Source: a bacterium
Lineage (GTDB): Bacteria > Patescibacteriota > Minisyncoccia > Phycocordibacterales > UBA2100
DNA: 64,000 nt
Direction of reading: 5' to 3'
NCBI GenBank assembly: GCA_016789445.1
Contig: JAEUQT010000002.1
Span: 138,321 to 202,320 of the forward strand
In this document: one piece after another, positions 1-64,000 of the stretch
Numbering within the stretch: the first letter of the stretch is position 1
How the letters are laid out: every line of letters begins with the position of its first letter
Program-made: the position numbers and the translations under genes
The notes under the pieces: generated by a model
What the model was told of the DNA's origin: nothing
Databases searched by the model: none
The model's input: the letters and a program-made list of their open reading frames with translations, nothing else

Positions 1-3000
1 GCGTCGGCGATATCCTCTATGCTGACTCGACGGGCTCACTGGCGAAGCTCCCGATCGGCGGCGCAGGAACGGTCCTCAAAGTGCAGGGAGGTCTCCCGTC
101 ATGGCAGACGGACCTCACCTCGGGCGGCGGTGGCGGTGCGACGGCATGGTCGACGACGACCGATTCCTTGGCAATCTATCCGACCGACACGACCGATGTT
201 CTCATCGTCGGCTCCAATGCGACTGCTACAACTAATAGCATCTTTGAGGTCTTCGGCCGCTCGTACTTCTCCAACAACGTTGGCATTGGAACCACTTCTC
301 CGGGCTCGATGCTCGCCGTTTCCGGCAACATCCTCGCGAATCGCATTACTGGTGCATTCTTCACCGCGACATCCACGACCGCATCCGTCTTCCCATACGC
401 ATCCACGACGGCACTTAGTGCGACGACACTCTGTCTCGCGTCTGACTGCCGCACCTCGTGGCCGACGGATTCGGAATTCTCCACTACATCCGCAGATTAC
501 TGGAAGACACAGCGTGATTTCTTCAGCACCACCTCCGCCTCATACTTCTCCTCCATCGGCCTCGCGTGGTCCACGACCTCAGCGAACTACTATCTTTCGC
601 AGAACGGCGCGCTCGGCTTCTCAACGACCTCGAATGACTACTGGATGTCGCAGAGGAATTTCTTCTCGACGACGAGTGCGAACTACTGGTCGTCGCTCGG
701 TCTCGGTTTCAGCACCTCGTCTGCAGATGCATGGAAGGACCAGCGGAACTTCTTCTCGACTACGTCCGCCTCATATTTCCTCTCGCAGAATCAGGGTAAC
801 GCGTTTTCGACGACGAGCGCGAACTATTGGGAGACCCAGCAGACCGTACGCACTGCAGACGATCTCACCAACAACTCGATCGAAGACCTGCAGGACGTTG
901 CCGCCATGACCGAGAACTACGGCGATCTCCTCTATTGGAATGGTTCCAGCTGGGCTGATATCGCGACATCGTCGCTCGGACTCCCGACATTCTCCGATCT
1001 CTCGTCGAATCTCGCCAACTACCTCACGCTCGCAGCGTGGTACGCCACCACCACCGATGGCCTCGATGAAGGCGCCACGAATCTTTACTTCACGAATACT
1101 CGAGTACAAACCTACCTCGATACCATCGGCAAGGGATACTTCTTCTCCACGACCAGCGCTGACGCATGGAAGGATCAAAGGAATTTCTTCTCGACGACAT
1201 CGGCGGCGTACTTCACGCACAGCTCGACCACGATCGCGAAGACCTACACGGCAAATGCCTTCACTGCACTCCAGACGTTCACGAACGCTTCGTCCACGCT
1301 TTTCTCCAGCGTCTATGCGTCATCGACTGTGGCAAACATCGGCACGCTTAACCTCGGTTCAGCACTTACGGTATCGAACGGTGGTACGGGTTCGACGACA
1401 CTCACCGGCCTCCTCAAAGGCAACGGTACCGGAGCGATTCAGACGGCAATTCCAGGTGTCGATTACCTCAACTCGACCGCAGGCGACTGGACCGGCACCT
1501 TCGACGGCCAGGAGGGAAGCTACTACCTCGCGAACTCGTTCTCCACATCGAGCGCCAACTACTGGCAGACTACGCGTGACTTCTTCTCCACGACGTCAGC
1601 TATCTACTTCGCACACTCGTCGACGACGATTCCGAAGACCTACACCGCCAATGTCTTCACGGCACTGCAGAACTTCGCAAACGCATCTTCAACGCTCTTC
1701 AGTGCGTCATATGCATCCACCACCAATCTCTTCGCAAACACGGCGTCTACGTCTAACCTCACCATCTCAGCTCTGCAGAATGGACTCTTGAAAGTGAGCG
1801 CCTCCGGCGTCGTCTCGCTCGCAGTTGCGGGGACTGACTACCAGAATTTCGCGTATCCGTTCCCGTCGAATGCAACGTCGACACTTATCAGCTTCAACGG
1901 AGGTCTCACCGCATATGCCTCTTCCACCGTCGGCAACGGCACGCAGACGGGAGGTCTCACCATTTCCGGCGGTGCCACCACGACGGGAAATGCGTACTTC
2001 GCGGGGAATGTGTCCACGGCGATGATACGCGATGGTTCGAACGTCAGTGCAGTGGATGTAGCTAACAGGAGATTGCTCAGTGCCAGCACGGTGAATGCGG
2101 TGGATTTCAGCTCTGCTTCAGCCATAAAGCTTTCCCAATACACGACGAACGGTTTCCTTACGGCTTCGGGTGGCAACGGAACATTGGCTGTCGATACGAC
2201 CCTCTCGACATCCGGTGGTAACCTCGGCGTCGGCACTTCTTCGCCGTATGCCAAGCTTTCCGTCGCAGGAGAAGTAGTAGGCGCGAACTTCACGGCGACC
2301 ACCACCGCAGTCAACACCTTCCCGACGCTTATGAGTACGAACGCATCGACGACGAACTTCGGCATTACGGGCGTCACGAGCGCGCTTCTCGCCACCGACG
2401 CGAACGGTCGCGTGTATGCGACGACCTCCATTTCCTCTGGTCTTCTCAACACCACCGGCGACTGGACCGGCACCTTCGATGGTCAGGAGGGAAGCTACTA
2501 CCTCGCGAACTCGTTCTCAACGACCAGCACGAACTACTGGCAGACGACGCGCAATTTCTTCTCGACGACCTCCGCTGATTACTGGGAGACGCAGCAGACC
2601 GCGCGTACCGCAGACGATCTAACGAACAACTCGATCGAAGACCTGCAGGATGTCGCAGCGATGACCGAGAACTACGGTGACCTCCTCGGATGGAACGGAA
2701 GTACGTGGACTGATTTTGCGACCTCATCACTCGGCATTGCGATCGGGGACACCACCGGAACGCTCAGCGTCTCGCGCGGCGGCACCGGCGCGACATCATT
2801 CACGTCCGGCTCTCTTATCTATGGTTCTGGCACTGGTGCACTTCAGAGTGTTGCAACTACAACAGCAACCATCGGCGGCTCGCTCACATACTCTGGCACC
2901 TTCGGGGCACTCGTCGGCGGTTCATCCGGTACGCTCTCGCTCAACCTCGGCAATGCGAATACGTGGACTGCACTGCAGCAGTTCGGTGCAGGCGCATCTT

Positions 3001-6000
3001 CAACGGCACTCTCCGCATACAACACGATCTCCGTCGGCCGCACCTCAACGACGACCATCCGTGGTGACAACCAGGCAAGCACGTTGCCATACGCATCCAC
3101 GACCGCAATCACTGCAACGACCGCAAGCACGACGAACCTCATCATCTCCGGCCTCAACAATGGTCTCTTGAAGGTGGGTAGCGATGGCACGGTCTCACTT
3201 GCGGTAGTGGGCACCGACTACTCAAATTTCGCCTATCCGTTCCCGTCAAATGCAACGTCGACACTCTTGAGCTTCAACGGTGGCCTTATTGCAAATGCGT
3301 CGTCGAGCATCAATGCGCTCTCATCCGTCATTTCGACTTCGACGAACGCTACGTCGACGACACTCTTCGCAACTGGCTCTCGATTCATCAATGCAACCAC
3401 GACGTCGCTCGGAATCAATAGCGAGACCTTCACCGACCTCACCGGCACCGGTCTTCAGAACGTCGGTGGCGCACTCACGCTCAACGCGACGGGCGACTGG
3501 ACCGGCACCTTCGACGGTCAGGAGGGAAGTTACTACCTCGCGAACTCGTTCTCCACGACATCGGCAGATTACTGGAAGACGCAGCGCGACTTCTTCTCCA
3601 CGACTTCAGCAGTCTACTTCGTCCATTCCTCGACAACAATTCCAAAGACCTACACGGCAAATGCATTCACGGCGCTCCAGAACTTCGCGAACGCATCCTC
3701 CACGCTCTTTAGCGCATCGTACGCATCCACGACTGCGCTCTTCGCCAACACTGCCTCAACCTCCAACCTCACCATCTCCGCACTCCAGAATGGTCTCTTG
3801 AAGGTGAATGCGTCTGGCGTCGTCTCGCTCGCTGTTGCGGGGACTGACTACCAGACCTTCGGGTATCTCTTCCCGAACAATGCAACATCAACATTGCTCG
3901 CATTTAACGGTGGTCTCACCACGACGAACGCAACATCTACAAACGCTACCTCCACTAACGCGCTCTTTGCAAATGTCGGTGCCTTCTCCGTCGCTCGTTT
4001 CGGTGCCACCGCCACTTCCTCATTCGCCTCCAACGGCGCACTCACGCTTGCAACCGCGCTCACCGTCCCGAACGGCGGTACGGGTGCAACTTCTTTCACC
4101 TCCGGCTCGCTCGTGTACGGCTCTGGCACCGGCGCACTGCAGAGTGTCGCGACGACAACAGCAACCCTCGGCGGCAGCCTCTCGTACACCGGCACCTTCG
4201 GCGCGCTCGTCGGTGGTTCGTCCGGCACGCTCTCACTCAACATGGGCAATGCGAACACCTGGACTGCACTCCAGACCTTCGCAAACGCATCCTCGACGCT
4301 CTTCTCCTCGAGCTACGCATCGACGACGAACCTCTTCGCTTTCAACGCATCTACGTCTAACCTCACCATTTCAAGCGTCTCGAATGCGCTCCTCAAGACG
4401 AATGCATCGGGCCAGGTCGCTGCAGCAGTCCTTGGCACCGACTACCAGAACTTCGCGTATCCATTCGGCCTCACCGGCAACGCTACTTCAAGTCTCACAC
4501 AGTTCAACGGCGGCCTCACGGCGTATGCATCATCGACGATCGGTGCAGGTGGCCAGACGACTGGTCTCACCATCTCCGGTGGCGCAACGACAACCGGCTA
4601 CCTCAAGGTACTCAGCACGGCAACTTCAAGCTTCGCCGGCCCGCTTGCTATCACCTCATCCGGCACCTCGACGTTCGCGAACGGCATTCAGCTCTCTGCA
4701 GGCTGCTTCCGCGATGTGAACGGCAACTGTATCGGCAATCAGGACCTCTCCGCATACGTAGACGGGGCAGGCAGCGGATCGACGAATCGCGTCGCCTACT
4801 GGAGCGACAGTAATACGCTGACCTCCGATGCCGACTTCTCATTCGATGGCACGACCGTAACGGCGCGTGATCTTCTCATCCAGCACACGGCGCCGATCCT
4901 CTCCTTGAACGATAGCGATACGACGGGAACCGACTTCCGTCTCGACGTTGCCGATGGTACGGCGACCTTCAAGGCCGATGTTTCGGCAGCGTTATCAAAC
5001 GAATACTTCGCCTGGACGACCAACAACAATGAGAAGATGCGCCTCATCGAATCCGGTAATCTCGGGATCGGCGCCACAGGTCCGCGCGGCCCGCTCGATG
5101 TCATGAAGAATGGCTTCGACGTGCTTGGTACGGGAGACTGGATGGAAGTCGGTCGTTTCGTTGATGCCTCAGAGCTGAAGGGTATCAGCCTCGGGTATGA
5201 CAACAATAACGATGTCTCGCTCATCGCCTCGCATACTGGCGGTGGTGGAGAGAACGGTCTCGCGTTCTGGACATACGGCGGCGGCTGGGGTGAGCGAATG
5301 CGCTTGAGCAATACCGGCAACCTCGGCATCGGCACGACGACGCCGCAGCACAAACTCTCGATTACCGATGCGTCTGCGCCCCAGCTCTCCCTCTCCGCCG
5401 GAGCAGGCATCGCTCAGTGGACCCAGCGCAACGCAGGAGGGAACTTGTACTTCTCGACGACGACCGTCGCGGGTACGGCAACAACGACCATCGCTGCACT
5501 CGAGATCTCCGGCTCAGGATTCGGCACCACCACCGTCCGCGGCCTCAACATCAATGGTCAGGCAACCTCGACATCGAATGTCGGCTTCAACCTCACCGCC
5601 GGCTGCTATGCGATCAATGGGATGTGTATCACCGGCGGTTCGGGCAGCTCGTTCGCGTATCCGTTCAGTCTCACCGGCAACGCGACCTCGACCCTGACTC
5701 AGTTCAATGGCGGATTGACGGCGTACGCATCCACTACTATCGGCGCGGGTGGCCAGACTACAGGCCTCACCATCTCCGGCGGCGCGACGACGACCGGTAA
5801 TGCGTACTTTGCGGGCAATGTCGGCATCAACGTCACCAATCCTTCCGACCGTTTGGAGGTAGAAGGCAATATCAACCTCCGCGACGGTTACCTGACGTTC
5901 CAGAATCAGGGCTATGGTCTCTTCGGGCTCTCGACACCAAGCCTGCTCTTCTACAACGACAGCATCCGCTTCGTGAATAGCGGCAATAATCTCATGCGCG

Positions 6001-9000
6001 TCACGAGCGGCGGCAGCGTCGGCATCGGCACCACCTCCCCGTATGCAAAGCTCTCCGTCGTCGGTGATGTGGTCGGCGCGCGCTTCATCGCTACCACCTC
6101 CACGGCAAGCATCTTCCCGTATGCATCCACGACGGCACTCTCAGCGGCAACACTCTGCCTCACGGGTGATTCCTGCATCGCAGCGTGGCCGACCGGAGGT
6201 GGTGCAGCGTATCCGTTCAGTCTCACCGGTAACGCCACCTCGACCCTGACTCAGTTCAACGGCGGTCTTACCGCATATGCTTCCTCGACAATCGGCGACG
6301 GTACGCAGACCGGAGGACTTATGATTTCTGGAGGTGCAACGACGACCGGAAATTCTTATACGGGGGGTGATGCATATTTCGCAACGAAAGTCGGAATCGG
6401 GACATCTGATCCCGATCTCGTTACTTCAAATCTGACCATAGTCGGGTCGTCTGTATCGCAGAAAATCATCGATAATACCTCGGATTTCATCGCGTTATCG
6501 AAATTAAACCTTGTTGCAGGAGAGACTTTGCCCGTTGATCTAATAATTGCAGCGCAGCGCAGCGCAGCATTTCCCACCTTGGAGTTTGGTGTAATTGGTA
6601 CGCTCTCGAATCATAATCTCGTGTTTGCAACAAATGACGTAGGTCGACTTACAGTTACTGCTGGTGGCAATGTGGGTATTGGTACGACATCGCCGTCTTC
6701 ATTGCTTACTGTATTTTCCACCACATCGCCACAGCTCTCTCTCTCGGCGGGTGGAGGAATCGCCCAATGGACTCAGCGCAACGCGGGTGGCAACCTCTAC
6801 TTTTCTACAACGACACTAGACGGCCTTGCTACCACTTCCCTTGCGGCTCTCTCTATTCGAGGTGCGACAGGTAATGTGGGCGTAGGAACTTCGTCACCGG
6901 GCACGCTCTTCTCGATCGGTAATACCAACGGCGTTAACTTCACTACAGCTACCACAACCTTCGGTGGTACGGGCGGCATTGATTTGCGCAATGGCGGATG
7001 CTTCGCTATCAACGGCACCTGCATCGGCGCAGGTGGAGCAGGAGATGGTGTCGGCAACTGGTTCACCGGCACGACGAACTTCAATGCGGTTGCCAGCGCA
7101 ACGACGACACCGATCTGGCTCCAGAGTGGCGCGAATCTCTTCGCATCATCGACAGTGCGCTTCGGTAACGCCGGTGTCAGTGAGTTCTTCTACAACTCGT
7201 CCATCGGCAACCTCGGTCTTGGCACCACCACGCCGTTTGCCACGCTCCAGATCGCAACGACGACTGGCAAGAATCTCATTCTTTCTGACAGCGGCGCAGG
7301 CATCAACTTGAAGCATTGGCTCTTCTCCTCACGAGGTGGCAATTTCTACATCGGCACCACAACCGATCTCTATGCATCTTCCACCATTGCAGCGCTCACG
7401 CTCAACACCAATGGCAACCTTGGTGTCGGTACCACGACACCGTATGCGAAGCTCTCCGTCGTTGGTGGCGTCGCTGCACAGTACTTCAACTCAGACAGCT
7501 CGACGGCGACCTCCACGTTTGCGGGAGGCCTCAACGTCGGGAATGGTGCGCTTAAATATGATTACTCTGCAGGTCTCACAACCATCCAGAATCTTGCCAT
7601 CGGTGCCATCAATTTCGACGCTGACGGTGGCATTCTCTCGTGGGTAGACATGCCGGTGACTTCGAGCGCAGCCGTGGGAACCGTTGAGAGCTACTCGGCA
7701 CAGATCGATGGTACTTCCATCCTCACCGTCTACAGCGAATCGGACGGTATCGGTGGCATCAAGGCGACCAGCACCAAGATCGGTATCGGTACGACGACGC
7801 CGTTTGCAAAGCTCGCGATCCAGGCTTCCGACGTGCAGACCGCTCCACTTTTCGAGATCGCTTCTACTTCGAGTGCCACGAAGTTCCTCTCGGTTTCGGG
7901 TACCGGCTTCGGCACCACCACCCTCTCGGGCCTCAACATCTCCGGCAGCGCAACCTCCACCTCGAACGTCGGCTTCAACATCACGGCGGGGTGCTATGCG
8001 ATCAATGGGACATGTATTACTGGCGGCGGAGGCGGGGGCTCCGGCGGGGGCTCGTGGTCCACGACAACCTCGCCAGTCTCTGGCCAATTGGTGAATTATC
8101 CGAACAATGCCACGGATGTCGTTGCGATTGGCTCCAACTCGACGACGACCGCAGAATACTGGTTCGATCCGAATGCGGGCATTTCATATCTTTCTGGAAA
8201 TGTTGGTATTGGTACACTGAATCCTGTATCTTCACTTGATTTGGGTCCCGCTGCGAATGGTCGGGGTATCGCATGGGGAGGTTCTTCCGGTAACGCGAAC
8301 TACAGCAATATTTTTTCTTCTTACAGCGCAGCCGCTCTAGTACTTGCCACTGGACTTCGTGCATCAACGACCGCGGATGTTTATGAGTCCAGTTACGGGT
8401 CTTCCATCTCACGCACCGCAATCCGCTTGAACCCGTACGGTTCAAACGCGGCTGGCTCAATTCAATTCTTTACTGACAGCGCTTCTACCGTAGCCGTTGG
8501 GACTGCGATCACTCCCACGGAGCGCGTACGTATTACTTCGAATGGTAGTGTCGGGATCGGAACAAGCACGCCGTATTCTGGAGACAAACTCAGTATCTAT
8601 GGTGGCAATTTGTTCCTAGCGAATACTGCGTCCCCGCAAATCGTTCTCAAGGATGGAGCTCAATCTAACAATAATCTAGGGTTCCGCTCGGTTTCGGGCG
8701 TCGGTCACATTGGACGATTCAATGATAACGGTACTCTTTCCAGCTTTATACAGACCTTCGATCTGTCGACTGGCAATGTCGGCATAGGTTCGACGACCCC
8801 ATGGGCGAAACTCTCTATCGTCGGTAACCATGGCGTGCCGCAGTTCATCATCGCGACGACGTCTGATCCGAGCGGCGACGGTCAGCATCCGCTCTTCATC
8901 GTCCAGTCGACGACCACCGGTAAGCTCAACTACCAGCGTATCGGTATGGGTACGACGACGCAGTGGGGCAATGCAGGCCTGCGCGATCAGCTCGTCGTCG

Positions 9001-10778
9001 ATGGCCGTATCTACTCAACGTGGCGCTATGCAGGATGTGATTTCGTCGGTGGACATTTGATCGCTGCACTTACCGCAGATACCGCGAACATTTGTGGACC
9101 ATTTTCTCTCGACGTTCAAGGAACAGTGACGGGTGCGCTGGGTAGCGCGTATCCGGGCTACTATGAAATTCGCTCAGGAACGGTACCTGCTGCGAATACC
9201 GGTACGACATTCCGCACGTGGAGTCATGTTGCTTCAGCAACCACTAGCCCGGTCATGGAGGCGATGGTGCAAATCGGATCCGCCGGTACCGCAACGACAA
9301 CGCCACTTTTCCTGGTCGGTTTCTACGGATCTGCCTCAGCGACGACTACGCCAGGTACGTTACCGGCCAATGGTGCGTACTTCGTGGCAACTTCGACAAA
9401 TACGTGGCGACTCGTTACGCGTAAAACCAATGTAGAGACCATAACTGAAACGAATATCGCAACCTCATCGACCTCATTCCAGCGATTGCGTGTCGAATTG
9501 ACCGATCAGGAGGCAACGTTCTTAATCAACGGTAATGTTGTTGGTCGCCATACGACGAATATTCCAGTAACGTACCTATCTCCTGCTGCGATTTCCGCTA
9601 TCGCAGGCGGTGCGACTTCGGGCACATCGGGCGCGTACCGCGCCCTCCGTATCTCGATGTTCCGTCTTTGGGTGGATGATCCGCCAGGAGGAATACCGAT
9701 TGCTGGAACAGAAACAGAAGATCTCTATAACCCAATAGAAGGTGCCGACATAGCAGAAGCGTATCTTGCAGACGATCCTATCAAGATGATCGAAGGCAGT
9801 ATCGTTTCGAACGCAACGACCACCGAAAAACATATTGCACGTTCGAGCGGACGTTACGATTCCCAGATCATGGGCGTTATCGCAACGTCGCCAAAGATGG
9901 TGCTTGGTGATGAAGCTTCGACCACTGTACGCGTCGGCATGGTCGGTCGCGTGCCGGTCATCGTTTCCCTCGAAAACGGCGCTATCAAGAAGGGTGATCC
10001 GATCACTTCATCGAGCCTGACAGGTATCGGTATGAAGGCTCGCCGCCCAGGTGCTATCGTCGGCAAGACGCTCGCAGGATTCGACCCGGAGAATAATGTC
10101 GGCTTCTGCGATGCTGAACTTAAGCAGCAGCTCACCGACCTGGGCGTACCGGTCACCTCAGATGGCTGCTACGGCCGCGTGCTCGTCGTCCTCGACGCCG
10201 ACTTCGACATGGGCATCGGCGAGATCGTCCAAGACGCGATGACGAGCGTTACCAACTTCGGCGCGGCGATGGACGAGCTCATGAATACTGCCTTCGAGAA
10301 GGGCGCTGAGCTCACCAAGTTCGTCGTCGGCAACATTGTCGCGAAGATCGCCATCATCGAGAAGCTCTTCGTCAGGGAGACCCACACCCAGACGCTCTGC
10401 ATCGCAGATGGCAACGGCTCGGAAACCTGCATTACCAAGGCGCAGCTCGACGCGCTCCTGGCGAATGTCGGCGTCGCTGCCGCTCCGCAGCCCCAGTCGG
10501 AACCAGAAACGCAGCCGGACGGAAACGCATCCTCGACGCCACCGACCGATTCTGGAAATGGTAATGCAAGCTCAACCCCGCCTGTCGCTGAAGGCGGTTC
10601 GGGCTCCGACGGCTCGTCCGAAGCGCCAGAAGAGACACCTCCTGCAGAAGAAGCTCCTGCCGAGGAACCGCCTACCGAAGCAGAGCCTGAGCCGACCCCT
10701 CAGCCGGAACCCGAACCAGCCCCGGCTCCTGAAGAGCCAGCAGGAGAGACCGCAGCCGCCCCTGAAGATGCTTCATAG
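1..10778 (+). CDS. giant repetitive cell-surface protein, 5'-partial (frame open to window edge; >3,590 aa)
   Basis: The frame is open from nt 3, and the ORF-track start at 81 is an internal GTG. The protein is S/T/G/A-rich with hierarchical repeats. FSTTSA(D/N)YW(K/E)TQR(D/N)FFSTTSA units occur many times. GDWTGTFDGQEGSYYLANSFSTTS occurs at ~1480, ~2450 and ~3490, giving a 1-kb period. FAYPF(P/S)..NATSTL..FNGGLTAYASSTIG occurs at ~1850, 4450, 5650 and 6210, and GIGTTSPYAKLSVVG units recur. A non-repetitive C-terminal domain (~9650-10480) is followed by a Pro/Glu-rich tail. Confidence 0.8.
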   Translation, partial: VGDILYADSTGSLAKLPIGGAGTVLKVQGGLPSWQTDLTSGGGGGATAWSTTTDSLAIYPTDTTDVLIVGSNATATTNSIFEVFGRSYFSNNVGIGTTSPGSMLAVSGNILANRITGAFFTATSTTASVFPYASTTALSATTLCLASDCRTSWPTDSEFSTTSADYWKTQRDFFSTTSASYFSSIGLAWSTTSANYYLSQNGALGFSTTSNDYWMSQRNFFSTTSANYWSSLGLGFSTSSADAWKDQRNFFSTTSASYFLSQNQGNAFSTTSANYWETQQTVRTADDLTNNSIEDLQDVAAMTENYGDLLYWNGSSWADIATSSLGLPTFSDLSSNLANYLTLAAWYATTTDGLDEGATNLYFTNTRVQTYLDTIGKGYFFSTTSADAWKDQRNFFSTTSAAYFTHSSTTIAKTYTANAFTALQTFTNASSTLFSSVYASSTVANIGTLNLGSALTVSNGGTGSTTLTGLLKGNGTGAIQTAIPGVDYLNSTAGDWTGTFDGQEGSYYLANSFSTSSANYWQTTRDFFSTTSAIYFAHSSTTIPKTYTANVFTALQNFANASSTLFSASYASTTNLFANTASTSNLTISALQNGLLKVSASGVVSLAVAGTDYQNFAYPFPSNATSTLISFNGGLTAYASSTVGNGTQTGGLTISGGATTTGNAYFAGNVSTAMIRDGSNVSAVDVANRRLLSASTVNAVDFSSASAIKLSQYTTNGFLTASGGNGTLAVDTTLSTSGGNLGVGTSSPYAKLSVAGEVVGANFTATTTAVNTFPTLMSTNASTTNFGITGVTSALLATDANGRVYATTSISSGLLNTTGDWTGTFDGQEGSYYLANSFSTTSTNYWQTTRNFFSTTSADYWETQQTARTADDLTNNSIEDLQDVAAMTENYGDLLGWNGSTWTDFATSSLGIAIGDTTGTLSVSRGGTGATSFTSGSLIYGSGTGALQSVATTTATIGGSLTYSGTFGALVGGSSGTLSLNLGNANTWTALQQFGAGASSTALSAYNTISVGRTSTTTIRGDNQASTLPYASTTAITATTASTTNLIISGLNNGLLKVGSDGTVSLAVVGTDYSNFAYPFPSNATSTLLSFNGGLIANASSSINALSSVISTSTNATSTTLFATGSRFINATTTSLGINSETFTDLTGTGLQNVGGALTLNATGDWTGTFDGQEGSYYLANSFSTTSADYWKTQRDFFSTTSAVYFVHSSTTIPKTYTANAFTALQNFANASSTLFSASYASTTALFANTASTSNLTISALQNGLLKVNASGVVSLAVAGTDYQTFGYLFPNNATSTLLAFNGGLTTTNATSTNATSTNALFANVGAFSVARFGATATSSFASNGALTLATALTVPNGGTGATSFTSGSLVYGSGTGALQSVATTTATLGGSLSYTGTFGALVGGSSGTLSLNMGNANTWTALQTFANASSTLFSSSYASTTNLFAFNASTSNLTISSVSNALLKTNASGQVAAAVLGTDYQNFAYPFGLTGNATSSLTQFNGGLTAYASSTIGAGGQTTGLTISGGATTTGYLKVLSTATSSFAGPLAITSSGTSTFANGIQLSAGCFRDVNGNCIGNQDLSAYVDGAGSGSTNRVAYWSDSNTLTSDADFSFDGTTVTARDLLIQHTAPILSLNDSDTTGTDFRLDVADGTATFKADVSAALSNEYFAWTTNNNEKMRLIESGNLGIGATGPRGPLDVMKNGFDVLGTGDWMEVGRFVDASELKGISLGYDNNNDVSLIASHTGGGGENGLAFWTYGGGWGERMRLSNTGNLGIGTTTPQHKLSITDASAPQLSLSAGAGIAQWTQRNAGGNLYFSTTTVAGTATTTIAALEISGSGFGTTTVRGLNINGQATSTSNVGFNLTAGCYAINGMCITGGSGSSFAYPFSLTGNATSTLTQFNGGLTAYASTTIGAGGQTTGLTISGGATTTGNAYFAGNVGINVTNPSDRLEVEGNINLRDGYLTFQNQGYGLFGLSTPSLLFYNDSIRFVNSGNNLMRVTSGGSVGIGTTSPYAKLSVVGDVVGARFIATTSTASIFPYASTTALSAATLCLTGDSCIAAWPTGGGAAYPFSLTGNATSTLTQFNGGLTAYASSTIGDGTQTGGLMISGGATTTGNSYTGGDAYFATKVGIGTSDPDLVTSNLTIVGSSVSQKIIDNTSDFIALSKLNLVAGETLPVDLIIAAQRSAAFPTLEFGVIGTLSNHNLVFATNDVGRLTVTAGGNVGIGTTSPSSLLTVFSTTSPQLSLSAGGGIAQWTQRNAGGNLYFSTTTLDGLATTSLAALSIRGATGNVGVGTSSPGTLFSIGNTNGVNFTTATTTFGGTGGIDLRNGGCFAINGTCIGAGGAGDGVGNWFTGTTNFNAVASATTTPIWLQSGANLFASSTVRFGNAGVSEFFYNSSIGNLGLGTTTPFATLQIATTTGKNLILSDSGAGINLKHWLFSSRGGNFYIGTTTDLYASSTIAALTLNTNGNLGVGTTTPYAKLSVVGGVAAQYFNSDSSTATSTFAGGLNVGNGALKYDYSAGLTTIQNLAIGAINFDADGGILSWVDMPVTSSAAVGTVESYSAQIDGTSILTVYSESDGIGGIKATSTKIGIGTTTPFAKLAIQASDVQTAPLFEIASTSSATKFLSVSGTGFGTTTLSGLNISGSATSTSNVGFNITAGCYAINGTCITGGGGGGSGGGSWSTTTSPVSGQLVNYPNNATDVVAIGSNSTTTAEYWFDPNAGISYLSGNVGIGTLNPVSSLDLGPAANGRGIAWGGSSGNANYSNIFSSYSAAALVLATGLRASTTADVYESSYGSSISRTAIRLNPYGSNAAGSIQFFTDSASTVAVGTAITPTERVRITSNGSVGIGTSTPYSGDKLSIYGGNLFLANTASPQIVLKDGAQSNNNLGFRSVSGVGHIGRFNDNGTLSSFIQTFDLSTGNVGIGSTTPWAKLSIVGNHGVPQFIIATTSDPSGDGQHPLFIVQSTTTGKLNYQRIGMGTTTQWGNAGLRDQLVVDGRIYSTWRYAGCDFVGGHLIAALTADTANICGPFSLDVQGTVTGALGSAYPGYYEIRSGTVPAANTGTTFRTWSHVASATTSPVMEAMVQIGSAGTATTTPLFLVGFYGSASATTTPGTLPANGAYFVATSTNTWRLVTRKTNVETITETNIATSSTSFQRLRVELTDQEATFLINGNVVGRHTTNIPVTYLSPAAISAIAGGATSGTSGAYRALRISMFRLWVDDPPGGIPIAGTETEDLYNPIEGADIAEAYLADDPIKMIEGSIVSNATTTEKHIARSSGRYDSQIMGVIATSPKMVLGDEASTTVRVGMVGRVPVIVSLENGAIKKGDPITSSSLTGIGMKARRPGAIVGKTLAGFDPENNVGFCDAELKQQLTDLGVPVTSDGCYGRVLVVLDADFDMGIGEIVQDAMTSVTNFGAAMDELMNTAFEKGAELTKFVVGNIVAKIAIIEKLFVRETHTQTLCIADGNGSETCITKAQLDALLANVGVAAAPQPQSEPETQPDGNASSTPPTDSGNGNASSTPPVAEGGSGSDGSSEAPEETPPAEEAPAEEPPTEAEPEPTPQPEPEPAPAPEEPAGETAAAPEDAS

Positions 10779-10802
10779 AGAATAGTCGAGTAGAATAGCG
10801 CC

Positions 10803-11789
10803 ATGTCCGTCCGTGCGACGACGAAATGGTGGGTTGTATTGGGTATTTTTGTGTTCGGTTTCGGTGTGGGGTATCTCGTCCGCTACGCATTACCGCACGG
10901 CCACGCTGTTTCGCGCATCGGAGAAATCCGCGAGCGCAGCGGCGGCACGCTTACGAACCCGCTTCTCGAATGCACCGAATTACCGGAAAGCATCTCGGTA
11001 GGAGAACGACGTGATCTCGAGAGCAGGGTACAACGCATGATCGATGCGAAGAAGCAGGACGGCACGCTCACCGAAGCCGCTGTCTATTACCGCGATCTCA
11101 ATAACGGCCCGTGGTTCGGTATCCGCGAGGATGTGAAGTTTTCGCCTGCCTCGCTCCTTAAGGTGCCACTCGCCATGTGGTACTACTCGAAGGCAGACGA
11201 GGATCCCAGCATTCTCGAACAAGCCATCGAATTCAAAGGGCCGCGCGGCGTAAGCTACGTCAATTTCCCCCCGAGGATGCAACTTGAAGAAGGGAAGACG
11301 TATACCATCGAGGCGCTTATCCAGTACATGTTGCAGGAGAGCGATAATGACGCGGCGAACATCCTCGATGAATTCGGCGGCAGAGAGAAATCTGCCGATG
11401 TGTACCGTGATTTCGGCATCCAGCCATCCAACACGAGCGACGCATACGTCATCGACGTGCACACATACGCGTCATTCTTCCGTATCCTCTACAACGCCAC
11501 GTACATCGGCCGCGCACATTCCGAGCATCTTCTGGAAATCCTCAGTCGGTCGTCATTCACCCAGGGCCTACGCGCAGGTGTCCCGGAGAACGTCGTCGTG
11601 GCGCATAAATTCGGAGAAAAAGTGCTTGATGCGGAAACGAACACCTACCAGCTCCATGATTGCGGTATTGTCTATACAGGGAATACGCCGTATTCTCTTT
11701 GCGTCATGACGCAGGGGAAGGACATCGCCCAGCTTGCCAGCTTCATCAAAGACGTCTCCGCTCTCGTCTTTAGCGAGGTGACCCGATAA
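10803..11789 (+). CDS. beta-lactamase-fold (class A-like) serine hydrolase, membrane-anchored
   Basis: N-terminal TM helix. SxxK motif (SLLK), SDN motif (ESDNDAANIL), a KTG-like HKFGE, and HDCGIVY are present. Confidence 0.65.
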   Translation: MSVRATTKWWVVLGIFVFGFGVGYLVRYALPHGHAVSRIGEIRERSGGTLTNPLLECTELPESISVGERRDLESRVQRMIDAKKQDGTLTEAAVYYRDLNNGPWFGIREDVKFSPASLLKVPLAMWYYSKADEDPSILEQAIEFKGPRGVSYVNFPPRMQLEEGKTYTIEALIQYMLQESDNDAANILDEFGGREKSADVYRDFGIQPSNTSDAYVIDVHTYASFFRILYNATYIGRAHSEHLLEILSRSSFTQGLRAGVPENVVVAHKFGEKVLDAETNTYQLHDCGIVYTGNTPYSLCVMTQGKDIAQLASFIKDVSALVFSEVTR

Positions 11790-11792
11790 ACC

Positions 11793-12788
11793 ATGCGCTT
11801 TTTTACCAAGACTCCGGTCAGTGCCGTGCTAACCGCGAGTGCGCTTGTCGGCGTCGGCATCGCTATCGGATTCTGGGTTATTCCGCATGGTTCTCACGAG
11901 GCGAAACGTTTTTTCGCAGATGTACGAAATGCGGAGAATGAAGGACGTCTCACCAATCAGCTTCTGGAATGCACCGAGCTGCCAGAGGGGATTTCCATCG
12001 GTGGGCGCATAAATCTGGAACAGCAGATCCAGGAGAAGGTGGATGTGCTGAAGCGTGAGGGGAAACTGACCGAAGCTGCCGTCTACTATCGCGACCTCAA
12101 CAACGGCCCGTGGTTCGGCATCAACGAAGATGTTCCGTATTACCCGGCCTCACTCCTGAAAGTCCCGCTCGCCATAGCCTTCTATCGCCGTGATCAGGAG
12201 GGTCCCGGATTCCTCCAGACGAGAGCCGTGTTTGAAAGTACCGGCCAGGATTTCGAGGCGGGGCAAGCGTTCGGTTCGGCGAAGCGTTTGGAGGGCGGGG
12301 CGGAATATTCGCTCGAAGATTTGATTGCGATCATGCTGCAGGATTCGAGCAACGAAGCAGCGCTCCTCTTGACGCAGATAGCCGGAGAGGAGAATGTACT
12401 CGATGTGTATGAGGATATCGGCATCCCCGCACCGCAATTCGGCAAGGACTACCAGATCAATGTGCACACCTTCGGCTCATTCTTCCGCATCCTCTTCAAT
12501 GCCACCTATCTCGATCGCGCACATTCGGAACGGATCCTCTCTATCCTCACAAAATCCAGCTTCACGCAGGGAATCCAGGCAGGACTCCCCGAAGGCACGC
12601 TGGCTGCACACAAGTTCGGCACGCGCGAAGTCGGCGACGTTCGTCAGCTCCATGACTGCGGCATCGTCTATGCGCCCGGTAAGCCGTATATCCTCTGTGT
12701 CATGACGCAGGGAACGGACTTTGACATGCTCGCGGACTTCATCAAAGAAGTCTCTGGTACCATTTACTCGGCGGTTGCCACCCAGTGA
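11793..12788 (+). CDS. beta-lactamase-fold serine hydrolase, tandem paralogue
   Basis: Collinear with the previous gene: YYRDLNNGPWFGI..ASLLKVPLA, SSN replacing SDN, HKFGTRE, HDCGIVYAPG. N-terminal TM helix. Confidence 0.65.
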   Translation: MRFFTKTPVSAVLTASALVGVGIAIGFWVIPHGSHEAKRFFADVRNAENEGRLTNQLLECTELPEGISIGGRINLEQQIQEKVDVLKREGKLTEAAVYYRDLNNGPWFGINEDVPYYPASLLKVPLAIAFYRRDQEGPGFLQTRAVFESTGQDFEAGQAFGSAKRLEGGAEYSLEDLIAIMLQDSSNEAALLLTQIAGEENVLDVYEDIGIPAPQFGKDYQINVHTFGSFFRILFNATYLDRAHSERILSILTKSSFTQGIQAGLPEGTLAAHKFGTREVGDVRQLHDCGIVYAPGKPYILCVMTQGTDFDMLADFIKEVSGTIYSAVATQ

Positions 12789-12800
12789 TACAATTAAAGA

Positions 12801-13343
12801 ATGCGTAGTGTGCGCTTGAAATACGTCATTCCGGCGATACTTCTTGTGCTGCTTCTATGCGCAGTAGCGGGGTATTTCAAGCTCCAGGAGAATGGGGCTA
12901 TGAATGCCGCGGCAGCTGCGCCGTATATCGTCCCGCCGATCCAGGATACGTATACGAATACCACTCTCGGCTTCTCACTCGGCTTGCCCGACGGCTTCGC
13001 CGTGCAAGAATTTGAAGAAGAGGGTGGTGTGAGGACGGTCGTATTGCAGGATCCACAAGGGAACGGCATTCAGATCCTGGCGACACCGCTGAAGGAAGAC
13101 ATCCCGCACCTTTCTATTGAAATGGTGAAGCGGGACATTCCCGACATGAAGGTGAGCGATGTGCGGCTGGTCGAAATCGGTGAAGGCCGTACCGGTGTCG
13201 CATTCAAGAGTGACAACGAAGCATTCGGTGGTGCGTCGCGCGAGGTGTGGTTCGTCTTCCGCGGACACATCTACCAGATTTCCACCTACGCGCGGCTCGA
13301 TGAATTGCTACAATCAATGTTCACCACGTGGCAGTTCATATGA
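12801..13343 (+). CDS. hypothetical membrane-anchored protein
   Basis: Good ORF with an N-terminal hydrophobic helix (IPAILLVLLLCAVAG). No recognisable motif. Confidence 0.45.
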   Translation: MRSVRLKYVIPAILLVLLLCAVAGYFKLQENGAMNAAAAAPYIVPPIQDTYTNTTLGFSLGLPDGFAVQEFEEEGGVRTVVLQDPQGNGIQILATPLKEDIPHLSIEMVKRDIPDMKVSDVRLVEIGEGRTGVAFKSDNEAFGGASREVWFVFRGHIYQISTYARLDELLQSMFTTWQFI

Positions 13344-15733
13344 AAAATAAAATTTTTTCTTTCATTCAGATTCTTTCTCTTATTGGAGTGACTCTGCCGC
13401 TTGCGTTCATAAGTGCGCCCCCCAAAGTGGGTGCTGCAACTCAAAAGGTTATTTTTCTGACTTCAGGAACCTCATGGACCGTTCCGTCTGATTGGAATGA
13501 TAACAATAATTCCATTGAAGTGATTGGCGGCGGCGGCGGCGGCCTTACTCAAACAGCTTCAAATTATGGGGGCGGCGGCGGAGGCGGGGGATACAGTAAG
13601 ATCGAAAATGCATCTTTATCACGAGGGGCGACGATCACTATACAGATCGGTGTCGGCGGGGGTGCGGGGGTTGCTGGAGGAGATACTTATCTATGCAACA
13701 ATATTTCCAACTGTGACTCGATCGGAGGCTCTGCGGTTCTGGTCGGCGCTCAAGGGGGGGGTGTGGCAACGAACAACGGAGTGACCGGTGGTTTGGGAGG
13801 GTTGGCTAGCAACGGTGTTGGTTCAGTACGGTATTCCGGCGGAAATGGCGGCAGCGGCAGTGGATCGTTTGCATCCGGTGGCGGTGGCGGTGGCGGGAGT
13901 GCCGGACCGAATGGAGACGGGGCTGCTGGTGGAGCAGCGGCCTCTGAGGCTTCAGGTGGAGGAGGAGGCGGAGGTGCGAACGGTGGTTCGGGGGGTGTAG
14001 CCGGTTCGGGCGCGAATGGTTCTCTGGGCGGAAATAATCGCACTACCGCGGGCGGTGGCGCCGCCGGAAGTCCGGATGGCGGTCTGGGCTCAGACGGTGG
14101 TGGTGGTGGGGGGGGAGATGGTCTGACGAATCCGGGTGGAAATGGTGGATCTGGCGGCGTTGACCTGCTCTGGATCCAAACATCAAACTCTCTGACCGCG
14201 GGGCCCGCTGGAGGTGGAGGTGGAGGTGGACGGGGGGCTGGGAGTAGTTCTGGAGGCTCAGGTGGTTCTGGAGGAGTGTATGGTGGTGGGGGCGGTGGAG
14301 GTGGATATAGCGACGGCACGCTGGGTGTTGGCGGCGCTGGTGGTGGAGGTCTTGTAATCATTACATACTCTCCGATTGAGCGTTTCTTAATCGCGAGACC
14401 GCATAATAGGCTTGGGCTTGTCGGCTACTGGAGCTTCGATGAAGGCGCGGGCACTGTCGCAACCGATTTTTCAGGGCAAGGCAAGCATGGAGCATTGGAC
14501 GCTGATGCCACATGGGCAACTGGTAAGCGCGGCACGGCGATCACGCTGGACGGCACGCTCGATAATGTCGACATTCCTACGATCGATGCAGGCACGGTGA
14601 ACTCGGCGTCATTATGGGTCGATTTTCGAGATAGTGGTGACGCGGTTTTGCTGGGGAGAGGTGGGAATAGCGGCAACGGTCTCGGGTATTTCTTTTATGT
14701 CGATCAGACTGATGTGTATTACAGTCCTGTCGCGGGAACCTTCGCACAGGTAGCGCACGGTGGCCTCGCTCCCGGTCAATGGAATCATCTGGCGGTAGTT
14801 CGTATCGGAACCTCAGTGACCTTCTATAAGAATGGTGTACAGCTCGGATCTCCCCAGACCTTGGCTAATAACAGCGCTTTGGATGGAGTAGTGAGCATTG
14901 GATCTTACGGCGACACCACCCTTGCGCTCGATGGTCGTCTTGATGAGGTGCGTATCTACACACGTGCCCTGAGTGCGTCGGAGGTTGCCGTGCTCTACGG
15001 CAGCGGCGCGGTGAAGTTCACTACATCGTCGGTCGAACTCACGCGCGGCACTTCGCTCGCGAACGGACTCGTCGCACATTGGACTTTCGACGGACCAGAT
15101 GTCACGACGACCATCAGGGACCGGTCTGGTAACGGCCATAATGCCTATTTTATCGGAGGAGCGACATCGAGTGCGAAGACGATCGGTAAGCTCGGGCAGG
15201 CTCTGAATTTCGATGGTGTGGATGATTATGCATCATCAACGAATATCACTGCTCTCAATAATATTCCTCAGATGACGATTTCTGCATGGACCAAGGCAGA
15301 TGTCATGCCGGGACCCTCTACGTGGCAGATCATCGTATCGAAAATGTCCGCCAGCCCGAGCTGGTATTTTGGATTTGTTGATGTCGGTGGTCCGTTGGCC
15401 TATTTCGTTCATGATAATAGTGCGGGTACAGCAGTTACGGCCGACATTAGTTCAATACATAAGACCGGCGTGTGGGAGCACTGGGTTGCGGTATACAATG
15501 GCCCGCAAAGCACGGCATCTATATATCTGAACGGGGTAGAAATTACAAATTCAGACCCGGGAGGCTTGGGTACGGTGCGTTCGAACTCCGACCCCGTCAG
15601 GATCGGAGTGCTTTCTCCAGGGGCATATCATTTCGATGGCTCGCTTGACGACGTACGTCTCTATAACCGCGCGCTTTCTGCCTCGGAGGTAAAGCAGCTC
15701 TACAACCTCGGCGCTGCCCGTATCGTGCAGTAG
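13328..15733 (+). CDS. secreted Gly-rich protein with two LamG (concanavalin A-like lectin) domains
   Basis: Signal peptide, then a poly-Gly low-complexity region (13500-14350). Two copies of the LamG_3-like signature occur: LDGRLDEVRIYTRALSASEVAVLYG and FDGSLDDVRLYNRALSASEVKQLYN. Confidence 0.6.
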   Translation: MAVHMKNKIFSFIQILSLIGVTLPLAFISAPPKVGAATQKVIFLTSGTSWTVPSDWNDNNNSIEVIGGGGGGLTQTASNYGGGGGGGGYSKIENASLSRGATITIQIGVGGGAGVAGGDTYLCNNISNCDSIGGSAVLVGAQGGGVATNNGVTGGLGGLASNGVGSVRYSGGNGGSGSGSFASGGGGGGGSAGPNGDGAAGGAAASEASGGGGGGGANGGSGGVAGSGANGSLGGNNRTTAGGGAAGSPDGGLGSDGGGGGGGDGLTNPGGNGGSGGVDLLWIQTSNSLTAGPAGGGGGGGRGAGSSSGGSGGSGGVYGGGGGGGGYSDGTLGVGGAGGGGLVIITYSPIERFLIARPHNRLGLVGYWSFDEGAGTVATDFSGQGKHGALDADATWATGKRGTAITLDGTLDNVDIPTIDAGTVNSASLWVDFRDSGDAVLLGRGGNSGNGLGYFFYVDQTDVYYSPVAGTFAQVAHGGLAPGQWNHLAVVRIGTSVTFYKNGVQLGSPQTLANNSALDGVVSIGSYGDTTLALDGRLDEVRIYTRALSASEVAVLYGSGAVKFTTSSVELTRGTSLANGLVAHWTFDGPDVTTTIRDRSGNGHNAYFIGGATSSAKTIGKLGQALNFDGVDDYASSTNITALNNIPQMTISAWTKADVMPGPSTWQIIVSKMSASPSWYFGFVDVGGPLAYFVHDNSAGTAVTADISSIHKTGVWEHWVAVYNGPQSTASIYLNGVEITNSDPGGLGTVRSNSDPVRIGVLSPGAYHFDGSLDDVRLYNRALSASEVKQLYNLGAARIVQ

Positions 15734-15816
15734 CGCTGTGGACAGCCGGTATTTCAGCGTATTTCAGGTGCTATCCTCCTAACATCCGGCTTCATGCCGA
15801 GTAATCTATAATCTAT

Positions 15817-17256
15817 ATGCGAAAAGGGATCGCGTTCGTACTTGGTGTCATTGTGCTCATACCAGCAGCAACACAGGCGCAGAGCGTGAAATTTTCGGTC
15901 AGTTTCCCGAAGGTGTATGACGAATGGATGCGTGATGAACCGAAGCATGTCAACCACCTCACGGTCAATGCATTCCAGGGCAGTGTCGAATACAAGGCCC
16001 GCGTCGTGAATGCTGATACCGGCCAGGTGGTAGCTTCAGGTTCGACGGTGCCGCAGGGAACCAAGCTCAAGTTCGAGTTCCTGCCTGAGACGATGTCATG
16101 GCATACGAGCGGCTCCGTCTACGATACGCCGTATGCGTACTGGACTCAGAATATGCCTCCTGCACCAGTGTGCGCTACCGCGGACAGGATCATCAACGAG
16201 ACGGGTAAGACATTCAGGGGTAAAGTCAGCGGAAAGAATATCTTTTCACCTGTGTATGCGGTTCCTCCGGCAAAATCGGCGCAGAATGCATCCGCTCTCG
16301 GCACCTGCACCACACCCGCGGATGGCGATATTACCTGCACGGCAAGTGTCGTGGGCACGCACACTGTTACTTTCAATTTCAATGCGAGTAAGGCCTATCA
16401 CTATCTCCGCATCTACAATATGGATGTTTCGCGCGATTCTTCGCCAGCAAGCCGATGGCCGCGCGTTAATAAATGCGAACCACTCGGTATCCTGAGCGGT
16501 ATCCGTGATTTCTCAGGTGGAGCGACGAACGAGCCGCGCAGCACGGTCACGCTTCCTGCGAAATCCATCCCGTTCACGGTGAAAGTGGCAGAAGGAGTCC
16601 CGCCGACCGAAGGGCCGCAGACGCCGATGGTTTCTGCGGCTGGTGGGCGCTGCACCATTGACGTTCCGCATACGATTTCTATGACCGCAAGTCACACTGA
16701 AAATAAAAATATCCGCTATCTGATCGATTGGAACAATGACGGCTCAACGGACCAGACGATTCCTGCAAGCGGGTATGTCGCTGCGGGCTCATCGCAATCA
16801 GTCAGCCGTACGTACACCGTGGTTGGTCGCAAGGATATCGCGGTGCGTGCTCAGGATGAAGACGGCGCTCTCTCGCCGTGGGCTGCATTCTCGTTCACCT
16901 GCGATCATTCTTCCTCTTCCGATACCGCAGGTCTCTCAGGCGAAGATACTGCCGGTCTCGGAAATGACGGTGTTCCTCCTGCGCCAAGCGTAAACGATCT
17001 CTCGTTACGTGCCCTTCCGTCGCTCGTGCGCCTCGGAGGTACGACCAAGGTGCACTGGTCCTCGCAGAACATGTCGTCATGCACCGTTACCGGCTCGAAT
17101 GACGACAGCTGGAGTGGGCTCAACTCTCCCGCAGGCGGTGAAGGCAGTGGTGCAATCAACGGCCTCGTCACATACACCCTGACCTGCCGCGTTGGCGGTG
17201 AGACGTTCACCAAGACGGCAACCGTGAATGTGCTGCCGAGTTGGGTGGAAAAATAA
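15817..17256 (+). CDS. secreted protein with PKD-like domain and conserved C-terminal Ig-like domain
   Basis: Signal peptide. PKD-like segment IRYLIDWNNDGSTDQ...FSFTC. C-terminal 85 aa (LSLRALPSLVRLGGTTKVHWSSQNMSSCTVTG...TATVNVLPSWVEK) shared with the 18781 gene. TATAAT lies 4 nt upstream of the ATG. Confidence 0.6.
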   Translation: MRKGIAFVLGVIVLIPAATQAQSVKFSVSFPKVYDEWMRDEPKHVNHLTVNAFQGSVEYKARVVNADTGQVVASGSTVPQGTKLKFEFLPETMSWHTSGSVYDTPYAYWTQNMPPAPVCATADRIINETGKTFRGKVSGKNIFSPVYAVPPAKSAQNASALGTCTTPADGDITCTASVVGTHTVTFNFNASKAYHYLRIYNMDVSRDSSPASRWPRVNKCEPLGILSGIRDFSGGATNEPRSTVTLPAKSIPFTVKVAEGVPPTEGPQTPMVSAAGGRCTIDVPHTISMTASHTENKNIRYLIDWNNDGSTDQTIPASGYVAAGSSQSVSRTYTVVGRKDIAVRAQDEDGALSPWAAFSFTCDHSSSSDTAGLSGEDTAGLGNDGVPPAPSVNDLSLRALPSLVRLGGTTKVHWSSQNMSSCTVTGSNDDSWSGLNSPAGGEGSGAINGLVTYTLTCRVGGETFTKTATVNVLPSWVEK

Positions 17257-17288
17257 GCACTTATTTTATTAGGTATCAATCGCAATTT

Positions 17289-18749
17289 ATGAATCTCACA
17301 TCGCGCAATCCGTTCGTAGTATTACTCGCCTCCTTCATGCTCGCAGTGCTTTTTTCGTCACCGAGCCTCGCGCTCGCTCAGGCTGAAATGGTTCGGTATG
17401 ACGAGGAGAACCCGCTTCCGCCTGAAATGCTCGAGCTTGAGGAGGGGGTTTTGGACGGGGAAACTGAAACGCCAGCTCCTGCGGGGACAGTCTCGTGCTT
17501 TGATCACTACACATTCGGCTCCGTGCAAGCGCAGCTGACCCCGTCGGTCGCAAATACGGTTTCCGGCACAGCGGTCACGTTCTCCGGCTCCGTCATAAAC
17601 GACAATCCGTATCCGATCGTCGACGGCGCGCTCTATGTGAAGGTCTTCAAGTCGCGTGGAAGCGAGAACGACGGCAACGGTCCTGATGTCGTCGACCAGT
17701 TCTTCGCAAAGGGAGACATCGTCATCCCTGCGAAGGGTAGCGCCCCGATCTCGTTCCAGTGGCGCGTCCCGAGCTATGCGCTCTCCGGTGAGTACGAACT
17801 CGCGACATACTTCGTCTCTTCACGAAAGTTCAATCTCCTCGGACTCTCGTTCACTGATGACGTCGTGGGGAATACCATCCCATTCACCGTCTCCGGTGAA
17901 ATGACCACCGGCGTCAAGTTTGATAAGGCGGGAGTCACGATCAATGGTGAAGACTACTACTTCGCTGCGTTTCCTCCGCGTGTGAGCGCGACGTCTTCAG
18001 GCGTCGTATCAGCGACGCTCCGCAATACCACCAACACGACCCAGGCGGTAACGGTGCAGTGGACGGTCTATCAGTGGGACGGACTCCTGCGTGAGAACGT
18101 GGTGCAGGAGGAATCCCGCACCGTCACGGTTCCGGCGAATTCGTCCGCACAGGCGACGATTACCGTCACCGATACCAAGTATCCGGTCTACTACGTCGTC
18201 GGTACCGCGAAGTGGAAGGATACGCAGTCGGTGATCGGCGCTCGCTTCATACGAGAAGGCGTTGATCGAACCCGTATCAACTTCCCGGGTGTCTCATCGT
18301 TCCCGCTCAAGGCCGGGGAGATGAATACGCTCTTCTCGTGCTTGCACAATTCAGGCGAAGCTGCTGTCGTCTCCGGTGGCAGTCTCGATCTCACGATCCT
18401 CGATAGGGACGGTAACCCGATCCATCAGTACACATATAAAGGAGATGTGACCGGAGATATGATGGGTGTCGCATCAGCGTTCACGCCGACGAAGAATTAC
18501 GATTACTTCACCATTTCAGCGCGTCTCTTCCAGGGAGATCAATTCGTCGACGAAGCGAACTTGGTCTATGACTGTCAGGCGATCGATCCATCGCTCTGCT
18601 TGCCGGCCGCTGCGGCAGGTAGCGGTATGCTCGGCTCGATGCAATCCCTTGCGGTCATCGCGCTCGGCATCATCGTCCTCATCGGTGCTATCTGGATCTA
18701 TCGTCGCGTAAGCCGTACGCCGAACACCACCCAGCTCCCGCCGATGTAA
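17289..18749 (+). CDS. hypothetical secreted protein with C-terminal TM anchor
   Basis: The ORF-track start at 17241 overlaps the upstream gene, so ATG 17289 (MNLTSRNPFVVLLASFMLAVLF) is preferred. Signal peptide present. The C-terminus is ..CLPAAAAGSGMLG, then a hydrophobic helix, then YRRVSR. Confidence 0.5.
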   Translation: MNLTSRNPFVVLLASFMLAVLFSSPSLALAQAEMVRYDEENPLPPEMLELEEGVLDGETETPAPAGTVSCFDHYTFGSVQAQLTPSVANTVSGTAVTFSGSVINDNPYPIVDGALYVKVFKSRGSENDGNGPDVVDQFFAKGDIVIPAKGSAPISFQWRVPSYALSGEYELATYFVSSRKFNLLGLSFTDDVVGNTIPFTVSGEMTTGVKFDKAGVTINGEDYYFAAFPPRVSATSSGVVSATLRNTTNTTQAVTVQWTVYQWDGLLRENVVQEESRTVTVPANSSAQATITVTDTKYPVYYVVGTAKWKDTQSVIGARFIREGVDRTRINFPGVSSFPLKAGEMNTLFSCLHNSGEAAVVSGGSLDLTILDRDGNPIHQYTYKGDVTGDMMGVASAFTPTKNYDYFTISARLFQGDQFVDEANLVYDCQAIDPSLCLPAAAAGSGMLGSMQSLAVIALGIIVLIGAIWIYRRVSRTPNTTQLPPM

Positions 18750-18780
18750 GTACGGCTTAGGTCTCGATACATAACAATTT

Positions 18781-20214
18781 ATGGCAGGTGCATTCAAGAA
18801 GGGTGTCACGATCTATGTGATCGGGATGATAATCGTCCTTGCCCTACCGGTGATTGCAGCTGCAGATACCTACGCCCTCAAATGGACCGGCTCACAGCCG
18901 AAGTTGGATTTCACTACCGCGGGAGGGAAATTCGATGGAACGCTCAGTGGTGCCATGGTAACAGTCCACTATCGTGTGAAGGTGCAAGAAGTGGATACGG
19001 CCGGCAAGGTCGTCCGGGAGCTGTCATGCGGCGATACCGTACCGGAAGGAACTCGGGTGCGGTATTCGTTTGATACGCACAAATATACGGACATTTCATG
19101 GTTCGGCAGCGGAAGCTCCAATGACTCTCCGTACGGCATGTGGTCTCCGTATGGTACGCAACCGAGTCCGGCGAAGCGCTGCGAAGAAGATAATCTTTAC
19201 AAGAAAGGAGCACATAAGGCGAACCTCTACGCCGAACTCACTATCGAGCAGCCTGACAAGAGGGTGACAACGAATATGCCGGGCTGTGCAGAGGGTTCAG
19301 GTGATGCCAAGACCTGCGTCGCTGGTGTCGGTACCTACAACGCGACCTACACCTTCGCCGCTACGCGAGGTAATTTCTGGGGAGGTTGGAGACACACGAA
19401 TGAGGAATCCAGTCACACAAATGACGATCAATGCTATGCGCCAAGCCGCAATTATCGCGGTGTCGACCAGACGGCGATGCGGAATAGCGGTTCTGTCCAT
19501 ATCGTTGCGGTTCCGCAGAAGACATTCGGTTGCCAGATCATCGGCGTCGCTGGTCCGGAAGAACCTACTCAGCCGCCCGTGCGGCCGAATCTCACGGTTG
19601 CTGCGGGAGCATGTGTCATTGGCCAACCATTCGATGTATCGATCACTTCAAATGATCCGGATGGCGACAAGATCCGTTACGAAGTCGATTGGACGAACGA
19701 TGGGGCGATCGAGGAAACCATCCCGACAAGTGGCTACCTTGCATCAGGCACGTCTCGCAACGTAACCCGCACCTTCGCGACAGGCGGCAGTAAAACCATT
19801 CGCGCACGTGCTCAAGATGAGCATGGGGCGCGCTCGCCGTGGGCAACGATATCATTCAACTGTACGGAAAACGGCACTGACACCACGGTAGATCTGGACG
19901 GTGAGAATGAGCCCGTCCTCACAGACGATTCCGAGCCGACGCCGACCTTGAATGACTTTTCACTTCGAGCGCTCCCTTCGCTTGTGCGCATGGGGCAGAC
20001 GACGAAAGTCCATTGGAGCTCCCAGAATATGACAAGCTGTACGGTCACCGGTACCAATGGCGATAGTTGGAACGGTCTCAATTCGCCCGTGAGCGGGGAA
20101 GTCAGCGCCGCGATCAAGAGCTTGGTAACCTATACGCTCACGTGCCAAGCAGGCGGCCAGACGTTCACTAAGACCGCAACGGTGAACGTCCTGCCGAGCT
20201 GGGTGGAGAAATAG
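18781..20214 (+). CDS. secreted PKD-domain protein, paralogue of 15817 gene
   Basis: Signal peptide. IRYEVDWTNDGAIEE...SFNC. C-terminal domain ~80% identical to that of the 15817..17256 product. Confidence 0.6.
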   Translation: MAGAFKKGVTIYVIGMIIVLALPVIAAADTYALKWTGSQPKLDFTTAGGKFDGTLSGAMVTVHYRVKVQEVDTAGKVVRELSCGDTVPEGTRVRYSFDTHKYTDISWFGSGSSNDSPYGMWSPYGTQPSPAKRCEEDNLYKKGAHKANLYAELTIEQPDKRVTTNMPGCAEGSGDAKTCVAGVGTYNATYTFAATRGNFWGGWRHTNEESSHTNDDQCYAPSRNYRGVDQTAMRNSGSVHIVAVPQKTFGCQIIGVAGPEEPTQPPVRPNLTVAAGACVIGQPFDVSITSNDPDGDKIRYEVDWTNDGAIEETIPTSGYLASGTSRNVTRTFATGGSKTIRARAQDEHGARSPWATISFNCTENGTDTTVDLDGENEPVLTDDSEPTPTLNDFSLRALPSLVRMGQTTKVHWSSQNMTSCTVTGTNGDSWNGLNSPVSGEVSAAIKSLVTYTLTCQAGGQTFTKTATVNVLPSWVEK

Positions 20215-20247
20215 CCGTTTACTCAAGCGACGGTATATAATGCTCGT

Positions 20248-21264
20248 ATGACACGAGTTGCAATCAACGGTTTTGGCCGCATCGGCCGCTGCTTCCTTCG
20301 TGCGGCGATCCGCGACGGGGCACAGGGGAGGGATTTCCAGATCGTCGCGCTTAATGATCTCGGTACGATCGAAAGTCTCGCCTATCTCCTTAAATACGAC
20401 ACCGTCTACGGGAAGGCTGACTTTGAAGTGACACACGACGAGAAGAACCTTATCGTCGGCGGCAAGCCGATCGCATTCGTACAGGAGAAGGAACTCGCGA
20501 AACTCCCGTGGAAGGATATGCAGATCGACATCGTAGTGGAGTCAACCGGCGTATTCACCGATCCGGCAAAAGCCAAGGGGCACATCGATGCGGGTGCGAA
20601 ACGTGTCGTCATCTCAGCTCCCGCAAAAGGTGATGGCGCGGAGACCGTCCTCATCGGAGCCAACGACGACAAGATCAAAGGCTGTCAGATCACTTCCAAC
20701 GCATCGTGCACCACGAACGCCGCTTCTCCCTTGATCGGCATCCTCGACGAGGTGATCGGTGTCGAGAAAGCACTTCTCAATACGACGCACGCATACACGG
20801 CATCCCAGGCGCTCGTTGATGCCCCAAATGCAAAAGATCTCCGTGAAGGCCGCGCTGCCGCGCAGAATCTCGTCCCTGCTTCTACCGGTGCCGCAAAGGC
20901 GACCGCGCTTGCGTATCCGCAGGTGAAAGATAAATTCGACGGTATCTCCGTGCGCGTACCGGTGCCGGCAGGATCGATGGCAGATGTCACGTTCATCGCG
21001 AAGCGTGCAACGACAGTCGAAGAGGTCAATGCCGCGCTCAAGGCCGCAGCACAGAGTGTGCGCTGGAAGCGTGTCTTCGCGGTAACGGAAGAGCCGCTTG
21101 TTTCTTCCGACATTCTCGGCCTTCCATACGGCTCAATCGCAGATCTCGCACTAACGCGCGTCGTTGGCGGCAATCTCGTCAAAGTAATGGCATGGTACGA
21201 CAACGAGGCGGGCTATGCCCACACGCTCGTCGAGCACGTGAAGGAAGCAGGTAAAAGCGTATGA
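20248..21264 (+). CDS. gap: glyceraldehyde-3-phosphate dehydrogenase
   Basis: VAINGFGRIGR Rossmann motif. Catalytic SNASCTTN. Full-length alignment to GAPDH. TATAAT 5 nt upstream of ATG. Confidence 0.9.
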   Translation: MTRVAINGFGRIGRCFLRAAIRDGAQGRDFQIVALNDLGTIESLAYLLKYDTVYGKADFEVTHDEKNLIVGGKPIAFVQEKELAKLPWKDMQIDIVVESTGVFTDPAKAKGHIDAGAKRVVISAPAKGDGAETVLIGANDDKIKGCQITSNASCTTNAASPLIGILDEVIGVEKALLNTTHAYTASQALVDAPNAKDLREGRAAAQNLVPASTGAAKATALAYPQVKDKFDGISVRVPVPAGSMADVTFIAKRATTVEEVNAALKAAAQSVRWKRVFAVTEEPLVSSDILGLPYGSIADLALTRVVGGNLVKVMAWYDNEAGYAHTLVEHVKEAGKSV

Positions 21265-21716
21265 AGATCGTCCTCGCCGCCGATCATCGTGGAATGAAAC
21301 TGAAAGACGCCCTGAAGGCGCATCTGCAATCGACGGGACACGAAGTCGAAGACGTAGGAGCACATACAGAGAATCCGACCGATGACTATCCGGATTTCGG
21401 CTATCCCGCAGCGCAGATGGTCGCTGCCGCTCCCGGCTCTCGTGGTATTTTCATCTGCGGTTCCGGCATGGGGATGGATATCGTCGCGAATAAGGTGAAG
21501 GGCATCCGTGCGACCGTCGCGTACTCGAAGGATGGCGCGATGCATGGCGCATCGCATGACGGCGTCAACGTCATCACGCTTGCTGCGGACGTCGTCGGCA
21601 TAGAGGAGGCGAAGGGGATCGTGGATACATTCCTCGCCACGCCGTTAGTACGCGATGAGAAATACGTCCGTCGTATACAGAAGATCGCGACGATCGAAGA
21701 TCAGCATTTCCGCTAG
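21261..21716 (+). CDS. rpiB: ribose-5-phosphate isomerase B
   Basis: MKIVLAADHRG..GIFICGSGMGMDIVANK is the RpiB/LacAB family signature. ATGA overlap with gap. Confidence 0.85.
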   Translation: MKIVLAADHRGMKLKDALKAHLQSTGHEVEDVGAHTENPTDDYPDFGYPAAQMVAAAPGSRGIFICGSGMGMDIVANKVKGIRATVAYSKDGAMHGASHDGVNVITLAADVVGIEEAKGIVDTFLATPLVRDEKYVRRIQKIATIEDQHFR

Positions 21717-21719
21717 GGC

Positions 21720-22379
21720 ATGAAGGAGATCATTCCGACCATAGTTCCTGCTTCCTTCGACGATCTCGCGGTCGGCTTGAATGTGGTGCGCGGATTCGCT
21801 CGCTCGCTCCATATCGACGCAGTAGACGGGAAGTTCGCACCTAATCTGACCTGGCTTCCGCAGGCAGGCGAACGAATACCAGGCCTCAATGCGCTTCTTA
21901 TCGAAGTGCATCTCATGGTTTCTGAGCCACTTGAAGTCGGGTCCGCGTTCGTAAAGGCAGGAGCTTCGCGCGTCATCGCGCATCGCGAAGCGTTTGCCGA
22001 CATGGCCACTATCAGTGCCGCCTTCGATGCGTGGAAGATGGCAGGTGCCCAGGAGGTCGGGCTCGCGCTCAAGATGGATACGGCTCCGGAAGCGGTCGCA
22101 GAAATCGCGACTCGATGTGATTCCATCACACTCATGTGCATCGCGCAGATAGGCCAACAAGGCGCAACATTTGAGTCGTCCAGCGTCGCTCGTGTCCGCG
22201 ATTTCCACCAACGTTTTCCTCAGCTGACGATCGCCGTCGATGGCGGCGTCTCGGAAGCCAATATCGTCGAGCTGGCACACGCAGGAGCATCGCGCTTCTG
22301 CGTCGGCTCAGCGCTTTCTTCATCGAGCGATCCGGCGGCTGTTTACAAGCGTCTCCACGAGCTGGTCGACGCGGTATGA
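21720..22379 (+). CDS. rpe: ribulose-phosphate 3-epimerase
   Basis: IPTIVPASFDDL..IHIDAVDGKF..VDGG. Length and motifs match Rpe. Confidence 0.8.
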   Translation: MKEIIPTIVPASFDDLAVGLNVVRGFARSLHIDAVDGKFAPNLTWLPQAGERIPGLNALLIEVHLMVSEPLEVGSAFVKAGASRVIAHREAFADMATISAAFDAWKMAGAQEVGLALKMDTAPEAVAEIATRCDSITLMCIAQIGQQGATFESSSVARVRDFHQRFPQLTIAVDGGVSEANIVELAHAGASRFCVGSALSSSSDPAAVYKRLHELVDAV

Positions 22380-23092
22380 TTTCCCCTATGACACGCGCTG
22401 CCGCCGGCATAACTGCTATCCTCATGCTCTTCGCGCCCGTAGCGGTAGCGGCGCAGCAGGTAACCATCGACGCGAGCCTCCTGCAGCAACTCCAGCAACT
22501 GCTCCCGCAGCAATCGAATACGGTCAGCACCCAGCTCCAGCAGCAGCTCCTGAATTTCATGCCGGTAGCCCAGTCGTACCTCCAATCGCTTACGCCTGGG
22601 GATACGGAAGCAATCATCCAGCGCTTACAGGCCTCGCTCGTAGGTCCGGTCTTCTACGCGAACATCCCGCTCGCATCCTCGACAGGCACCTCCACCAATC
22701 AGGCGCTTATCACGGCGTTGCTCGCTCAGGTATCCGTGCTCCAGCAGCAGATCAATGCCATTCTTGCTTCAACAACGGCCACAACTACCGCAACCACGAC
22801 TACCGGTTTTCTGCAGGAGCTCCCTGAGCCGACCCTCATCGCATGTCCGGCAATCACGCGCGTCTTGCAGTTCGGCATGAATGGAACCGATGTGAGCACT
22901 CTCCAGTCGTTCCTCATCTCAGAAGGTCTTCTCGCGTCCGATTCGGCAACGGGCTTCTTCGGCAAGCTCACGGAAGCGGCAGTACAGGCATGGCAGAAAG
23001 CGAAAGCGATCGTGATGGAGGGAGATCCGGCGACGACCGGATTCGGTGCCGTCGGCCCTAAGACACGCGTTGCGCTTCAGAATTGCCGTTAG
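22376..23092 (+). CDS. secreted protein with C-terminal peptidoglycan-binding (PG_binding_1-like) domain
   Basis: Signal peptide. Gln-rich coiled segment. C-terminal GMNGTDVSTLQSFLISEGLL...GFFGKLTEAAVQAWQ. Confidence 0.5.
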   Translation: MISPMTRAAAGITAILMLFAPVAVAAQQVTIDASLLQQLQQLLPQQSNTVSTQLQQQLLNFMPVAQSYLQSLTPGDTEAIIQRLQASLVGPVFYANIPLASSTGTSTNQALITALLAQVSVLQQQINAILASTTATTTATTTTGFLQELPEPTLIACPAITRVLQFGMNGTDVSTLQSFLISEGLLASDSATGFFGKLTEAAVQAWQKAKAIVMEGDPATTGFGAVGPKTRVALQNCR

Positions 23093-23114
23093 CGAGCAGG
23101 GTATAATGAATCGA

Positions 23115-23975
23115 ATGGAACCCCTGACTGATTCAGAGGTACAAGCTCTCGTCGCGAAAGCAAACGCGATACGCCAGACCATTATCGAGATGTTGCTTGC
23201 GGCAGGCTCGGGGCATACCGCAGGACCCTTGGGTATGACGGACATCTTTACGGCGCTGTATTTCCACGTCCTTACGCACGATCCGAAGAATCCTGCATGG
23301 GACGAGCGCGACCGCCTCTTCCTCTCGAACGGCCACATCGTGCCGGTGCGTTATGCGACCATGGCGCATGCCGGCTATTTTCCGCTAGAAGAATGTCTCA
23401 CGCTCCGCAAATTCGGCTCTCGCTTGCAAGGTCACCCTGAGCGAGAAAAGCTCCCGGGTGTCGAATCGACTTCAGGCCCTCTGGGCAGCGGCCTCTCACA
23501 GGCATCCGGCTACGCCTACGCCGCGCGCATGGATGGGAAGAGATACCGCATCTATTGCGCGCTCTCCGATGGGGAACATCAGGAGGGAAATATCTGGGAA
23601 GCGATGATGTTCGCGGGGAAGAACCGCCTCTCGAATATCACCGCCATCATCGACCGCAACAATATCCAGATCGACGGCATGACGGAAAACATAATGCCGC
23701 TCGAGCCTTTGCGCGAGAAATACGAATCGTTCAACTGGCATGTGTTGGAAGTAGATGGTCACAACATCCCGCAATTCATCGCCGCATGCGAAGAAGCCAA
23801 AGCCATTTACGAGAAGCCGACGGTGATCATCGCGCATACCATCCCTGGCAAGGGCGTGAAAGAAATCGAATTCGATTACAAATGGCACGGCAAGCCGCCA
23901 TCCAAGGAAGAAGCCGCAAAATTCTTGAGCGAACTCCGTACGCTTCAAGGAAAGGTCTCTAGTGAACATCAATAG
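23115..23975 (+). CDS. transketolase, N-terminal subunit (split tkt)
   Basis: SGHTAGPLGMTD TPP-binding motif. GDG..EG..WE. The ORF-track start at 23046 overlaps the upstream gene. ATG 23106 overlaps the -10 box, so ATG 23115 is the likely start. Confidence 0.8.
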   Translation: MEPLTDSEVQALVAKANAIRQTIIEMLLAAGSGHTAGPLGMTDIFTALYFHVLTHDPKNPAWDERDRLFLSNGHIVPVRYATMAHAGYFPLEECLTLRKFGSRLQGHPEREKLPGVESTSGPLGSGLSQASGYAYAARMDGKRYRIYCALSDGEHQEGNIWEAMMFAGKNRLSNITAIIDRNNIQIDGMTENIMPLEPLREKYESFNWHVLEVDGHNIPQFIAACEEAKAIYEKPTVIIAHTIPGKGVKEIEFDYKWHGKPPSKEEAAKFLSELRTLQGKVSSEHQ

Positions 23976-24966
23976 TATGCTCAATCCCGACGCAAGACTT
24001 GCAGCAAATATCTTCGACACGCCCGAAACGGCGCCGACGCGTGATGGTTTCGGCAAAGGCGCGGCAGAAGTGGGTAAAGCCGACGAACGCGTCGTCGTAC
24101 TTTCTGCCGATCTCACCGAATCCACCCGTGCTGAATGGTTCGTGAAAGAATTTCCGCAGCGATTCATCGAGATAGGCGTCGCCGAGCAGAATATGGCGAC
24201 GGTCGCTGCAGGTATGGCGAACTACGGCAAGATTCCGTTCTTTACTTCGTACGCGGCATTTTCTCCCGGCCGCAACTGGGAACAGATCCGTACCACCATC
24301 GCGCTCAACAATGTGCCGGCTATCGTCTGCGGCATGCATGCGGGCGTCTCTGTCGGTCCTGACGGCGCGACGCATCAGATGCTCGAAGACATCGCGCTCA
24401 TGCGCGCCATGCCGAATATGATCGTGATTTCTCCTTCCGATTCAGAAGAAGGCCGTAAGGCGACTATCGCCGCAGCAAAAGCAGGTAAGCCGGTCTATCT
24501 CCGCTTTGCTCGTGACAAATCACCCATCATGACGACGCCTGATACGCCATTCGAGATAGGGAAGGCGAATGTTCTCTGGAAATCAGATGCACCGAAAGTT
24601 GTCATCATCGCGACGGGGCCGCTCGTCCATAACGCGCTTCTCGCAGCAAAAGAATTAGAGAACGAAATCCAAACGACGGTCATCAACGTCCACACGATCA
24701 AACCGCTCGACGAAGCGACGATCCTTTCTGCAGTCCAGAACGTATCGGCCGTTGTCACCGTCGAAGAGCATCAAGTGAATGGGGGACTAGGAAGCGCGAT
24801 CGCGGAACTTCTCGCAAAAAACAATCCGAAGGCGATCGAATTCATCGGCGTCCAGAATACTTTTGGCCAATCAGGCGAGCCCAAAGAGCTCATCGAGCAT
24901 TACGGCATGGGAGTGAGAAGTATCAGTGAAGCGGTCAAAAAAGCGCTGAGTAGAGCCGTAAAATAG
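23962..24966 (+). CDS. transketolase, C-terminal subunit (split tkt)
   Basis: Transketolase pyrimidine-binding and C-terminal domains (FIEIGVAEQNM, HAGVSVGPDGATHQ). The start is either GTG 23962 or ATG 23977. Confidence 0.8.
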   Translation: MNINSMLNPDARLAANIFDTPETAPTRDGFGKGAAEVGKADERVVVLSADLTESTRAEWFVKEFPQRFIEIGVAEQNMATVAAGMANYGKIPFFTSYAAFSPGRNWEQIRTTIALNNVPAIVCGMHAGVSVGPDGATHQMLEDIALMRAMPNMIVISPSDSEEGRKATIAAAKAGKPVYLRFARDKSPIMTTPDTPFEIGKANVLWKSDAPKVVIIATGPLVHNALLAAKELENEIQTTVINVHTIKPLDEATILSAVQNVSAVVTVEEHQVNGGLGSAIAELLAKNNPKAIEFIGVQNTFGQSGEPKELIEHYGMGVRSISEAVKKALSRAVK

Positions 24967-25027
24967 GCTGGACTTTTGTAACAAAAGTGGTATAATTATA
25001 TCAGTCTCAAGCAGAAGGGTATAGCTG

Positions 25028-25693
25028 ATGGTCAACAAGCTGACTACGCTCGCCATCCTTATCGCGTCGATCTTCCTCGTGTGGATGATCGGTTCGATAC
25101 TCGGGGTCGACTTCGTGGCGCGTCTTCAAACGATCATGACCTCGAAAGAGGTTCAGGAGAAGATGACGCTGGATGAGAGCGATCAAGTATGTCTTGCGCT
25201 CGAGATGTGGCACGGAGCTGAGAAAGGTGTCGCCGGTAAGCGCGTCATGCGCCTTATCGGTGTCGCGGCACTCAACTACAAGCTGACTGCGCCGAAGCAG
25301 GAAAACATGTGTGTGATCTTCGAGAAGGCCCGCTTGCTTCTCTCGAAGGCACATCCGGCGGAGTCCTTGCGAGGAGCTTCGTTGTTTCCGATTCGGAAGG
25401 TCGGCTGGGTGCTCTCTGAAGCTTCAGGCACGACCGGAAGTGCGACATACACGGAAGCGCGTGCGGTTGCACGAGAGCTCCTTGATGCCGTCGCTGACGG
25501 GAAGCCTCCTGCAAGCGTCCTGCCGGCAGAAATGTCAGACTACGGATGCGCGATCAAGTTCATCCGCAGTTATGGCGGTCTGCTCGATAACAGGATTCCC
25601 GGTGGGTTCAAAACCATCCAGGAAGATTTCCTGAAAGAAGGGCTGATCGCGAAGCAGCCCATCGATCAGACACAGTTCTTCTGTGCATCGTGA
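25028..25693 (+). CDS. hypothetical membrane-anchored protein
   Basis: N-terminal TM helix. No recognisable motif. Confidence 0.4.
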   Translation: MVNKLTTLAILIASIFLVWMIGSILGVDFVARLQTIMTSKEVQEKMTLDESDQVCLALEMWHGAEKGVAGKRVMRLIGVAALNYKLTAPKQENMCVIFEKARLLLSKAHPAESLRGASLFPIRKVGWVLSEASGTTGSATYTEARAVARELLDAVADGKPPASVLPAEMSDYGCAIKFIRSYGGLLDNRIPGGFKTIQEDFLKEGLIAKQPIDQTQFFCAS

Positions 25694-25716
25694 TGCCACG
25701 ACTACGCGCCGCCAGG

Positions 25717-26487
25717 TCATTCCCTGGCGGCGTTCTTCTTTTGTAGATTCTTCTTGAGGAATTCGATCAGTATCCTTTCTTCTTCCTTGTGTTCGGGGCG
25801 GAAGAAGAGCGCGTGACGGCCGCCGGAGAGCACATGGGATTCGTCGGCGGCATTCCCGTTACCGGCCACGATGCGCGCACCGCTCTCCGGTGCTGCCAGA
25901 GGGTCGCCGGCAGTATGTAAGGTAAGAATCGGGCTTTTGATCTCCGGCAGCGCGGAAGTGAGACGACGATTCCCCTCCTGTATCAGCGAAAGCGAGCGTC
26001 CCGGGAAATCACGATAATAGAAGAGTCCTTTGCGGATGCGCAGATCCTCGGCAGTCAGGTACTTCCTCCAGAAACTACGCATGCCAAGGATGGCCGACAT
26101 GCCCGGAAGACGGAACGGCAAACGCAATCGGTATGGGGTGAGTGCGATCGCGAGCGCATCCGGTTTGAACTCTTGGGCAAGGAGCGCTGCGATGTATCCG
26201 CCGAAACTGTATCCGATGAATGCGGTCGGTTTACTGCCTTCGGTCAGCGTGCGTGCGAAATACCGCGTCGCCGAAAGGAACTCGTCGAACGAATGATTGA
26301 GCAAGTGGTGCTGCTCGGTGCCGTGTCCCGGCAGGAGCGGTGCAAGCACGTGCGCATCAAGTTCGTGTGCCAATCTCTCGGCTGTTCCTGCAAACGCGTC
26401 AGGAGAACCGGTATATCCATGAATCCAAAGGATGCGCCGCGATGCGTCGCGCCGTCCTATATCGAATCCTCGATGCCGTTCGGTCAT
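25717..26487 (-). CDS. alpha/beta-hydrolase (esterase/lipase family)
   Basis: GYSFGG nucleophile elbow (GxSxG). HG oxyanion motif (WIHGYTG). Confidence 0.7.
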   Translation of the reverse strand: MTERHRGFDIGRRDASRRILWIHGYTGSPDAFAGTAERLAHELDAHVLAPLLPGHGTEQHHLLNHSFDEFLSATRYFARTLTEGSKPTAFIGYSFGGYIAALLAQEFKPDALAIALTPYRLRLPFRLPGMSAILGMRSFWRKYLTAEDLRIRKGLFYYRDFPGRSLSLIQEGNRRLTSALPEIKSPILTLHTAGDPLAAPESGARIVAGNGNAADESHVLSGGRHALFFRPEHKEEERILIEFLKKNLQKKNAARE

Positions 26488-26564
26488 AGATAACGACGCA
26501 TTTTACCATTGCGTGCTCTCGCGCGGTTTCGTGGTATGGTGCCGGTAGGAGAAAGGAGGAAGCC

Positions 26565-26828
26565 ATGCGGATCGCACTCCTCGCATTCGCGATACTGTTC
26601 ACGACCTCGGCGCATGCATCCCACTATCCGTTGGGAGGCGCTATCGAGTCCGAAATGAGATCGTTCGACCCGAAGAAGTACGCGCCGGCAGATGTATACA
26701 GTTTCGTGAAGTACATGATGGAGCAGCAAGAACTCCACGACGTCGGCCTGCATTTCGACGATTTCGAGATCATGCTCTTCGATCTTCCGGTCCCGCCGGA
26801 TCCCCAATCTAAAAAGGCGCCTCAGTGA
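26565..26828 (+). CDS. small hypothetical secreted protein
   Basis: Signal-peptide-like N-terminus (MRIALLAFAILFTTSAHA). An SD-like sequence lies upstream. Confidence 0.4.
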   Translation: MRIALLAFAILFTTSAHASHYPLGGAIESEMRSFDPKKYAPADVYSFVKYMMEQQELHDVGLHFDDFEIMLFDLPVPPDPQSKKAPQ

Positions 26829-26839
26829 GGCGCCTTCGT

Positions 26840-27826
26840 TTATATCTCCATGGGTGTGAATTCCGGCGGTCGTTTTGCGAATGCGGCTTCAAGTTCGTCG
26901 AGCTTGAGGAGTCCGGTCTGTGCACCGACTTTCTGCACCACGAAGGCGGAATTCACCATGCCGCGCATGAGGGCTTCGGGAGCGGAAAGTCCCTTGATGA
27001 GGAAGGCGACGGTCGTCGAGGCGGTCGCATCCCCTGCGCCGGTACGCGAAATCGGCGGTGCCGGATCAGGATACATCGGGATGTGCCAGGCTTTCCCGTC
27101 CTGCATGATGTAGGAGCCGTTTCGGCCATCGGTGATGACCGGAATCTTCGGGCCCAAGGCTTTCACGCCTTCCAGAAGCTTCTTCACATCGTGTTCCTGG
27201 TTGCCCAGGATCATCTGTGCCTCTTCCTTGTTGCAGAAGAAGACTTCCGAAGCCTCATAGATCTCTTTCAATTTCTCCTTGCCGAGCTGCAACTGGAACG
27301 TGCCCGGCTGGAACGCGATCTTCACGTTGTTCGCTTTCGCATAGCGCGCGATCTCCAGTTGGTATTCGAGTGTCTCAAGCGGCAGCGAGGTGAGATAGAA
27401 CCACGCCGGTGCTTCTGCGAATTGCGGCAGTGCGTAGGGGAATTGCTCGTGCTTCACGAGGATGGTGCGCTCCGCCTCGTACTGGAGGACGTAGTGGTAG
27501 TTCGTCTTAATGCCATCGTGCTTGCGGATGAATTCAGTATTCATTCCCTCCTTGGCAAGCGTCGCGATGCAATCATCGCCATTGCGATCGTTGCCGACGT
27601 TCGCGACGACGGTCGATGCGAGGCCCAATCGCACCGCGGCGGTCGCTGCGTTCGGGCCGTTACCCACGGCGAAGACTTCCTGGACGCTCTCGAACGGGAT
27701 CTTCTGTCCGAATTTGACGCAGAGCATGCAGTTCTCATCATTAATATCGCAATTGACGCGGGCGTCTTTCAAACGGATAAATGCGTCGATCACGATATCC
27801 CCGAATGCCACGAAATCGTATTTCAT
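26840..27826 (-). CDS. PfkB-family carbohydrate kinase (ribokinase-like)
   Basis: C-terminal GAGDA anion-hole motif (TGAGDATAS). An N-terminal GG motif. Ribokinase-like fold length. Confidence 0.75.
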   Translation of the reverse strand: MKYDFVAFGDIVIDAFIRLKDARVNCDINDENCMLCVKFGQKIPFESVQEVFAVGNGPNAATAAVRLGLASTVVANVGNDRNGDDCIATLAKEGMNTEFIRKHDGIKTNYHYVLQYEAERTILVKHEQFPYALPQFAEAPAWFYLTSLPLETLEYQLEIARYAKANNVKIAFQPGTFQLQLGKEKLKEIYEASEVFFCNKEEAQMILGNQEHDVKKLLEGVKALGPKIPVITDGRNGSYIMQDGKAWHIPMYPDPAPPISRTGAGDATASTTVAFLIKGLSAPEALMRGMVNSAFVVQKVGAQTGLLKLDELEAAFAKRPPEFTPMEI

Positions 27827-27866
27827 ATCGGGATTCTATCACGCACGAAGATGCTATGATTCCCGC

Positions 27867-28718
27867 ATGAGAACACTTCGCGAGGTGATTATGGACGCGC
27901 GGGGGCGCAAGGTAGCAGTGGGGCATTTTAATATCTCTGATTCGACACAGCTCAACGCGATCGCGGAAGCAGCGCGGGAATTGAATCTGCCGGTCATGAT
28001 CGGCGCATCGGAAGGCGAGCGAAAGTTCATCGGCACCCGTCAGGCGGCCGCGTTGGTGAAAGCGCTCCGCGATCAAGGGCAGGAGATCTATATGAATGCC
28101 GATCACACCAAGACGATCGAAGGCATCAAGGAGGCGATTGATGCAGGCTACGACGAAGTCCTCTTCGATGGCAGCGAACTCCCTCTCGAGGAAAACATTG
28201 AGAAGGCGAAGGAGGCGGTTGCCTATGCGCGTGCATCCGGCCGCGATGTCCTCGTCGAAGGTGAGCTCGGCTACATCGGCCGCTCAAGTGCCCTCCTTGA
28301 TTCCATTCCGGAAGGCGCCGGCCTTGATAAGACCGATCCGGAAGTCGCGAAGCGATTCGTCACCGAATCAGGAATCGATATGCTCGCACCGTCAGTCGGT
28401 AATATCCACGGCATGCTCAAGAATTCTCCGGAGCCCGCACTCGACATCGAGCGCATCGGCGGCATCAGTCAGGCAACCAGCATCCCGCTCGTACTCCACG
28501 GCGGTTCGGGCAATTCCGAGGCTGACTTCCGTGCGGCCATCAAGAACGGCATGGGGGTCGTACACATCAATACGGAAATCCGCGTCGCGTACCGAAAGGG
28601 AATCGAAGCCGGCCTCGCAGCCTCCGATGATGTCGCGCCGTACAAATACCTTGCCTCCGGTGCCGCTCAATTAAAGGAGGTGGTCAAAGCCAAGCTCCAG
28701 CTGTTTGCGAATCCCTAG
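27867..28718 (+). CDS. fba: class II fructose/tagatose-bisphosphate aldolase
   Basis: FNISDSTQL..HGGSG..VHINTE class II aldolase motifs. The track ORF start at 27510 overlaps the convergent pfkB gene, so ATG 27867 is the plausible start. Confidence 0.8.
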   Translation: MRTLREVIMDARGRKVAVGHFNISDSTQLNAIAEAARELNLPVMIGASEGERKFIGTRQAAALVKALRDQGQEIYMNADHTKTIEGIKEAIDAGYDEVLFDGSELPLEENIEKAKEAVAYARASGRDVLVEGELGYIGRSSALLDSIPEGAGLDKTDPEVAKRFVTESGIDMLAPSVGNIHGMLKNSPEPALDIERIGGISQATSIPLVLHGGSGNSEADFRAAIKNGMGVVHINTEIRVAYRKGIEAGLAASDDVAPYKYLASGAAQLKEVVKAKLQLFANP

Positions 28719-28778
28719 TAGACATACTTCCTGAATAATTGTATTGTTTTTTCAGTAACTGGCTGAAGGAGGAAGACA

Positions 28779-28985
28779 GTGCTCTATGATCGGAAGAAGT
28801 GGGACCGCGAGCCGTGGAATGAATGGCCATACTATCGTCGTGATCTGTCACTGGAGGGATTCGCCTTCTGGATGGCCTGTCTTATCAGCGGCTGCGTCGC
28901 GGCGATGCTTTGGATCCTGCCTGTGCTGATGGGCATGCAGGAATCGCTCCCGTACCTGTATCGGTTCTTCGAGAACCTTCGATAA
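28779..28985 (+). CDS. small hypothetical membrane protein
   Basis: 68 aa with one TM helix. A strong SD (GAAGGAGGA) lies 7 nt upstream. Confidence 0.4.
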   Translation: MLYDRKKWDREPWNEWPYYRRDLSLEGFAFWMACLISGCVAAMLWILPVLMGMQESLPYLYRFFENLR

Positions 28986-29061
28986 GCCACAAGGGCGCCT
29001 CTGAGGCGCCCTTCTCAATAAACCTTGCAAAATAGCCCCCAATCCGTATACTGCGCGCACT

Positions 29062-29691
29062 ATGTTAGAGCTTGAAATCAAGCCGCGTGACTCGAAAGAG
29101 TCTGCAGAAACCCTCCGCGCCCAGGGCGTCCTTCCGGCTGTCATCTATGGCCCGAAGGAGGAAGCGACCGCCATTACGATCAATCAGAAGGAGTTCGAGC
29201 GCCTCTTCAAGCAGGCAGGAGAGACCACGATCATCAAGCTGAAGGGTATCGGTGATGAAAAGGACAGTCTCGTCCACGACATCCAGCGACACCCGGTGAC
29301 CGACACCGTCCTCCATGCGGACTTCTATGTCTTGGAGAAGGGTAAGAAGGTTACCCTCAACATTCCGCTCGAATTCGTCGGTGAAGCGCCGGCAGAAAAG
29401 CAGGGCCACATCCTCACGAAGGTCCTCCACGAAGTCGAGATCGAAGTCGCTCCGGCAGAATTGCCGCAGCACCTCGAAGTCGATCTCTCGAAGCTCGAGA
29501 ATGTCGGCGATCACGTCCTCGCATCCGACATCAAGCTCCCGAAGAGTGCTGAGCTCAAGATCTCTCCGGAAGAAATCGTCGTTTCCGTCACGGCATTCGT
29601 CGAAGAGAAGATCGAAGCTCCGGCTCCAGCAGAAGGCGCTCCGGCAGAAGGTGCTGCAGCGGCAGCTCCCGAAGGAGAGGCAAAAGAGTAA
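29062..29691 (+). CDS. rplY: 50S ribosomal protein L25 / general stress protein Ctc
   Basis: The N-terminus (LELEIKPRDSKESAETLRAQGVLPAVIYG) is L25-like. Ctc-type C-terminal extension. Confidence 0.8.
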   Translation: MLELEIKPRDSKESAETLRAQGVLPAVIYGPKEEATAITINQKEFERLFKQAGETTIIKLKGIGDEKDSLVHDIQRHPVTDTVLHADFYVLEKGKKVTLNIPLEFVGEAPAEKQGHILTKVLHEVEIEVAPAELPQHLEVDLSKLENVGDHVLASDIKLPKSAELKISPEEIVVSVTAFVEEKIEAPAPAEGAPAEGAAAAAPEGEAKE

Positions 29692-29773
29692 TTTTCCTGA
29701 AATACCAATCAGAAAGGCGGCCTCCGGCCGCCTTTTCTTGTGTTCATTTCAGATACGCTATAATCATCAGGTC

Positions 29774-31099
29774 ATGAAGTTCTCGCGATTGCTGGTCTTT
29801 TTTGTGCTGCTTGCCCTGCCGCTTTCCGCTTCCGCGGCGCTTACTCCCGAGGAGCGCGCGGAACTCGAGAAGCAGCTCGCCGAAGTCGAGCAGCAGATCG
29901 CGGCCAATAAGACCGAGCTCGAAAAGAAGCAGGGTGAACGCCAATCTCTGGAACGCGATGTGGCGATACTCGATGGACAGATACGCGAGACGCAGCTCGC
30001 GATCAAACAGCGTGACCTTGCCGTCCGCAAGCTCACCGACGGCATCACCGACAAGGAGGCCGCCATCAAGGTGCTCGATGGGAAAGTCGCCGAAGGGCAG
30101 GAGTCGGTGGCGCAGATGATCCGCCGCACGCACGAGATCGACGGCATCTCCATCGCAGAGCTCGCGCTCGGCGGTTCCATCACCGACCTCTTCACCGAGA
30201 TCGACAACTACCAGATCGTGCAGCAGGCGCTTGATGACGCATTCAAGGAGATGGCGATCGCCCGCTCCGATCTCGCGGCACGACGCGAAGCACTGCAGAG
30301 CCAGCAGGAAGAGGAACAATCGATCCTCCAGCTGCAGAAGCTCGAACGTGAGCAGCTCCAGAGATCAGAGCGTGAGAAATCCCAACTCGTTTCGGCGGCG
30401 AAAGGCCAGGAAGCCAATTACCAGAAGATCATCGCCGAGCGTCAGCAGACGGCGACACAGATCCGGGCACGTCTCTTCCAGCTCGCCGATTCCAGCGAGG
30501 TCTCGTTCGGTGTGGCATACGATCTTGCCAAGAAGGCGAGTGAGGCTACCGGTGTCCGTCCCGCGTTCATCCTCGGCATCCTCAAGAACGAGAGCGACCT
30601 CGGCCGCAATGTCGGTCAGTGCCTCCTGACGAACGAACCGGCCAAAGGCAACGGCAAGGGTGCGAATACCGGCACCGCGTTCCCGAAAGTGATGCACCCG
30701 ACACGCGACGTCGATCCCTTCCTGGAGATCACCGCGGAACTCGGCATCGACTGGAAATCGCAGCGCGTGTCGTGTCCGCAATCGGTCGGATACGGCGGCG
30801 CTATGGGTCCATCGCAGTTCATCGCTTCGACGTGGATGATGTACAAGGATCGCATCGCGTCGGCCACCGGCCAGAATCCGCCGAACCCTTGGGACAATCG
30901 GGCCGCATTCACCGCATCCGCGATCTTCCTCTCCGACATCGGCGCGGCGCGTGGCACGCGCGAAGGGGAGCGGGAAGCGGCACTCCGCTACTTCGCCGGC
31001 GGCAACTGGAAGAACCCGGCATTCGCCTCCTACGGCACCCGCGTTCTCGGATTCGCCGATGAGTTCCAGGCCCAGATCGACGTCCTTGAGGGACGTTGA
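29774..31099 (+). CDS. secreted coiled-coil protein with C-terminal MltB-like lytic transglycosylase domain
   Basis: Signal peptide (MKFSRLLVFFVLLALPLSASA). A ~300-aa coiled coil. The C-terminal GAMGPSQFIASTW motif matches the AMGPMQF(I/M)PSTW signature of MltB-type transglycosylases. The track ORF start at 29315 is an in-frame readthrough of the rplY 3' end. Confidence 0.65.
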   Translation: MKFSRLLVFFVLLALPLSASAALTPEERAELEKQLAEVEQQIAANKTELEKKQGERQSLERDVAILDGQIRETQLAIKQRDLAVRKLTDGITDKEAAIKVLDGKVAEGQESVAQMIRRTHEIDGISIAELALGGSITDLFTEIDNYQIVQQALDDAFKEMAIARSDLAARREALQSQQEEEQSILQLQKLEREQLQRSEREKSQLVSAAKGQEANYQKIIAERQQTATQIRARLFQLADSSEVSFGVAYDLAKKASEATGVRPAFILGILKNESDLGRNVGQCLLTNEPAKGNGKGANTGTAFPKVMHPTRDVDPFLEITAELGIDWKSQRVSCPQSVGYGGAMGPSQFIASTWMMYKDRIASATGQNPPNPWDNRAAFTASAIFLSDIGAARGTREGEREAALRYFAGGNWKNPAFASYGTRVLGFADEFQAQIDVLEGR

Positions 31100-31124
31100 G
31101 CACCGCGAGACGTTTCTCAAGGTG

Positions 31125-31222
31125 GAAGGTGAGACGGGGGTGGGGCCCCGTCGCAAGGCCGGACCGGGCGTAGGCGAGGGAGGCGGGGTCGCGCAATTCG
31201 CCAGCAGGCGAATATGCGTGAC
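31125..31222 (+). repeat. conserved intergenic structured element, family 1, copy A
   Basis: GGTGAGACGGGGGTGGGGCCCCGTCGCAAGGCCGGACCGGGCGTAGGCGAGGGAGGCGGGGTCGCGCAA is followed by a bulged hairpin at 31192-31218 (loop AGCAG) and then TGAC. Near-identical blocks occur at 34496 and 48806, with compensatory stem changes. Confidence 0.7.
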
Positions 31223-31235
31223 GGTAGACCCTTCC

Positions 31236-31264
31236 TTGCGGAAACAGTGCGTTTTTTGTATAGT
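31236..31264 (+). promoter_or_regulatory. sigma70-like promoter for rpmE (TTGCGG-17-TATAGT), 8 nt from ATG
   Basis: The -35 box is at 31236-31241 and the -10 box at 31259-31264. A T-run lies just upstream. Confidence 0.45.
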
Positions 31265-31272
31265 ACGCCGAC

Positions 31273-31530
31273 ATGAAAAAGGACCTGCACCCGGATACCT
31301 ATCGCGACGTGATCTTCGAGGATGTCTCCTCGGGGGCTCGTTTTCTCATTGGTTCCACCATCCGCACGGAAAAGACCGACAAATGGGAGGATGGTAAGGA
31401 ATACCCGGTCTTCCAGGTTGAAATCTCCTCTGCATCGCATCCGTTCTACACCGGCCAGTCGAAGACCATCGACACCGCCGGCCGCGTCGAGAAGTTCAAG
31501 GCTCGCGCAGCAAAGACCTCCAAGAAGTAA
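31273..31530 (+). CDS. rpmE: 50S ribosomal protein L31
   Basis: [10 protein letters not shown]...HPFYTGQ. Typical L31. Confidence 0.85.
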
Positions 31531-31587
31531 CGACCCTGCCGAACAAAACCCCGCTACAAGCGGGGTTTGGCGTATACTTATCGCACC

Positions 31588-32580
31588 ATGGCCCAGGAAC
31601 CGATTTTGAACCCCGAAGACTACGCCGATGATCACCGCGTGGCGTTTTTGGTTACCGAATGGAAGCGCCTCCTGCAGGCTGAAAAGGATGCGCAGGAACT
31701 CCTCGAAGTCGATCCCTCGATGAAGGAGCTCGCTGAAAAGGAAGTCGAAGAGATCGACCAGCAGAAAGAGCAGCTGATGAAGCAGATGGTGCAGATCGTG
31801 GGGGACCCGAACGAGCGCGAATGGCCGAATGAGATCGTACTCGAAGTACGCGCCGGTGTCGGCGGTGAAGAAGCATCGCTCTTCGCTGAGGAGCTGGCCT
31901 CCATGTATCTCAAGTATGCGCAGATCAAGGGCTGGAAGACGAAGACCATAGAAGAGAGCCGTGCTGAACTCGGGGGCATCAAGGAGATCCAGGTCGAAGT
32001 GAAGGGTGAAAACGTCTATCGCGAATTGCAGTACGAGACCGGCGTGCATCGCGTGCAGCGCGTGCCGGCGACCGAGAAGCAGGGCCGCATCCACACCTCC
32101 ACCGCATCAGTTGCCATCATGCCGATCTACAAGCGCATCAAGATCCAGATCAATCCCGCGGACATCGAGCGCGAGACATCACGCTCCGGCGGCGCGGGCG
32201 GACAGAACGTCAACAAGGTTGAGACCGCCGTGCGGCTCATCCACAAGCCGACGGGTATCGACGTCCGATGCACCTCGGAACGCTCACAGGCAGCCAATCA
32301 GGAGCGCGCGATGAAGCTCCTTGAATCGAAGCTCCAGCAGCTTCAGGACGAAACGGACGACCGCAAGCGTGCCGCAGACCGCAAATCCCAGGTGGGTACC
32401 GGCGATCGTTCGGAGAAGATCCGTACCTACAACTTCCCGCAGGACCGCATCACCGACCATCGCCTCAAGGAGTCGTGGTCCAATGTCGAAGCCATCATGG
32501 GTGGCCGTTTGGGTCCTATCATGGAAGCCCTTGAAAAGGGGGGTGGCGGGGAAGCTTCAGACGTTGCGGAAGACGAATAA
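31588..32580 (+). CDS. prfA: peptide chain release factor 1
   Basis: GGQ motif ([20 protein letters not shown]). PAT tripeptide ([17 protein letters not shown]), which indicates RF1 rather than RF2. The track start at 31567 is TTG, so ATG 31588 is preferred. TATACT lies 9 nt upstream. Confidence 0.85.
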
Positions 32581-32603
32581 TCCTGCTAGAATCCGCGCCA
32601 CAT

Positions 32604-33308
32604 ATGGTTACTACCTCAGCCGCAGATATGAAGACGCTCTACGACGCAGGGGCGCACGTGGGCTATGCCCGCACCCGCCGCCACCCGACGTCGGCACCGT
32701 ACCTCTACTCGACCAAGGACCGCACCGACATCTTCAATCTCGAGGAGACTGAAAAGCGCCTCTCGACTGCGGCTGAATTCGCTGCATCCCTCGCTCAGGC
32801 AGGCAAGACCCTCCTTTTCGTCGGTGGCAAGCACGAAGCAGCAAGCTCGGTCCGTTCCGGCGCTGAAGCAGCCGGCCTTCCATTCGTCGCTGGTCGCTGG
32901 ATCGGCGGTACCCTCACCAACTTCCGCAACATCCGCAAGCGCATCGACCGCATGGAGAAGCTCATGAAGGATCGCGAATCCGGCGAGCTCGAGAAGTACA
33001 CCAAGAAGGAGCGCCTCATGATCGATCGCGAGATCGAGGAATTGCAGGGCCGCTTCGGTGGCATCACCAATCTCCGCGACCTCCCGGCAGCACTCTTCGT
33101 CGTCGACTCCCGTCACGAGAAGACCGCAGTTCAGGAAGCAAACCAGATGCGCATCCCGGTCATCTCGCTCGCATCCTCCGACTGCGACTTCTCCAAGGTC
33201 CAGTTCCCGATCCCTGCAAACGATACGTCGGTGAAGTCGATCGCACTCATCGTCGATGCGATCGCAGGTGCATATTCCGCAGGGAAGCGCGCTCCCGCGG
33301 CGAAGTAA
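32604..33308 (+). CDS. rpsB: 30S ribosomal protein S2
   Basis: LYDAGAHVGYARTRRHP... Full-length S2 similarity. Confidence 0.85.
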   Translation: MVTTSAADMKTLYDAGAHVGYARTRRHPTSAPYLYSTKDRTDIFNLEETEKRLSTAAEFAASLAQAGKTLLFVGGKHEAASSVRSGAEAAGLPFVAGRWIGGTLTNFRNIRKRIDRMEKLMKDRESGELEKYTKKERLMIDREIEELQGRFGGITNLRDLPAALFVVDSRHEKTAVQEANQMRIPVISLASSDCDFSKVQFPIPANDTSVKSIALIVDAIAGAYSAGKRAPAAK

Positions 33309-33367
33309 CTTCATCCTGCGGGGTGTGGTAAGCTATACATTAAATCGTTTTCCTAAGTCTTTTTGAT

Positions 33368-33949
33368 ATGGCAACTACTGAAGAGATCAAGCAGCTTCGC
33401 GATGCGACCGGTGTCTCGGTCATGCAGTGCAAGAAGGCCCTCGAAGAAGCAGGAGGGGATCTTGAGAAGGCAATCGTCATCCTCCGCAAGATCGCCGCTG
33501 CCGGCGCAGGCAAGAAGGCCGACCGCGAACTCGCTGCAGGTGTCGCCGCAGCGTATACCCACGCCGGCGGTCAGGTCGTCGGCGCTATCGTGCTCGCCTG
33601 CGAGACCGACTTCGTCTCCCGCAATCCGGAATTCCAACAGATCGCGTACGACATCGCGATGCACGTCGCCGCAATGCGTCCTGAATTCATCACGAAGGAG
33701 CAGGTAAAGGAGGAGGATATCGCCAAGGCGCGCGAAGTTTTCACGCAGGAAGCAGCAAGCGTCAAAGAAGAGATGCGTGCGAAGGTGATCGACGGAAAGC
33801 TCGAATCATTCATCAAGGAGAAGGTCCTTCTCGACCAGCCGTTCGTAAAGAACGGGGACATCACCATCCGTCAGCTCATCGAGAGCGGTGTCCAGAAGTT
33901 CGGCGAGAAGATCGAGGTCGTCCGCATGGAACGCCTCGCCGTGAAGTAG
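33368..33949 (+). CDS. tsf: elongation factor Ts (short form)
   Basis: MATTEEIKQLRDATGVSVMQCKKALEEAGGDLEKAI is the UBA-like N-terminus of EF-Ts. Canonical rpsB-tsf gene order. Confidence 0.85.
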   Translation: MATTEEIKQLRDATGVSVMQCKKALEEAGGDLEKAIVILRKIAAAGAGKKADRELAAGVAAAYTHAGGQVVGAIVLACETDFVSRNPEFQQIAYDIAMHVAAMRPEFITKEQVKEEDIAKAREVFTQEAASVKEEMRAKVIDGKLESFIKEKVLLDQPFVKNGDITIRQLIESGVQKFGEKIEVVRMERLAVK

Positions 33950-33953
33950 TTCC

Positions 33954-34352
33954 ATGATGATCGCCGCGCTCAGTGTCCTCGGGTTCTCGATCGTCGGCAT
34001 TCTCCTCTTGTTCGCCATTAAGAAATACGAACTCTCGCGCGGCGTCCTCATCGGCGGCTCGTTCCGTGACGATGCGGATCTCTTCGCGATGCGCGTGAAG
34101 TGGATCTTCCTCGTCATCGAATGGTACCTCTCGCGCTTGCCGGATTTCCTGTTTCTTCTCACGCGCTACGGTATCCGTATCGGTGCACTCTACACGGCAC
34201 GCCTCGCGCGTCGCGCCGAAGCGCAGGCGCACAACGTCGCGGATTTCGTCTCGCATAAGCGTAATTTCGAACGTCGTGAGACGAAGTCCCAGTACCTGAA
34301 GCAGGTCAGCGACAAGAGTGATAACGGGCACGGACCGGTAGCGACAGTCTAG
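33954..34352 (+). CDS. hypothetical membrane protein
   Basis: N-terminal TM helix. No recognisable motif. Confidence 0.4.
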   Translation: MMIAALSVLGFSIVGILLLFAIKKYELSRGVLIGGSFRDDADLFAMRVKWIFLVIEWYLSRLPDFLFLLTRYGIRIGALYTARLARRAEAQAHNVADFVSHKRNFERRETKSQYLKQVSDKSDNGHGPVATV

Positions 34353-34390
34353 CCGGTCGGGTATAGTTCTTTCACCGCGGTGTGTACTAA

Positions 34391-34462
34391 GCCGCCTTAG
34401 CTCAGCGGTAGAGCAACTCTTTTGTAAAGAGAAGGTCCCCGGTTCAAATCCGGGAGGCGGCT
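34391..34462 (+). tRNA. tRNA-Thr (anticodon TGT)
   Basis: Cloverleaf folded by hand. Acceptor GCCGCCT/AGGCGGC. D-stem GCTC/GAGC. Anticodon loop TT-TGT-AA. T-arm CCCGG-TTCAAAT-CCGGG. CCA is not encoded. Confidence 0.8.
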
Positions 34463-34495
34463 CACGAACGAAGTGAGGGAGACGACTCCGGGAGG

Positions 34496-34590
34496 GGTGA
34501 GACGGGGTTGGGGCCCCGTCGCAAGGTCGGACCGAGCGTAGGCGAGGGAGGCGGGGTCGCGCAACATCGCAGCAGCGATGTATGCGTGAC
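34496..34590 (+). repeat. conserved intergenic structured element, family 1, copy B
   Basis: Same ~65-nt core as copy A with 3 substitutions. The hairpin at 34560-34586 has a conserved AGCAG loop and a compensated stem (CATCGC/GCGATG versus TTCGCC/GGCGAA in copy A). A further perfect 10-bp hairpin follows at 34591-34613. Confidence 0.7.
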
Positions 34591-34805
34591 CGGGAAAACA
34601 TGCTGTTTTCCCGTGTCTGAGAGCAGGGTGCCGAGCGAAGCGCAGGCATCCGTTGAGAACCGAGGGTTCTCAAGGTATCCGGGTGGCGGCTCCCGTAACT
34701 TTGTTTCTAGAATCTGCGTCGGTCTCGTTTTTCATATATAAGACTACATCACACATCAATCAGGCCAAAAAACCGTTTGAATGCTATCCTAATCCCTAAG
34801 CCACC

Positions 34806-36422
34806 ATGCTTCCCAAGGAATACTGGTATCTCCACATAGCCCGGGCAACCGATCTCACGGGCACTGATCGGCGCATCTACCGCGCCTTCGAGATCCTTCC
34901 CGCGGTCCTCTCGATCGGTACCTTGGCTGCGTTCGTCGCGCTCTCATTCCTGAAGCCGGTCTGGGCGGCGTATCTCACCATCGTCTTCGCCGCGTACTGG
35001 CTCTTCAAGACGGCCTATCTTTCGATGCACTTGCGCTACAACTTCAAGCGCATCCGCTACAACCTCAGCGTCAACTGGCGTGAGAAGCTCCACGATCTTC
35101 CGCATGTTCCGGCGCGCGCCGAGCCGCATCTGGTACACATGATCCTTCTGCCGTTCTACGACGAACCATACGAAGTCCTGAAGGAATCGATCGACGCGAT
35201 CGCGCATGCGGATTGGGATCCGCAGGGGATCATCATCGTACTTGCCGCAGAAGCCCGCGCAGGGAGCGAACATCATGCGGTCGCTGAGCGCCTGAAAGAG
35301 GAATACCGTGAACGTTTCCTGGATTTCCTCGTTACCATCCATCCGGCCGATCTTCCGGGGGATATCCCGGGCAAGGGATCGAATCTTTCCTATGCTGCCG
35401 AAGAGGCGCGCGTGAAAGTGCTCGATGAGCGCAAGATCCCGTACGAGCATGTGGTCGTCTCCGCATTCGATTCAGACACGGTCGTGTATCCGCAGTATTT
35501 CGCCTGCCTCACGTGGCATGTGCTTTCAGCGGAAGATCCCGAACGCACGTCATTCCAGCCGGTGCCGCTCTACCACAACAACATCTGGGACGCGCCGCTT
35601 ATCTCGCGCGTGATCGCGTATTCCTCTTCGTTCTGGCAGATGATCCAGCAGGAACGTCCGGAGAAACTTGCGACGTTCAGTTCGCACGCGGTCGTTTTCA
35701 AATCACTCTACGAGGCCGGGTACTGGCAGCGCAATGTCGTCTCCGAGGACTCGCGCATCTTCTGGAACATGTTCGCGCGCTACGACGGCGATTATCGCGT
35801 CGTCCCGATGGCGTATCCGGTTTCCATGGATGCGAACGTCGCGCCGTCGTTCTGGGGGACCATGCGCAACATCTACAAGCAGCATCGTCGTTGGACGTAT
35901 GGCGTCGAGAACGTGCCCTACATCCTCTGGATAAGTCTCAAGAACAAGAGGATACCGGCAGGTAAGAAATGGCGCGCGATCGGCGTGCAGGTCGAGGGGT
36001 TCTGGTCGCTCGCGACGCATCCCTTGATCCTCTTCAGCGTCGGTTGGTTGCCGCTTCTGGTCGGCGGTGCGGCTTTCAACGCGACCGTCCTTTCGTATAA
36101 CCTTCCGCTCGTCGCGCGTTCGTTCCTCACGCTCGCGATGTTCGGTCTCATGGTCTCCGCGGCGATCTGTATGTATCTCTTGCCGGAGCGCCCTGCGCAC
36201 GTGCCCCGTCATCGCAATTTCTTCATGGTGCTGCAGTGGATCCTCGTGCCGATGACGATGGTGGTCTTCAGCTCGATCCCCGGCCTCGAATCGCAGATCC
36301 GTCTCGCGATCGGCCGCTACCTCGGTTTCTGGGTGACGCCGAAGGCGCGCGCGGGAGCAGTCGAAGCGGAGCCGCTCGCGGAAGTCACCACCTCCTCCGT
36401 CGAAGAGGGAAAGAAGGATTAG
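34806..36422 (+). CDS. family-2 processive beta-glycosyltransferase (cellulose/chitin/hyaluronan synthase-like), integral membrane
   Basis: D, D, D and QxxRW signature. DSD at ..SAFDSDTVVYP.. and QHRRW at ..YKQHRRWTYG... Multiple TM helices at both ends. Confidence 0.7.
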   Translation: MLPKEYWYLHIARATDLTGTDRRIYRAFEILPAVLSIGTLAAFVALSFLKPVWAAYLTIVFAAYWLFKTAYLSMHLRYNFKRIRYNLSVNWREKLHDLPHVPARAEPHLVHMILLPFYDEPYEVLKESIDAIAHADWDPQGIIIVLAAEARAGSEHHAVAERLKEEYRERFLDFLVTIHPADLPGDIPGKGSNLSYAAEEARVKVLDERKIPYEHVVVSAFDSDTVVYPQYFACLTWHVLSAEDPERTSFQPVPLYHNNIWDAPLISRVIAYSSSFWQMIQQERPEKLATFSSHAVVFKSLYEAGYWQRNVVSEDSRIFWNMFARYDGDYRVVPMAYPVSMDANVAPSFWGTMRNIYKQHRRWTYGVENVPYILWISLKNKRIPAGKKWRAIGVQVEGFWSLATHPLILFSVGWLPLLVGGAAFNATVLSYNLPLVARSFLTLAMFGLMVSAAICMYLLPERPAHVPRHRNFFMVLQWILVPMTMVVFSSIPGLESQIRLAIGRYLGFWVTPKARAGAVEAEPLAEVTTSSVEEGKKD

Positions 36423-36431
36423 AATATCTGT

Positions 36432-37265
36432 ATGGAACCGTTTCCGGCCTATCGCAGGCGCATCTATTTCGCACTCTTCGTGGTCCTTTTCCTCGTCCTT
36501 CTGCCGGCGATCATCCTCTATGCTGACGGTTGGCGATTCAAACAGGGATTCGGCTTCGTGCGCACCGGTGGTGTCTATGTCTCCGTGCCGTATTCCGACG
36601 CGACCGTGACGCTCAATGGCGAAGTGGTGGGGCATAGCGGATTCCTCCAGCGCGAGTTCTACATCGGCGATCTCGCTCCTGCAGCATATTCGCTGCGCAT
36701 CGAAGCGCCTGATCGCCGCACCTGGAGCCGTCTTCTCGTCGTCGAGCCGCAGCTCGTGACCGATGCGCGCGCGGTCCTTCTACCGGATGACATTACGCTT
36801 TCGCGCCTCATCATCTCGGGTTCGGCGACCAGCACGAAGACTGTTTCTCGTACGACGTATGACGGCTATCTCGCGGCTTTCGCCACCACCACCCGTGCGA
36901 TCGCATCTTCCACGGTTCCCGTCGATGAGCAGGACGGCATTTCGCTCTTTATCATTGATGGTGATGTCGTCGCGCGCTGGATGCGCAACGAGCGCAAGCC
37001 GTCGGCATTCTGCGGAAGCCCGTCGCTCTGCGAAGAGGAGATGTCGGTGAAGCGCATCGGTGGAGACGCGACGGATGCGTACTTCTATCGCGGCGGCGTA
37101 GTGTATCGCACCGAAGAGGGCGGCATCTATTTCGCAGAGATCGATATCCGTCCGACACCGATGGCAGCGCAGCTCTATGCGGCAACAGGGGCTGATATGC
37201 GCCTCCTCGACGATACGCTCGTCATCAAGTCGGGAGACATGCTTTACGAAGTGGAGGGTTTGTAG
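36432..37265 (+). CDS. hypothetical membrane-anchored protein (possible PEGA-like beta-sandwich), likely partner of upstream GT2
   Basis: N-terminal TM helix. Translationally coupled, 9 nt after the GT2 stop. The PEGA assignment is weak. Confidence 0.4.
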   Translation: MEPFPAYRRRIYFALFVVLFLVLLPAIILYADGWRFKQGFGFVRTGGVYVSVPYSDATVTLNGEVVGHSGFLQREFYIGDLAPAAYSLRIEAPDRRTWSRLLVVEPQLVTDARAVLLPDDITLSRLIISGSATSTKTVSRTTYDGYLAAFATTTRAIASSTVPVDEQDGISLFIIDGDVVARWMRNERKPSAFCGSPSLCEEEMSVKRIGGDATDAYFYRGGVVYRTEEGGIYFAEIDIRPTPMAAQLYAATGADMRLLDDTLVIKSGDMLYEVEGL

Positions 37266-37269
37266 CCGA

Positions 37270-37378
37270 GGTGGATGCGGAAAATGCTTCTCTCGGGTAA
37301 ACCCGTCTTCCCAGCTGGGAAAACGGGCTGATCCTCGCCAGCTGCGGGGCCCCTCGCGAAGCATTTTCCGCATCCACC
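37270..37378 (+). repeat. conserved intergenic structured element, family 2, copy D
   Basis: A perfect 21-bp stem (GGTGGATGCGGAAAATGCTTC / GAAGCATTTTCCGCATCCACC) clamps a 67-nt core. The core is ~90% identical to the core at 55532-55600. Confidence 0.75.
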
Positions 37379-37418
37379 CGGTGTTGGTGGGGAGGTTAGG
37401 AAAGGCTATACTCCCACC

Positions 37419-38150
37419 ATGCAGCGGGGCCACATCCACCCAATTTCGAGCCTCATTCGCGAGGCCAACGCCATCTTCAGTAAGATGGGCTTTGCGTTCG
37501 CCGAAGGACCTCTCGTTGAGGACGAGTGGCACAATTTCGATGCCTTGAACGTCCCGAAGGATCATCCGGCCCGCGACATGCAGGACACCTTCTTCCTCAA
37601 AGATGAGAAGGAGACCGTGCTCCGTACGCACACCTCGCCGGTCCAGATCCGCTATATGAAATCGCAGATGGAGAAAGGGATCCTTCCTCCGTATCGCGTC
37701 ATCGCGCCGGGCAAAGTCTTCCGCAACGAAGCCACCGACATGACGCATGAGGCGGAATTCTTCCAGATCGAAGGGTTTGCCGTCGGTGAAGACATCACAC
37801 TCGCCAACCTCAAAGGCACGCTCGAAAGATTCTTCAAGGAACTCTTCAAGGGCGCTTCGGTTGAGATCCGTTTCCGTCCGAGCTTCTTCCCGTTCACCGA
37901 ACCATCGGTGGAAGTCGATATGCGACTCGTAGGTGAAGGCGTGCCGGAGAAACTCAAAGACCGATGGATCGAGATGATGGGTGCAGGCATGATCCATCCG
38001 AATGTCCTGAAAAACGCGGGCATCGATCCGGCAAAGTATCGTGGTTTCGCATTCGGTATGGGATTAGACCGTCTCGCCTTGCTGCGTTGGGGCATCGACG
38101 ACGTGCGCCACATGCACTCGGCAGACCTCCGGTTTATCAACCAGTTCTAG
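37419..38150 (+). CDS. pheS: phenylalanine--tRNA ligase alpha subunit (short, core-only form)
   Basis: Class II motifs (FRPSFFPFTEPS, GAGMIHPNVL). 243 aa with no N-terminal extension. Confidence 0.85.
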   Translation: MQRGHIHPISSLIREANAIFSKMGFAFAEGPLVEDEWHNFDALNVPKDHPARDMQDTFFLKDEKETVLRTHTSPVQIRYMKSQMEKGILPPYRVIAPGKVFRNEATDMTHEAEFFQIEGFAVGEDITLANLKGTLERFFKELFKGASVEIRFRPSFFPFTEPSVEVDMRLVGEGVPEKLKDRWIEMMGAGMIHPNVLKNAGIDPAKYRGFAFGMGLDRLALLRWGIDDVRHMHSADLRFINQF

Positions 38151-38151
38151 T

Positions 38152-39939
38152 ATGAAAATCTCACGCGACTGGCTCCAGAAATATTTCCATGCACCTTTGC
38201 CATCGGCGCAGGAATTGGCTGACGCCCTCACGTTCCATGCGTTCGAGATCGAGAGCGTCGAAGGCGACATGCTCGATGTGAAGATCACCGCGAATCGCGG
38301 ACACGATTGCCTCTCGTATCGCGGCATCGCGAAGGAGATCTCAGCGATCCTGAAGCTTCCGCTTGCAAGCGATCCCTTGAAAGAAGAGGTGAGGCTCGAG
38401 CCGGTCACCGATGCCGTTTCGGTTCTCATAGAAGATATCGAACTCTCGCCGCGCTACATCGCCGCTGTCATGAAGGGAGTGAAAGTGGGCCCATCGCCGG
38501 AGTGGTTGGTGAAGCGTCTCGAAGCGATGGGGCAGAAAAGCATCAACAACGTCGTCGATGCGACGAATTTCGTCATGTTCAATATCGGTCAGCCGCTCCA
38601 TGCATTCGATGCGGGCAAGTTGAAGCAAAAGGAGGGGAAATTCGCAATCGAAGTGCGCAAAGCCGTCGCGGGTGAAAAACTTCACGCGCTCGATGAGAAG
38701 GAATACGCTCTCAAGCCGGGCATGTTGGTCATTGCTGATAAGAACGCCGGAACCCCTATCGGCATCGCGGGTGTGAAGGGCGGCTCTCCCGCCGGTATCA
38801 CGGAATCGACGACGGACATCATCATCGAAAGCGCGAATTTCAACGGTGCATCAGTCCGGAAGACCGCAAAGCGTCTTAATCTCCGTACCGATGCCTCACA
38901 GCGCTTCGAGCAGGTCCTCTCTCCAGAACTCGCTGCATTCGGTATGCGCGCCGCAGCGGATCTCATCCATAAGCTCGCCGGTGGAGAGATCGTCGGCTAC
39001 GCCGACGCGTATGCGAAGCCGCATGTCCCGATTCCGGTCTCGTTGCCAGCCGATCTTCCCACGAAAGTTCTCGGGATAGAAATAACCAAGGAGAAGATCC
39101 GTGACGCATTCACTCGTCTTGGGTTTATGTTCGAGGAGAAGGAAGACCTGTTCGTCGTGACGCCGCCGTTCGAACGACGGGATCTCGTGATTCCGGAAGA
39201 TCTTATCGAAGAGATCGTCCGTATCGAAGGGTTCGATACGATCCCTGCGCTCGAACTCCCCGAGGCTACGGCGCCGGAAGTGAATCAGAATTTCTATGCG
39301 AGCGAATGGGTGCGCGAGCACCTCGTCTCCGAGGGGTATTCCGAAGTCTTCACGTCGGTTTTCGCTGATAAAGGGGAGCGCGGAGTACTGAATAAAGTCG
39401 ATAGCGTGCGCCCGAAGCTCCGCTCGACGCTCGTCGATGGTTTGAACGACGCGCTGAAGAAGAACGTCCAGAACAAGGACCTTCTCGGTCTCAAGGAGGT
39501 GAAGCTCTTCGAGATCGGCACGGTCTGGAAGGACGGCAAGGAAACCGTGATGGCGGGAATCGTGACTGAGAAAGAAAAAGCGAAGGAAGATCCACTCAGT
39601 GTTTTCCTGAAAGAAGCCTCTTCATACGACGTGCTTCCGCTTTCCGCTACGGAACGCTACCAGCCGTACTCGCGCTACCCGTCCATCACCCGCGATATCG
39701 CGATGTGGGTACCTGCGGAGACTTCTGCGACGGATGTCGAATCCACGCTCAAGGAGCATGCGGGGAAGCTGTGTGTCCGCATCGGGCTCTTTGATGAGTT
39801 CAAGAAAGAAAACCAGATCTCCTATGCGTTCAGATTGGTCTTCCAATCCGATGAAAAGACCCTCACTGACGACGAGGTGATGGGCTTCATGCAGGCAGTC
39901 TACGACGTAGTTGACAAGAAGGGCTGGAAAGTGCGTTAA
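38152..39939 (+). CDS. pheT: phenylalanine--tRNA ligase beta subunit (short form)
   Basis: The MKISRDWLQKYF N-terminus and B3/4 and B5 domain similarity. 595 aa, against ~800 aa typical, so it probably lacks the N-terminal tRNA-binding domain. Confidence 0.8.
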   Translation: MKISRDWLQKYFHAPLPSAQELADALTFHAFEIESVEGDMLDVKITANRGHDCLSYRGIAKEISAILKLPLASDPLKEEVRLEPVTDAVSVLIEDIELSPRYIAAVMKGVKVGPSPEWLVKRLEAMGQKSINNVVDATNFVMFNIGQPLHAFDAGKLKQKEGKFAIEVRKAVAGEKLHALDEKEYALKPGMLVIADKNAGTPIGIAGVKGGSPAGITESTTDIIIESANFNGASVRKTAKRLNLRTDASQRFEQVLSPELAAFGMRAAADLIHKLAGGEIVGYADAYAKPHVPIPVSLPADLPTKVLGIEITKEKIRDAFTRLGFMFEEKEDLFVVTPPFERRDLVIPEDLIEEIVRIEGFDTIPALELPEATAPEVNQNFYASEWVREHLVSEGYSEVFTSVFADKGERGVLNKVDSVRPKLRSTLVDGLNDALKKNVQNKDLLGLKEVKLFEIGTVWKDGKETVMAGIVTEKEKAKEDPLSVFLKEASSYDVLPLSATERYQPYSRYPSITRDIAMWVPAETSATDVESTLKEHAGKLCVRIGLFDEFKKENQISYAFRLVFQSDEKTLTDDEVMGFMQAVYDVVDKKGWKVR

Positions 39940-40017
39940 ATTGGCTCTGTTGAGCCGTTAAAGCGGGGATAACTGGTTAGGAAACCGGTCAGGAATTTGG
40001 TATAATTTCCGTAACCT

Positions 40018-42039
40018 ATGGCTGAAAAGAAAAGCTCCTACGGAGCCGCTGATATTACTGTCTTGGAAGGTCTGGAAGCGGTCCGTCGCCGACCGGGTAT
40101 GTACATCGGTACGACCGGTCTCGACGGCCTCCACCACCTCATCTGGGAGATTTTCGACAACTCACGCGACGAAGCGATGGGTGGATTCGCCAATGATATC
40201 GAAGTCGCGCTCCTTCCCGACAATGTCATCCGTGTCGTGGACAACGGCCGCGGTATTCCGGTCGATATCCATCCGAAGACGAAGGTCTCCGCGCTCGATA
40301 CCATCATGACCACGCTCCATGCAGGCGGTAAGTTCGGCGGTGAAGGATACAAGGTGTCCGGCGGTCTCCACGGTGTCGGCGCATCGGTGGTGAACGCGCT
40401 TTCGACCTATGCACGCGTGGAAGTCCACCGTGAGGGCGGACAGCACGTCCAGGAATACAAGAACGGTGGTAAGGCGGTGGGTAAGGTGAAGAAGATCGGC
40501 AGCTCGAAGCGCACCGGTACCATCACGCTTTTCCGTGCCGATCCTTCGATCTTCCCGGTCATCGAATACAGCTATGATCGCATCGTCGGTCACTTGCGCC
40601 AGCAGGCGTATCTCGTGAAGGGTCTGCGCATCACGATACTCGATTTGCGCGATAAGAAGGAAGTCGATCATGAGTCGGCGTACTACCTACGCGAGCTCGG
40701 TCTCGATGCGCCATCCACCACCTTCTACTTCGAAGGAGGTCTCAAGTCGCTGGTCTCATTCCAGAATCGTCACCAGACGGCAGTCCACAAGAATGTCTTC
40801 TATGTCGAGAAAGAGCAGGATGATGTGAACGTGGAAGTCTCGCTCCAGTATGTGGACGATATCTCCTCGCGCATCACCGCATTCGCGAACAATATCTATA
40901 ACGCGGAAGGCGGTACGCACATCACCGGTTTCAAGACCGCACTCACGCGAACCCTGAACAACGCTTCGAAGGGCGGCGGAGGTAAGGAAGGTGAATCGTT
41001 CACGGGCGACGATGTCTTGGAAGGTCTCACGGCCGTGGTCTCGGTGAAGCTCCGCGAGATCCAGTTCGAAGGCCAGACCAAGGGCAAGCTCGGTTCCGTC
41101 GAGGCACGTGGTGCGACCGAAACCGTTTTCGCGGAAGCATTCGCGCAGTTCTTGGAAGAGCATCCGGACGACATGCGTGCCATCCTCGGCAAGGCGACGC
41201 TCGCGATGAAGGCACGTAAGGCTGCTAAGGCCGCGAAGGAATCCGTGCTGCGTAAAGGTGCGCTCGAAGGCCTCTCGCTCCCGGGCAAGCTTGCCGACTG
41301 TCAGGTGCGCAATCCTGAAGAAGCAGAACTCTTCGTCGTCGAGGGAGATTCGGCAGGTGGTACGGCCAAGATGGGTCGTGATCGCCGCACACAGGCCATC
41401 CTCCCGCTCCGCGGCAAGATCCTCAACGTCGAACGCGCGCGTCTCGATAAGATGCTCGTCTCCGAACAGATCCGCAATCTCGTGATCGCGCTCGGTACGG
41501 CGATCGGAGATGTCTTCGATGTCTCGAAGCTCCGCTACCACAAGCTCATCATCGCGACCGATGCAGACGTCGACGGCGCGCACATCCGCACGCTGCTCCT
41601 CACGCTCCTGTATCGTCATTTCCGTCCGGTCGTCGATGGCGGCTTCCTCTATATCGCCCAGCCGCCGCTCTACAAGATCAAGAAAGGGAAGGAGGTTTTC
41701 TATGCATACACCGAGGAGGAGAAGATCGACATCGCCGGCAAGGATGCGCAGCTCGAGACGGAAGACGAGGTCGTAGAAGAAGGCGAAGAAGAAGCGCCTG
41801 AGGTAAAGGCGAAACGTGCAACGAAGATCTCCGTCCAGCGCTACAAGGGTCTCGGCGAGATGAATGCGGAGGAATTGTGGGAGACCACGATGGATCCGGC
41901 TCGTCGTGTCTTGAAGCTCGTCACCATCGAGGATGCCACCGATGCCGACCGCACCTTCGATATCCTCATGGGTACCGACGTCCCGTCACGCAAGACTTTT
42001 ATCCAGTCGCACGCCAAGGAAGCGACGTTGGACATCTAG
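40018..42039 (+). CDS. gyrB: DNA gyrase subunit B
   Basis: GHKL ATPase motifs (LHHLIWEIFDNSRDEA, GLHGVGASVVNALS). Toprim (EGDSAGG). C-terminal ..KTFIQSHAKEATLDI. TATAAT 11 nt upstream. Confidence 0.85.
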   Translation: MAEKKSSYGAADITVLEGLEAVRRRPGMYIGTTGLDGLHHLIWEIFDNSRDEAMGGFANDIEVALLPDNVIRVVDNGRGIPVDIHPKTKVSALDTIMTTLHAGGKFGGEGYKVSGGLHGVGASVVNALSTYARVEVHREGGQHVQEYKNGGKAVGKVKKIGSSKRTGTITLFRADPSIFPVIEYSYDRIVGHLRQQAYLVKGLRITILDLRDKKEVDHESAYYLRELGLDAPSTTFYFEGGLKSLVSFQNRHQTAVHKNVFYVEKEQDDVNVEVSLQYVDDISSRITAFANNIYNAEGGTHITGFKTALTRTLNNASKGGGGKEGESFTGDDVLEGLTAVVSVKLREIQFEGQTKGKLGSVEARGATETVFAEAFAQFLEEHPDDMRAILGKATLAMKARKAAKAAKESVLRKGALEGLSLPGKLADCQVRNPEEAELFVVEGDSAGGTAKMGRDRRTQAILPLRGKILNVERARLDKMLVSEQIRNLVIALGTAIGDVFDVSKLRYHKLIIATDADVDGAHIRTLLLTLLYRHFRPVVDGGFLYIAQPPLYKIKKGKEVFYAYTEEEKIDIAGKDAQLETEDEVVEEGEEEAPEVKAKRATKISVQRYKGLGEMNAEELWETTMDPARRVLKLVTIEDATDADRTFDILMGTDVPSRKTFIQSHAKEATLDI

Positions 42040-42059
42040 GCACGGTATAATTCCTTCTC

Positions 42060-43247
42060 ATGGAAGGATACCGTCGGCGCGAATTTCGCAAAGAACCGGC
42101 AAGAAAGCCGGAGAAATTCGGTGGGCGCCAGAACTTCACGCGCGCGATGCTGCTTGCCGCGCTCGCCGCTTTCAATGCTCCTGAGACGGCAGACGCCCAG
42201 CAGATGCCACCCGGCACGAAGCGTGCGATCGAGCGTATTGATGAACGTTCTCACCGCAAAGCAGCACGTCATATCGAATCGACGGTGCCGCGAGCTGAAG
42301 AGCTCGCCGAGAACATCGAACTCATCGAAGCCAAGCTTGGTCCGGGGGGCGAATGGGCATCGTTACTCGAGGATCCCGCTACGCCGCGCGCGAAAGTCGA
42401 TGCGATCTTCCGTTATATCAATAAGGTGAATACGCATATCGACGTGATGCAGGTGATGCCGGAGGCGTTCAAGGATCAGCCTGCAGCACACGAGCGTATC
42501 GCGCCGCGCCGCGAACTCTTCCACGGCAGCGATCATCGGTCATTCAAGGCGTTTGATGCAGAAGGAAAACCGTATGAGAAGGTTTGTAACGGATATCATG
42601 TCGCTACCGGTGGCGCGAGATTCTTCGTCACCGCCAAACACTGCATCACCGGCACTGCACTTGAGGGAAGCTTCGCTGTTCCCGACGGGCATGCGAACGA
42701 TATTGCTGTGAAATATTTGCCGGGAGATCATGGCCCCGCTATGCAGCTCGATGGCCGTACCGATCGCGACTTTCAGGGGCGCATGGCGGTCATTCGCGGC
42801 ATCGACCGCTTCGGCAGGGATTTCCTTCGCACCTCGTTTCTTATCAAGATGTCACCGGCGCTACAGGAGAAGCTGTATGGCGTCGGCGATCGGCAGGTGG
42901 GTAATTTCGATCTCCGGGATCAGTTCATGCTGCTTGCGCAGCCCGGCGATGCGACTCTCATGCACGATCGTATGCTCTCAGCAAGCGGAGTTTCGGGAAC
43001 GGGTATCAAGGCGTGGATAGATGGAGGGTACCGCGCGCTAGGTCCGCAATCCTCGGGCCGCGTCTTTACGCCAGAACAGAGCGCATCCATTCCCCCTGAC
43101 CAGCAAATCGGTCTCAATTCACCGATGTTTTTCGTTGAAGGTCTCGATGTACTCAAGGAACTCTGCGAACGTGCGCGCCAGCAACATGAGCAACCAAAAC
43201 GCCCCCCAAAGGAGGCGTCTGGATTCATGCAGAGAATTGGAAACTAG
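42060..43247 (+). CDS. putative secreted trypsin-like (S1-fold) peptidase with atypical Ser motif
   Basis: Signal-peptide-like N-terminus. His motif TAKHC and Asp motif NDIAV, like chymotrypsin-fold proteases. The candidate nucleophile is in SGVSGTG instead of GDSGGP. Confidence 0.4.
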   Translation: MEGYRRREFRKEPARKPEKFGGRQNFTRAMLLAALAAFNAPETADAQQMPPGTKRAIERIDERSHRKAARHIESTVPRAEELAENIELIEAKLGPGGEWASLLEDPATPRAKVDAIFRYINKVNTHIDVMQVMPEAFKDQPAAHERIAPRRELFHGSDHRSFKAFDAEGKPYEKVCNGYHVATGGARFFVTAKHCITGTALEGSFAVPDGHANDIAVKYLPGDHGPAMQLDGRTDRDFQGRMAVIRGIDRFGRDFLRTSFLIKMSPALQEKLYGVGDRQVGNFDLRDQFMLLAQPGDATLMHDRMLSASGVSGTGIKAWIDGGYRALGPQSSGRVFTPEQSASIPPDQQIGLNSPMFFVEGLDVLKELCERARQQHEQPKRPPKEASGFMQRIGN

Positions 43248-44227
43248 TACACGTACGGCGCGTAGTAGCCGGTCCAGCTCGGGCCGTTTACGAACATCGC
43301 TGCCGTGTTATTGCCTTCGTTCGTTTCGCTGACCGCGTAGCCGTTGTCGACGCTGACCGTGATTGTCCCGCCGCCTGCCATGAGTGGCTTGAAGCGCAAG
43401 GTATTGAGGACGTGCGAGCCCGGAGTCAGGTTCGCTTGCACTGGCGACTGGTAGAGATAGCCGCCCTGCATCGGGAGGTTCACCGAGAACGAATAGTTGC
43501 CGGTGGAGCCGGTGCCGGTGTTCGCGATGTCGAACTGGACCGCGGCGATCTCTTCAGGACCGACTGGGTAGCGGTTCTCGAAGTTACCTGTCATTGGATT
43601 GATGACGCCGACCGCCACGATGCGCACGCTGAGATCAGGTGTTCCCGCCGGACGTGGTGCAGTCGGAGTCGTTGCCGCCGGAGCAGTCGGTGTAGTTGCG
43701 GTTGGTGTCGAAGTCGCACCTGTCTTCGCAAGGACGCGGACGGTTGCCGTGCCCTGTGGGCGCGTAGTGTTTTCCGTCGAGGTTGCCGCAGGGATGAAGA
43801 CGATCGAGACCGGCACATCCATCGTGGTGGTGCCCGCAAGAACCGGAACGAGGGAGAGGGAAGTGGAAGTGCCGACGGTGTAGGCGCTACCGCATGGGAT
43901 CGCGCTTGCACGGCCGTTCGCGCTCGCCATATCGAAGCGGAAGCCGGTCTTGCACTGATAGAGGAACGAATATGCGCCCGCTTCCTTGGCGTTGTACTTC
44001 CACGAGATCGGGAATGCAGTGCCCGACTGTGTCTCTTTCGGCAAGGTGATAGCGATCGAATCCCCGCCGCCGAAGCGCGAGAACAGCGATGTTACTCCCG
44101 AGCCGGTAAGGCGAAGAAGGTGATACGCTCCCCAGACGATCACGATGATAAGGATGATAAAGCCGGCGACCGCGAGTATGTTCGCGAGGATCCCCGGATT
44201 CTGCTGCCCCTGAGGTGAATCGCTCAT
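43244..44227 (-). CDS. hypothetical type-II membrane / surface protein with Thr-Pro linker
   Basis: N-terminal TM helix. TTPTAPAATTPTAPRPAGTP linker. Beta-rich C-terminal domain. Confidence 0.5.
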   Translation of the reverse strand: MSDSPQGQQNPGILANILAVAGFIILIIVIVWGAYHLLRLTGSGVTSLFSRFGGGDSIAITLPKETQSGTAFPISWKYNAKEAGAYSFLYQCKTGFRFDMASANGRASAIPCGSAYTVGTSTSLSLVPVLAGTTTMDVPVSIVFIPAATSTENTTRPQGTATVRVLAKTGATSTPTATTPTAPAATTPTAPRPAGTPDLSVRIVAVGVINPMTGNFENRYPVGPEEIAAVQFDIANTGTGSTGNYSFSVNLPMQGGYLYQSPVQANLTPGSHVLNTLRFKPLMAGGGTITVSVDNGYAVSETNEGNNTAAMFVNGPSWTGYYAPYVY

Positions 44228-44293
44228 AGTGTCCGAGGTATACCACGAATACTGTCGTTTGACAATACCTCGTTTGTGGGGCAGAATATTTGA

Positions 44294-44578
44294 GTGAATC
44301 CCGTTAGAGATGACGGTAGTTGGTATACGTACGTGCTCCGTAGTCTAAGAGATGGAGAAACATACACCGGCTTCACCAACGATTTGCGGAAGCGCTTCAA
44401 GCAGCATAACGACGGGCTCACGTCTTCAACCAAGGGACGTCGTCCCTTTGAGCTGATATATTACGAAATGTGTAGAAACGAGAGTGACGCACGGTCGAGA
44501 GAATTATTTCTAAAATCTGGCATGGGTAAACGCTATTTGCGAAATCGCTTGAAGCGCTTCCTATCTCTAACGGGATGA
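44294..44578 (+). CDS. small GIY-YIG nuclease-family protein (YhbQ/UPF0213-like)
   Basis: WYTYVLRS..GETYTGFTNDLRKRFKQHN...G..R.FELIYYE. GTG start inside the left TIR. The TGA stop overlaps the sortase ATG (ATGA). Confidence 0.7.
   Translation: MNPVRDDGSWYTYVLRSLRDGETYTGFTNDLRKRFKQHNDGLTSSTKGRRPFELIYYEMCRNESDARSRELFLKSGMGKRYLRNRLKRFLSLTG
44298..44576 (+). mobile_element. TIR-bounded GIY-YIG mini-element (candidate autonomous copy)
   Basis: A perfect 14-bp inverted repeat, ATCCCGTTAGAGAT (44298-44311) and ATCTCTAACGGGAT (44563-44576), exactly brackets a 94-aa GIY-YIG ORF. Related TIR pairs without an ORF occur at 61114/61219 and 63872/63941. Confidence 0.55.
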
Positions 44579-45219
44579 AAACCGCACATTCCAAGCCTCC
44601 GATGAGTGTCTTTCTGGCGGCGACCGTCGTCATCTTCTTCCTCGCGCTCTCCGCAGCCGACTCCGTCGGCTTCGTTCCGTATTACATCGACGGCACACCG
44701 CCGCGACCGAAGGTTACGGTCGAAAGTCTTGCGGAAATCCCGCAGGAGGAAGTCGCTCTTCCCGAAGAAGAGGAAGTCGGTGTCGCGCCGACGCGCATCC
44801 GTATCCCGGCGATCGATCTCGATCTTCCGGTACTCAATCCGCAGACCCGCGACATCGCGGCGCTCGATGCGGTACTCAAAGACGGCCCTGCACGCTACAT
44901 GGATTCCGCCCTGCTTGGCGAGAAGGGCAATGTCTTGATCTTCGGTCATTCTTCGCATCTGCCGGTCGTACACAACCAGATGTACAAGGCGTTCAACCGT
45001 GTGCCGGACCTCAAAGAGGGCGACACCATCGAAGTCGAGGGTGGCGGAAAGGTCTACACGTACCGCGTCCTCGGCGTGAAGGGCGTCGATGCGGAAGAAG
45101 GCATCATCGATCTTTCCCGAGAGGGGAATCGCCTCACGATCGTCACCTGCGACACGCTCACCGCCAAGACCGCCCGCTTCGTCCTCGACGCCGAACTCAT
45201 CGGTTCCTACGATCTCTAA
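44575..45219 (+). CDS. sortase-family transpeptidase
   Basis: N-terminal TM helix. Catalytic His context LIFGHS, Cys in LTIVTCD (the TLxTC motif), and a downstream Arg (TARFVLDAEL). Confidence 0.75.
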   Translation: MKTAHSKPPMSVFLAATVVIFFLALSAADSVGFVPYYIDGTPPRPKVTVESLAEIPQEEVALPEEEEVGVAPTRIRIPAIDLDLPVLNPQTRDIAALDAVLKDGPARYMDSALLGEKGNVLIFGHSSHLPVVHNQMYKAFNRVPDLKEGDTIEVEGGGKVYTYRVLGVKGVDAEEGIIDLSREGNRLTIVTCDTLTAKTARFVLDAELIGSYDL

Positions 45220-45295
45220 CGTTCTTGACGCCTTCATAGGTGCGGAGCATAGTTGCGGCGGCTCAGTTCTCGGGCCTCAACGAAGGAGGAAATAC

Positions 45296-45730
45296 ATGCG
45301 TGTAAGCGCATCACTCATCCGATATCTCAGTCCGCTCATCCTCGGCGCGCTTCTGGGTCTCATGTTCTGGCTCGCGCCGGATATCACGCCGCAAAAGATG
45401 GGGGCTGAGACCCCAGACCAGGCGGTCGTCCTCATGGGCGGGTTCTTCGTCATCTTCTGGATCTATCTTCAGATCCAGGGATATCCGATCTCGCATGGCG
45501 ATATCGGGACGGCGAGCTCGCACACGATCGACAACATCATGTCGTTCATCCCGGCGCTGACGGCGCTCTTCGGCCTTGCGCTCACGATGTTCAATTTCTG
45601 GGAGCTTTCCCAGCTCAACATCGCGCTGGCTGTCATGACGCTCGGCATCGTCTGGATCGATTTGTGGATCTACGGCGGGTCGGCTTCGAAGATCAACCGG
45701 CTGACTGACGAGATCAAAGCGGAACGGTAG
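45296..45730 (+). CDS. hypothetical polytopic membrane protein
   Basis: Four predicted TM helices. SD AAGGAGGA 6 nt upstream. The track ORF start at 45089 overlaps the sortase gene. Confidence 0.5.
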   Translation: MRVSASLIRYLSPLILGALLGLMFWLAPDITPQKMGAETPDQAVVLMGGFFVIFWIYLQIQGYPISHGDIGTASSHTIDNIMSFIPALTALFGLALTMFNFWELSQLNIALAVMTLGIVWIDLWIYGGSASKINRLTDEIKAER

Positions 45731-45902
45731 GGGAATCGGATCTAAGAAAGAGGCGGGCAGCCATTGTCCGCCTCTTGACTTTTGGTCAAAATGTGATAGC
45801 ATATCTCCCAGAGGGTCCTGAATGCCGATTTGGGCGCTTAAACAGTCCCTAAATCGGCCTTCGGGACAATCCGAACTGGTCTTTAACTTAACCGGAGGGA
45901 GA

Positions 45903-46427
45903 ATGAGAAAACCCCCCGAAGAAATCGTCTATACGGAAGGAAACGGCTTTGAACCAATTCGGGACAATGTCGTTGTCTTCCCAAAACGACCGAAAGGAGA
46001 CGAAAGCATGAGTGATGATCATGGAAAAGGACATGGTCACGATCATGGCGGTCACGGAAAAAAGGAGGCAGGACTAATGCCAGACCTTAAAAAAGTTGGT
46101 CTCGGAGTATTAGCGGCGATTCTCGGCTTGTATGCAATCAGATTTATCATCATTCCGATGATAGGCGGTATTGCATGTGATCTGACGGGTAACGTCGGTT
46201 GCCAAGTAGCGGCGAAAATGAATGAGCAGCAAACTATGTCTGCGGATTCATCGGCCCCTTTCTCGGTAAATCGCGAAATCCGTCGTCGAGAGGGCGGTCC
46301 AGTAGGACCTGCCCGCCGTCAGCAAGGACGGCAAGGGCTGATGCCAAGCGTCGACTGTGCCGCGATGGGGGGTATCCGGACGACAAATCCGAATACCGGA
46401 ATGCCATCGTGCTTCGTTCCCAACTGA
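45903..46427 (+). CDS. His-rich membrane protein with conserved C-terminal Cys module
   Basis: HGKGHGHDHGGHGKK, then a TM helix, then C-terminal MPSVDCAAMGGIRTTNPNTGMPSCFVPN. This C-terminus is shared with the 46557 product. The start is uncertain (45822, 45903 or 46009). 45903 and 46009 both have an SD. Confidence 0.5.
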   Translation: MRKPPEEIVYTEGNGFEPIRDNVVVFPKRPKGDESMSDDHGKGHGHDHGGHGKKEAGLMPDLKKVGLGVLAAILGLYAIRFIIIPMIGGIACDLTGNVGCQVAAKMNEQQTMSADSSAPFSVNREIRRREGGPVGPARRQQGRQGLMPSVDCAAMGGIRTTNPNTGMPSCFVPN

Positions 46428-46430
46428 CTA

Positions 46431-46465
46431 TTCCGGAAGCGTTGCATAACGCATCGCTTCCGGAA
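46431..46465 (+). terminator. hairpin, possible terminator
   Basis: Perfect 11-bp stem TTCCGGAAGCG/CGCTTCCGGAA with a 13-nt loop. The downstream T-tract is weak. Confidence 0.35.
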
Positions 46466-46556
46466 ACTTCTTCTTACGAGTACCTGCCTCTGTTCGAGAT
46501 TTCGCACACGGACAGGTCTTCATAAGACCACTGATCATTCAAAAGGAGGACTTCCG

Positions 46557-46961
46557 ATGAGGAAGATTCTGATCGCTCTCGTCGCGTTCATGTCGCTGCC
46601 GGTCGCTCAGGCCACGGCAGAGTCCATTTACTATGGACGTCAGAGTCCGGATCAAATACGCGTTCGCGTAGGCAGTCCGGAGCACAGCGTGAGGGTAAGC
46701 GTGCCTTTCCCTCACATCAGCCACAACAACGGCTGCCGTGGACCTCGCTGCGGATATCCGCGGCGACATGTCCATGGTCCTGGTTGCGGTCACTCGATTC
46801 GTCGAGCGTCCTGCGGCCAAGGAGGAGGTTGTGCGCAAGCTCGTCCGATCGCGCGTCCGGTGCAAGGCTATATGCCGACCATCGACTGCGAGAAGGCGGG
46901 CGGCATCCGTACGGTCAATCCGAATACGGGTGCGCCGACATGTTTCGTGCCGAATCAGTGA
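46557..46961 (+). CDS. secreted His/Cys-rich protein with conserved C-terminal Cys module
   Basis: Signal peptide. Cys/His-rich middle (CRGPRCGYPRRHVHGPGCGH). C-terminal MPTIDCEKAGGIRTVNPNTGAPTCFVPNQ. Confidence 0.55.
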   Translation: MRKILIALVAFMSLPVAQATAESIYYGRQSPDQIRVRVGSPEHSVRVSVPFPHISHNNGCRGPRCGYPRRHVHGPGCGHSIRRASCGQGGGCAQARPIARPVQGYMPTIDCEKAGGIRTVNPNTGAPTCFVPNQ

Positions 46962-46967
46962 GCAAAA

Positions 46968-47008
46968 GGGCGGGTTCAGTCTCAAGACTGACCCGCCCTT
47001 ACTTTTTA
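46968..47008 (+). terminator. Rho-independent terminator
   Basis: GGGCGGGTTCAGTCT-CAAG-ACTGACCCGCCC followed by TTACTTTTTA. Confidence 0.6.
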
Positions 47009-47078
47009 GAGGTATTGACAAGCGATTAATAGTGTGATACACTATATCCAGTCAAGCTCATTGATTAGGAGAAAGCCA

Positions 47079-47345
47079 ATGAAGGCAATTTCTAAAATCC
47101 TCGCAGTTGCTCTGCTCGCAGCGTCCGCTTCTTCGGCCTCGGCCTTCGTCAAGCACGACCCTGGTGTCACGTATGAGGACATCAAGGCCTGCCTCGAGAA
47201 CATCGGTCTGGAAGAAGGAACTCATTTTCGCAAGAAGAAGGGTTCCGATGACACGATCGAATTGAATCGTGGCCAGGTCGCCGGCGACAGCTACGACTTT
47301 AAACAGGTCGATGGCTGCTGGAAGAAGCAGACGGTGTCCAAGTAG
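47079..47345 (+). CDS. small secreted protein (2 Cys)
   Basis: Signal peptide (MKAISKILAVALLAASASSASA). SD AGGAGAAAG upstream. The track ORF start at 47034 is in-frame upstream. Confidence 0.5.
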   Translation: MKAISKILAVALLAASASSASAFVKHDPGVTYEDIKACLENIGLEEGTHFRKKKGSDDTIELNRGQVAGDSYDFKQVDGCWKKQTVSK

Positions 47346-47362
47346 GACAAATAACGGGGTAA

Positions 47363-47396
47363 TGGGGCGGTCTCTCAACGAGAGCCGCCCCTTTTC
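47363..47396 (+). terminator. Rho-independent terminator
   Basis: GGGGCGGTCTC-TCAACGA-GAGCCGCCCC followed by TTTTCT. Confidence 0.6.
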
Positions 47397-47402
47397 TATG
47401 CT

Positions 47403-47431
47403 CTTGACTTTTTGACAAAGGGAGGTTATAA
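47403..47431 (+). promoter_or_regulatory. sigma70-like promoter TTGACT-17-TATAAT
   Basis: Near-consensus hexamers with 17-nt spacing. It drives the 47498 gene with a ~60-nt leader. Confidence 0.55.
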
Positions 47432-47497
47432 TGTTCCAAGCAATTAGATCTCCTTATTAACCGGCATTTATTGGCTTACTAAAAGAAAAAATAACTT

Positions 47498-48805
47498 ATG
47501 AACTCGACTTCAACGCGTTCGCAGATCGTTCTCGGTCTTCTCGTTGGTTTCGTTGTGTTCGCAGGTCCGTCTGCGGTCCAGGCTGCCGATCTTGGTGGCT
47601 GGGGCTGGAGCGATTACGGTTCCTACGACAGTTGGTCTGATTACGGCTCGTACGATACGTGGAGCGACTATGGTTCGTATGATACCTGGTCTGATTACGG
47701 TTCTTACGACACGTGGTCTGACTACGGTTCGTATGGCTCCGGCACGTACTACGACGACGGGTATTACTACGACGATGTAGCTGGTACGTACTATGACGAT
47801 GTCTATGGTACTTACTACGACGATTCGTACGGCACCTATTACGATGATTCGTACGGTTCATACTACGATGACTCGTATTACTACGGTGGTGGTTCCTACG
47901 ACTACGGTTGTGGTTCCTCGTGCGGCGGCTCGTGGTACACGCCTTCGTACTCGACTGGTTGCGGTTCGTGGTGCGGCACCGGCGGCGGACAGTATGTCAC
48001 CCCCCGCTTCACGGCTCCGAGCTCTTCGTACACGAACATCGTGACGAACAATGTCGACAACTCGCAGGACAACGACAACTACAACTACATCACGAACATC
48101 GACAACTCGATCCGTGACAGCTTCAACAACTACAATAGCGGCAACACCTCTATCGTAGTCACTGCTCCTCAGACGCCGGTTCACACGACTCCTGCTCCGT
48201 ACTGCACGATCACGCATGCACAGTACGGTGGCTATGGTTCGGGTGCGTATCTCTCGTGGACTTCCACGAACGCATCGAGCGCATACCTCTCGAACGTCGG
48301 TTCTGTCGCAGTCTCGGGTTCCCAGACCGTCTACGCGCATGGCTCGCAGACGTACACGCTCACGGTCTACGGTTACAACGGTCAGACGGCAACGTGCGCA
48401 ACCTCGGTCTACGGCCAGGTCTACGTTCCTCCGACCTATAACCCTCCGTACGTGTCCCTTACGCAGATCCCGTACACTGGTTTCGACTTCGGTCCTATCG
48501 GTAACGCGATGTACTGGGTCTCGCTTCTTGGATTCGCAGCAGCAGGTGCCTACCTCATGATCTACTATCGTGGTGGTGCGCTTGCCTTCGCAACCGCAAT
48601 GGTTCCGGCACGTAAGTTCGCTCCGGTCGTTGCTCCGAAGGCTCCGATCCTCGTTGAGCGTGAAGCACTTGCGCTCTCGCACGATGAAGTGAAGGTCCAG
48701 CCGATCGTTGCATCTCTTCGCAAGGCAGCCGGTACTCTCGATACGATGGCAATCGTTTCCTCGAAAGATGGTTCGATGCCGCGCATCGTGATCCAGCGTG
48801 CTTAA
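47498..48805 (+). CDS. secreted Tyr/Asp-rich tandem-repeat surface protein with C-terminal IPYTG + TM segment
   Basis: Signal peptide. Five 27-nt SDYGSYDTW repeats and YYDDSYG(T/S) repeats (47611-47900). Beta-rich domain shared with the 49032 product. LTQIPYTGFD, then a hydrophobic helix, then YYRGG, then an ~80-aa tail. Confidence 0.65.
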   Translation: MNSTSTRSQIVLGLLVGFVVFAGPSAVQAADLGGWGWSDYGSYDSWSDYGSYDTWSDYGSYDTWSDYGSYDTWSDYGSYGSGTYYDDGYYYDDVAGTYYDDVYGTYYDDSYGTYYDDSYGSYYDDSYYYGGGSYDYGCGSSCGGSWYTPSYSTGCGSWCGTGGGQYVTPRFTAPSSSYTNIVTNNVDNSQDNDNYNYITNIDNSIRDSFNNYNSGNTSIVVTAPQTPVHTTPAPYCTITHAQYGGYGSGAYLSWTSTNASSAYLSNVGSVAVSGSQTVYAHGSQTYTLTVYGYNGQTATCATSVYGQVYVPPTYNPPYVSLTQIPYTGFDFGPIGNAMYWVSLLGFAAAGAYLMIYYRGGALAFATAMVPARKFAPVVAPKAPILVEREALALSHDEVKVQPIVASLRKAAGTLDTMAIVSSKDGSMPRIVIQRA

Positions 48806-48893
48806 ACGGGGGTGGGCCCCGTTTAAGAGCCGGACTGAGCGAAGGCGAAGGAGGCGGGGTCGCGCAATTTGCCAGCAGGCAAATATGGGTGAC
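48806..48893 (+). repeat. conserved intergenic structured element, family 1, copy C
   Basis: GGGGGTGGGCCCCG...GGAGGCGGGGTCGCGCAA, then a hairpin at 48863-48889 (TTTGCC/GGCAAA, AGCAG loop), then TGAC. More diverged than copies A and B. Confidence 0.6.
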
Positions 48894-49031
48894 TAAGGAG
48901 AGTGCTAAGGAAGGACGGGCAAAGCTCCAAAAGTGAACCGCATGGCCCGTCGCGAATAGCGATGGGCCATGCTGGTAGAGGGGAGGGAAATGTACTATAA
49001 AGCTGATACGTTAACCGATTACTAAATCTAT

Positions 49032-49907
49032 ATGCAGAACGCAAAAAATTCTGTTTCCAAGCTCTTTGTGGGTCTCGCGCTTTTCAGTGTCGTTCTCTCC
49101 GGCGTGCCGGCAGTCGCCGCTGCAAGCCACTCGAACTACGATGAGGAGGCTTCGTGCTGGATCTCGGCATCTCCGAGCTCGGTCTACGAAGGCGGTTCGA
49201 CAACCCTCACGTGGGGATCGCGCAACGCGGATGACGCGTGGATCGATGATATCGGCGATGTAGGAACCCACGGTTCCCGCATTATTTACGGTATCGATGA
49301 GGACACGACGTTCAAGCTTACTGTGGAGAATGACGAGGGCACCGCGACCTGTGAGACGGATGTCGAGGTCCGTTCCTACAACCACCACTCCGGTTCGACG
49401 AAGGCTCCGGGCTGCACCATCTATCGTCAGGAGACGAATGGTTCTGCAGTCGTCCTCCGCTGGAATTCGACGGACGCATCGTCTGCGTACCTCTCGGGCG
49501 TTGGCTCGGTATCGACCTTCGGTCAGTACACGGTCTACCCGACGTATGACACGACCTACACGCTCACGGTCTACGGCAACGGAAAGTCCGAGAGCTGTGA
49601 GATCGAAATCGACCGCGGCTACAGCACGTACTATCCGCAGAACTACAATCACTACAACAACTACGGCAACCAGTACGGTTATAACTACAACTATCCGTAC
49701 ATCTCACTGACCCAGATCCCGTACACGGGTTTTGATCTCGGTGTCGTCGGCACTGCGGTGTACTTCCTCGCGCTCGCACTCTTCGCGATCGCAGGTGCGT
49801 ATCTTCTCGCGTACTACCAGGGTGGCGTCCTTCGCTTCTCGTTCGCACAGGAAGTGAAGCTTGCTGCTCGCAATCAGGTTCGCGCAATCCGTAACTTCTT
49901 CAATTAA
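49032..49907 (+). CDS. secreted surface protein, paralogue of 47498 product, C-terminal IPYTG + TM
   Basis: Signal peptide. The shared domain is ...ASSAYLSGVGSV...YTLTVYG.... The C-terminus is ISLTQIPYTGFDLG, then a hydrophobic helix, then YYQGG, then a basic tail. Confidence 0.65.
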   Translation: MQNAKNSVSKLFVGLALFSVVLSGVPAVAAASHSNYDEEASCWISASPSSVYEGGSTTLTWGSRNADDAWIDDIGDVGTHGSRIIYGIDEDTTFKLTVENDEGTATCETDVEVRSYNHHSGSTKAPGCTIYRQETNGSAVVLRWNSTDASSAYLSGVGSVSTFGQYTVYPTYDTTYTLTVYGNGKSESCEIEIDRGYSTYYPQNYNHYNNYGNQYGYNYNYPYISLTQIPYTGFDLGVVGTAVYFLALALFAIAGAYLLAYYQGGVLRFSFAQEVKLAARNQVRAIRNFFN

Positions 49908-49954
49908 CGAAAGGGAAGTTCAAACAAAACGACCTCGTACGAGGTCGTTTTGTT

Positions 49955-51724
49955 TTAGGCGCGGTCTTTGATTTCTTCGAGAAGGGAGGATTTGAATTCC
50001 TCAAACGGCTGTGCACCGATCTTTCCTTTATCGCGGCTCTCCACGGCGACGGTTCCCGCGTCGACTTCCGCATCGCCCATGACGAGTACGTAGGGGACTT
50101 TCTCGGTCTTCGCGTTGCGGATCTTCTTGCCGAGCGATTCGTTCGCCGCGTCGACTTCGACGCGCACGCCTGCCTCGCGCAATTCAGCAGAGATCTTCTC
50201 CGCGTATTCGACATGCTTCTCAGAGATAGGAAGGACTTTCACCTGAACGGGTGAAAGCCAGGTAGGGAAGGCGCCGCCGAAATGCTCGATCATCACGCCC
50301 ATAAAGCGTTCAAGCGATCCAGAGATCGCTCGATGGATAACAACAGGACGCTCTTTTTCACCTTTATCATTGATGAATGAGAGATCAAATCTCTCCGGGA
50401 GGTTGAAGTCGCATTGTATGGTTGCCAACTGCCACTCACGACCGATTGCATCTTTAAACATAAAATCCAATTTCGGACCATAGAAGGCAGCCTCTCCCTC
50501 CACACGAGTGTAGGGAAGATTATTCTTTTTTGCTGCATTCTCTAATGCTTCCTCGGCTCTGTTCCAGATATCATCGCTGCCGAGATATTGGCCTTCTGGG
50601 CCCCGAACGGAGAAGCGCACCCAATATCCTTCAATCATGCGCATGGTGGAGTAGAAATCGCGGATGATACCGACGATCGTGGAGACCTCTTCGTCTATCT
50701 GCGATATGCGGCAAAAAAGATGACCGTCATCTTGAGTGATCGCGCGTACGCGAGTCAGGCCCGCCAATTGACCAGTCTTCTCATCGCGATATACGGTCGC
50801 TGGTTCAAAGTAACGCACAGGCATATCGCGGTAGGAGAACTGATTATCAGCAAAAATCTGCATGTGATGCGGGCAGTTCATGGGCTTCAGGAAGAATTTC
50901 TCATCCTTACCGTTTACTCTAAACAACTCATCTCCGAATTTCGCCGCATGTCCTGAAGTCACATACAGATCTTCTTTTGCGAGATGGGGTGTCCAGACAC
51001 GTGAATAGCCCTTCTTTGCGTGAAGCTCCCACAGATATTCCTCCAGTTCGCGACGGATAATGGCACCGTTTGGCATGAGGAGGGGGAGACCGGAGCCGAC
51101 AAGGGGAGAAAGCGTGAAAATCTTGAGGGCGGGACCGAGTTTCTTGTGGTCGCGTTTCTCAGCCTCGGCTTGCTGAGCGAGATATGCATCAAGCTCTTCC
51201 TTGGTGTCGAAAGCTAGACCGTAGATGCGGGTGAGCATCGGATTATTCTCGCTGCCGCGCCAATAGGCGCCTGCAATCCTTTCAAGCTTGAAGGAATCAG
51301 CGTCGATATCTTCTGCAGGATTATCGGCGTGTCCGCCGCGACACAAATCAGTGAATCCGCCGCAGGAATACAACGTTATCGGTTCGCCGCGGGCTTTGAT
51401 CTCCTTTATCAGTTCCGCTTTGTACGGATTGGTACCGTTCGGTCCCGAGAAATGACCGTACGCTTCGTCAGCCGCGACTGTTTTGTGCGAGAAGGAGGTC
51501 CACTTCTTCAGATTCTCCTTCATTCGGTCCTCGATTTCCTGCAGGTCCTGGCTCGACGGCTTCCGGTCTCCACCGAAATCGATGTCGTAATAGAACCCAT
51601 TATCGATCGCAGGTCCTATCGCCAAAAGCGGCTGCGCACCGTCTTTGCCATATATTTCAAGCACTGCCTGTGCGAGAAGGTGAGCAAGGGTATGCCGAAT
51701 ATGTTCAATGTTCTTGAGCGACAT
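49955..51724 (-). CDS. thrS: threonine--tRNA ligase (lacks N-terminal TGS domain)
   Basis: The second N-terminal domain begins at IRHTLAHLLAQAV..GPAIDNGFYYD. Class II core (FRVNGKDEKFFLKPMNCPHH). C-terminal anticodon-binding domain. The track ORF extends to 52144, but that extension has no similarity and overlaps a + strand ORF with an SD, so ATG 51724 is the preferred start. Confidence 0.75.
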   Translation of the reverse strand: MSLKNIEHIRHTLAHLLAQAVLEIYGKDGAQPLLAIGPAIDNGFYYDIDFGGDRKPSSQDLQEIEDRMKENLKKWTSFSHKTVAADEAYGHFSGPNGTNPYKAELIKEIKARGEPITLYSCGGFTDLCRGGHADNPAEDIDADSFKLERIAGAYWRGSENNPMLTRIYGLAFDTKEELDAYLAQQAEAEKRDHKKLGPALKIFTLSPLVGSGLPLLMPNGAIIRRELEEYLWELHAKKGYSRVWTPHLAKEDLYVTSGHAAKFGDELFRVNGKDEKFFLKPMNCPHHMQIFADNQFSYRDMPVRYFEPATVYRDEKTGQLAGLTRVRAITQDDGHLFCRISQIDEEVSTIVGIIRDFYSTMRMIEGYWVRFSVRGPEGQYLGSDDIWNRAEEALENAAKKNNLPYTRVEGEAAFYGPKLDFMFKDAIGREWQLATIQCDFNLPERFDLSFINDKGEKERPVVIHRAISGSLERFMGVMIEHFGGAFPTWLSPVQVKVLPISEKHVEYAEKISAELREAGVRVEVDAANESLGKKIRNAKTEKVPYVLVMGDAEVDAGTVAVESRDKGKIGAQPFEEFKSSLLEEIKDRA

Positions 51725-51853
51725 TTCACGAATAGTACAGTTATGTTGGCTTTGAGCAAAGCTACAACAGGGAATTGACAAATAAACATATTTGTCACAG
51801 AGTAATTTTAGGAGGCGAATTCCTCGCTTCTGGAAGGTAAAGGAAGAAAGTGC

Positions 51854-52285
51854 ATGAGTTCTTTTCAACAGGTCCGCGGAGCGGATTTTAAGCCGGTCGT
51901 GAACGATGCTGCGCTGCAGTATCACAACGACAGCGTCGTTGCTCGCCTCGTTGAGCATGACGGCCTCACTCCTGATGAGGCAAGGGTTCTTTTTAAGGAC
52001 ACCTTGAAATTTCTGGCACTCACCGATAGTGGCGTGAAGTTGGCCCCGCCGGCAAAGATCGATCTCGGGTGGCACAACTTCATCCTCCACACCCGCGACT
52101 ATGCTGATTTCTGTCAGCAATGTTTCGGCCACTTCATCCATCATGAGCCCGGCAGCGGACTCACGTATACCGGCCCCAAGCTGGACGTTGAAGGCACTGT
52201 CGCTTTCGCAAAGAAGGCATACGGTGAGCTATCGTCCAACTGGGACAACACGCGCGGCTTGACCTGCGGCTCGAACGGCTGCTAA
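51854..52285 (+). CDS. hypothetical protein
   Basis: 143-aa ORF. SD AAAGGAAG 8 nt upstream. Terminator-like hairpin downstream. No motif. Confidence 0.45.
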   Translation: MSSFQQVRGADFKPVVNDAALQYHNDSVVARLVEHDGLTPDEARVLFKDTLKFLALTDSGVKLAPPAKIDLGWHNFILHTRDYADFCQQCFGHFIHHEPGSGLTYTGPKLDVEGTVAFAKKAYGELSSNWDNTRGLTCGSNGC

Positions 52286-52304
52286 ACGCCCGTTGAGTAC
52301 TTAT

Positions 52305-52336
52305 AAACAGCCATCGCTCTGCGGTGGCTGTTTTCT
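52305..52336. terminator. bidirectional hairpin terminator between convergent genes
   Basis: AAACAGCCATCGC-TCTG-CGGTGGCTGTTTT. Flanked by A- and T-runs on both strands. Confidence 0.5.
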
Positions 52337-55300
52337 ATAGCGCCTTCGCTTTCTCGACGACGAAACTCGCTTCGCCGTTGCGGTCGGAGAATTTTCCTTT
52401 GACCGCGATGCACTTTCCAGGGACGAACACGGTGGGGTATTCGGCGAGCGTTTTCGGGAAGACGACGATCTCAGTAGAGCCGACATAGTCCGATAATTTG
52501 CCGAAGAGCATCTTCTCGCCCTTTTTGGTGAGGATCTGATTGGTGGTCTCCAGGAATCCGCCGACGACAGCTTCGAGACCGCGCGGATAGGATTCTTTGA
52601 ATTGCTTGATATTCATCTTCTGCTTCTCAAGGACCGCGCGATGCTTATCCAAGGGATGCCCGGAGACATAAAATCCGAGCAGTTCTTTCTCCCAGCCGAG
52701 CTTTTCATCTTGCGTCGCCGGGCGTTCGGTAGGGAGCTTAAGCTCGGCTTGCCGAGATACGTCTGCGGCTCCAAAAAGGGAAGTGAGGCCCTGCGGTGCG
52801 CTTTGGAGCTCTTTGCGGTACTCCAAGAGCTTCTCTATGTGGGTCAGCAAGGTGTAGCGCTCGCCAAGGTCGTCCAACGAACCTGACATGATCAATGCTT
52901 CAAGAGATTTCTTATTGAGATTCTTGTCCCCTACGCGCGACAAGAAGTCCGCGATCGAGAAAAACTTCCCTCCTCGTTCCCGTTCCGCGATAATCGCATC
53001 CGCGATGCCTTCGCCGAAGTTCTTGACGCTATAGAGGCCGAAGCGGATGGTTGCCTCGTCGATCACCGTGAATGTCCCACGGCTCTCGTTGACCGAGGGT
53101 GGCAGGATCTGGATGTTCATGCGCTTACACTCGTTCACGACTTCCGCGATCTTCTCGACGTCTCCCGCATCCGACGTAAGCACCGCCGCCATGTAGTCCA
53201 CCGGATAGTTCGCTTTCATGTACGCGGTCTTGTACGCAAGGTTGCCGTACGATGCCGCGTGCGCTTTGTTGAAGCCGTACGCCGCGAAGGTCTCGATCTG
53301 CTCCCAGAGCTTCTGGACCACCTCCGGCTTCATGCCGCGCTCCAAGCAGCCCTTCTGGAACTTGTCCTTCTGGGCGGCCATTTCTTCGGGAATCTTCTTC
53401 CCCATCGCTTTTCGGAATTTGTCGGCCTCGAGCCAGCTGTAGCCGGCGAGCTGGATCGCGATCTGGAGGACGTCGTCCTGGTACGTGATGACGCCGTACG
53501 AGTTCTCAAGGATCGGCTTCATGCGCGGGTCGAGATACACGACCTTGCGTGGATCGCGCTTGCGCTCGATGTACTGCGGGATGAAGTTCATCGGGCCCGG
53601 ACGATACAGGGCCACCATAGCGTTGATGTCGTGGATCACGCTCGGCTTCAGTTCGACGAGGTACTGCGTCATGCCGGTACCTGAGAGCTGGAAGACGCCG
53701 AGCGTCTCTCCGCGCGAGAGCATCTCATACGTCTTCGTGTCGTCGAGCGGGACGCGATCGAAATCGATATCGACGCCCAGACGTGTCTTCACGCGATCAT
53801 GCGCGTCGGCCAGAGTCGAAAGGTTGGTGAGTCCGAGGAAGTCGAACTTGAGAAGGCCTGCGTCTTCGACGGCGTGCATATCGTACTGCGTGATGATCTT
53901 GCCGCCCTTAGGATCGAGTTGGACGGGGCAGAAATCAGTCACCAGCGTCGGCGCGATGACGACGCCTGCGGCGTGGACACCGACGTGGCGCGCGTTCCCT
54001 TCCACTTTCATTGCCATGTCGAGGATCTCGCGGGCGTCCGGGTCTTTCTTGTAGGCTTCTTTCAATTCCGGCACCTCGTCGAGTGATCCTTGGATAGTGA
54101 CCGTGAATCCTTGTTTACCGAAGGGGATCATCTTCGCGATACGATCGCCGGTGCCGTATGAGTGGCCGAGTGCGCGGGAGACGTCGCGTACCGCGGCGCG
54201 TGCGAGCATGGTCCCGAAGGTACCGATCTGCGCAACATGGTCGTCCCCATACTTTGAGCGGGCATACGCGATCATCTCATCGCGTCGGTTATCGGCGTAG
54301 TCCATATCGATATCCGGCGCTGAAGGGCGCTCCGGATTCAAAAAGCGTTCGAAGGGAAGTCCGTACTCGATCGGATTCACGTTCGTAATTCCTGAAAGGA
54401 AGGTCACCAAGGAGCCAGCGACCGAGCCGCGGATGTTCGTGAGGATGCCGTTCTCACGGGCGTGGCGAAGGAGATCGGAGACCACGAGGAAGTACGGCGA
54501 GTAGCCTTTCTTCGCGATGACGGAGAGCTCGTAGTCCGTTCTCTCGCGCAGCTCCGGAGTCTCTTCAAGGTCTCGCATCTTGAAGCCTTTGTAGGCGAGC
54601 TCCCGCAAGGCCTCGTCGTAGCCCTTTTCGACTTTGATGTCAGGGAAGACCCACTTCCCTAGTTCCAATTCGATAGTGCAGCTATCCACGATCTTCCCGA
54701 TGTTCTCAAGTGCCTCGGGGAAATCCGCGAAATACTTCCCTGCCTGTTCCTTGGAAATGAATGAGAAGTCCGACGAATTAACACCGAACTCACGGTCCAA
54801 CGTGCCGCCGGTGCGGATTTTGTTGACCATCTCACGGGCGAGGGAATCCTCCTTCTTCAAATAGTAGGTGTCGTGCGCGGCGACGAGCGGTAAGGAATGT
54901 TTCTTCGCAAGGGAGATTATTCTCTCCTGATTCTCCATGTGTCCCTCGATCTCCGGATGGTGGGTGATCTCGATGTAGAGGTTCTCGCCGTACGTCTTCT
55001 GGTACCACTGCATCGCCTCATCGGCTTTGTCGGTCATGTCATCTTTCAGGTGTTTTGCATGCTCTCCGCTGAACGAAGGAAGGATCGCGATGATGCCTTC
55101 CTTGTGTGCTTCGAGAAGCTCGCGATCCACGCGCGGGCGGTAATAGAACCCCTCGAGGAAGGATTTCGAGACGAGGACGATGAGGTTGCGATAGCCATGG
55201 ATATCCTTCGCGAGAAGCACTAAGCGGAAGTGGCGGTCATCGACGCGATGTTCCTTATCGTGGCGTGTGCGAGGGGCTACGAAGAAGTCGACACCGATGA

Positions 55301-55496
55301 TGGGCTTGATGCCGGCTTTGTGTGCCGCCTTATAGAACTCGATCGCGGCATACATGTTGCCGTTGTCGGTAATGGCGAGCGCTTCCTGACCATCGGCCTT
55401 CGCGGCATCGATGAGATCATCTATCTTCGGGAGGGCTTCGAGGAGGGAATAGTGGGAGTGGGTATGCAAATGACAAAAACGCTGCGCACTACTCAT
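52335..55496 (-). CDS. dnaE: DNA polymerase III alpha subunit
   Basis: PHP domain (HLHTHSHYSLLEAL). Pol III alpha palm, finger and OB domains across ~1050 aa. The track ORF extends 26 codons into repeat copy E, so ATG 55496 is preferred. It has TATAAT 6 nt upstream on the minus strand. Confidence 0.85.
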   Translation of the reverse strand: MSSAQRFCHLHTHSHYSLLEALPKIDDLIDAAKADGQEALAITDNGNMYAAIEFYKAAHKAGIKPIIGVDFFVAPRTRHDKEHRVDDRHFRLVLLAKDIHGYRNLIVLVSKSFLEGFYYRPRVDRELLEAHKEGIIAILPSFSGEHAKHLKDDMTDKADEAMQWYQKTYGENLYIEITHHPEIEGHMENQERIISLAKKHSLPLVAAHDTYYLKKEDSLAREMVNKIRTGGTLDREFGVNSSDFSFISKEQAGKYFADFPEALENIGKIVDSCTIELELGKWVFPDIKVEKGYDEALRELAYKGFKMRDLEETPELRERTDYELSVIAKKGYSPYFLVVSDLLRHARENGILTNIRGSVAGSLVTFLSGITNVNPIEYGLPFERFLNPERPSAPDIDMDYADNRRDEMIAYARSKYGDDHVAQIGTFGTMLARAAVRDVSRALGHSYGTGDRIAKMIPFGKQGFTVTIQGSLDEVPELKEAYKKDPDAREILDMAMKVEGNARHVGVHAAGVVIAPTLVTDFCPVQLDPKGGKIITQYDMHAVEDAGLLKFDFLGLTNLSTLADAHDRVKTRLGVDIDFDRVPLDDTKTYEMLSRGETLGVFQLSGTGMTQYLVELKPSVIHDINAMVALYRPGPMNFIPQYIERKRDPRKVVYLDPRMKPILENSYGVITYQDDVLQIAIQLAGYSWLEADKFRKAMGKKIPEEMAAQKDKFQKGCLERGMKPEVVQKLWEQIETFAAYGFNKAHAASYGNLAYKTAYMKANYPVDYMAAVLTSDAGDVEKIAEVVNECKRMNIQILPPSVNESRGTFTVIDEATIRFGLYSVKNFGEGIADAIIAERERGGKFFSIADFLSRVGDKNLNKKSLEALIMSGSLDDLGERYTLLTHIEKLLEYRKELQSAPQGLTSLFGAADVSRQAELKLPTERPATQDEKLGWEKELLGFYVSGHPLDKHRAVLEKQKMNIKQFKESYPRGLEAVVGGFLETTNQILTKKGEKMLFGKLSDYVGSTEIVVFPKTLAEYPTVFVPGKCIAVKGKFSDRNGEASFVVEKAKAL

Positions 55497-55508
55497 CCCG
55501 ACATTATA

Positions 55509-55623
55509 CCGGAGCGGTGCCGCACATGCTCTCTCCGGGTAAACCCGTTTTTCCTGCTGGAAAAACGGGCTCATCCTCGCCAGCTGCGGGGCCCCTCCGT
55601 GAGCATGTGCGGCACCGCTCCGG
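55509..55623 (+). repeat. conserved intergenic structured element, family 2, copy E
   Basis: A perfect 23-bp stem (CCGGAGCGGTGCCGCACATGCTC / GAGCATGTGCGGCACCGCTCCGG) clamps a 69-nt core nearly identical to the copy D core. It fills the dnaE/rnhB divergent intergenic region. Confidence 0.75.
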
Positions 55624-55675
55624 CTGCGCTGTGGATTTCATGCTTTATTCCTCATTTGCTGGGTAAGATGAAAGG

Positions 55676-56278
55676 GTGCAATGGCTGATTGGAGTAGACG
55701 AGGCTGGGCGAGGTGCGCTCGCCGGACCCGTCTGTGTCGGAGCCGTCCTCTATCCCTCGGATTTCGATTGGCGCGAAATTTTTACGCTCATCACCAAGCG
55801 CGGCGAGCCGAAGCTGCGGGATTCCAAGCAGCTTTCCGCGCAGCAACGCGAGATCCTCTATGCGGCTATTACTGCACACGGTCGACTGAGGCATGCGAGC
55901 GCACTCGTGGAAGCCGAAGTCATCGATTCGATCGGTATCTCCAATGCAGCGAGAGAAGCTGCTGCGATAGCGGTGCAGCGTCTCGGTATCGGTCCCTCGC
56001 GCGTGAAGGTACTGCTCGATGCAGGCCTTTCGGTCTCCTCCGAATGGGATCAGGAATCCTTCGTACGCGGCGACGAGACGATCCCTGCCATCTCTTTCGC
56101 CTCGATGATCGCCAAGGTCACCCGCGACACCCACATGGAAGAGCTTGCGGGTACGCATGATCGGTACGGATTCGCCCAGCACAAGGGCTACGGGACGGCA
56201 GCGCACACCTTGGCCATCCGCCAACACGGGCTTGTGCCCCTCATCCACCGCAAGACCTTCTTGACAGCCTACGCTTGA
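55676..56278 (+). CDS. rnhB: ribonuclease HII
   Basis: IGVDEAGRGALAGPV active-site motif. ~200 aa. GTG start. Confidence 0.85.
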   Translation: MQWLIGVDEAGRGALAGPVCVGAVLYPSDFDWREIFTLITKRGEPKLRDSKQLSAQQREILYAAITAHGRLRHASALVEAEVIDSIGISNAAREAAAIAVQRLGIGPSRVKVLLDAGLSVSSEWDQESFVRGDETIPAISFASMIAKVTRDTHMEELAGTHDRYGFAQHKGYGTAAHTLAIRQHGLVPLIHRKTFLTAYA

Positions 56279-56348
56279 TTGTCGGCTGATACGGGTGTAG
56301 GGTGTTCCAAGCGCCTTATGTTGAGGCGGAAGAGCGAAAGAGGGGATA

Positions 56349-56630
56349 ATGAGTAATCGTCTAACTGCAGCCGCAGAAGATCGGGCCTATTTCGAACGGC
56401 ATCTTTCCCCGGAGTACAAGACTGCGGAGAATGTGCAGAAGTGCATGTGCGTCGGATGCGATCATTTCGATCAGCATAAATTCGGCGCTCGACGCTGTTC
56501 GCGAAGGGCAGAATGCGAGCGGCTGCGGTCTCAAGGTAAAGACGGCTGCTATAAGCGACGTCAGAGAGGCCACACGCTGGTCCTCAAATCTGACATAATT
56601 CCTCACGTTCAAAGCGGTGTAGTCCTCTAA
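56349..56630 (+). CDS. hypothetical small Cys-rich protein
   Basis: SD AAGAGGGG upstream. CMCVGCDHFDQH...C..C cluster. No family assigned. Confidence 0.35.
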   Translation: MSNRLTAAAEDRAYFERHLSPEYKTAENVQKCMCVGCDHFDQHKFGARRCSRRAECERLRSQGKDGCYKRRQRGHTLVLKSDIIPHVQSGVVL

Positions 56631-56708
56631 CTGCACCTTCCAGAGCGACCGGACCCCCGGTCGCTCCTTTCTTTGCTTTTTTCCGGGAAATACGTATACT
56701 AGCCGCCT

Positions 56709-56975
56709 ATGGTAGTTCGAATGCGGAGGAACCGCTCACAGACAGCAAAGCGCCGGAGCCATCATGCTCTGAAGGCGGTCCGTGCCACCCGCTGCGAATG
56801 CGGGGCACTCCGCCTGCCGCACACCGCCTGCGCGTCCTGCGGTAAGTACAACGGCAAGGTCGTTATCGACGTCGTCGGCCGTGCTGCCCGCACCGCCCGC
56901 CGCGACAAGCGCCGCGAGAAGGAGCTCATGGCGAGCGGCCAGAAGGTTGATACAAAAGAAGAAGCAGCGAAGTAA
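56709..56975 (+). CDS. rpmF: 50S ribosomal protein L32 (with C-terminal basic extension)
   Basis: RRSHHAL. Zn-ribbon CxxG..CxxCG. KYNGKVVIDV matches the L32 signature. Confidence 0.7.
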   Translation: MVVRMRRNRSQTAKRRSHHALKAVRATRCECGALRLPHTACASCGKYNGKVVIDVVGRAARTARRDKRREKELMASGQKVDTKEEAAK

Positions 56976-57125
56976 TTCGCAACTCCCCACGAAACGGCGC
57001 GCCGATGGCGCGCCGTTTCTTTTTCTGTCCACAGTCCGAAAGAAAGGTCGATTTCGGTTGCTCATGCTGCTGAGGTATACTTTCTCCATGAGTTGCTCTT
57101 TCCGTCGCGGGACAGTGCTATAAGT

Positions 57126-58052
57126 ATGGCGAACCGACACCTAGCTCGTTCCGTCGTACTCCAGGTCCTCTTCGAAAGAGATGCATCCAACAATGCGATG
57201 ACGCTTGAAGAAGGCGTCTCCCGTCTCCAGAGCTACGCGGGCGAATTCGGAGCGCGCGAATCCGACCAGCCGTTCATGAAGCAGCTGCTCGGCATGGTGA
57301 TCGCGAAACAGAAAGAGATCGATACCGTCATCGAGAAGGCTGCTCCGGAATGGCCGCTCGATAAGATCGCCGCGATCGATCGCAACATCCTGCGCCTCGG
57401 CCTCTGCGAACTCATCTTCGCCGATCGTACGCAGGTGCCGGCGAAGGTCGCCATCAATGAGGCGATCGAGCTCGCGAAGAATTTCGGCTCCAATTCTTCC
57501 GGAAGATTCGTAAACGGCGTCATGGGCGCTGTCTATGTCGAACTCGGCGAGCCGGGCAAGAACGAAGGCACGGCACGTAAGCAGGCTGGCGGCGGCCAGA
57601 ACATCGGTAAGATGCCGGTCGAGCTTCTTGCGGGTGCCGTCGTCTTCGCGAAACACGAAGGAGAGACGTATCTCGCATTCGTACACGACATCTTCGGCCA
57701 TTGGACCATCTCGAAAGGGAAGATCCGCGAAGGAGAAACCCTTGAAGAGGGGACGAAGCGCGCGATCAAGGAAGAATTGAATCTCGATGTTGAAATCCGA
57801 CAGGAACTCGGCGTCAATGAATACACCGCCAACGATCCCGACGTGAAAGGCGGCAAGAAGCGCAAGCGCGTCACCTACTTCCTTGCGGAATCGCCGTTTA
57901 ATGACATCACGCTCGGCTCTTCCGGCGGTCTCGATGACGCGCAGTGGTTCCCGCTCTCGCAGGTCGGCAGCCTCAACTTCTACGACGATACGCTGAAGAT
58001 CATCATTCCGGCGATCAACGTCCTCGCCCAGAAAGTCAAAAAGGCAGAGTAG
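57126..58052 (+). CDS. nusB: NusB antitermination factor fused to C-terminal Nudix-like hydrolase domain
   Basis: N-terminal ~145 aa: VPAKVAINEAIELAKNFGSNSSGRFVNGVMGAV closely matches the NusB C-terminal helix signature. C-terminal ~160 aa: near-canonical Nudix box GKIREGETLEEGTKRAIKEELNL. An alternative start is ATG 57093. Confidence 0.7.
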   Translation: MANRHLARSVVLQVLFERDASNNAMTLEEGVSRLQSYAGEFGARESDQPFMKQLLGMVIAKQKEIDTVIEKAAPEWPLDKIAAIDRNILRLGLCELIFADRTQVPAKVAINEAIELAKNFGSNSSGRFVNGVMGAVYVELGEPGKNEGTARKQAGGGQNIGKMPVELLAGAVVFAKHEGETYLAFVHDIFGHWTISKGKIREGETLEEGTKRAIKEELNLDVEIRQELGVNEYTANDPDVKGGKKRKRVTYFLAESPFNDITLGSSGGLDDAQWFPLSQVGSLNFYDDTLKIIIPAINVLAQKVKKAE

Positions 58053-58090
58053 CATTTTGGCCGCACTCGTGGGCATGCTACTGTACCGGC

Positions 58091-58777
58091 ATGGATTTTG
58101 CGCCCTTCGAGGCAAAGATAGGATTCACGTTCACCGACAAACGCCTTATCGAGGCGGCATTCACGCACCGTTCCTATCTCAACGAGAACCGTGCAAGCGC
58201 GCGCGAGCACAATGAACGCCTGGAATTCCTTGGTGATGCGGTCTTAGAACTCGTCGTCACCGAATTCCTCTATAAGAAGTACCCGGAAAAGCCGGAAGGG
58301 GAATTGACCGCGTATCGTGCGGCACTCGTGAATACGAACTCGATCGCTGATGCTGCCGCGAAACTCGGCATGAATGACTTCCTTCTTCTCTCACGCGGCG
58401 AAGCGAAGGATACCGGCCGTGCGCGCGGCATCATCCTTGCGAATGCATTCGAGGCGATCATCGGTGCGATCTATCTCGATGCGGGATACGATGCGTCGTA
58501 CAAGTTCATCGAGGCGCAGCTTTTCCATAAGACCGATGATGTCGTCGAGAAACGCTTGTGGCAGGACGCGAAGAGCCGCCTGCAGGAAATCGCGCAGGAG
58601 AAAGTCTCCGTCACGCCGACCTATGAATTGGTGAATCAGTCGGGTCCCGATCACGATAAGCGTTTCGTGGTCGCAGTTTTTCTCGGCTCAACGAAGACCG
58701 CGCTCGGCGAAGGTCGCTCCAAGCAGGAAGCAGAGCAGGATGCGGCAGGGAAGGCGCTGACCGCGCGGGGCTGGTAG
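58091..58777 (+). CDS. rnc: ribonuclease III
   Basis: RNase III signature ERLEFLGDAVLELVV. C-terminal dsRBD. The track ORF start at 57944 overlaps nusB, so ATG 58091 is preferred. Confidence 0.85.
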   Translation: MDFAPFEAKIGFTFTDKRLIEAAFTHRSYLNENRASAREHNERLEFLGDAVLELVVTEFLYKKYPEKPEGELTAYRAALVNTNSIADAAAKLGMNDFLLLSRGEAKDTGRARGIILANAFEAIIGAIYLDAGYDASYKFIEAQLFHKTDDVVEKRLWQDAKSRLQEIAQEKVSVTPTYELVNQSGPDHDKRFVVAVFLGSTKTALGEGRSKQEAEQDAAGKALTARGW

Positions 58778-58867
58778 ATGAAGCGCGAGTATTGACAATA
58801 TTAGAAATCGGCGTAGAATGATATCACTGACATAGAACGTCAGTGTTCTAGATGAGGAGCCGTTTAA

Positions 58868-59104
58868 ATGTGGCTACTGTTCAAAAAGCGTGAAGTTGGT
58901 ACGCTCAAGTTCTACAACGTGCAAAAAGGCTTTGGCTTCGCTTCGTGCCCCAACGGACCGGACATCCGATTGACGAGGAAGACCTTTAAGGGTCGCGTCG
59001 ACAAGACCGAGTTCGCCAAGGGTGCCAAGATAAGCTTCAAGGCCTCGGCCAAAGTGCCCAAGGGCAAGACCGCCCGAGATGCCGCGACGTGGAGCATGGC
59101 ATAA
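58868..59104 (+). CDS. cold-shock domain protein (divergent)
   Basis: GTLKFYNVQKGFGFA matches the RNP1 motif K/RGFGFI. The RNP2 region is diverged. Confidence 0.5.
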   Translation: MWLLFKKREVGTLKFYNVQKGFGFASCPNGPDIRLTRKTFKGRVDKTEFAKGAKISFKASAKVPKGKTARDAATWSMA

Positions 59105-59220
59105 CACCTTCAGCTCTGACTCATCAAAAACGGGGACCGCGTTCGCGCGGTCCCTATTTTATTTTGCATGTACACACATATTTTCTCGACATCATCTCCC
59201 AAGGCGCGGATACTACGGGT

Positions 59221-60747
59221 ATGTCAGATGAGGGTTTTATGTACCGGAGGCTTAACCGGCCGAAGAAAAACCATTCTCCCAACGATGGGTTGCGGGAGGC
59301 TCTCGCAAAGATACGTGCGGAATCCACGACACCTCCGCCGCTTCCGCATGCGGACGTCATTCCTCCACCGTTACCGAAACGAAGAATCGAGAAAGGAATC
59401 ACTGATCAGGACCGTGAGCGGGCGCGCGATGCGTGGCATCGCGAAGCATCGCGTGGAGCGTTGCTTTCGCGTGTGAAAGCTCATGCGGTTGGTGCGAAGT
59501 ATGTCCCGCCGATCCTGCCGAATGCGCATCATCAACCTCCGCCGCTTAAGGGATGGGAAGAGCGGATGGAATTAGAGAAGACAAACTTTAAGACGACAGA
59601 GCTCGACCTCAAAGCGACATTCCAGAAGACATTCATGCCGAAGCCGCTCAGCGCAGAAGAACTGCGGGAGAATGAAGCTGCGCGCTTGGTTGCACATAAG
59701 TTCGCCGCGAAAACTGAGCCTGAGCGTGTTGAGCCGCAGTCCGACATGATCAAACGGCTCGATGCGTGGATTCGTGGAGAAAAAGAGCGTGCACCGCGTC
59801 GGAAGCTTGAAGAGCGGCTTTTGCGTAATTTCCCGGCGATGAAAGCTGAGATAACCGGATTCGCTGATGCATCCTCTCGTGCACTGGAGCAGCTCGGAGA
59901 GGAGATCGTGCGCGACGCGCGCCGTCACGGTATCGATCGACGCCAGAAATTCATATCTGCGTGGATGCGGGAGAGATTCGATGCTGCGAACAAGACCTAC
60001 ATCACTAAGTTGATGATTCCGATGTGGTCAGGAATCGACCGGATGACCAGTTCACGGACACTTAGATATGCGCTTCCAGCATTTGGTGCGCTGGTGTTGG
60101 CGTTTGCGGGCAAGAATGTTCACGATTACCTTCAGGCGCACGCCGACATAGGGGCATCAGTTCCGATGCCGGCAGACGTACTTCCGTCTGAATCGATATC
60201 TGCTCCCGCGCAAGGAGTGCATGAGAGCATCGCGTCGCCACCGGTAACGATGGTGAACTCACCGCCACATGAAGTGCCGGATTTCATCCCACAGGATCAA
60301 TTCTCTGCACCCGATGCAGTAACGCCTGAGGTCGTTGATCATGGGCGCGAGTCAGGTTCGATTGCTGAGCCGATTGAAGTGCAGGGAAATGTAAGCGTCT
60401 GGAGCTCTCTCTTGGATGGTCTCGGCGAAAAGGGGATCGATCTGAGCAGTCAGGGCGAGCAGGCGTTTGCCGAAGCGGTGCAGCGCGCCATCGAGGACAC
60501 CGGTACGCAATCGGCATTCATCGAATACAAAGGCGAAGGTCTTACTGATGTCGCGTGGGACAAGATTCCAGACGGCGCAACGATCCATTTCGATCTGTTG
60601 TTCGGGAACCAGGAATTCCTTGATCGATTGAAAGAACTGTTGGAATCATCCGAATACAAGACCTTGGGTAAAGAAATACGGTCCCTTGGCGGCGCGGAAT
60701 TGTTCATAAGCGATATCCAAGACGCCTTCGGTGTCCAATACCTATGA
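59221..60747 (+). CDS. hypothetical protein (central TM segment)
   Basis: Long ORF with no family motif. The start is uncertain (59089 overlaps csp). Confidence 0.4.
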   Translation: MSDEGFMYRRLNRPKKNHSPNDGLREALAKIRAESTTPPPLPHADVIPPPLPKRRIEKGITDQDRERARDAWHREASRGALLSRVKAHAVGAKYVPPILPNAHHQPPPLKGWEERMELEKTNFKTTELDLKATFQKTFMPKPLSAEELRENEAARLVAHKFAAKTEPERVEPQSDMIKRLDAWIRGEKERAPRRKLEERLLRNFPAMKAEITGFADASSRALEQLGEEIVRDARRHGIDRRQKFISAWMRERFDAANKTYITKLMIPMWSGIDRMTSSRTLRYALPAFGALVLAFAGKNVHDYLQAHADIGASVPMPADVLPSESISAPAQGVHESIASPPVTMVNSPPHEVPDFIPQDQFSAPDAVTPEVVDHGRESGSIAEPIEVQGNVSVWSSLLDGLGEKGIDLSSQGEQAFAEAVQRAIEDTGTQSAFIEYKGEGLTDVAWDKIPDGATIHFDLLFGNQEFLDRLKELLESSEYKTLGKEIRSLGGAELFISDIQDAFGVQYL

Positions 60748-61085
60748 AATACGACCGCGCAACACTCTATCGTTTCCTCGGTGACGAGACGGTCGATCAT
60801 ATCGTGAAGGAACTGAAGATCGACAAGGATCCGATCGAAGTCCAGACAGAGCTCGTCGACATGCTCAACGAATACATCTTAGATAAGGTCTCGCTGGAGG
60901 TCCTGAAAGCCCTGTCGAAGAAGGACCATCAGGCATTCGAGGATTTCATAGGGAGAGGGGACTTGGACGGTCTGCGGGCGTTTTTGGAGGAGCGTATTCC
61001 GAATATCGATCGTCTTATCGAGCATGCCGCGACGACCGCCTATGACTCCGTGCGTAGCCGCGCTCAGGAGATCGCTGGTTCCTAG
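60744..61085 (+). CDS. hypothetical protein
   Basis: ATGA-coupled to the upstream gene. Acidic and helical. No motif. Confidence 0.4.
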   Translation: MKYDRATLYRFLGDETVDHIVKELKIDKDPIEVQTELVDMLNEYILDKVSLEVLKALSKKDHQAFEDFIGRGDLDGLRAFLEERIPNIDRLIEHAATTAYDSVRSRAQEIAGS

Positions 61086-61113
61086 CCATTCCTTGCTACA
61101 ATAGCTCTCGTGT

Positions 61114-61232
61114 ATCCCGTTAGAAATCGCGGACGCACGAACTTCATGTTGCATTCAAAGGTCGGGCTTTATCCCTATAGCAAAGTACGGTGCGGAGACT
61201 CGAACGTGTCCGCGTCCTATTTCTAACGGGAT
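61114..61232 (+). mobile_element. ORF-less miniature element with GIY-YIG-element-type TIRs (MITE-like)
   Basis: ATCCCGTTAGAAAT (61114-61127) and ATTTCTAACGGGAT (61219-61232) form a perfect 14-bp IR. The last two bases provide the A and T of the smc ATG start codon. Confidence 0.55.
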
Positions 61233-63435
61233 GTACCTCAGATCGATCGAGCTCAGCGGTTTCAAGTCATTCGGCAAGAAGACCGAGCTGGTGTTCGGTT
61301 CCCGCATCGCCGCGATCGTGGGGCCGAATGGTTCCGGTAAATCGAACGTCGCCGACGGCTTCCGCTTCGTCCTTGGCGAGCAGTCGATGAAATCGATGCG
61401 CGGCAAGCGCGGCGAAGACATGATCTGGGGAGGTTCCCCTGCGCTTCCGCGCATGAATCGCGCGGCGGTGAAGCTCGTCTTTGATAATTCCAAACGTCTG
61501 CTCGACATCGATTTCTCCGACGTCATCATCGAGCGCGTCGTGCATCGTGATGGCGCGAATGAGTATCTCCTCAATGGTTCGGTAGTGCGCCTCAAGGATG
61601 TCATCCGGCTCCTCGCCGGTGCTAACATCGGTGGCTCGGGCTACCAGATCATTTCCCAGGGCGAAGCAGATCGCATTCTCAATGCATCTCCCAAAGAGCG
61701 ACGCGAGATGGTGGAGGATGCGCTTGGGCTGAAGCTGTACCAGCACAAGAAAGCAGAATCGGAGCGTAAATTGGCCGAGACCGCGGTGAATATCGATAAG
61801 ACGAAATCTCTCCGCAGGGAACTCGCGCCACACCTAAAATTCTTGCAGACCCAGGTCGAGAAGATCGAGAAAGCTCGCGAGATGAAGGCTGACCTCGCGT
61901 ATAAACTCTCTGATTACCTCGCGCGTGAGAATGCCTATCTCGCGATGGAGGCGACAAGGCTTACCGACGAATCAAAGGAACGCGAACACGAGATCAAACA
62001 GCTGGAGCATCGTCTGAAAGATGCTCGTGCGGTGAAGGGGGATGGTCCGCAAGAGAATCGCTCGCTCCCGCTTCTGCAGAAGTTGGAATCGCTCCAGAAT
62101 GAACTAAGTAACGCTCGCCGGAAGCGCGAGGAGATCGTGCGCGAGCTTGGCCGCGCCGAGGGTGCGCTTGAAGCGGTTGCCATCACCGTCGAGACAGGCA
62201 TACCGGCACCGCAGGTGCGTGAATTCGTACGCGAGATCACGGATTCCATCGAACGCGCCGAAGCGCAGGATGATATCGCCGGAATCCGCGCGCTTCTCTC
62301 GCAGCTCCGTGGACGTATCCATGCGTTCATTGACGGTCTCTCTGGTGCGGCACCTGTCACTCATGAAGAAACAAGGCGGGAAGTCGAGCGTCTAACCGAG
62401 TCCCTTTCCAAGGCCGAAGCGGAAGAATCGCGTCTCGCAAAAGAAATGGAGCACGTGCGCAGCGAGATCACCAAAGCGCGTGAGGCGTCATTTGCCGCAG
62501 AGCGCGAAGAGGTGCGTGTCGAAGCGCAACTGCGCGAATCGCAATCCAAGATGATGGCGCTGCGCAGCGAGTTCGAGCATTCCAAGGATCTGAAACGTCG
62601 TTTCGAGGAAGAGGTTCGTGAAGGTATAGCCCTCTTGGGTACGGCGTTCGAGGGATGGAATACGCACGAGGTCCCGCAGGGCGCTCTTTCGGAAGATCGC
62701 CGCGAGCAGGAGAAACGCCGCCGTGAGATCGAGCGATTGAAGATCAAGATCGAGGAAGCGGGTGTCGGTGGTGGTGATGCGGTCGTGCGTGAATACAACC
62801 AGACGATCGAACGCGATGCATTCCTTCTCAAGGAACTCGACGATCTCGAGAAGTCTGCTCGTGCGCTGCAGGATCTCATCGCGGAATTGGAGAAGACCAT
62901 CGACGCTCGATTCACCGAAGGCTTGAAGCACATCAATGAGGCGCTCAAGCTCTTCTTCGCGAAGCTTTTCGGCGGCGGCGAAGCGAAGCTCGAGGTGGAA
63001 GAGCCGAAGCGTGTCCGACGCGCTCGCGGTGAAGAGATCGACGAGGAAGAAGCGGTCGTCGACGAAGAGGAGGAGCTCTACGCAGGCCTCTCGATCGCGG
63101 TCTCGCTTCCGCGCAAGAAGGTGCGCGGATTGGAAGTGCTCTCCGGTGGTGAGCGCGCACTCACCTCGATCGCACTCATCTTTTCCATGTCGCAGGTGAA
63201 TCCGCCGCCCTTCCTGATCCTCGACGAGACCGATGCCGCCCTTGATGAGGCCAATTCCAAGCGCTACGCGGACATGATCATGGAGCTGGGGAAGAAGAGC
63301 CAGCTCATCGTCATCACCCACAACCGCTCGACCATGTCGGCGGCAGGGGAGCTCTACGGGGTCACCATGAGCCAGGACGGGGTGTCCAAGATCCTCTCCG
63401 TGAAGCTCGAGGAGGCCGAGCGGGTGGCAAAATAG
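61231..63435 (+). CDS. smc: SMC-family chromosome-associated ATPase, short hinge-less form
   Basis: The N-terminus (SIELSGFKSFGKKTELVFGSRIAAIVGPNGSGKSNV) is classic for SMC. C-terminal signature LSGGERALTSIAL..LILDETDAALD. Only 734 aa, with no recognisable hinge. Confidence 0.6.
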   Translation: MYLRSIELSGFKSFGKKTELVFGSRIAAIVGPNGSGKSNVADGFRFVLGEQSMKSMRGKRGEDMIWGGSPALPRMNRAAVKLVFDNSKRLLDIDFSDVIIERVVHRDGANEYLLNGSVVRLKDVIRLLAGANIGGSGYQIISQGEADRILNASPKERREMVEDALGLKLYQHKKAESERKLAETAVNIDKTKSLRRELAPHLKFLQTQVEKIEKAREMKADLAYKLSDYLARENAYLAMEATRLTDESKEREHEIKQLEHRLKDARAVKGDGPQENRSLPLLQKLESLQNELSNARRKREEIVRELGRAEGALEAVAITVETGIPAPQVREFVREITDSIERAEAQDDIAGIRALLSQLRGRIHAFIDGLSGAAPVTHEETRREVERLTESLSKAEAEESRLAKEMEHVRSEITKAREASFAAEREEVRVEAQLRESQSKMMALRSEFEHSKDLKRRFEEEVREGIALLGTAFEGWNTHEVPQGALSEDRREQEKRRREIERLKIKIEEAGVGGGDAVVREYNQTIERDAFLLKELDDLEKSARALQDLIAELEKTIDARFTEGLKHINEALKLFFAKLFGGGEAKLEVEEPKRVRRARGEEIDEEEAVVDEEEELYAGLSIAVSLPRKKVRGLEVLSGGERALTSIALIFSMSQVNPPPFLILDETDAALDEANSKRYADMIMELGKKSQLIVITHNRSTMSAAGELYGVTMSQDGVSKILSVKLEEAERVAK

Positions 63436-63479
63436 GGCTCAGTTGACCCGGAACGTATTTGTTGGTAGAGTGCCCCGAC

Positions 63480-63866
63480 ATGTTAAAGATCCGATTACAG
63501 CGCACCGGCCGCACCAACAACCCGTCCTATCGCGTGGTGGTTACTGAGCACACGAATGGCCCGAAGTCCGGTCGTGCTACCGAGATCCTCGGCTCCTACA
63601 ATCCTAAGACCAAGGAGCGCACACTCAACGAGGACCGCATCAAGCACTGGCTCAAGAACGGTGCACAGGCTTCCGGCACCATGCACAACATGCTTGTCTC
63701 CGTCGGCATCATCGCCGGCAAGAAGATCAACGTCCTCCCGAAGAAGACGGCTCCGAAGAAGGAAGAGCCTGTTGCTGAAGCTCCGGCTGCACCTGTAGCA
63801 GAAGCGCCAGCAGCTGAAGAAGCAGCTCCTGAAGCGGCAGCAGAAGAGACTCCTGCACAGGCGTAG
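63480..63866 (+). CDS. rpsP: 30S ribosomal protein S16 with Ala/Pro/Glu-rich C-terminal extension
   Basis: MLKIRLQRTGRTNNPSYRVVVTE. The track ORF start at 63459 is in-frame upstream, so ATG 63480 is preferred. Confidence 0.8.
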   Translation: MLKIRLQRTGRTNNPSYRVVVTEHTNGPKSGRATEILGSYNPKTKERTLNEDRIKHWLKNGAQASGTMHNMLVSVGIIAGKKINVLPKKTAPKKEEPVAEAPAAPVAEAPAAEEAAPEAAAEETPAQA

Positions 63867-63871
63867 TATTG

Positions 63872-63954
63872 ACCCCGTTAGAGAGTGCGTCGGCAGAGCT
63901 TGCTGTTCATTAATGAATCGCGATATCCGGATGAGATATTCTCTCTAACGGGGT
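63872..63954 (+). mobile_element. ORF-less miniature element with GIY-YIG-element-type TIRs (MITE-like)
   Basis: ACCCCGTTAGAGAG (63872-63885) and CTCTCTAACGGGGT (63941-63954) form a perfect 14-bp IR. It lies 6 nt after the rpsP stop. Confidence 0.5.
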
Positions 63955-64000
63955 TGACGCTATGGTGCGAAGGACGCACCATATACTGAATTACCGGTTA

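Follow-up and report, generated by a model that had tools for sequence, protein, structure and literature searches.

We found that the window, the whole 64,000-nucleotide stretch of DNA analysed here, contains three short elements with shared terminal inverted repeats (TIRs). They are 277, 117 and 81 bp long; one carries a gene for a 94-aa GIY-YIG protein and two are gene-less. The evidence supports that these are mobile DNA elements, and our best explanation, which we consider probable, is that they belong to one family of DNA transposable elements of very small size, for which the GIY-YIG protein is the putative mobilising nuclease. This role is suggested by association, the gene being the only one inside the repeats. 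The genes downstream are sortase (copy 1), SMC and then ribosomal protein S16. The features, in window coordinates, are as follows.

44259..44287, + strand: promoter-like site (TTGACA, 17 nt, CAGAAT), 6 nt before the GTG of the GIY-YIG ORF
44294..44578, + strand: GIY-YIG nuclease ORF, 94 aa, single domain, predicted UPF0213/Slx1-like fold
44295..44298, + strand: copy 1 left duplication TGAA; together with G44294, it gives the GTG that formerly started sortase and now starts the ORF
44299..44575, + strand: copy 1, ORF-bearing element of 277 bp, absent at orthologous sites
44299..44311, + strand: copy 1 left 13-bp TIR, TCCCGTTAGAGAT
44563..44575, + strand: copy 1 right 13-bp TIR, ATCTCTAACGGGA; its final A doubles as the first base of the sortase ATG
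44575..45219, + strand: host sortase gene, start codon rebuilt by the insertion of copy 1
44576..44579, + strand: copy 1 right duplication TGAA; its TGA terminates the GIY-YIG ORF and its TG completes the sortase ATG
61111..61114, + strand: copy 2 left duplication TGTA; with G61110 it forms the former GTG start of smc
61115..61231, + strand: copy 2, ORF-less miniature of 117 bp, TIRs at 61115-61127 and 61219-61231
61232..61235, + strand: copy 2 right duplication TGTA; the smc ATG (61231-61233) consists of the element's final A plus TG
63869..63872, + strand: copy 3 left duplication TTGA, 2 nt past the rpsP stop codon
63873..63953, + strand: copy 3, ORF-less miniature of 81 bp, C...G-ended type, TIRs at 63873-63885 and 63941-63953
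63954..63957, + strand: copy 3 right duplication TTGA; it rebuilds the TTGAC motif conserved 3′ of rpsP in relatives

The preliminary description of this DNA had placed perfect inverted-repeat pairs at 44298-44311/44563-44576, 61114-61127/61219-61232 and 63872-63885/63941-63954, and all three pairs are present there. Their length of 14 bp is not the conserved one: across 75 distinct copies the repeat measures 13 bp, and the 14th base on each side is part of a flanking 4-bp repeat with the pattern T..A. These flanking direct repeats (TGAA, TGTA and TTGA) had been overlooked, and the ends of the ORF had been assigned to the wrong side of the boundary. The GTG start (44294-44296), thought to lie inside the left TIR, is just outside the repeat (44299-44311) in duplicated host sequence, and the TGA stop (44576-44578) is located in the right duplication instead of the right TIR. 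In the full-size form, the left repeat thus encodes the first codons of the gene, the right repeat its last codons and the duplication its stop. The interior of copy 2 is an extended GC-rich stem, and a 38-codon open frame runs through this copy from the old GTG to a TAA ending 4 nt upstream of the smc ATG. When the elements were folded as single-stranded DNA (ssDNA), the two repeats paired at the base of the structure; the RNA folds were stable, with z-scores of -3.2 to -6.6.

The 13-bp TIR consensus of the three window elements is (T/C)CCCGTTAGA(G/A)(A/G)N. Its core, CCCGTTAGA, is far more frequent in the window than expected by chance, with six matches compared to 0.30 expected and none of 100 shuffles reaching six, and these matches are exactly the six repeat arms of the three elements. 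From 80 homologous loci fetched from genomes, we obtained 82 ORF-bearing repeat pairs scoring at least 12/14. A GIY-YIG gene without TIRs was almost never encountered among these loci. The ORF fits the repeats at its two ends in nearly all of the 82 copies, and no other gene was ever found within them. Arm positions 1-13 match in 72-75 of the 75 distinct ORF-bearing copies and position 14 in 42; in the miniatures, positions 1-13 match in 32-33 of 33. Covariation was observed at positions 1 (T/C/A), 12 (A/G/C) and 13 (T/C/A), and paired-change variants occur in locus L024 (CCTGTTACAG/CTGTAACAGG) and locus L013 (ACCG/CGGT).

Perfect 4-bp duplications flank 50 of the 82 ORF-bearing copies and 25 of the 33 miniatures, compared to 2/81 and 2/33 in shifted controls. 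Approximately one-third of the ORF-bearing copies have no perfect duplication, and in a distant subfamily (L173 and L175) the repeats are present and a duplication is not evident. Among the non-TGAA elements, 24 of 44 showed perfect duplications, with 2.5 expected from permutation (maximum of 8 in 2000). Twelve different 4-mers are duplicated, such that the length is fixed at 4 bp and the sequence differs between insertions. The base before the duplication is A in 45/50 cases, and the duplication itself reads T (50/50), G (47/50), A (49/50) and A (43/50). The preferred target is A followed by TGAA, generally A or G followed by T-N-N-A, and most often comprises a start codon and the two bases after it, which lie at leaderless promoters or in the ATGA stop/start overlaps of operons. 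This start-codon preference could reflect selection on survivors rather than targeting.

An empty site with a single 4-mer was found for all three window positions in the closest relatives, whose neighbouring proteins are 87-98% identical. At the copy 1 locus, the CARDB and sortase genes of genomes with sortase orthologues (87-98% identity) are direct neighbours with no GIY-YIG gene in between, and the sequence reads ...atttgcaATGAAgacggc, with TGAA only once. The closest smc loci (L085 and L086) read GTGTAC... without the insert of copy 2 (...gGTGTACTTGAAATCC), and L085 contains one TTGAC 3′ of rpsP, which makes it a clean empty site for copy 3. Another locus, L134, was downgraded as an empty site for copy 3; because it retains TATTGACCCCGT, it may be a deletion remnant. 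Because the three copies are absent from such close relatives, they are recent. Other genomes yielded two further filled/empty pairs, L057 versus L051 and L072 versus L019; the members of each pair differ by an exact 75-bp indel composed of 71 bp plus the 4-bp duplication.

In L001/L005, the gene for a 90%-identical GIY-YIG protein has an ABC transporter gene on one side and a capsule-synthesis-like gene on the other, and two contigs of one MAG carry copies that are 95% identical (L039 and L040), a pair for which binning errors are possible, as for the other part of the support that comes from MAGs. One of these contigs (L040) contains four elements in approximately 5 kb. Overall, the elements adjoin many unrelated genes, with several copies per genome and a patchy distribution (8 elements in approximately 600 kb of smc loci), and four genomes carry an element at the site before topA. 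A search of the viral contig collection gave no relative, and spread by phages was rejected. The preliminary description had read the window's repeats as a mobile TIR element family and had named three checks that might refute this, on empty sites in relatives, on the frequency of the TIR against chance and on genes without TIRs; every one of them favoured mobility.

The combination of an ORF-bearing copy with miniatures, proposed from the window, proved to be general. We found approximately 40 ORF-less copies with the same ends, 33 in the flanks of the 80 loci and 8 more in smc loci that had been fetched without regard to GIY-YIG genes. Element sizes are bimodal, with one class of 47-134 bp (plus one element of 228 bp) and another of 273-286 bp. 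The miniatures are MITE-like in that they keep only the repeats and a hairpin-forming interior. An origin as internal deletions of the ORF-bearing copy was mostly rejected, the interiors being unrelated to the ORF; a possible exception (L040, 8558-8678) retains MNPVRD...LSLTG in frame. No larger master element with the same ends was present in the range of 0.7-5 kb in 1.93 Mb from approximately 150 genomes. Some miniatures interrupt coding sequence in frame: five of 59-71 bp are located inside long ORFs and have a length that, plus 4, is divisible by 3, a rule to which a sixth one of 66 bp (L054) is the exception.

The 94-aa ORF matches the Pfam GIY-YIG family (E = 8.8e-18) with one domain at residues 10-76, and the GIY-YIG residues Y13, Y24, G26, R32, H38 and E58 are invariant or nearly so. 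The predicted structure is confident (pLDDT 86.6) and forms a single compact fold that most resembles UPF0213 and the nuclease domain of Slx1, with 1zg2 as the best Foldseek match and Slx1 next. Profile searches matched 1zg2 (UPF0213 protein BH0048, E = 2.5e-9) and 1ywl (E = 1.5e-4). BH0048 and Bacillus subtilis YazA, which is 39% identical to the window protein, are its nearest detectable proteins, and the solved and plasmid relatives detectable for it are UPF0213 proteins. Both sequence and fold thus uphold the initial assignment as YhbQ-like (UPF0213, YhbQ-YazA). The protein is spread over several phyla with its catalytic residues intact. Unlike UPF0213 yazA, which adjoins trmNF in Bacillus, the gene has a wide range of unrelated neighbourhoods and is missing from close relatives. 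No NCBIfam family scored above its cut-off (the group I intron endonuclease model TIGR01453 reached 19.6 bits versus a cut-off of 56), no I-TevI-type DNA-binding extension or extra domain was found in the window protein, and its exact sequence has no record in the assembly index. Because Rfam and ARAGORN scans of the window found only a tRNA, we rejected a known structured RNA.

The right end had been proposed to supply the start codon of the following gene, and its terminal A plus TG indeed forms the host start in 63 of the 82 ORF-bearing copies and 18 of the 33 miniatures. Upstream of 81 ORF-bearing copies, we found 16 operon-type ATGA overlaps and 33 -10-like boxes at a distance of 4-12 nt. 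In the empty-site relatives of copy 1 (L165-L172), a TTGACA/CAGAAT promoter precedes the sortase ATG by 7 nt; in the window, the promoter-like site 6 nt before the GTG suggests a leaderless transcript that is now read by the GIY-YIG ORF. Because the old start codon and promoter remain ahead of the element after insertion, the nuclease ORF is, judging from the sequence, probably expressed from host signals. The right repeat, CTCTAACGGGA, together with TGA provides stops in two frames (TAA and TGA) at the rebuilt ATG, and the third frame reads through. Translation from the old start codon to the rebuilt ATG may couple translation of the host gene to the element. If the TTGAC 3′ of rpsP is taken as a -35 box, the spacing is 16-17 nt in more distant relatives and 22-23 nt in the window and L085; because of the latter spacing, the promoter reading of the window's TTGAC is tentative.

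In the mechanism that we propose, the GIY-YIG nuclease would recognise the stem formed by the two repeats in ssDNA and cut at the junction between element and flank, by analogy to the Ssn enzymes (Chenal et al., Nat Commun 2025, PMC11893778). In the target, the nuclease would likewise make two cuts staggered by 4 nt, each 5′ of a T on its strand, and host enzymes would carry out joining and gap filling. Upon insertion, the terminal A and the duplicated TG rebuild the host ATG. GIY-YIG nucleases hydrolyse DNA, and we know of no strand-joining activity among them; because of this, the integration step is without a known catalyst. A more far-reaching version, to which we give about an even chance, is that the family constitutes a new transposon class with a 94-aa single-domain GIY-YIG protein as its sole protein. 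With a size of approximately 0.28 kb, such an element would be smaller than any other self-sufficient transposable element known to us. It would recognise its ends as an ssDNA stem and insert two bases past start codons, taking over the promoter and start codon of the host gene, whose own start is rebuilt by the duplication. It would further be the source of the miniature families, some members of which would be translated in frame inside host proteins.

The elements might instead be mobilised by an unlinked transposase, with the GIY-YIG gene as a passenger that aids persistence, for example if its product cuts empty sites and repair then restores the element by copying. TnpB has this role for IS200/IS605. 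That strand joining is not known for GIY-YIG enzymes speaks for such an enzyme, as do the 13-bp inverted repeat and 4-bp duplication, which are typical of DDE-type elements, and the miniatures in smc loci fetched irrespective of GIY-YIG genes. However, no larger element with the same repeats occurs in the 1.93 Mb from approximately 150 genomes, the ORF fits both repeats in nearly all 82 copies as the only gene inside, and Patescibacterial genomes are small with few transposases. We therefore regard this arrangement as unlikely. Somewhat less likely still is a domesticated Ssn-like system in which mobility is mostly historical and the repeats and nuclease serve the host by restricting or shaping incoming ssDNA or by tuning expression at gene starts. 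The intact catalytic residues over several phyla and the four genomes with an occupied topA site would suit such a role, and Neisseria Ssn modulates natural transformation via its repeat, for which its authors have suggested a domesticated IS-like unit (PMC11893778). The recent window copies, absent from relatives with 87-98% identical neighbours, the 95% identity of the copies from the same MAG, the in-frame interruption of coding sequence by some miniatures and the patchy occurrence in smc loci all argue against it, although ongoing mobility is compatible with domestication.

That nothing transposes at all, the elements being either fixed regulatory or RNA hairpins or a single-site, free-standing GIY-YIG homing endonuclease, is very improbable. 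The RNA folds are stable and GIY-YIG homing endonucleases are well known, but a fixed regulatory hairpin was rejected because the orthologous positions are empty in relatives of all three copies; moreover, the 4-bp flanking repeats vary by site, the elements adjoin many unrelated genes and no Rfam family matched. The homing reading is opposed by the lack of an I-TevI-type DNA-binding extension and the low score with the group I intron endonuclease model (19.6 versus 56 bits).

To our knowledge, the classification of DNA transposons rests on transposase chemistry, namely, DDE, HUH, serine, tyrosine or Cas1. A GIY-YIG-based element would, if true, add a class and mean that an element of less than 300 bp can carry its own enzyme. 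Empty sites, duplications and miniatures are lines of evidence that the Ssn work, as far as available to us, lacked, and they support the view that repeat-flanked genes for single-domain GIY-YIG proteins are mobile elements. Insertion at start codons, the rebuilt ATG and the repeat-borne stops would point to a way in which a parasite can persist in the very compact genomes of Patescibacteria while costing its host little. For annotation, such elements may account for unusual short ORFs and for peptides inserted internally or at the N-terminus of annotated proteins. If its putative activity holds, the nuclease, with its 13-bp stem and 5-bp target both defined, could serve as a laboratory tool.

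Among known systems, GIY-YIG homing endonucleases (I-TevI, phage T4 Seg) share the catalytic domain, the small size and the nature of a selfish mobile gene. Unlike the present elements, they have a separate DNA-binding domain, are copied by repair into one cognate site and make no terminal repeats, duplications or miniature copies; here, the insertion sites are many and unrelated. Rickettsia palindromic elements likewise are short, palindromic and translated in frame within protein genes, whereas most elements described here lie at gene starts; we know of no enzyme assigned to the Rickettsia elements. REP/RAYT and IS200/IS605 resemble our family in having a small nuclease gene between inverted copies of a genome-spread hairpin repeat and, probably, in the action on ssDNA hairpins. 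However, RAYT and TnpA belong to the HUH/Y1 enzymes, which pass through a covalent intermediate and are able to rejoin DNA, whereas the protein here is of the GIY-YIG type, and IS200/IS605 elements have neither the target duplication nor the TIRs found here.

The closest counterpart is the Ssn family (CDD cd10448), single-domain 94-aa GIY-YIG ssDNA nucleases with hairpin-repeat flanks in a layout that its authors called IS-like (PMC11893778). According to the paper's description, with which we compared our elements, they share with Ssn (SRM/NTS repeats) the single 94-aa domain and an inverted-repeat motif that lies on both gene flanks and many times elsewhere in the genome. Ssn enzymes are described as binding the hairpin repeat in ssDNA only and cutting upstream of it, approximately 3 nt from the 28-nt motif and not at the stem base (PMC11893778), which counts against the mechanism that we propose. 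The beginning of the stem is alike (NTS ...GTCAT-TCCCGCG versus TTCA-TCCCGTTAG on the bottom strand of the right end), which we treat as a lead only. Each Ssn flank is described as having its own hairpin of 20-50 nt, unlike the single long-range inverted repeat found here, the arms of which are the ends of the ORF. The published SRM motif, searched as HGTCWYN(0-2)YYVSBRHN(0-5)WNVSBRGN(0-2)RNCYNB, a pattern that matches the published NTS, had no match within 300 bp of the 80 genes (70 kb) or in the window. The Ssn paper (PMC11893778) mentions neither duplications nor Patescibacteria, and in the parts consulted it reports no empty sites, miniature derivatives or start-codon targeting. The preliminary claim that a short TIR-bounded element with a GIY-YIG gene had not been described is thus softened by the IS-like Ssn genes with hairpin repeats, but it stands in that we found no GIY-YIG-driven cut-and-paste element of this kind in the literature searched. 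Literature searches on GIY-YIG transposases, GIY-YIG with MITEs, UPF0213/YhbQ and the repeat sequence returned nothing relevant.

Finally, TIRs with a short duplication, a full-size form accompanied by ORF-less miniatures that share its ends only, presence/absence polymorphism and gene-adjacent insertion affecting expression are all features of classical TIR insertion sequences and their MITEs (IS5, IS630, Neisseria Correia elements). The family differs from these in that its sole gene encodes a 94-aa hydrolytic nuclease rather than a DDE, HUH, serine or tyrosine enzyme, in that its full-size element measures approximately 0.28 kb compared to roughly at least 0.7 kb for an ordinary insertion sequence, and in that its ORF overlaps both repeats and borrows the start codon of the host.

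The preliminary description had given three inverted-repeat pairs, and their positions in the window proved exact. The repeat core CCCGTTAGA occurs six times in the 64 kb compared with 0.30 expected, a count that no shuffle reached, and the six matches are the six arms (terminal inverted repeats) of three elements, which are bounded by 4-bp direct repeats as follows:

44299-44575, copy 1, with the GIY-YIG ORF, at the sortase start; duplication TGAA, left 44295-44298, right 44576-44579
61115-61231, copy 2, without an ORF, at the smc start; duplication TGTA, left 61111-61114, right 61232-61235
63873-63953, copy 3, without an ORF, after rpsP; duplication TTGA, left 63869-63872, right 63954-63957

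The 94-aa product of the copy 1 ORF (44294-44578) contains a Pfam GIY-YIG domain (E 8.8e-18), and the ORF has the sortase gene downstream and a divergent gene with a CARDB domain upstream; copies 2 and 3 adjoin the genes for SMC and ribosomal protein S16. Rfam matched no family at any of the three element sites. Elsewhere in the window, a single open reading frame of 3,565 codons (81-10778, + strand) would encode a giant protein.

The repeats were compared across 80 loci encoding GIY-YIG homologues and loci from other look-ups (L numbers below). The repeat is 13 bp long: the two arms agree at positions 1-13 in 72-75 of 75 distinct ORF-bearing copies, but at position 14 in only 42 of 75. Positions 2-10 (CCCGTTAGA) are nearly invariant, whereas both arms covary at positions 1 (T/C/A), 12 (A/G/C) and 13 (T/C/A), and in the miniature copies at position 11 as well; even rare variants alter both arms jointly (CCTGTTACAG/CTGTAACAGG in L024, ACCG/CGGT in L013). 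Of the 14 bp originally proposed, 13 therefore stand, and the remaining base is part of a T..A-type duplication; likewise, the GTG start and TGA stop that had been placed within the left and right repeats lie in the duplicated host bases instead. The 4-bp direct repeat, which lies outside the 13-bp repeats, is perfect in 50 of 82 ORF-bearing copies and 25 of 33 miniature copies, compared with 2/81 and 2/33, respectively, in shifted controls. With the TGAA cases excluded, 24 of 44 copies had perfect duplications, whereas permutation gave an expectation of 2.5 and no more than 8 in 2000 rounds.

Relatives lack the element at the orthologous position for all three copies. At the copy 1 site, L165-L172 (sortase orthologues, 87-98% identity) have the CARDB and sortase genes adjacent without a GIY-YIG gene, and L168 reads tttgacaataccctgtttgtggggcagaatatttgcaATGAAgacggcaca where the window has ...ggggcagaatatttgaGTGAA, 277 bp and TGAAaaccgcaca. 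The copy 2 site is empty in the two closest smc loci, L085 (90% SMC identity) and L086 (88%), which read ...gcgGTGTACTTGAAATCC where the window has ...ctctcGTGTA, 117 bp and TGTACCTCAG; more distant lineages (L100, L104, L116 and L126) carry related miniature copies at the same smc start codon with the duplication TGTA or TGTT. The L126 element (3774-4001, 228 bp, duplication TGTA) is about twice the usual miniature size and may be a composite or nested insertion. At the copy 3 site, just one TTGAC follows rpsP in L085, and the corresponding TTGA in L115 is occupied by an element with repeats of the CCCCGTGAGAG type. In L134 (~2346-2375), rpsP is followed by TATTGACCCCGT and then host sequence; because this is the left junction of copy 3 without the remainder of the element, it may be a deletion remnant. 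Directly after copy 3, between the TTGAC motif and TATACT, lies a hairpin (GGTGCG-AAGGA-CGCACC, 63955-63990) that is conserved in L085, L134 and L115 and stretches the putative promoter spacer to 22-23 nt.

Two further filled/empty pairs (L057 vs L051, L072 vs L019) each differ by an exact 75-bp indel (71 bp + 4 bp). A 90%-identical nuclease occurs in an unrelated operon in L001/L005, one MAG carries copies 95% identical on two contigs, and L040 holds four elements inside ~5 kb. In four different genomes (L012, L023, L031 and L033; element ends at ~7065, 10282, 775 and 10282), an ORF-bearing element directly precedes the gene for DNA topoisomerase I (Toprim + Topoisom_bac), as would result from an old insertion that these genomes share or from a hot spot. 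Together, the empty sites, the duplication statistics and the other signs of movement are those by which transposable elements are usually recognized. That these are real mobile elements, forming a family marked by terminal repeats and a 4-bp duplication, is close to certain, and the initial proposal of a mobile element is supported.

The division into ORF-bearing and miniature copies likewise extends beyond the window. Repeat pairs in the 1.93 Mb surveyed bound segments of two sizes, 47-134 bp (plus one of 228 bp) and 273-286 bp, and none encloses 0.7-5 kb. The large class always contains the GIY-YIG ORF and no other gene, and the interiors of the small class are hairpin-forming and unrelated to the ORF. 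Miniature sizes recur (~47-51, 66-71, 101-111 and 117-124 bp), with cross-species members 82-90% identical. Five miniature copies of 59-71 bp lie in frame within long ORFs, as Rickettsia palindromic elements do, and in each the length plus 4 is divisible by 3:

L057, 4117-4187 (compared with L051, ~12480)
L036, 18642-18709
L069, 1421-1491
L072, 9735-9805
L117, 2514-2572

The L057 insert adds TPLEVAPPRSEGLATALRARLLTGF, 25 residues, to the tgt gene product relative to the empty orthologue.

The reconstructed target is A|TGAA (preceding base A in 45 of 50; duplication T 50, G 47, A 49 and A 43 of 50), and miniature copies also use TAAA, TGGA, TGTA, TTGA and TGCG. Insertion captures the host start signals and rebuilds the host ATG: as the preliminary description had noticed in the window, the right end supplies this codon, which consists of the element's final A plus TG in 63/82 ORF-bearing and 18/33 miniature copies. 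Of 81 ORF-bearing copies, 16 are preceded by a long ORF that terminates in an ATGA overlap and 33 by a -10-like box 4-12 nt ahead of the ATG. Because the same promoter-like TTGACA-17-CAGAAT ends 6 nt before the GTG of the nuclease ORF in the window and lies 7 nt before the sortase ATG at empty sites, the host promoter and former start codon appear to serve the nuclease ORF, whose message would be leaderless. In these Kaiserbacteria-like genomes, many genes have a -10 box of the TGnTACAAT type only 6-10 nt before the start codon, including the smc loci L085-L151 (~20 nt upstream of the start) and window positions 61088-61112 and 44259-44296, which points to leaderless mRNAs being common in them. 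Together with the TGA that follows it, the right repeat CTCTAACGGGA offers TAA in one frame, TGA in the second and a read-through into the rebuilt ATG in the third. In 12 of 23 miniature copies at gene starts, no stop interrupts the frame between the old start codon and one of these end points (chance, roughly estimated, ~20%), among them copy 2 with 38 codons and a TAA ending 4 nt before the smc ATG. Given only this estimate of chance, translational coupling of the host gene to the element is a plausible suggestion.

More than 2,900 homologues of the protein were found, mostly of 94 aa and from Patescibacteria, with a few from Omnitrophota and deltaproteobacterial MAGs. When 1.84 billion representatives were searched with a profile, 13,718 matched at E <= 1e-3, of which 2,595 reached E <= 1e-10 and 20 reached E <= 1e-30. 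Y13, Y24, G26, R32, H38 and E58 show little or no variation, and the confident structure model (pLDDT 86.6) is closest to UPF0213 BH0048 and the Slx1 nuclease domain. The protein ends, MNPVRD (N-terminal) and SLTG (C-terminal), are the translated repeats. Because the left repeat is retained even where the ATG lies downstream of it (e.g. L026, L037, L052 and L063), the constraint acts on DNA. A distant 87-aa subfamily with C-terminal YLTG (e.g. in a Verrucomicrobia MAG) also lies between inverted repeats, here of 12-13 bp (CCCCGTGAGATA), and showed no clear 4-bp duplication at the two loci examined, on contigs of 318-817 kb:

L173, 5983-6264
L175, 5982-6264

The CCCCGTGAGATA repeat type also bounds a miniature copy at the rpsP site in L115.

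The GIY-YIG nuclease is the likely but unproven driver of the element, and we infer that it moves it. In ssDNA folds, the two repeats pair at the stem base. Two copies of the self-complementary GAAGCGCTTC (K-R-F codons) within the ORF (44389-44403 and 44547-44561) pair as a second long-range stem; their conservation at the DNA level is not strict in other loci. The characterised Ssn enzymes, site-specific ssDNA nucleases with SRM hairpin repeats, are single-domain GIY-YIG proteins that bind the hairpin repeat in ssDNA only and cut upstream of it (Chenal et al., PMC11893778). Here, the T..A form of most duplications and the A|T or A|C junctions at either end fit a nuclease that would make nicks staggered by 4 nt on the two strands, each 5′ of a pyrimidine. 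As hydrolases, GIY-YIG enzymes would leave end joining to host ligation and gap repair. More speculatively, ATGAA at leaderless promoters would be single-stranded in the open-complex bubble, an idea that could account for neither the operon-internal sites nor copy 3.

In literature searches, neither a GIY-YIG transposase nor a description of this 13-bp repeat was found; to that extent the view that nothing similar had been described holds, but Ssn genes with an IS-like layout have been published. No match to the Ssn search pattern for SRM adjoins the GIY-YIG genes studied here. The Ssn paper makes no mention of duplications or Patescibacteria, and the passages covered here report no empty sites, miniature derivatives or start-codon targeting (PMC11893778). 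The chance that the family amounts to a new class of transposon is about even. The Ssn paper is the closest published work: it describes 94-aa GIY-YIG genes (CDD cd10448) with hairpin repeats flanking 42% of homologues, and its authors point out the IS-like layout and propose domestication (PMC11893778). Comparable systems also include TIR insertion sequences with MITEs, REP/RAYT and Rickettsia palindromic elements; both a GIY-YIG gene with flanking repeats and a TIR element with miniature derivatives are already known in kind.

What the first reader, a model, noticed from the sequence alone, without database searches (positions are those of the whole stretch)
44575..49907. Sortase locus with candidate non-canonical sorting signal IPYTG on two Tyr/Asp-rich surface proteins
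A membrane-anchored sortase (TLxTC as LTIVTCD, with His and Arg in place) lies 2.3 kb upstream of two paralogous secreted proteins. Both carry the identical segment LTQIPYTGFD followed by a hydrophobic helix and then YY(R/Q)GG plus a basic stretch. IPYTG fits the (L/I)PxTG pattern. The signal is not at the extreme C-terminus in the 47498 product, which has an ~80-aa tail after the TM helix. That may indicate a variant mechanism. The 17289 product ends with LPAAAAG-TM-YRRVSR, a second candidate. The intervening small His/Cys-rich secreted proteins are co-oriented and could be part of the same surface-assembly system.
Basis: partly seen in the sequence, partly recalled or inferred. Interest (0 to 1): 0.6.

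Follow-up and report, generated by a model that had tools for sequence, protein, structure and literature searches.

The report
Patescibacterial sortase with PYTG anchor proteins
A tiny uncultured bacterium (Kaiserbacteria group) keeps a sortase enzyme next to surface proteins carrying a strictly conserved "IPYTG" tag before a membrane helix. This tag is probably a lineage-specific form of the classic LPXTG cell-wall anchoring signal, and unusually it is followed by a long, conserved tail on the inner side of the membrane.

Summary
A membrane-anchored sortase (44575-45219) lies 2.3 kb upstream of two paralogous secreted proteins (47498-48805 and 49032-49907). Both contain SLTQIPYTGFD, then a membrane helix, then YY(R/Q)GG.

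- **Motif conservation:** [I/V]PYTG sits in a roughly 25-residue conserved block. A profile of this block hits about 1000 protein clusters (50% identity level).
- **Link to the sortase:** PYTG is the only recurrent sortase-like signal near 80 related sortase genes. 39 of 43 sortase loci with enough flank have a PYTG protein downstream. In a second lineage, 20 of 20 PYTG loci have the sortase 1.3-3.3 kb upstream. Some relatives carry the motif in a textbook layout of motif, helix and basic tail.
- **What is unusual:** Ile at position 1 is not new, since IPQTG is a known signal. The unusual parts are the near-invariant Tyr, the conserved flanks, and a conserved cytoplasmic tail of about 60-130 residues, usually ending in …DGxxPRIVIxR.
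- **Sortase class:** it fits none of classes A-F.
- **Rejected claims:** the LPAAAAG candidate is not conserved. The small His/Cys-rich genes are lineage-specific and not part of a system.
- **Caveat:** the whole gyrB…thrS-dnaE neighbourhood is conserved, so the adjacency is only suggestive. Cleavage has not been tested.

I rate this a new variant of a known kind.

The parts
44575..45219 (+). Sortase, 214 aa. N-terminal TM anchor at about residues 11-27, a conserved SxGFVPYYIDG segment, and a catalytic domain at about 73-213 with His125 (nt 44947), Cys192 in LTIVTCD (nt 45148) and Arg201 (nt 45175).
   Evidence: Pfam PF04203, E 8.7e-21. TIGR01076 scores 48.6 against a cutoff of 39.35, but every class A-F model is below its cutoff. 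Conserved residues are shown. The AF2 model has a sortase barrel with pLDDT 75.5. Foldseek matches class A, C and E sortases about equally well.
47498..48805 (+). PYTG protein 1 (435 aa), long-tail type. Signal peptide 47498-47584. Tyr/Asp-rich repeats at about 47606-47877. Ig-like domain 48200-48412. IPYTG 48467-48481. TM helix 48494-48565. Cytoplasmic tail 48566-48802, ending in DGSMPRIVIQRA.
   Evidence: The C-terminal ...D[ST]M...DGxxP[RK]IVIxR end is shared by 104 of 141 cluster representatives.
49032..49907 (+). PYTG protein 2 (291 aa), short-tail type. Signal peptide, two Ig-like repeats, IPYTG 49716-49730, TM helix at about 49752-49817, and a conserved 29-aa tail (QGGVLRFSFAQEVKLAARNQVRAIRNFFN).
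   Evidence: The tail is conserved across 53 homologues.
43244..44227 (-). Membrane-anchored protein with a CARDB domain, transcribed divergently from the sortase. It is a conserved neighbour with no PYTG motif.
   Evidence: Pfam CARDB, E 1.9e-8. It is found about 0.7-1.0 kb upstream of the sortase in most of the 80 + 50 related loci.
45296..45730 (+). 144-aa polytopic membrane protein just downstream of the sortase. It is lineage-specific and probably co-transcribed with the sortase. It is not a core component.
   Evidence: Homologues occur in only 3 of 138 loci in an iterated HMM search. No family hits.
45748..45776 (+). Terminator-like hairpin (13-bp stem followed by a T-run) after the sortase/membrane-protein pair.
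   Evidence: This is a consensus scan only.
45822..46961 (+). Two small paralogous proteins (45822-46427 and 46557-46961) that share a C-terminal DCxxxGGIRTxNPNTGxPxCFVPN motif. They are variable filler genes and not part of the system.
   Evidence: 71% identity over 31 aa. The motif is found in only 1 other locus, L072, of 138.
47404..47432 (+). Sigma-70-like promoter match (11 of 12 positions) upstream of PYTG protein 1. It suggests these genes are transcribed separately from the sortase.
   Evidence: This is a consensus scan only.

Best explanation
The locus encodes the housekeeping-type sortase of a Kaiserbacteria/Paceibacteria lineage (Patescibacteria) together with its probable substrates.

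**Substrate layout.** The substrates are type I surface proteins built as follows:
- a signal peptide;
- a variable, often disordered Tyr/Asp/Asn-rich stalk and Ig-like domains;
- a conserved block PYV(S/A)L(S/T)Q-[I/V]PYTG-(F/L)D(F/L)GPxGNAxYW;
- a TM helix;
- a cytoplasmic tail.

**Inferred mechanism.** This is by analogy with LPXTG sorting.
1. After Sec export the TM helix and tail hold the protein in the membrane.
2. The extracytoplasmic sortase, through Cys192, cleaves between Thr and Gly of [I/V]PYTG, which lies in an unstructured linker about 4 residues before the helix.
3. The sortase transfers the ectodomain to a cell-wall (lipid II / peptidoglycan) amine.
4. A stub remains in the membrane: G-FDxGxxGN, the TM helix and the tail.

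**Shown here:**
- the identity of the sortase and its catalytic residues;
- the motif, its position and its extreme conservation;
- the genomic association of the sortase with PYTG genes;
- the existence of canonical-format PYTG signals in relatives.

**Inferred, not shown:** the cleavage itself, the acceptor, and any role for the conserved tail.
For: 1. The sortase is real and catalytically complete.
2. The core xPxTG sits in an unstructured linker directly before the TM helix. The protein has an N-terminal signal peptide, so the topology matches that of sortase substrates.
3. The pattern of constraint resembles a sortase site. 113 of 120 homologues keep [LIVMAT]PYTG. Position 1 varies among I, V, A, L, T and M. 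One lineage has IPQTG, a known sortase signal (PMC5640630).
4. In 80 sortase loci a permissive [..]P.[TSA][GASN]+TM scan gives IPYTG 62 times and every other pentapeptide at most twice. Across 1.73 Mb of related DNA, PYTG is the only recurrent C-terminal tripartite signal.
5. 39 of 43 sortase loci with at least 8 kb of downstream sequence carry a PYTG gene on the same strand. In the V/A-PYTG lineage, 20 of 20 loci with at least 3 kb of upstream sequence carry the sortase 1.3-3.3 kb upstream.
6. Extra PYTG genes have been placed next to the sortase independently. Six loci have a 500-900-aa PYTG protein ending about 150 bp upstream of the sortase. L061 and L046 carry additional copies.
7. Relatives with the same Ig-like passenger domains carry xPYTG in a canonical layout of motif, TM helix and basic tail ending the protein. 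Examples are P0041 ...VPYTGPEDTAY-TM-HTKLRRRS, P0059/P0082 ...MPYTGP-TM-RNRAVVLG, L046 and L061.
8. The window encodes a protein with a peptidoglycan-binding domain, consistent with the organism having a wall to anchor to.
Against: - The whole neighbourhood gyrB - CARDB - sortase - ... - PYTG - thrS - dnaE is conserved in both lineages. Adjacency may therefore reflect inherited gene order rather than a functional link.
- The signal fails one defining feature of LPXTG signals. In place of a short basic tail that is discarded, there are conserved cytoplasmic tails. There is also conservation 7 residues upstream and 16 residues downstream of the pentapeptide, which cleavage alone does not explain.
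- No curated LPXTG-anchor or other sorting-domain model matches.
- The promoter-like and terminator-like sites suggest the sortase and the PYTG genes are separate transcription units.
- A genome-wide co-occurrence test could not be run.
- There is no biochemical evidence for any Patescibacteria sortase in the searched literature.
Confidence: 0.6

Rival explanations
1. The PYTG block, TM helix and tail form an uncleaved membrane-anchoring and cytoplasmic-interaction domain of a Patescibacteria surface-protein family. PYTG would be a structural juxtamembrane motif. The neighbouring sortase would act on other substrates, or its proximity would simply be inherited gene order.
For: - Conservation extends well beyond the pentapeptide, from -7 to +16, with Tyr at X in 98% of modules.
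- The cytoplasmic tails are conserved. 104 of 141 representatives end in P[RK]hhhxR, and the short-tail type keeps ...LRFSFAQEVxxAARNQ.... This is unexpected for a fragment that is discarded.
- The entire gyrB...dnaE backbone is syntenic.
- No LPXTG-anchor model matches.
- One PYTG gene (L004/L005) has no sortase within 10 kb.
Against: - The motif matches the sortase core xPxTG exactly, at the correct distance from a TM helix and in a disordered linker.
- Position 1 varies as it does in known sortase signals, and IPQTG occurs in one lineage.
- Relatives with canonical short basic tails exist.
- No alternative sortase-type motif recurs anywhere in 1.73 Mb of related sequence.
- Extra PYTG genes have been recruited next to the sortase.
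Confidence: 0.27
2. The sortase is a pilus-polymerising enzyme of the class C type and the PYTG proteins are pilin subunits joined head-to-tail through Lys isopeptide bonds.
For: - The best sequence match among solved structures is a class C sortase (8t28, E 6.9e-9).
- I/V at position 1 is typical of pilin signals.
- The sortase is clustered with its putative substrates.
- The passengers are Ig-like domains.
Against: - The ectodomain of the 435-aa protein contains no lysine at all, and no extracellular Lys is invariant in the family. There is therefore no pilin-motif nucleophile.
- The class C model scores 37.8 bits against a cutoff of 160.
- Foldseek does not prefer class C over class A or E.
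- No confident lid was predicted.
Confidence: 0.05
3. The motif is a chance similarity within two recent paralogues.
For: Within the window the two copies are paralogues, so the shared 11-mer alone is a single evolutionary observation.
Against: The module is found in about 1004 clusters at the 50% identity level, 485 of them at E <= 1e-10. There are 323 distinct module sequences, and 98% have Tyr at X.
Confidence: 0.01

Closest known systems
LPXTG cell-wall sorting signal with a housekeeping sortase (SrtA of Firmicutes; class E LAXTG of Actinobacteria)
   Same: An N-in membrane-anchored Cys transpeptidase with a His-Cys-Arg triad. Substrates with an N-terminal signal peptide, an xPxTG pentapeptide, a TM helix and a positively charged start to the tail. 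There appears to be one sortase per genome region serving several substrates.
   Different: - The sortase is below the cutoffs of every class A-F model.
- The X position is fixed as Tyr.
- About 25 residues around the motif are conserved.
- The post-TM tail is conserved, and the motif lies mostly 100-130 residues before the C-terminus. In the standard signal the tail is about 5-10 basic residues.
- The organism is an ultra-small Patescibacterium.
Class C sortase pilin signals (S. pneumoniae RrgB IPQTG, RrgC VPDTG, RrgA YPRTG; PMC5640630)
   Same: Ile or Val at position 1 of the pentapeptide. The sortase gene is clustered with its substrate genes. The passenger domains are Ig-like.
   Different: There is no pilin-motif lysine, and the ectodomain of the 435-aa protein has none at all. 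No lid was detected. The class C model is not met.
C-peptide signalling by cleaved LPXTG sorting signals (S. gordonii, as cited in PMC11502775)
   Same: The membrane stub left after sortase cleavage can have a function of its own, such as interacting with a membrane sensor. This is a precedent for a conserved post-cleavage fragment.
   Different: In the known case the stub is a short TM peptide acting through a histidine kinase. Here the stub would carry a 30-100-residue conserved cytoplasmic tail with its own C-terminal motif, and no kinase is linked to the locus.
Other tripartite C-terminal sorting domains (PEP-CTERM/exosortase, PGF-CTERM/archaeosortase, GlyGly-CTERM/rhombosortase, MYXO-CTERM/myxosortase)
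   Same: The logic of a short signature motif, a TM helix and a basic cluster paired with a dedicated processing enzyme. These families were discovered by in-silico co-occurrence.
   Different: Different enzymes and motifs are involved. No NCBIfam model of these families matches. In those families the signal lies at the extreme C-terminus.

Membership tests
Sortase superfamily (PF04203 / TIGR01076) | Domain match above the curated cutoff | tested here: met
   PF04203 scores 74.4 bits against 26.6. TIGR01076 scores 48.6 against 39.35.
Sortase superfamily (PF04203 / TIGR01076) | Catalytic His, the Cys of a TLxTC-like motif, and Arg, all conserved | tested here: met
   Across 121 homologues, His125 and Arg201 are invariant and Cys192 (LTIVTCD) is conserved in at least 90%.
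Sortase superfamily (PF04203 / TIGR01076) | Eight-stranded beta-barrel sortase fold | tested here: met
   AF2 model with pLDDT 75.5. Foldseek gives E about 1e-10 to solved sortases, with TM-score (normalised to target length) of 0.7-0.8.
Sortase superfamily (PF04203 / TIGR01076) | Transpeptidase activity on a sorting motif | not testable with these tools
   Requires biochemistry.
Sortase classes A-F (NCBIfam NF0337xx) | Score above the class-specific cutoff | tested here: not met
   Class E 42.9 against 160; class C 37.8 against 160; class D 32.7 against 165; class F 27.5 against 166; class GN 29.2 against 158. No class A model was among the seven NCBIfam families that matched at E <= 0.1. The structural search does not discriminate among classes A, C and E.
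LPXTG-type cell-wall sorting signal | Pentapeptide [LIVY]PxTG | tested here: met
   IPYTG is present in both window proteins. 113 of 120 homologues keep [LIVMAT]PYTG.
LPXTG-type cell-wall sorting signal | Hydrophobic membrane-spanning segment shortly after the motif | tested here: met
   The TM helix runs 333-356 and the motif ends at residue 328. The same arrangement is seen in 323 module sequences.
LPXTG-type cell-wall sorting signal | Short positively charged tail at the extreme C-terminus | tested here: not met
   The conserved tails are 79 aa and 29 aa in the window proteins. In most representatives the motif lies 100-130 residues before the C-terminus. The feature is met only in some relatives: P0041, P0059, L046 and L061.
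LPXTG-type cell-wall sorting signal | N-terminal signal peptide | tested here: met
   Read from the sequence: hydrophobic core plus VQA|AD and AVA|AA sites. AF2 predicts an N-terminal helix at residues 7-21. No dedicated signal-peptide predictor was run.
LPXTG-type cell-wall sorting signal | Match to a curated LPXTG-anchor model | tested here: not met
   No NCBIfam or Pfam hit at E <= 0.1 for either protein.
LPXTG-type cell-wall sorting signal | Cleavage between Thr and Gly, with amide linkage to peptidoglycan | not testable with these tools
   Needs a peptide cleavage assay or mass spectrometry.
Sortase-assembled pilins (class C systems) | Conserved pilin-motif lysine in the substrate | tested here: not met
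   There are 0 Lys in the 299-residue ectodomain of the 435-aa protein. No extracellular Lys appears among the invariant or near-invariant columns.
Sortase-assembled pilins (class C systems) | A lid segment occluding the sortase active site | tested here: inconclusive
   The conserved N-terminal GFVPYYIDG segment has pLDDT of about 56 in the AF2 model and no docked conformation could be assessed.

The most novel reading that the evidence does not exclude
The PYTG module may be a dual-purpose sorting signal. Sortase would cleave at Thr|Gly and anchor the ectodomain. The conserved stub that remains (GFDxGxxGN, the TM helix, a 30-100-residue cytoplasmic tail, and the ...DGxxPRIVIxR end) would then have a function of its own. 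It might report or gate surface-protein anchoring, or tether the sorting site to a cytoplasmic partner. An alternative form of this reading is that the tail controls whether and where cleavage happens. Either would be a mode of sortase biology not described in Firmicutes or Actinobacteria, and it would be specific to a large clade of Patescibacteria.
Probability: 0.3. Interest if true: 0.75.

Novelty: new variant of a known kind. Interest (0 to 1): 0.55.

Why it matters
Patescibacteria (the Candidate Phyla Radiation) make up a large share of bacterial diversity and live attached to, or dependent on, other cells. How they build their surface is almost unknown.

- **A testable route to the surface proteome.** A lineage-specific sortase paired with a recognisable, near-invariant tag gives a sequence rule ([I/V]PYTG, then GxxGN, then a TM helix). 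The rule can be used to list the anchored proteins of these organisms from genomes alone. A profile of the module already picks up about 1000 protein clusters.
- **A challenge to the textbook view.** The conserved cytoplasmic tail conflicts with the idea that everything after the TM helix of a sorting signal is disposable. It may point to coupling between surface anchoring and the cytoplasm.
- **A possible tool.** A sortase outside classes A-F with a Tyr-specific motif could be an orthogonal enzyme for protein ligation.
- **Gaps in curated resources.** Neither Pfam nor NCBIfam has a model for the module, and the sortase subfamily falls below every NCBIfam class model.

Tried and rejected
1. 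**Pseudo-substrate lid.** I asked whether the conserved sortase segment GFVPYYIDG, which resembles the substrate IPYTGFD, acts as a lid. AF2 gives this segment pLDDT of about 56, so nothing can be concluded.
2. **Sortase class from structure.** Foldseek and sequence searches against solved structures rank class A, C and E sortases about equally. No class could be assigned.
3. **Passenger and tail fold.** The AF2 model of the 435-aa protein is confident only for the Ig-like domain and the TM helix. Foldseek returns only generic Ig/PKD/SoxY-like sandwiches at E > 1e-3. The C-terminal hairpin is predicted with low confidence.
4. **LPAAAAG as a second signal.** Rejected, because it is not conserved among 120 homologues.
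5. **Intervening genes as system parts.** Rejected for the small Cys-motif proteins (1 of 138 loci) and for the 144-aa membrane protein (3 of 138 loci).
6. **Context of P0355.** The contig is only 1.7 kb and is uninformative.
7. **Literature.** Searches for IPYTG/VPYTG/LPYTG, sortase + Kaiserbacteria, and sortase + CPR + LPXTG found nothing relevant.
8. **Passenger diversity.** Pfam scans of ten large PYTG proteins gave only weak, sub-threshold Ig-like hits.
9. **Genome-wide phylogenetic profile of sortase against PYTG.** Not possible, because only +/-10 kb around matches is retrievable.

Full report
**1. What is in the window**

Homologues are named Candidatus Kaiserbacteria, Paceibacterota, Minisyncoccia or Patescibacteria. 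The window therefore comes from an ultra-small CPR bacterium. One window protein is 100% identical to an NCBI MAG protein, JNK62_02680.

The genes run in this order:
- gyrB (40018-42039)
- a 395-aa protein
- a CARDB-domain membrane protein on the minus strand (43244-44227)
- a small GIY-YIG protein
- the sortase (44575-45219)
- a 144-aa polytopic membrane protein (45296-45730)
- three small secreted or membrane proteins
- the two PYTG proteins (47498-48805 and 49032-49907)
- thrS and dnaE on the minus strand

**2.

*The sortase.*
- It matches Pfam Sortase (74.4 bits) and TIGR01076.
- It has an N-terminal TM anchor.
- In 121 homologues His125 and Arg201 are invariant, and Cys192 (LTIVTCD) is conserved in at least 90%.
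- AF2 gives a sortase barrel with pLDDT 75.5. The model superposes on solved class A, C and E sortases about equally well.
- It falls far below the curated cutoffs of all class A-F models, the best being class E at 42.9 against 160. It is an unclassified sortase subfamily with at least 885 database relatives.

*The two downstream proteins.*
- They are paralogues, 48% identical over about 155 aa.
- Each has a signal peptide and SLTQIPYTGFD followed by a TM helix and YY(R/Q)GG.
- AF2 of the 435-aa protein shows a signal helix and a disordered Tyr/Asp-rich region encoded by 24/27-nt repeats. It also shows one confident Ig-like sandwich (residues 235-305).
- IPYTG lies in an unstructured linker ending 4 residues before TM helix 333-356. 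A 79-residue tail follows, with a weakly predicted C-terminal beta-hairpin.

**3. The motif belongs to a large conserved module**

- Of 120 homologues of the 291-aa protein, 113 keep [LIVMAT]PYTG, and 100 of these have IPYTG.
- A 46-position profile of the module finds 1004 clusters (50% identity level) at E <= 1e-3, and 485 at E <= 1e-10. Of 141 new representatives, 138 have IPYTG and 3 have VPYTG.
- Over 323 distinct module sequences the consensus is PYV(S/A)L(S/T)Q-[I85/V11]-P-Y98-T-G-(F/L)-D-(F/L)-G-P-x-G-N-A-x-Y-W. P, T and G were fixed by that scan.
- In a sister lineage the block reads LS(Q/A)[V/A]PYTGL(E/D)LGPVGTALYW. One clade has IPQTG.

**4. The sequence after the TM helix is also conserved**

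- A short-tail type, which includes the 291-aa protein, keeps YYxGGVLRFSFAQEVxxAARNQxR... (53 sequences).
- In the dominant long-tail type, which includes the 435-aa protein, the motif lies 100-130 residues before the C-terminus.
- The long-tail type keeps ...APKAPILVEKEA... and ends in ...D(S/T)MxIVxSKDGSMP(R/K)IVIxR. 104 of 141 representatives end in P[RK]hhhxR.
- This is not how LPXTG signals normally look.

**5. Is PYTG the sortase's motif?**

*Evidence from sortase loci.* I fetched 80 loci around sortase homologues (44-71% identity) from species-representative genomes.
- A deliberately permissive scan for [LIVMATFYSQ]P.[TSA][GASN] followed by a TM helix gave IPYTG 62 times and every other pentapeptide at most twice.
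- A scan of all 138 loci (1.73 Mb) for tripartite signals in the last 55 residues gave PYTG 11 times. Everything else was a singleton in a spurious ORF.
- 39 of 43 sortase loci with at least 8 kb downstream carry a PYTG gene on the same strand.

*Evidence from PYTG loci.* Starting from the V/A-PYTG module in metagenomes (50 loci), all 20 loci with at least 3 kb upstream contain the sortase 1.3-3.3 kb upstream.

*The caveat.* The full backbone gyrB - CARDB - sortase - ... - PYTG - thrS - dnaE is conserved in both lineages. Adjacency is therefore confounded with inherited gene order.

*Two observations that go beyond inherited order.*
- Extra PYTG genes have been added next to the sortase. Six loci have a 500-900-aa protein ending about 150 bp upstream of the sortase, with ...IPYTG-TM-YSRGGAREMLAQAGLLRA. 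L061 and L046 carry further copies.
- Relatives with the same Ig-like passengers carry xPYTG in a textbook layout of motif, helix and basic tail ending the protein. Examples are P0041 VPYTGPEDTAY...HTKLRRRS, P0059/P0082 MPYTGP...RNRAVVLG, L046 LPYTG...YRLRLVG and L061 ...RRNRIFANVRGE.

*Relation to known signals.* Ile, Val or Tyr at position 1 is already known for class C substrates (IPQTG, VPDTG, YPRTG; PMC5640630). IPYTG is therefore within the known motif range.

**6. Most likely mechanism (confidence about 0.6)**

1. The protein is exported through Sec.
2. The TM helix and tail retain it in the membrane.
3. The sortase cleaves between Thr and Gly.
4. The ectodomain is transferred to a wall precursor. 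The window encodes a PG_binding_1 protein, consistent with a wall being present.
5. A conserved stub is left in the membrane.

Identity, topology, conservation and genomic association are shown. Cleavage, the acceptor and the role of the tail are inferred.

A pilin role is unlikely. The ectodomain of the 435-aa protein has no lysine at all, and no extracellular Lys is conserved.

The main rival (about 0.27) is that the module is an uncleaved anchor or cytoplasmic-interaction domain, and the sortase link is merely syntenic. The extended conservation and the conserved tails speak for this rival. The exact xPxTG geometry, the canonical-format relatives and the lack of any competing motif speak against it.

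The two readings can be combined. The stub could have its own function after cleavage. A precedent is the C-peptide of streptococcal adhesins acting on a histidine kinase, as cited in PMC11502775.

**7.

- **LPAAAAG in the 17289 product.** It is present only in relatives that are at least 87% identical. More distant homologues have unrelated sequence there and conserve only the TM helix plus ...RRxxRxPNTTQLPPM. This is a plain TM anchor.
- **The small His/Cys-rich proteins.** They share a C-terminal DCxxxGGIRTxNPNTGxPxCFVPN motif, but this recurs in only 1 of 138 loci.
- **The 144-aa membrane protein.** It recurs in 3 of 138 loci.
- The stretch between the sortase and the PYTG genes is a variable region, not a conserved assembly operon.
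- A strong terminator-like hairpin (45748-45776) and an 11/12 promoter match (47404-47432) suggest separate transcription units. These are consensus matches only.

**8. Novelty**

Neither Pfam nor NCBIfam has a model that matches the module. The full-text library holds no paper on PYTG signals or on sortase specificity in CPR. One CPR paper mentions 'sortase motifs' only in passing (PMC5220378).

I rate this a new variant of a known kind. It pairs a lineage-specific sortase subfamily with an extended PYTG sorting module that has an atypical conserved cytoplasmic tail. Interest is 0.55. The case is solid and would be useful to specialists, but the surprising part, the function of the tail and whether cleavage occurs at all, remains untested.

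Noticed in passing
window 81-10778 (+): A giant ORF of 3565 aa with no Pfam family at E <= 1e-4. It is presumably one of the very large surface proteins typical of CPR genomes.
   Followed up: partly
window 10803-11789 and 11793-12788 (+): Two tandem paralogues of the Beta-lactamase2 family (E about 1e-34 each), directly downstream of the giant ORF.
   Followed up: no
window 45822-46427 and 46557-46961 (+): Two small paralogous proteins share a C-terminal two-Cys motif, DCxxxGGIRTxNPNTGxPxCFVPN. The first also has a His/Gly-rich stretch (HGKGHGHDHGGHGKK). The motif recurs in only one other related locus (L072, about 9794).
   Followed up: partly
window 44294-44578 (+): A 94-aa stand-alone GIY-YIG nuclease-domain protein whose stop overlaps the sortase start codon by 4 nt. 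In related loci its homologue sits at varying positions (about -0.9 to -7.5 kb from the sortase end), which suggests a mobile or selfish element.
   Followed up: partly
window 44650-44700 (sortase residues about 26-40): The segment after the sortase TM helix, SxGFVPYYIDG, is conserved in 121 homologues (Ser30, Gly32, Val34 and Pro35 invariant; most of the rest at least 90%). It resembles the substrate motif IPYTGFD, so a lid or pseudo-substrate role is conceivable. AF2 confidence there is low (about 56).
   Followed up: partly
L012 (10001-10654) and L020 (3474-4115): Some MAGs carry a second sortase paralogue of the same subfamily. It sits in a different context, among thioredoxin/DsbA-like secreted proteins with a heavy-metal-ATPase-like gene nearby. 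There is no PYTG gene and no gyrB/thrS synteny within 10 kb.
   Followed up: partly
window 47585-48481 (ectodomain of the 435-aa protein): The 299-residue mature ectodomain has no Lys and no Glu, but 52 Tyr, 43 Ser, 40 Gly and 28 Asp. It also has CGxxCG-like Cys pairs. This composition is extreme for a surface stalk.
   Followed up: no
window 17289-18749 (+) and homologues P0382-P0501: This surface-protein family conserves a C-terminal TM helix followed by YRRxxRxPNTTQLPPM in closer relatives. The cytoplasmic end is Pro-rich and of unknown meaning.
   Followed up: partly
L137 (89-196) and L138 (3450-3557): A sub-lineage has IPQTG instead of xPYTG in the same module. Its cytoplasmic tail is longer than in the other lineages, running on for more than 150 residues.
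   Followed up: no
window 49955-52144 (-): The longest ORF for thrS is 729 aa, whereas the orthologues called in related loci are 409-414 aa. The true start is probably well downstream of the first ATG, or the N-terminal region differs.
   Followed up: no

What the first reader, a model, noticed from the sequence alone, without database searches (positions are those of the whole stretch)
46300..46961. Shared 30-aa C-terminal two-Cys module on two otherwise unrelated small His/Cys-rich proteins
MP(S/T)(V/I)DC..(M/A)GGIRT(T/V)NPNTG(M/A)P(S/T)CFVPN ends both the 45903 product and the 46557 product. The 45903 product is His-rich (HGKGHGHDHGGHGKK) with a TM helix. The 46557 product has a signal peptide and a CxxxC/HxH-rich middle. 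This looks like a modular C-terminal sorting or binding tag, or a metal-binding disulfide loop. The locus is visibly more AT-rich than its surroundings (about 45900-47500), which may indicate horizontal acquisition.
Basis: seen in the sequence. Interest (0 to 1): 0.5.

Follow-up and report, generated by a model that had tools for sequence, protein, structure and literature searches.

The report
Shared two-cysteine tail on surface proteins
Two neighbouring small exported proteins of an uncultivated bacterium end in the same ~30-residue two-cysteine hairpin, an undescribed, exchangeable C-terminal domain that sits beside a sortase surface-protein locus in every related genome examined and is most likely a docking tag, though its function is untested.

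Summary
ORF A (45903-46427) and ORF B (46557-46961) share only their last 31 residues (22/31 identical, E 8e-15). An exhaustive profile search of 1.84 billion protein representatives found about 27 further clusters. All are small (75-217 aa), all have an N-terminal signal peptide or single membrane anchor, and most carry the module at the extreme C-terminus. The consensus is W-x-P-[TS]-[VI]-[DN]-C-x3-GG-x-RT-x-NP-x-TG-x-PS-C-FVP. No Pfam, NCBIfam, PDB-sequence or fold match exists. AlphaFold gives a confident beta-hairpin with NPxTG as the turn, on an unmodelled tether.

The module is 68-100% conserved where the ORF A body is 14-36% identical. Synonymous changes dominate, so selection acts on the protein and recent gene conversion is excluded. 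Every related locus shows the same order: sortase, variable membrane protein, 1-3 module proteins, small secreted protein, Tyr/Asp-repeat proteins with an IPYTG sorting signal. In two related loci both genes carry a different, non-homologous two-Cys tail. Modules within a genome resemble each other more than modules between genomes (p=0.012).

Best reading (confidence 0.4): an extracytoplasmic disulfide-stapled docking tag that directs different proteins to one genome-specific envelope partner. The metal-binding reading is unsupported. The GC-based horizontal-transfer argument is weak.

The parts
45903..46427 (+). ORF A, 174 aa (GenBank MBL8158441.1, hypothetical). Layout: short variable cytoplasmic N-terminus, one TM helix, a C-x7-C loop, a linker, then the C-terminal module.
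   Evidence: RBS GGAGG at 45894-45898.
46095..46175 (+). Single hydrophobic (TM anchor) segment of ORF A, residues 65-91. K/R residues lie on its N-terminal side, so the C-terminus is predicted to be outside the cell.
   Evidence: hydropathy 2.36; 3 K/R upstream, 0 downstream.
46332..46424 (+). Module copy A: QGLMPSVDCAAMGGIRTTNPNTGMPSCFVPN (Cys152, Cys170).
46431..46465 (+). Strong hairpin directly after the ORF A stop, followed by a U/C-rich run. Possible partial terminator between A and B.
   Evidence: the 136-nt spacer folds at -46.3 kcal/mol, z -4.5.
46557..46961 (+). ORF B, 134 aa. Layout: signal-peptide-like N-terminus, conserved N-domain (ESIYYGRQSPDQ.RVRVGSPE), Cys/His-rich middle, module. 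Apparently not annotated in the GenBank record.
   Evidence: RBS AGGAGG at 46544-46549.
46713..46832 (+). Cys/His-rich middle of ORF B, residues 53-92. The H-x-H-x2-G-C-x-H and C-G motifs are invariant in the 5 ORF B homologues aligned. It is not part of the shared module.
46863..46958 (+). Module copy B: QGYMPTIDCEKAGGIRTVNPNTGAPTCFVPNQ (Cys111, Cys129).
46966..47007 (+). Intrinsic-terminator-like hairpin plus U-run after ORF B.
   Evidence: -27.5 kcal/mol, z -4.9.
44575..45219 (+). Sortase gene. It lies upstream of the module genes in every related locus with enough upstream sequence.
45296..45730 (+). 144-aa multi-pass membrane protein between the sortase and ORF A. A counterpart is present in related loci, in two allelic types that do not track module type.
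47079..47345 (+). 88-aa secreted two-Cys protein downstream of ORF B. It is variable between strains and does not co-vary with module type.
47498..48805 (+). 435-aa Tyr/Asp-repeat protein (WSDYGSYD and TYYDD repeats) with SLTQIPYTG, a hydrophobic segment and RGG. It is the presumed sortase substrate and is syntenic with module proteins in all lineages examined.
49032..49907 (+). 291-aa protein with a second SLTQIPYTG plus hydrophobic segment.

Best explanation
The shared 28-31 residues are a previously undescribed small extracytoplasmic C-terminal domain. It is a beta-hairpin with NPxTG as the turn, preceded by a short helix, and is probably stapled by a disulfide between its two invariant Cys. 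It hangs on a flexible, poorly conserved linker at the end of proteins that are either Sec-secreted (ORF B type) or held in the membrane by one N-terminal helix (ORF A type).

I propose that it works as a non-covalent docking tag. It would bring different cargo or anchor proteins to one common envelope partner within the sortase-dependent surface structure encoded by the same locus. The most obvious candidates for that partner are the Tyr/Asp-repeat IPYTG proteins or a wall polymer. Because all tags in a cell must fit the same partner, the tags of the 1-3 paralogues in a genome evolve in concert. They can also be replaced together by a different two-Cys tail.

Shown here: the existence, boundaries, conservation, extracytoplasmic placement, modularity and synteny of the domain. 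Inferred: the disulfide, the binding function and the identity of the partner.
For: (1) The family is real. A profile search of 1.84e9 representatives gave 32 hits at E<=1e-3. About 27 of these are genuine beyond the query set. They are 75-217 aa long, and in 24 of 28 the module ends 3-7 residues before the stop.

(2) Every member has exactly one N-terminal hydrophobic segment, either a signal peptide or lipobox or a TM anchor. The module Cys always lie after it.

(3) C, N, P, T, C and P are invariant, and P, GG, R, P and V are at least 90% conserved, across 29 sequences. Among ORF A-type proteins the module is 68-100% identical where the body is 14-36%. Synonymous changes outnumber non-synonymous ones. 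Examples are 12 vs 6 for window against L021 and 15 vs 4 for window against L016.

(4) The module is modular. It sits on at least five unrelated scaffolds. Between the window and L021, nucleotide homology restarts at 46323, about 10 bp before the first module codon, after an unalignable ORF A body. The L011 ORF A body resembles P0012 by eye up to the junction and then carries a different tail.

(5) AlphaFold predicts a helix at residues 13-16 and a hairpin at 19-22/29-32. pLDDT is 71 for the module alone. In full-length ORF B it is 85-90 for the module, while the signal peptide scores about 79 and the rest stays below 65.

(6) Gene order is conserved: sortase, membrane protein, 1-3 module proteins, small secreted protein, IPYTG repeat protein. 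This holds in at least 9 related loci, several of which align with the window at the nucleotide level only in short patches or not at all.

(7) The tags evolve in concert without recent conversion. L011 and L012 carry an alternative two-Cys tail on both genes, 24-26/29 aa identical with 15-16 of those residues in different codons. No locus is mixed. Within-genome modules are more alike than between-genome modules, 21.1 vs 19.3 of 28 (label-permutation p=0.012). All three paralogues in L023 share GGTRTINPNTGKPSCFVP.
Against: No partner has been identified, and there is no experimental or structural evidence of binding. The neighbouring genes that could be compared do not co-vary with module type. 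These are the 144-aa membrane protein, the 88-aa secreted protein and the sortase. The link to the Tyr/Asp repeats rests on synteny plus a single alternative-type locus, L011, whose repeats differ.

The A module and the ORF B gene lie within about 650 bp of each other, so simple linkage explains part of the coarse co-variation. L011 and L012 may represent a single event. The permutation test ignores phylogeny, and an earlier test on fewer genomes was not significant (12 of 120 permutations). The pair in L022 is no more alike than average, at 18/28. Some loci have only one module protein (L019, L020). The disulfide is inferred and was not shown.
Confidence: 0.4

Rival explanations
1. The module is a non-canonical sortase signal. 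The invariant NPxTG resembles SrtB-type motifs (NPQTN, NPKTG). The adjacent sortase would cleave it and ligate the protein to the wall or to the IPYTG fibre proteins.
For: N, P and T are invariant and G is present in 26 of 29 sequences. A sortase gene lies 1-2 genes upstream in the window, L012, L021, L022, L023, L020, L008 and L010. The locus's evident substrates use a related PxTG motif, SLTQIPYTG. That SrtB recognises NPxTN or NPxTG is from my own knowledge.
Against: Only 7-9 hydrophilic residues follow the motif in most members. There is no hydrophobic segment and no positively charged tail. The motif is enclosed by the two invariant Cys and is predicted to be the turn of a hairpin. The alternative tail in L011 and L012 has no PxTG although the sortase is retained. 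An unrelated repeat protein, P0035, uses DPNTG in the same strand-turn-strand context, which suggests a structural turn motif.
Confidence: 0.12
2. The modules of ORF A and ORF B bind each other. The hairpins would pair, or exchange disulfides, so that the secreted ORF B is tethered to the membrane-anchored ORF A.
For: An anchored protein next to a secreted protein, both carrying the module, recurs in the window, L008, L017, L021, L022 and L023. Tail types are matched within genomes.
Against: L019 and L020 have a single module protein, and L023 has three. In L010 both module proteins are of the secreted or lipoprotein type. Homotypic pairing was not tested.
Confidence: 0.12
3. The module has no shared partner. 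It is an old duplicated structural cap, a disulfide hairpin that stabilises or protects the C-termini of exported proteins. Its similarity persists only through stringent folding constraints and linkage.
For: Small disulfide hairpins tolerate little change. Other unrelated C-terminal two-Cys loops occur on neighbouring exported proteins in relatives: the L010 154-aa, L017 110-aa and L008 271-aa proteins. Linkage can explain the co-inheritance of the A tail and ORF B.
Against: Surface-exposed turn and loop residues are invariant (NPxTG, GG-x-R), not only the Cys and the hydrophobic core. Concerted within-genome similarity persists despite many synonymous differences among shared residues. The module is strictly confined to one syntenic locus.
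Confidence: 0.15
4. The C-terminal ~30 residues are released by proteolysis as a disulfide-cyclised signalling or antimicrobial peptide. The main and alternative tails would then be 'pherotypes'.
For: A conserved small-residue junction ([QRKH]G) and Arg/Pro-rich linkers precede the module. Closely related strains carry polymorphic tail types. C-terminal peptide signals cut from Sec-exported precursors are known in Firmicutes (Phr type; own knowledge).
Against: No transporter, processing protease, receptor kinase or modification enzyme was detected in the locus. Many carriers are large, or membrane-anchored with conserved domains of their own. None of the locus genes that could be compared co-varies with tail type.
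Confidence: 0.08
5. The module is a metal-binding loop, one of the first reader's alternatives.
For: The module has two invariant Cys. His-rich or Cys-rich regions occur elsewhere in both window proteins.
Against: The module has no conserved His, Asp, Glu or Met ligands, and two thiols 17 residues apart in an exported protein are more likely to form a disulfide. The His tract of ORF A is absent from its relatives. The His/Cys motifs of ORF B lie outside the module.
Confidence: 0.04

Closest known systems
Non-covalent surface-anchoring or docking modules of Gram-positive exported proteins (SLH, LysM, GW, choline-binding repeats; dockerin-cohesin logic)
   Same: A short terminal module is shared by otherwise unrelated exported proteins of one organism. 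It is more conserved than the cargo, attached by a flexible linker and exchangeable between scaffolds. All copies in a genome are expected to match one ligand.
   Different: There is no sequence or fold relationship. The module is much smaller, at about 28 aa. It occurs as a single copy at the extreme C-terminus, depends on two Cys, and has no known ligand. The resemblance is functional analogy by inference only.
Sortase cell-wall sorting signals, especially SrtB-type NPxT[NG]
   Same: The module contains an NPxTG pentapeptide near the C-terminus of exported proteins encoded next to a sortase gene.
   Different: There is no hydrophobic segment or charged tail after the motif. The motif lies inside a two-Cys loop predicted to be a hairpin turn. 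The alternative tail lacks it.
Pfam PF08793, 2-cysteine adaptor domain (2C_adapt) of large DNA viruses
   Same: Both are domains of about 35 residues with two Cys and an NPxTGR-like turn. It was the only Pfam model to give any signal.
   Different: The score is 12 bits against a 22-bit cut-off. The match covers 9-10 residues, appears in 2 of 29 members and has E 0.18-0.27. 2C_adapt domains are intracellular viral adaptors (Pfam description, own knowledge). The module is not a member of this family.
C-terminal disulfide loop (D-region) of type IV pilins
   Same: Both are C-terminal, extracytoplasmic, two-Cys loops involved in surface interactions.
   Different: The module proteins have no class III (prepilin) signal or N-terminal pilin helix. 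The module is far shorter and the proteins are unrelated to pilins.

Membership tests
Sortase cell-wall sorting signal (LPXTG / NPXTG type) | PxTG-type pentapeptide near the C-terminus | tested here: met
   NPNTG is at ORF A residues 162-166 and ORF B residues 121-125. N, P and T are invariant and G is present in 26 of 29 sequences.
Sortase cell-wall sorting signal (LPXTG / NPXTG type) | Hydrophobic membrane-spanning segment after the motif | tested here: not met
   Only 8-9 residues (xP[ST]CFVPN) follow the motif. In 24 of 28 members the protein ends 3-7 residues after Cys2.
Sortase cell-wall sorting signal (LPXTG / NPXTG type) | Positively charged tail at the extreme C-terminus | tested here: not met
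   The C-termini read ...CFVPN...CFVPD or ...CFVP.
Sortase cell-wall sorting signal (LPXTG / NPXTG type) | Cleavage between T and G by a sortase | not testable with these tools
   This needs an enzyme assay or mass spectrometry. The alternative tail in L011 and L012 lacks any PxTG although the sortase is retained.
Pfam PF08793 2C_adapt | Score at or above the gathering cut-off (22 bits) over the 35-position model | tested here: not met
   The best score is 12.5 bits, E 0.18, covering profile positions 9-18 only, in 2 of 29 members.
Curated C-terminal sorting domains (PEP-CTERM, GlyGly-CTERM, MYXO-CTERM, PGF-CTERM and similar; NCBIfam models) | Match to an NCBIfam or Pfam model, and a C-terminal TM helix | tested here: not met
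   ORF A and ORF B gave no NCBIfam hit at E<=0.1. Pfam gave only a 13-bit DUF5665 match for ORF A (cut-off 27) and nothing for ORF B. The only hydrophobic segment is N-terminal.
Known wall-binding modules (SLH, LysM, GW/SH3b, CW_binding) | Sequence match to the family profile | tested here: not met
   Full-length members and module fragments gave no Pfam hit to any of these families.
RiPP / exported peptide precursor | Neighbouring maturation enzyme, peptidase-transporter or receptor | tested here: not met
   Pfam annotations of the neighbours across loci show only sortase, CARDB and housekeeping genes. All other neighbours have no domain hit. Undetected novel enzymes cannot be excluded.
Solved structures (any) | Significant sequence or fold match | tested here: not met
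   The PDB profile search gave a best E of 0.48. Foldseek against the PDB gave a best E of 8. A 36-residue model gives fold search little power.

The most novel reading that the evidence does not exclude
The NPxTG hairpin is a new kind of sortase handle. It would be a disulfide-closed, TM-less C-terminal element that the locus's sortase recognises in order to ligate membrane-anchored and secreted accessory proteins onto the IPYTG Tyr/Asp-repeat fibre. The alternative two-Cys tail would then represent a lineage that switched to non-covalent attachment.
Probability: 0.1. Interest if true: 0.7.

Novelty: new variant of a known kind. Interest (0 to 1): 0.42.

Why it matters
This defines a compact, sharply bounded and strongly constrained domain family that no database describes. 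It marks a conserved sortase-linked surface locus in a poorly known lineage of uncultivated bacteria. If the tag is a docking element, it gives a handle on how these organisms assemble their surface, showing which proteins are recruited together. Matched alternative tails in related strains would then be an example of surface components switching specificity together. A 28-residue self-folding tag with a specific partner could also be of practical use. One of the two window genes, ORF B, appears to be missing from the public annotation.

Tried and rejected
- The word-indexed homologue search with the module fragments found nothing. Full-length queries worked.
- Two metagenome-contig scans, one with the module and one with full ORF B, gave no confirmed locus. 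A viral-contig scan also gave none, so there is no evidence for a phage origin.
- The genome-contig scan gave one locus only, L016. The family is rare among species representatives.
- Profile-profile comparison of the main and alternative tails showed no homology. I therefore dropped the idea that the alternative tail is a diverged copy of the main one.
- Recent gene conversion between ORF A and ORF B is rejected because of the many synonymous differences among shared residues.
- I rejected ORF A's His-rich tract as a family feature, because it is absent in relatives.
- Three hits of the exhaustive search were judged spurious or merely motif-like: P0011, P0038 and P0035.
- A first small permutation test for fine-scale co-variation was not significant. 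The larger set gave p=0.012.
- Two lines (ORF B body and ORF B module, window against L021) are invalid. An indel shifted my naive codon pairing, and I do not use those lines.
- The taxonomy of the source could not be established. The GenBank label is only 'bacterium'. A Patescibacteria origin is a guess and was not tested.

Full report
**Observation**

The + strand carries ORF A and ORF B. ORF A runs from 45903 to 46427 and encodes 174 aa. An upstream in-frame ATG at 45822 would give 201 aa, but GGAGG at 45894-45898 and the GenBank product MBL8158441.1 favour 45903. ORF B runs from 46557 to 46961 and encodes 134 aa, with AGGAGG 7 nt upstream.

BLASTP of the two products finds one significant segment, the last 31 residues, with 22/31 identical and E 8e-15. 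Nothing else is significant. A six-frame motif scan finds only these two copies in the window. The two module-coding stretches are 63/96 identical at the DNA level, and 13 of the 22 shared residues use different codons. The identity is therefore maintained at the protein level.

A strong hairpin follows each gene.

**Composition**

Region 45900-47500 has GC 0.523 against a window mean of 0.565 (z -2.2). The dip is due to AT-rich spacers and the ORF A body. ORF B is 0.605, and the lowest-GC stretch of the window lies elsewhere. Composition alone is therefore weak evidence for horizontal acquisition.

**Is it a family?**

Pfam and NCBIfam give no hit above cut-off for either protein. ORF B has four homologues in the 5.8-billion-sequence collection and ORF A has two.

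A 4-sequence module profile was searched exhaustively against 1.84 billion representatives. It returned 32 proteins at E<=1e-3, of which 14 were at E<=1e-10. Three are repeat artefacts or motif look-alikes (P0011, P0038, P0035). The rest are small proteins of 75-217 aa.

In 24 of 28 of these, the protein ends 3-7 residues after the second Cys. All have exactly one hydrophobic segment N-terminal to the module, and the module Cys follow it. This segment is either a signal peptide or lipobox at the N-terminus or a single anchor helix.

The 29-sequence alignment gives the consensus W-x-P-[TS]-[VI]-[DN]-C-x3-G-G-x-R-T-x-N-P-x-T-G-x-P-S-C-F-V-P. C, N, P, T, C and P are invariant.

No PDB sequence matches (best E 0.48) and no fold matches. 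The only Pfam signal is a 12-bit, 9-10-residue overlap with the NPxTGR turn of PF08793 (2C_adapt), well below the 22-bit cut-off.

**Structure**

AlphaFold with the family alignment predicts a short helix after Cys1 and a beta-hairpin whose turn is NPNTG. Mean pLDDT is 71 for the module alone. In full-length ORF B the module reaches pLDDT 85-90. The signal peptide scores about 79 and the rest stays below 65, much of it below 50. This is consistent with a folded tag on a flexible or unmodelled tether.

An unrelated 1000-aa repeat protein uses GGV-x-Q-LV-x-G-x-DPNTG-x-x-TTFV in each repeat. That suggests the motif is a generic strand-turn-strand device.

**Modularity and selection**

The module sits on at least five unrelated scaffolds:
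- the ORF A type, with a TM anchor and a C-x7-10-C loop;
- the ORF B type;
- a lipoprotein-like 142-aa protein (L010);
- Pro/Val/Cys-rich secreted proteins (P0016, P0018, P0020 and others);
- further small anchored proteins.

Among ORF A-type proteins the body is 14-36% identical and the module 68-100%. In the module, synonymous codon changes exceed non-synonymous ones. Examples are 12 vs 6 for window against L021, 15 vs 4 against L016, and 15 vs 3 against L017-B (valid lines only).

Between the window and L021 the backbone is about 82% identical at the nucleotide level. Alignment is lost over the ORF A body (45884-46323) and resumes at 46323, about 10 bp before the first module codon.

**Genomic context**

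The window comes from a 326-kb contig of a MAG labelled only 'bacterium'. Housekeeping genes surround the locus: PheRS, GyrB, ThrRS, DnaE and GAPDH.

The local gene order is as follows:
- GIY-YIG protein, 44294-44578;
- sortase, 44575-45219;
- 144-aa multi-pass membrane protein;
- ORF A;
- ORF B;
- 88-aa secreted two-Cys protein;
- 435-aa Tyr/Asp-repeat protein ending in SLTQIPYTG, a hydrophobic segment and RGG;
- 291-aa protein with the same sorting-type signal.

The same order, with 1, 2 or 3 module proteins, is seen in L008, L010, L012, L016, L019, L020, L021, L022 and L023. Several of these loci align with the window only in short patches at the DNA level, and L019 not at all. The module is thus a component of a conserved sortase-linked surface-protein locus.

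**Co-variation**

In L011 and L012 both ORF A and ORF B end in a different two-Cys tail, [QH]GVD[RS]SPPPCAG[EQ]LRR[DE]EA-x-GAWVCRVYH. It shows no detectable homology to the main module. The A and B copies of this tail are 24-26/29 identical, yet 15-16 of those residues use different codons. The matched pair is therefore old and not a recent copy.

No locus mixes the two tail types: 6 distinct lineages are main/main(/main) and 2 loci are alt/alt.

Across 13 main-type modules from 6 genomes, modules within a genome are more alike than modules between genomes, at 21.1 vs 19.3 of 28 positions (label-permutation p=0.012). For example, all three L023 copies share GGTRTINPNTGKPSCFVP, and both L021 copies have R-GG and NPSTG.

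Several caveats apply. The test ignores phylogeny. A smaller set was not significant. The L022 pair is not unusually similar. The A tail and the ORF B gene are also physically contiguous, so linkage contributes to the coarse co-variation.

**Interpretation**

The best-supported reading is an extracytoplasmic, probably disulfide-stapled hairpin that serves as a common docking tag. It would target anchored and secreted proteins to one partner in the envelope structure built by this locus (confidence 0.4).

The partner is not identified. The sortase, the membrane protein and the small secreted protein do not co-vary with tail type. The Tyr/Asp-repeat protein is the most attractive candidate. That rests on synteny and on one alternative-type locus whose repeats differ (L011), which is thin evidence.

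The rival readings are:
- a non-canonical sortase handle (0.12), argued against by the absence of a TM segment and charged tail, by the motif being a predicted hairpin turn inside the Cys loop, and by the PxTG-less alternative tail;
- pairing between the A and B modules (0.12);
- a purely structural cap (0.15);
- a released peptide (0.08);
- a metal site (0.04).

**Verdict**

This is a real, previously undescribed small C-terminal domain family with clear modular behaviour and a conserved genomic setting. Its function is inferred only. The metal-binding and AT-richness arguments are not.

Noticed in passing
window 46557-46961: ORF B appears to be unannotated in the public record. The GenBank proteins and locus tags run consecutively: MBL8158441.1/JNK62_02835 (ORF A), then MBL8158442.1/JNK62_02840 (the 88-aa protein). 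The exact ORF B sequence is held only from Logan assemblies. It has a strong RBS, a terminator and conserved homologues, so it is very likely a real gene.
   Followed up: partly
window 48802-48896, 31130-31224, 34498-34592: A dispersed element of about 95 nt occurs in three copies at 81-89% identity, each just downstream of a gene or tRNA. It has a predicted three-hairpin structure, and 8 of 32 pairs show compensatory double changes. One copy was searched against Rfam and gave no match. It could be a structured intergenic repeat or a small RNA.
   Followed up: partly
window 47498-48805 and 49032-49907: Two adjacent proteins carry SLTQIPYTG, a hydrophobic segment and [RQ]GG, which looks like a sortase sorting signal. 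In the 435-aa protein this is followed by an unusual extra tail of about 85 residues. The signal is conserved in L007, L016, L020, L021 and L023. The N-terminal parts are Tyr/Asp-rich short repeats (WSDYGSYD, TYYDD).
   Followed up: partly
window 45270-46323: This is a recombination-prone segment. The ORF A body cannot be aligned at the nucleotide level between genomes whose flanks are 82-85% identical. The upstream multi-pass membrane protein exists in two allelic types, window/L012 and L021/L010/L022.
   Followed up: partly
L010 683-1147; L017 5-337; L008 774-1589: Other exported proteins in related loci end in different short two-Cys loops...MRCHVVDPYKGEIRQRSCDE...WCVGRDMYGNEVSRTPGPCPYGD and ...CIDQPRGTVYWCGFGKTGYCECR. 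C-terminal Cys loops may therefore be a general theme of this lineage's secretome.
   Followed up: no
window 49955-52144 (-): ThrRS is 729 aa in the window, with a long N-terminal extension. The gene called at this position is 408 aa in the 97.5%-identical strain L001, 413 aa in L021 and 581 aa in L023. Window 50278-52341 has no counterpart in L001.
   Followed up: no
window 81-10778, 10803-12788: There is a giant 3565-aa ORF, followed by two tandem paralogous genes of the beta-lactamase family (PF13354).
   Followed up: no
L023 1984-4493: In L023 the locus carries an insertion of three extra genes (662, 84 and 57 aa, no Pfam hits) between the sortase region and the module proteins.
   Followed up: no
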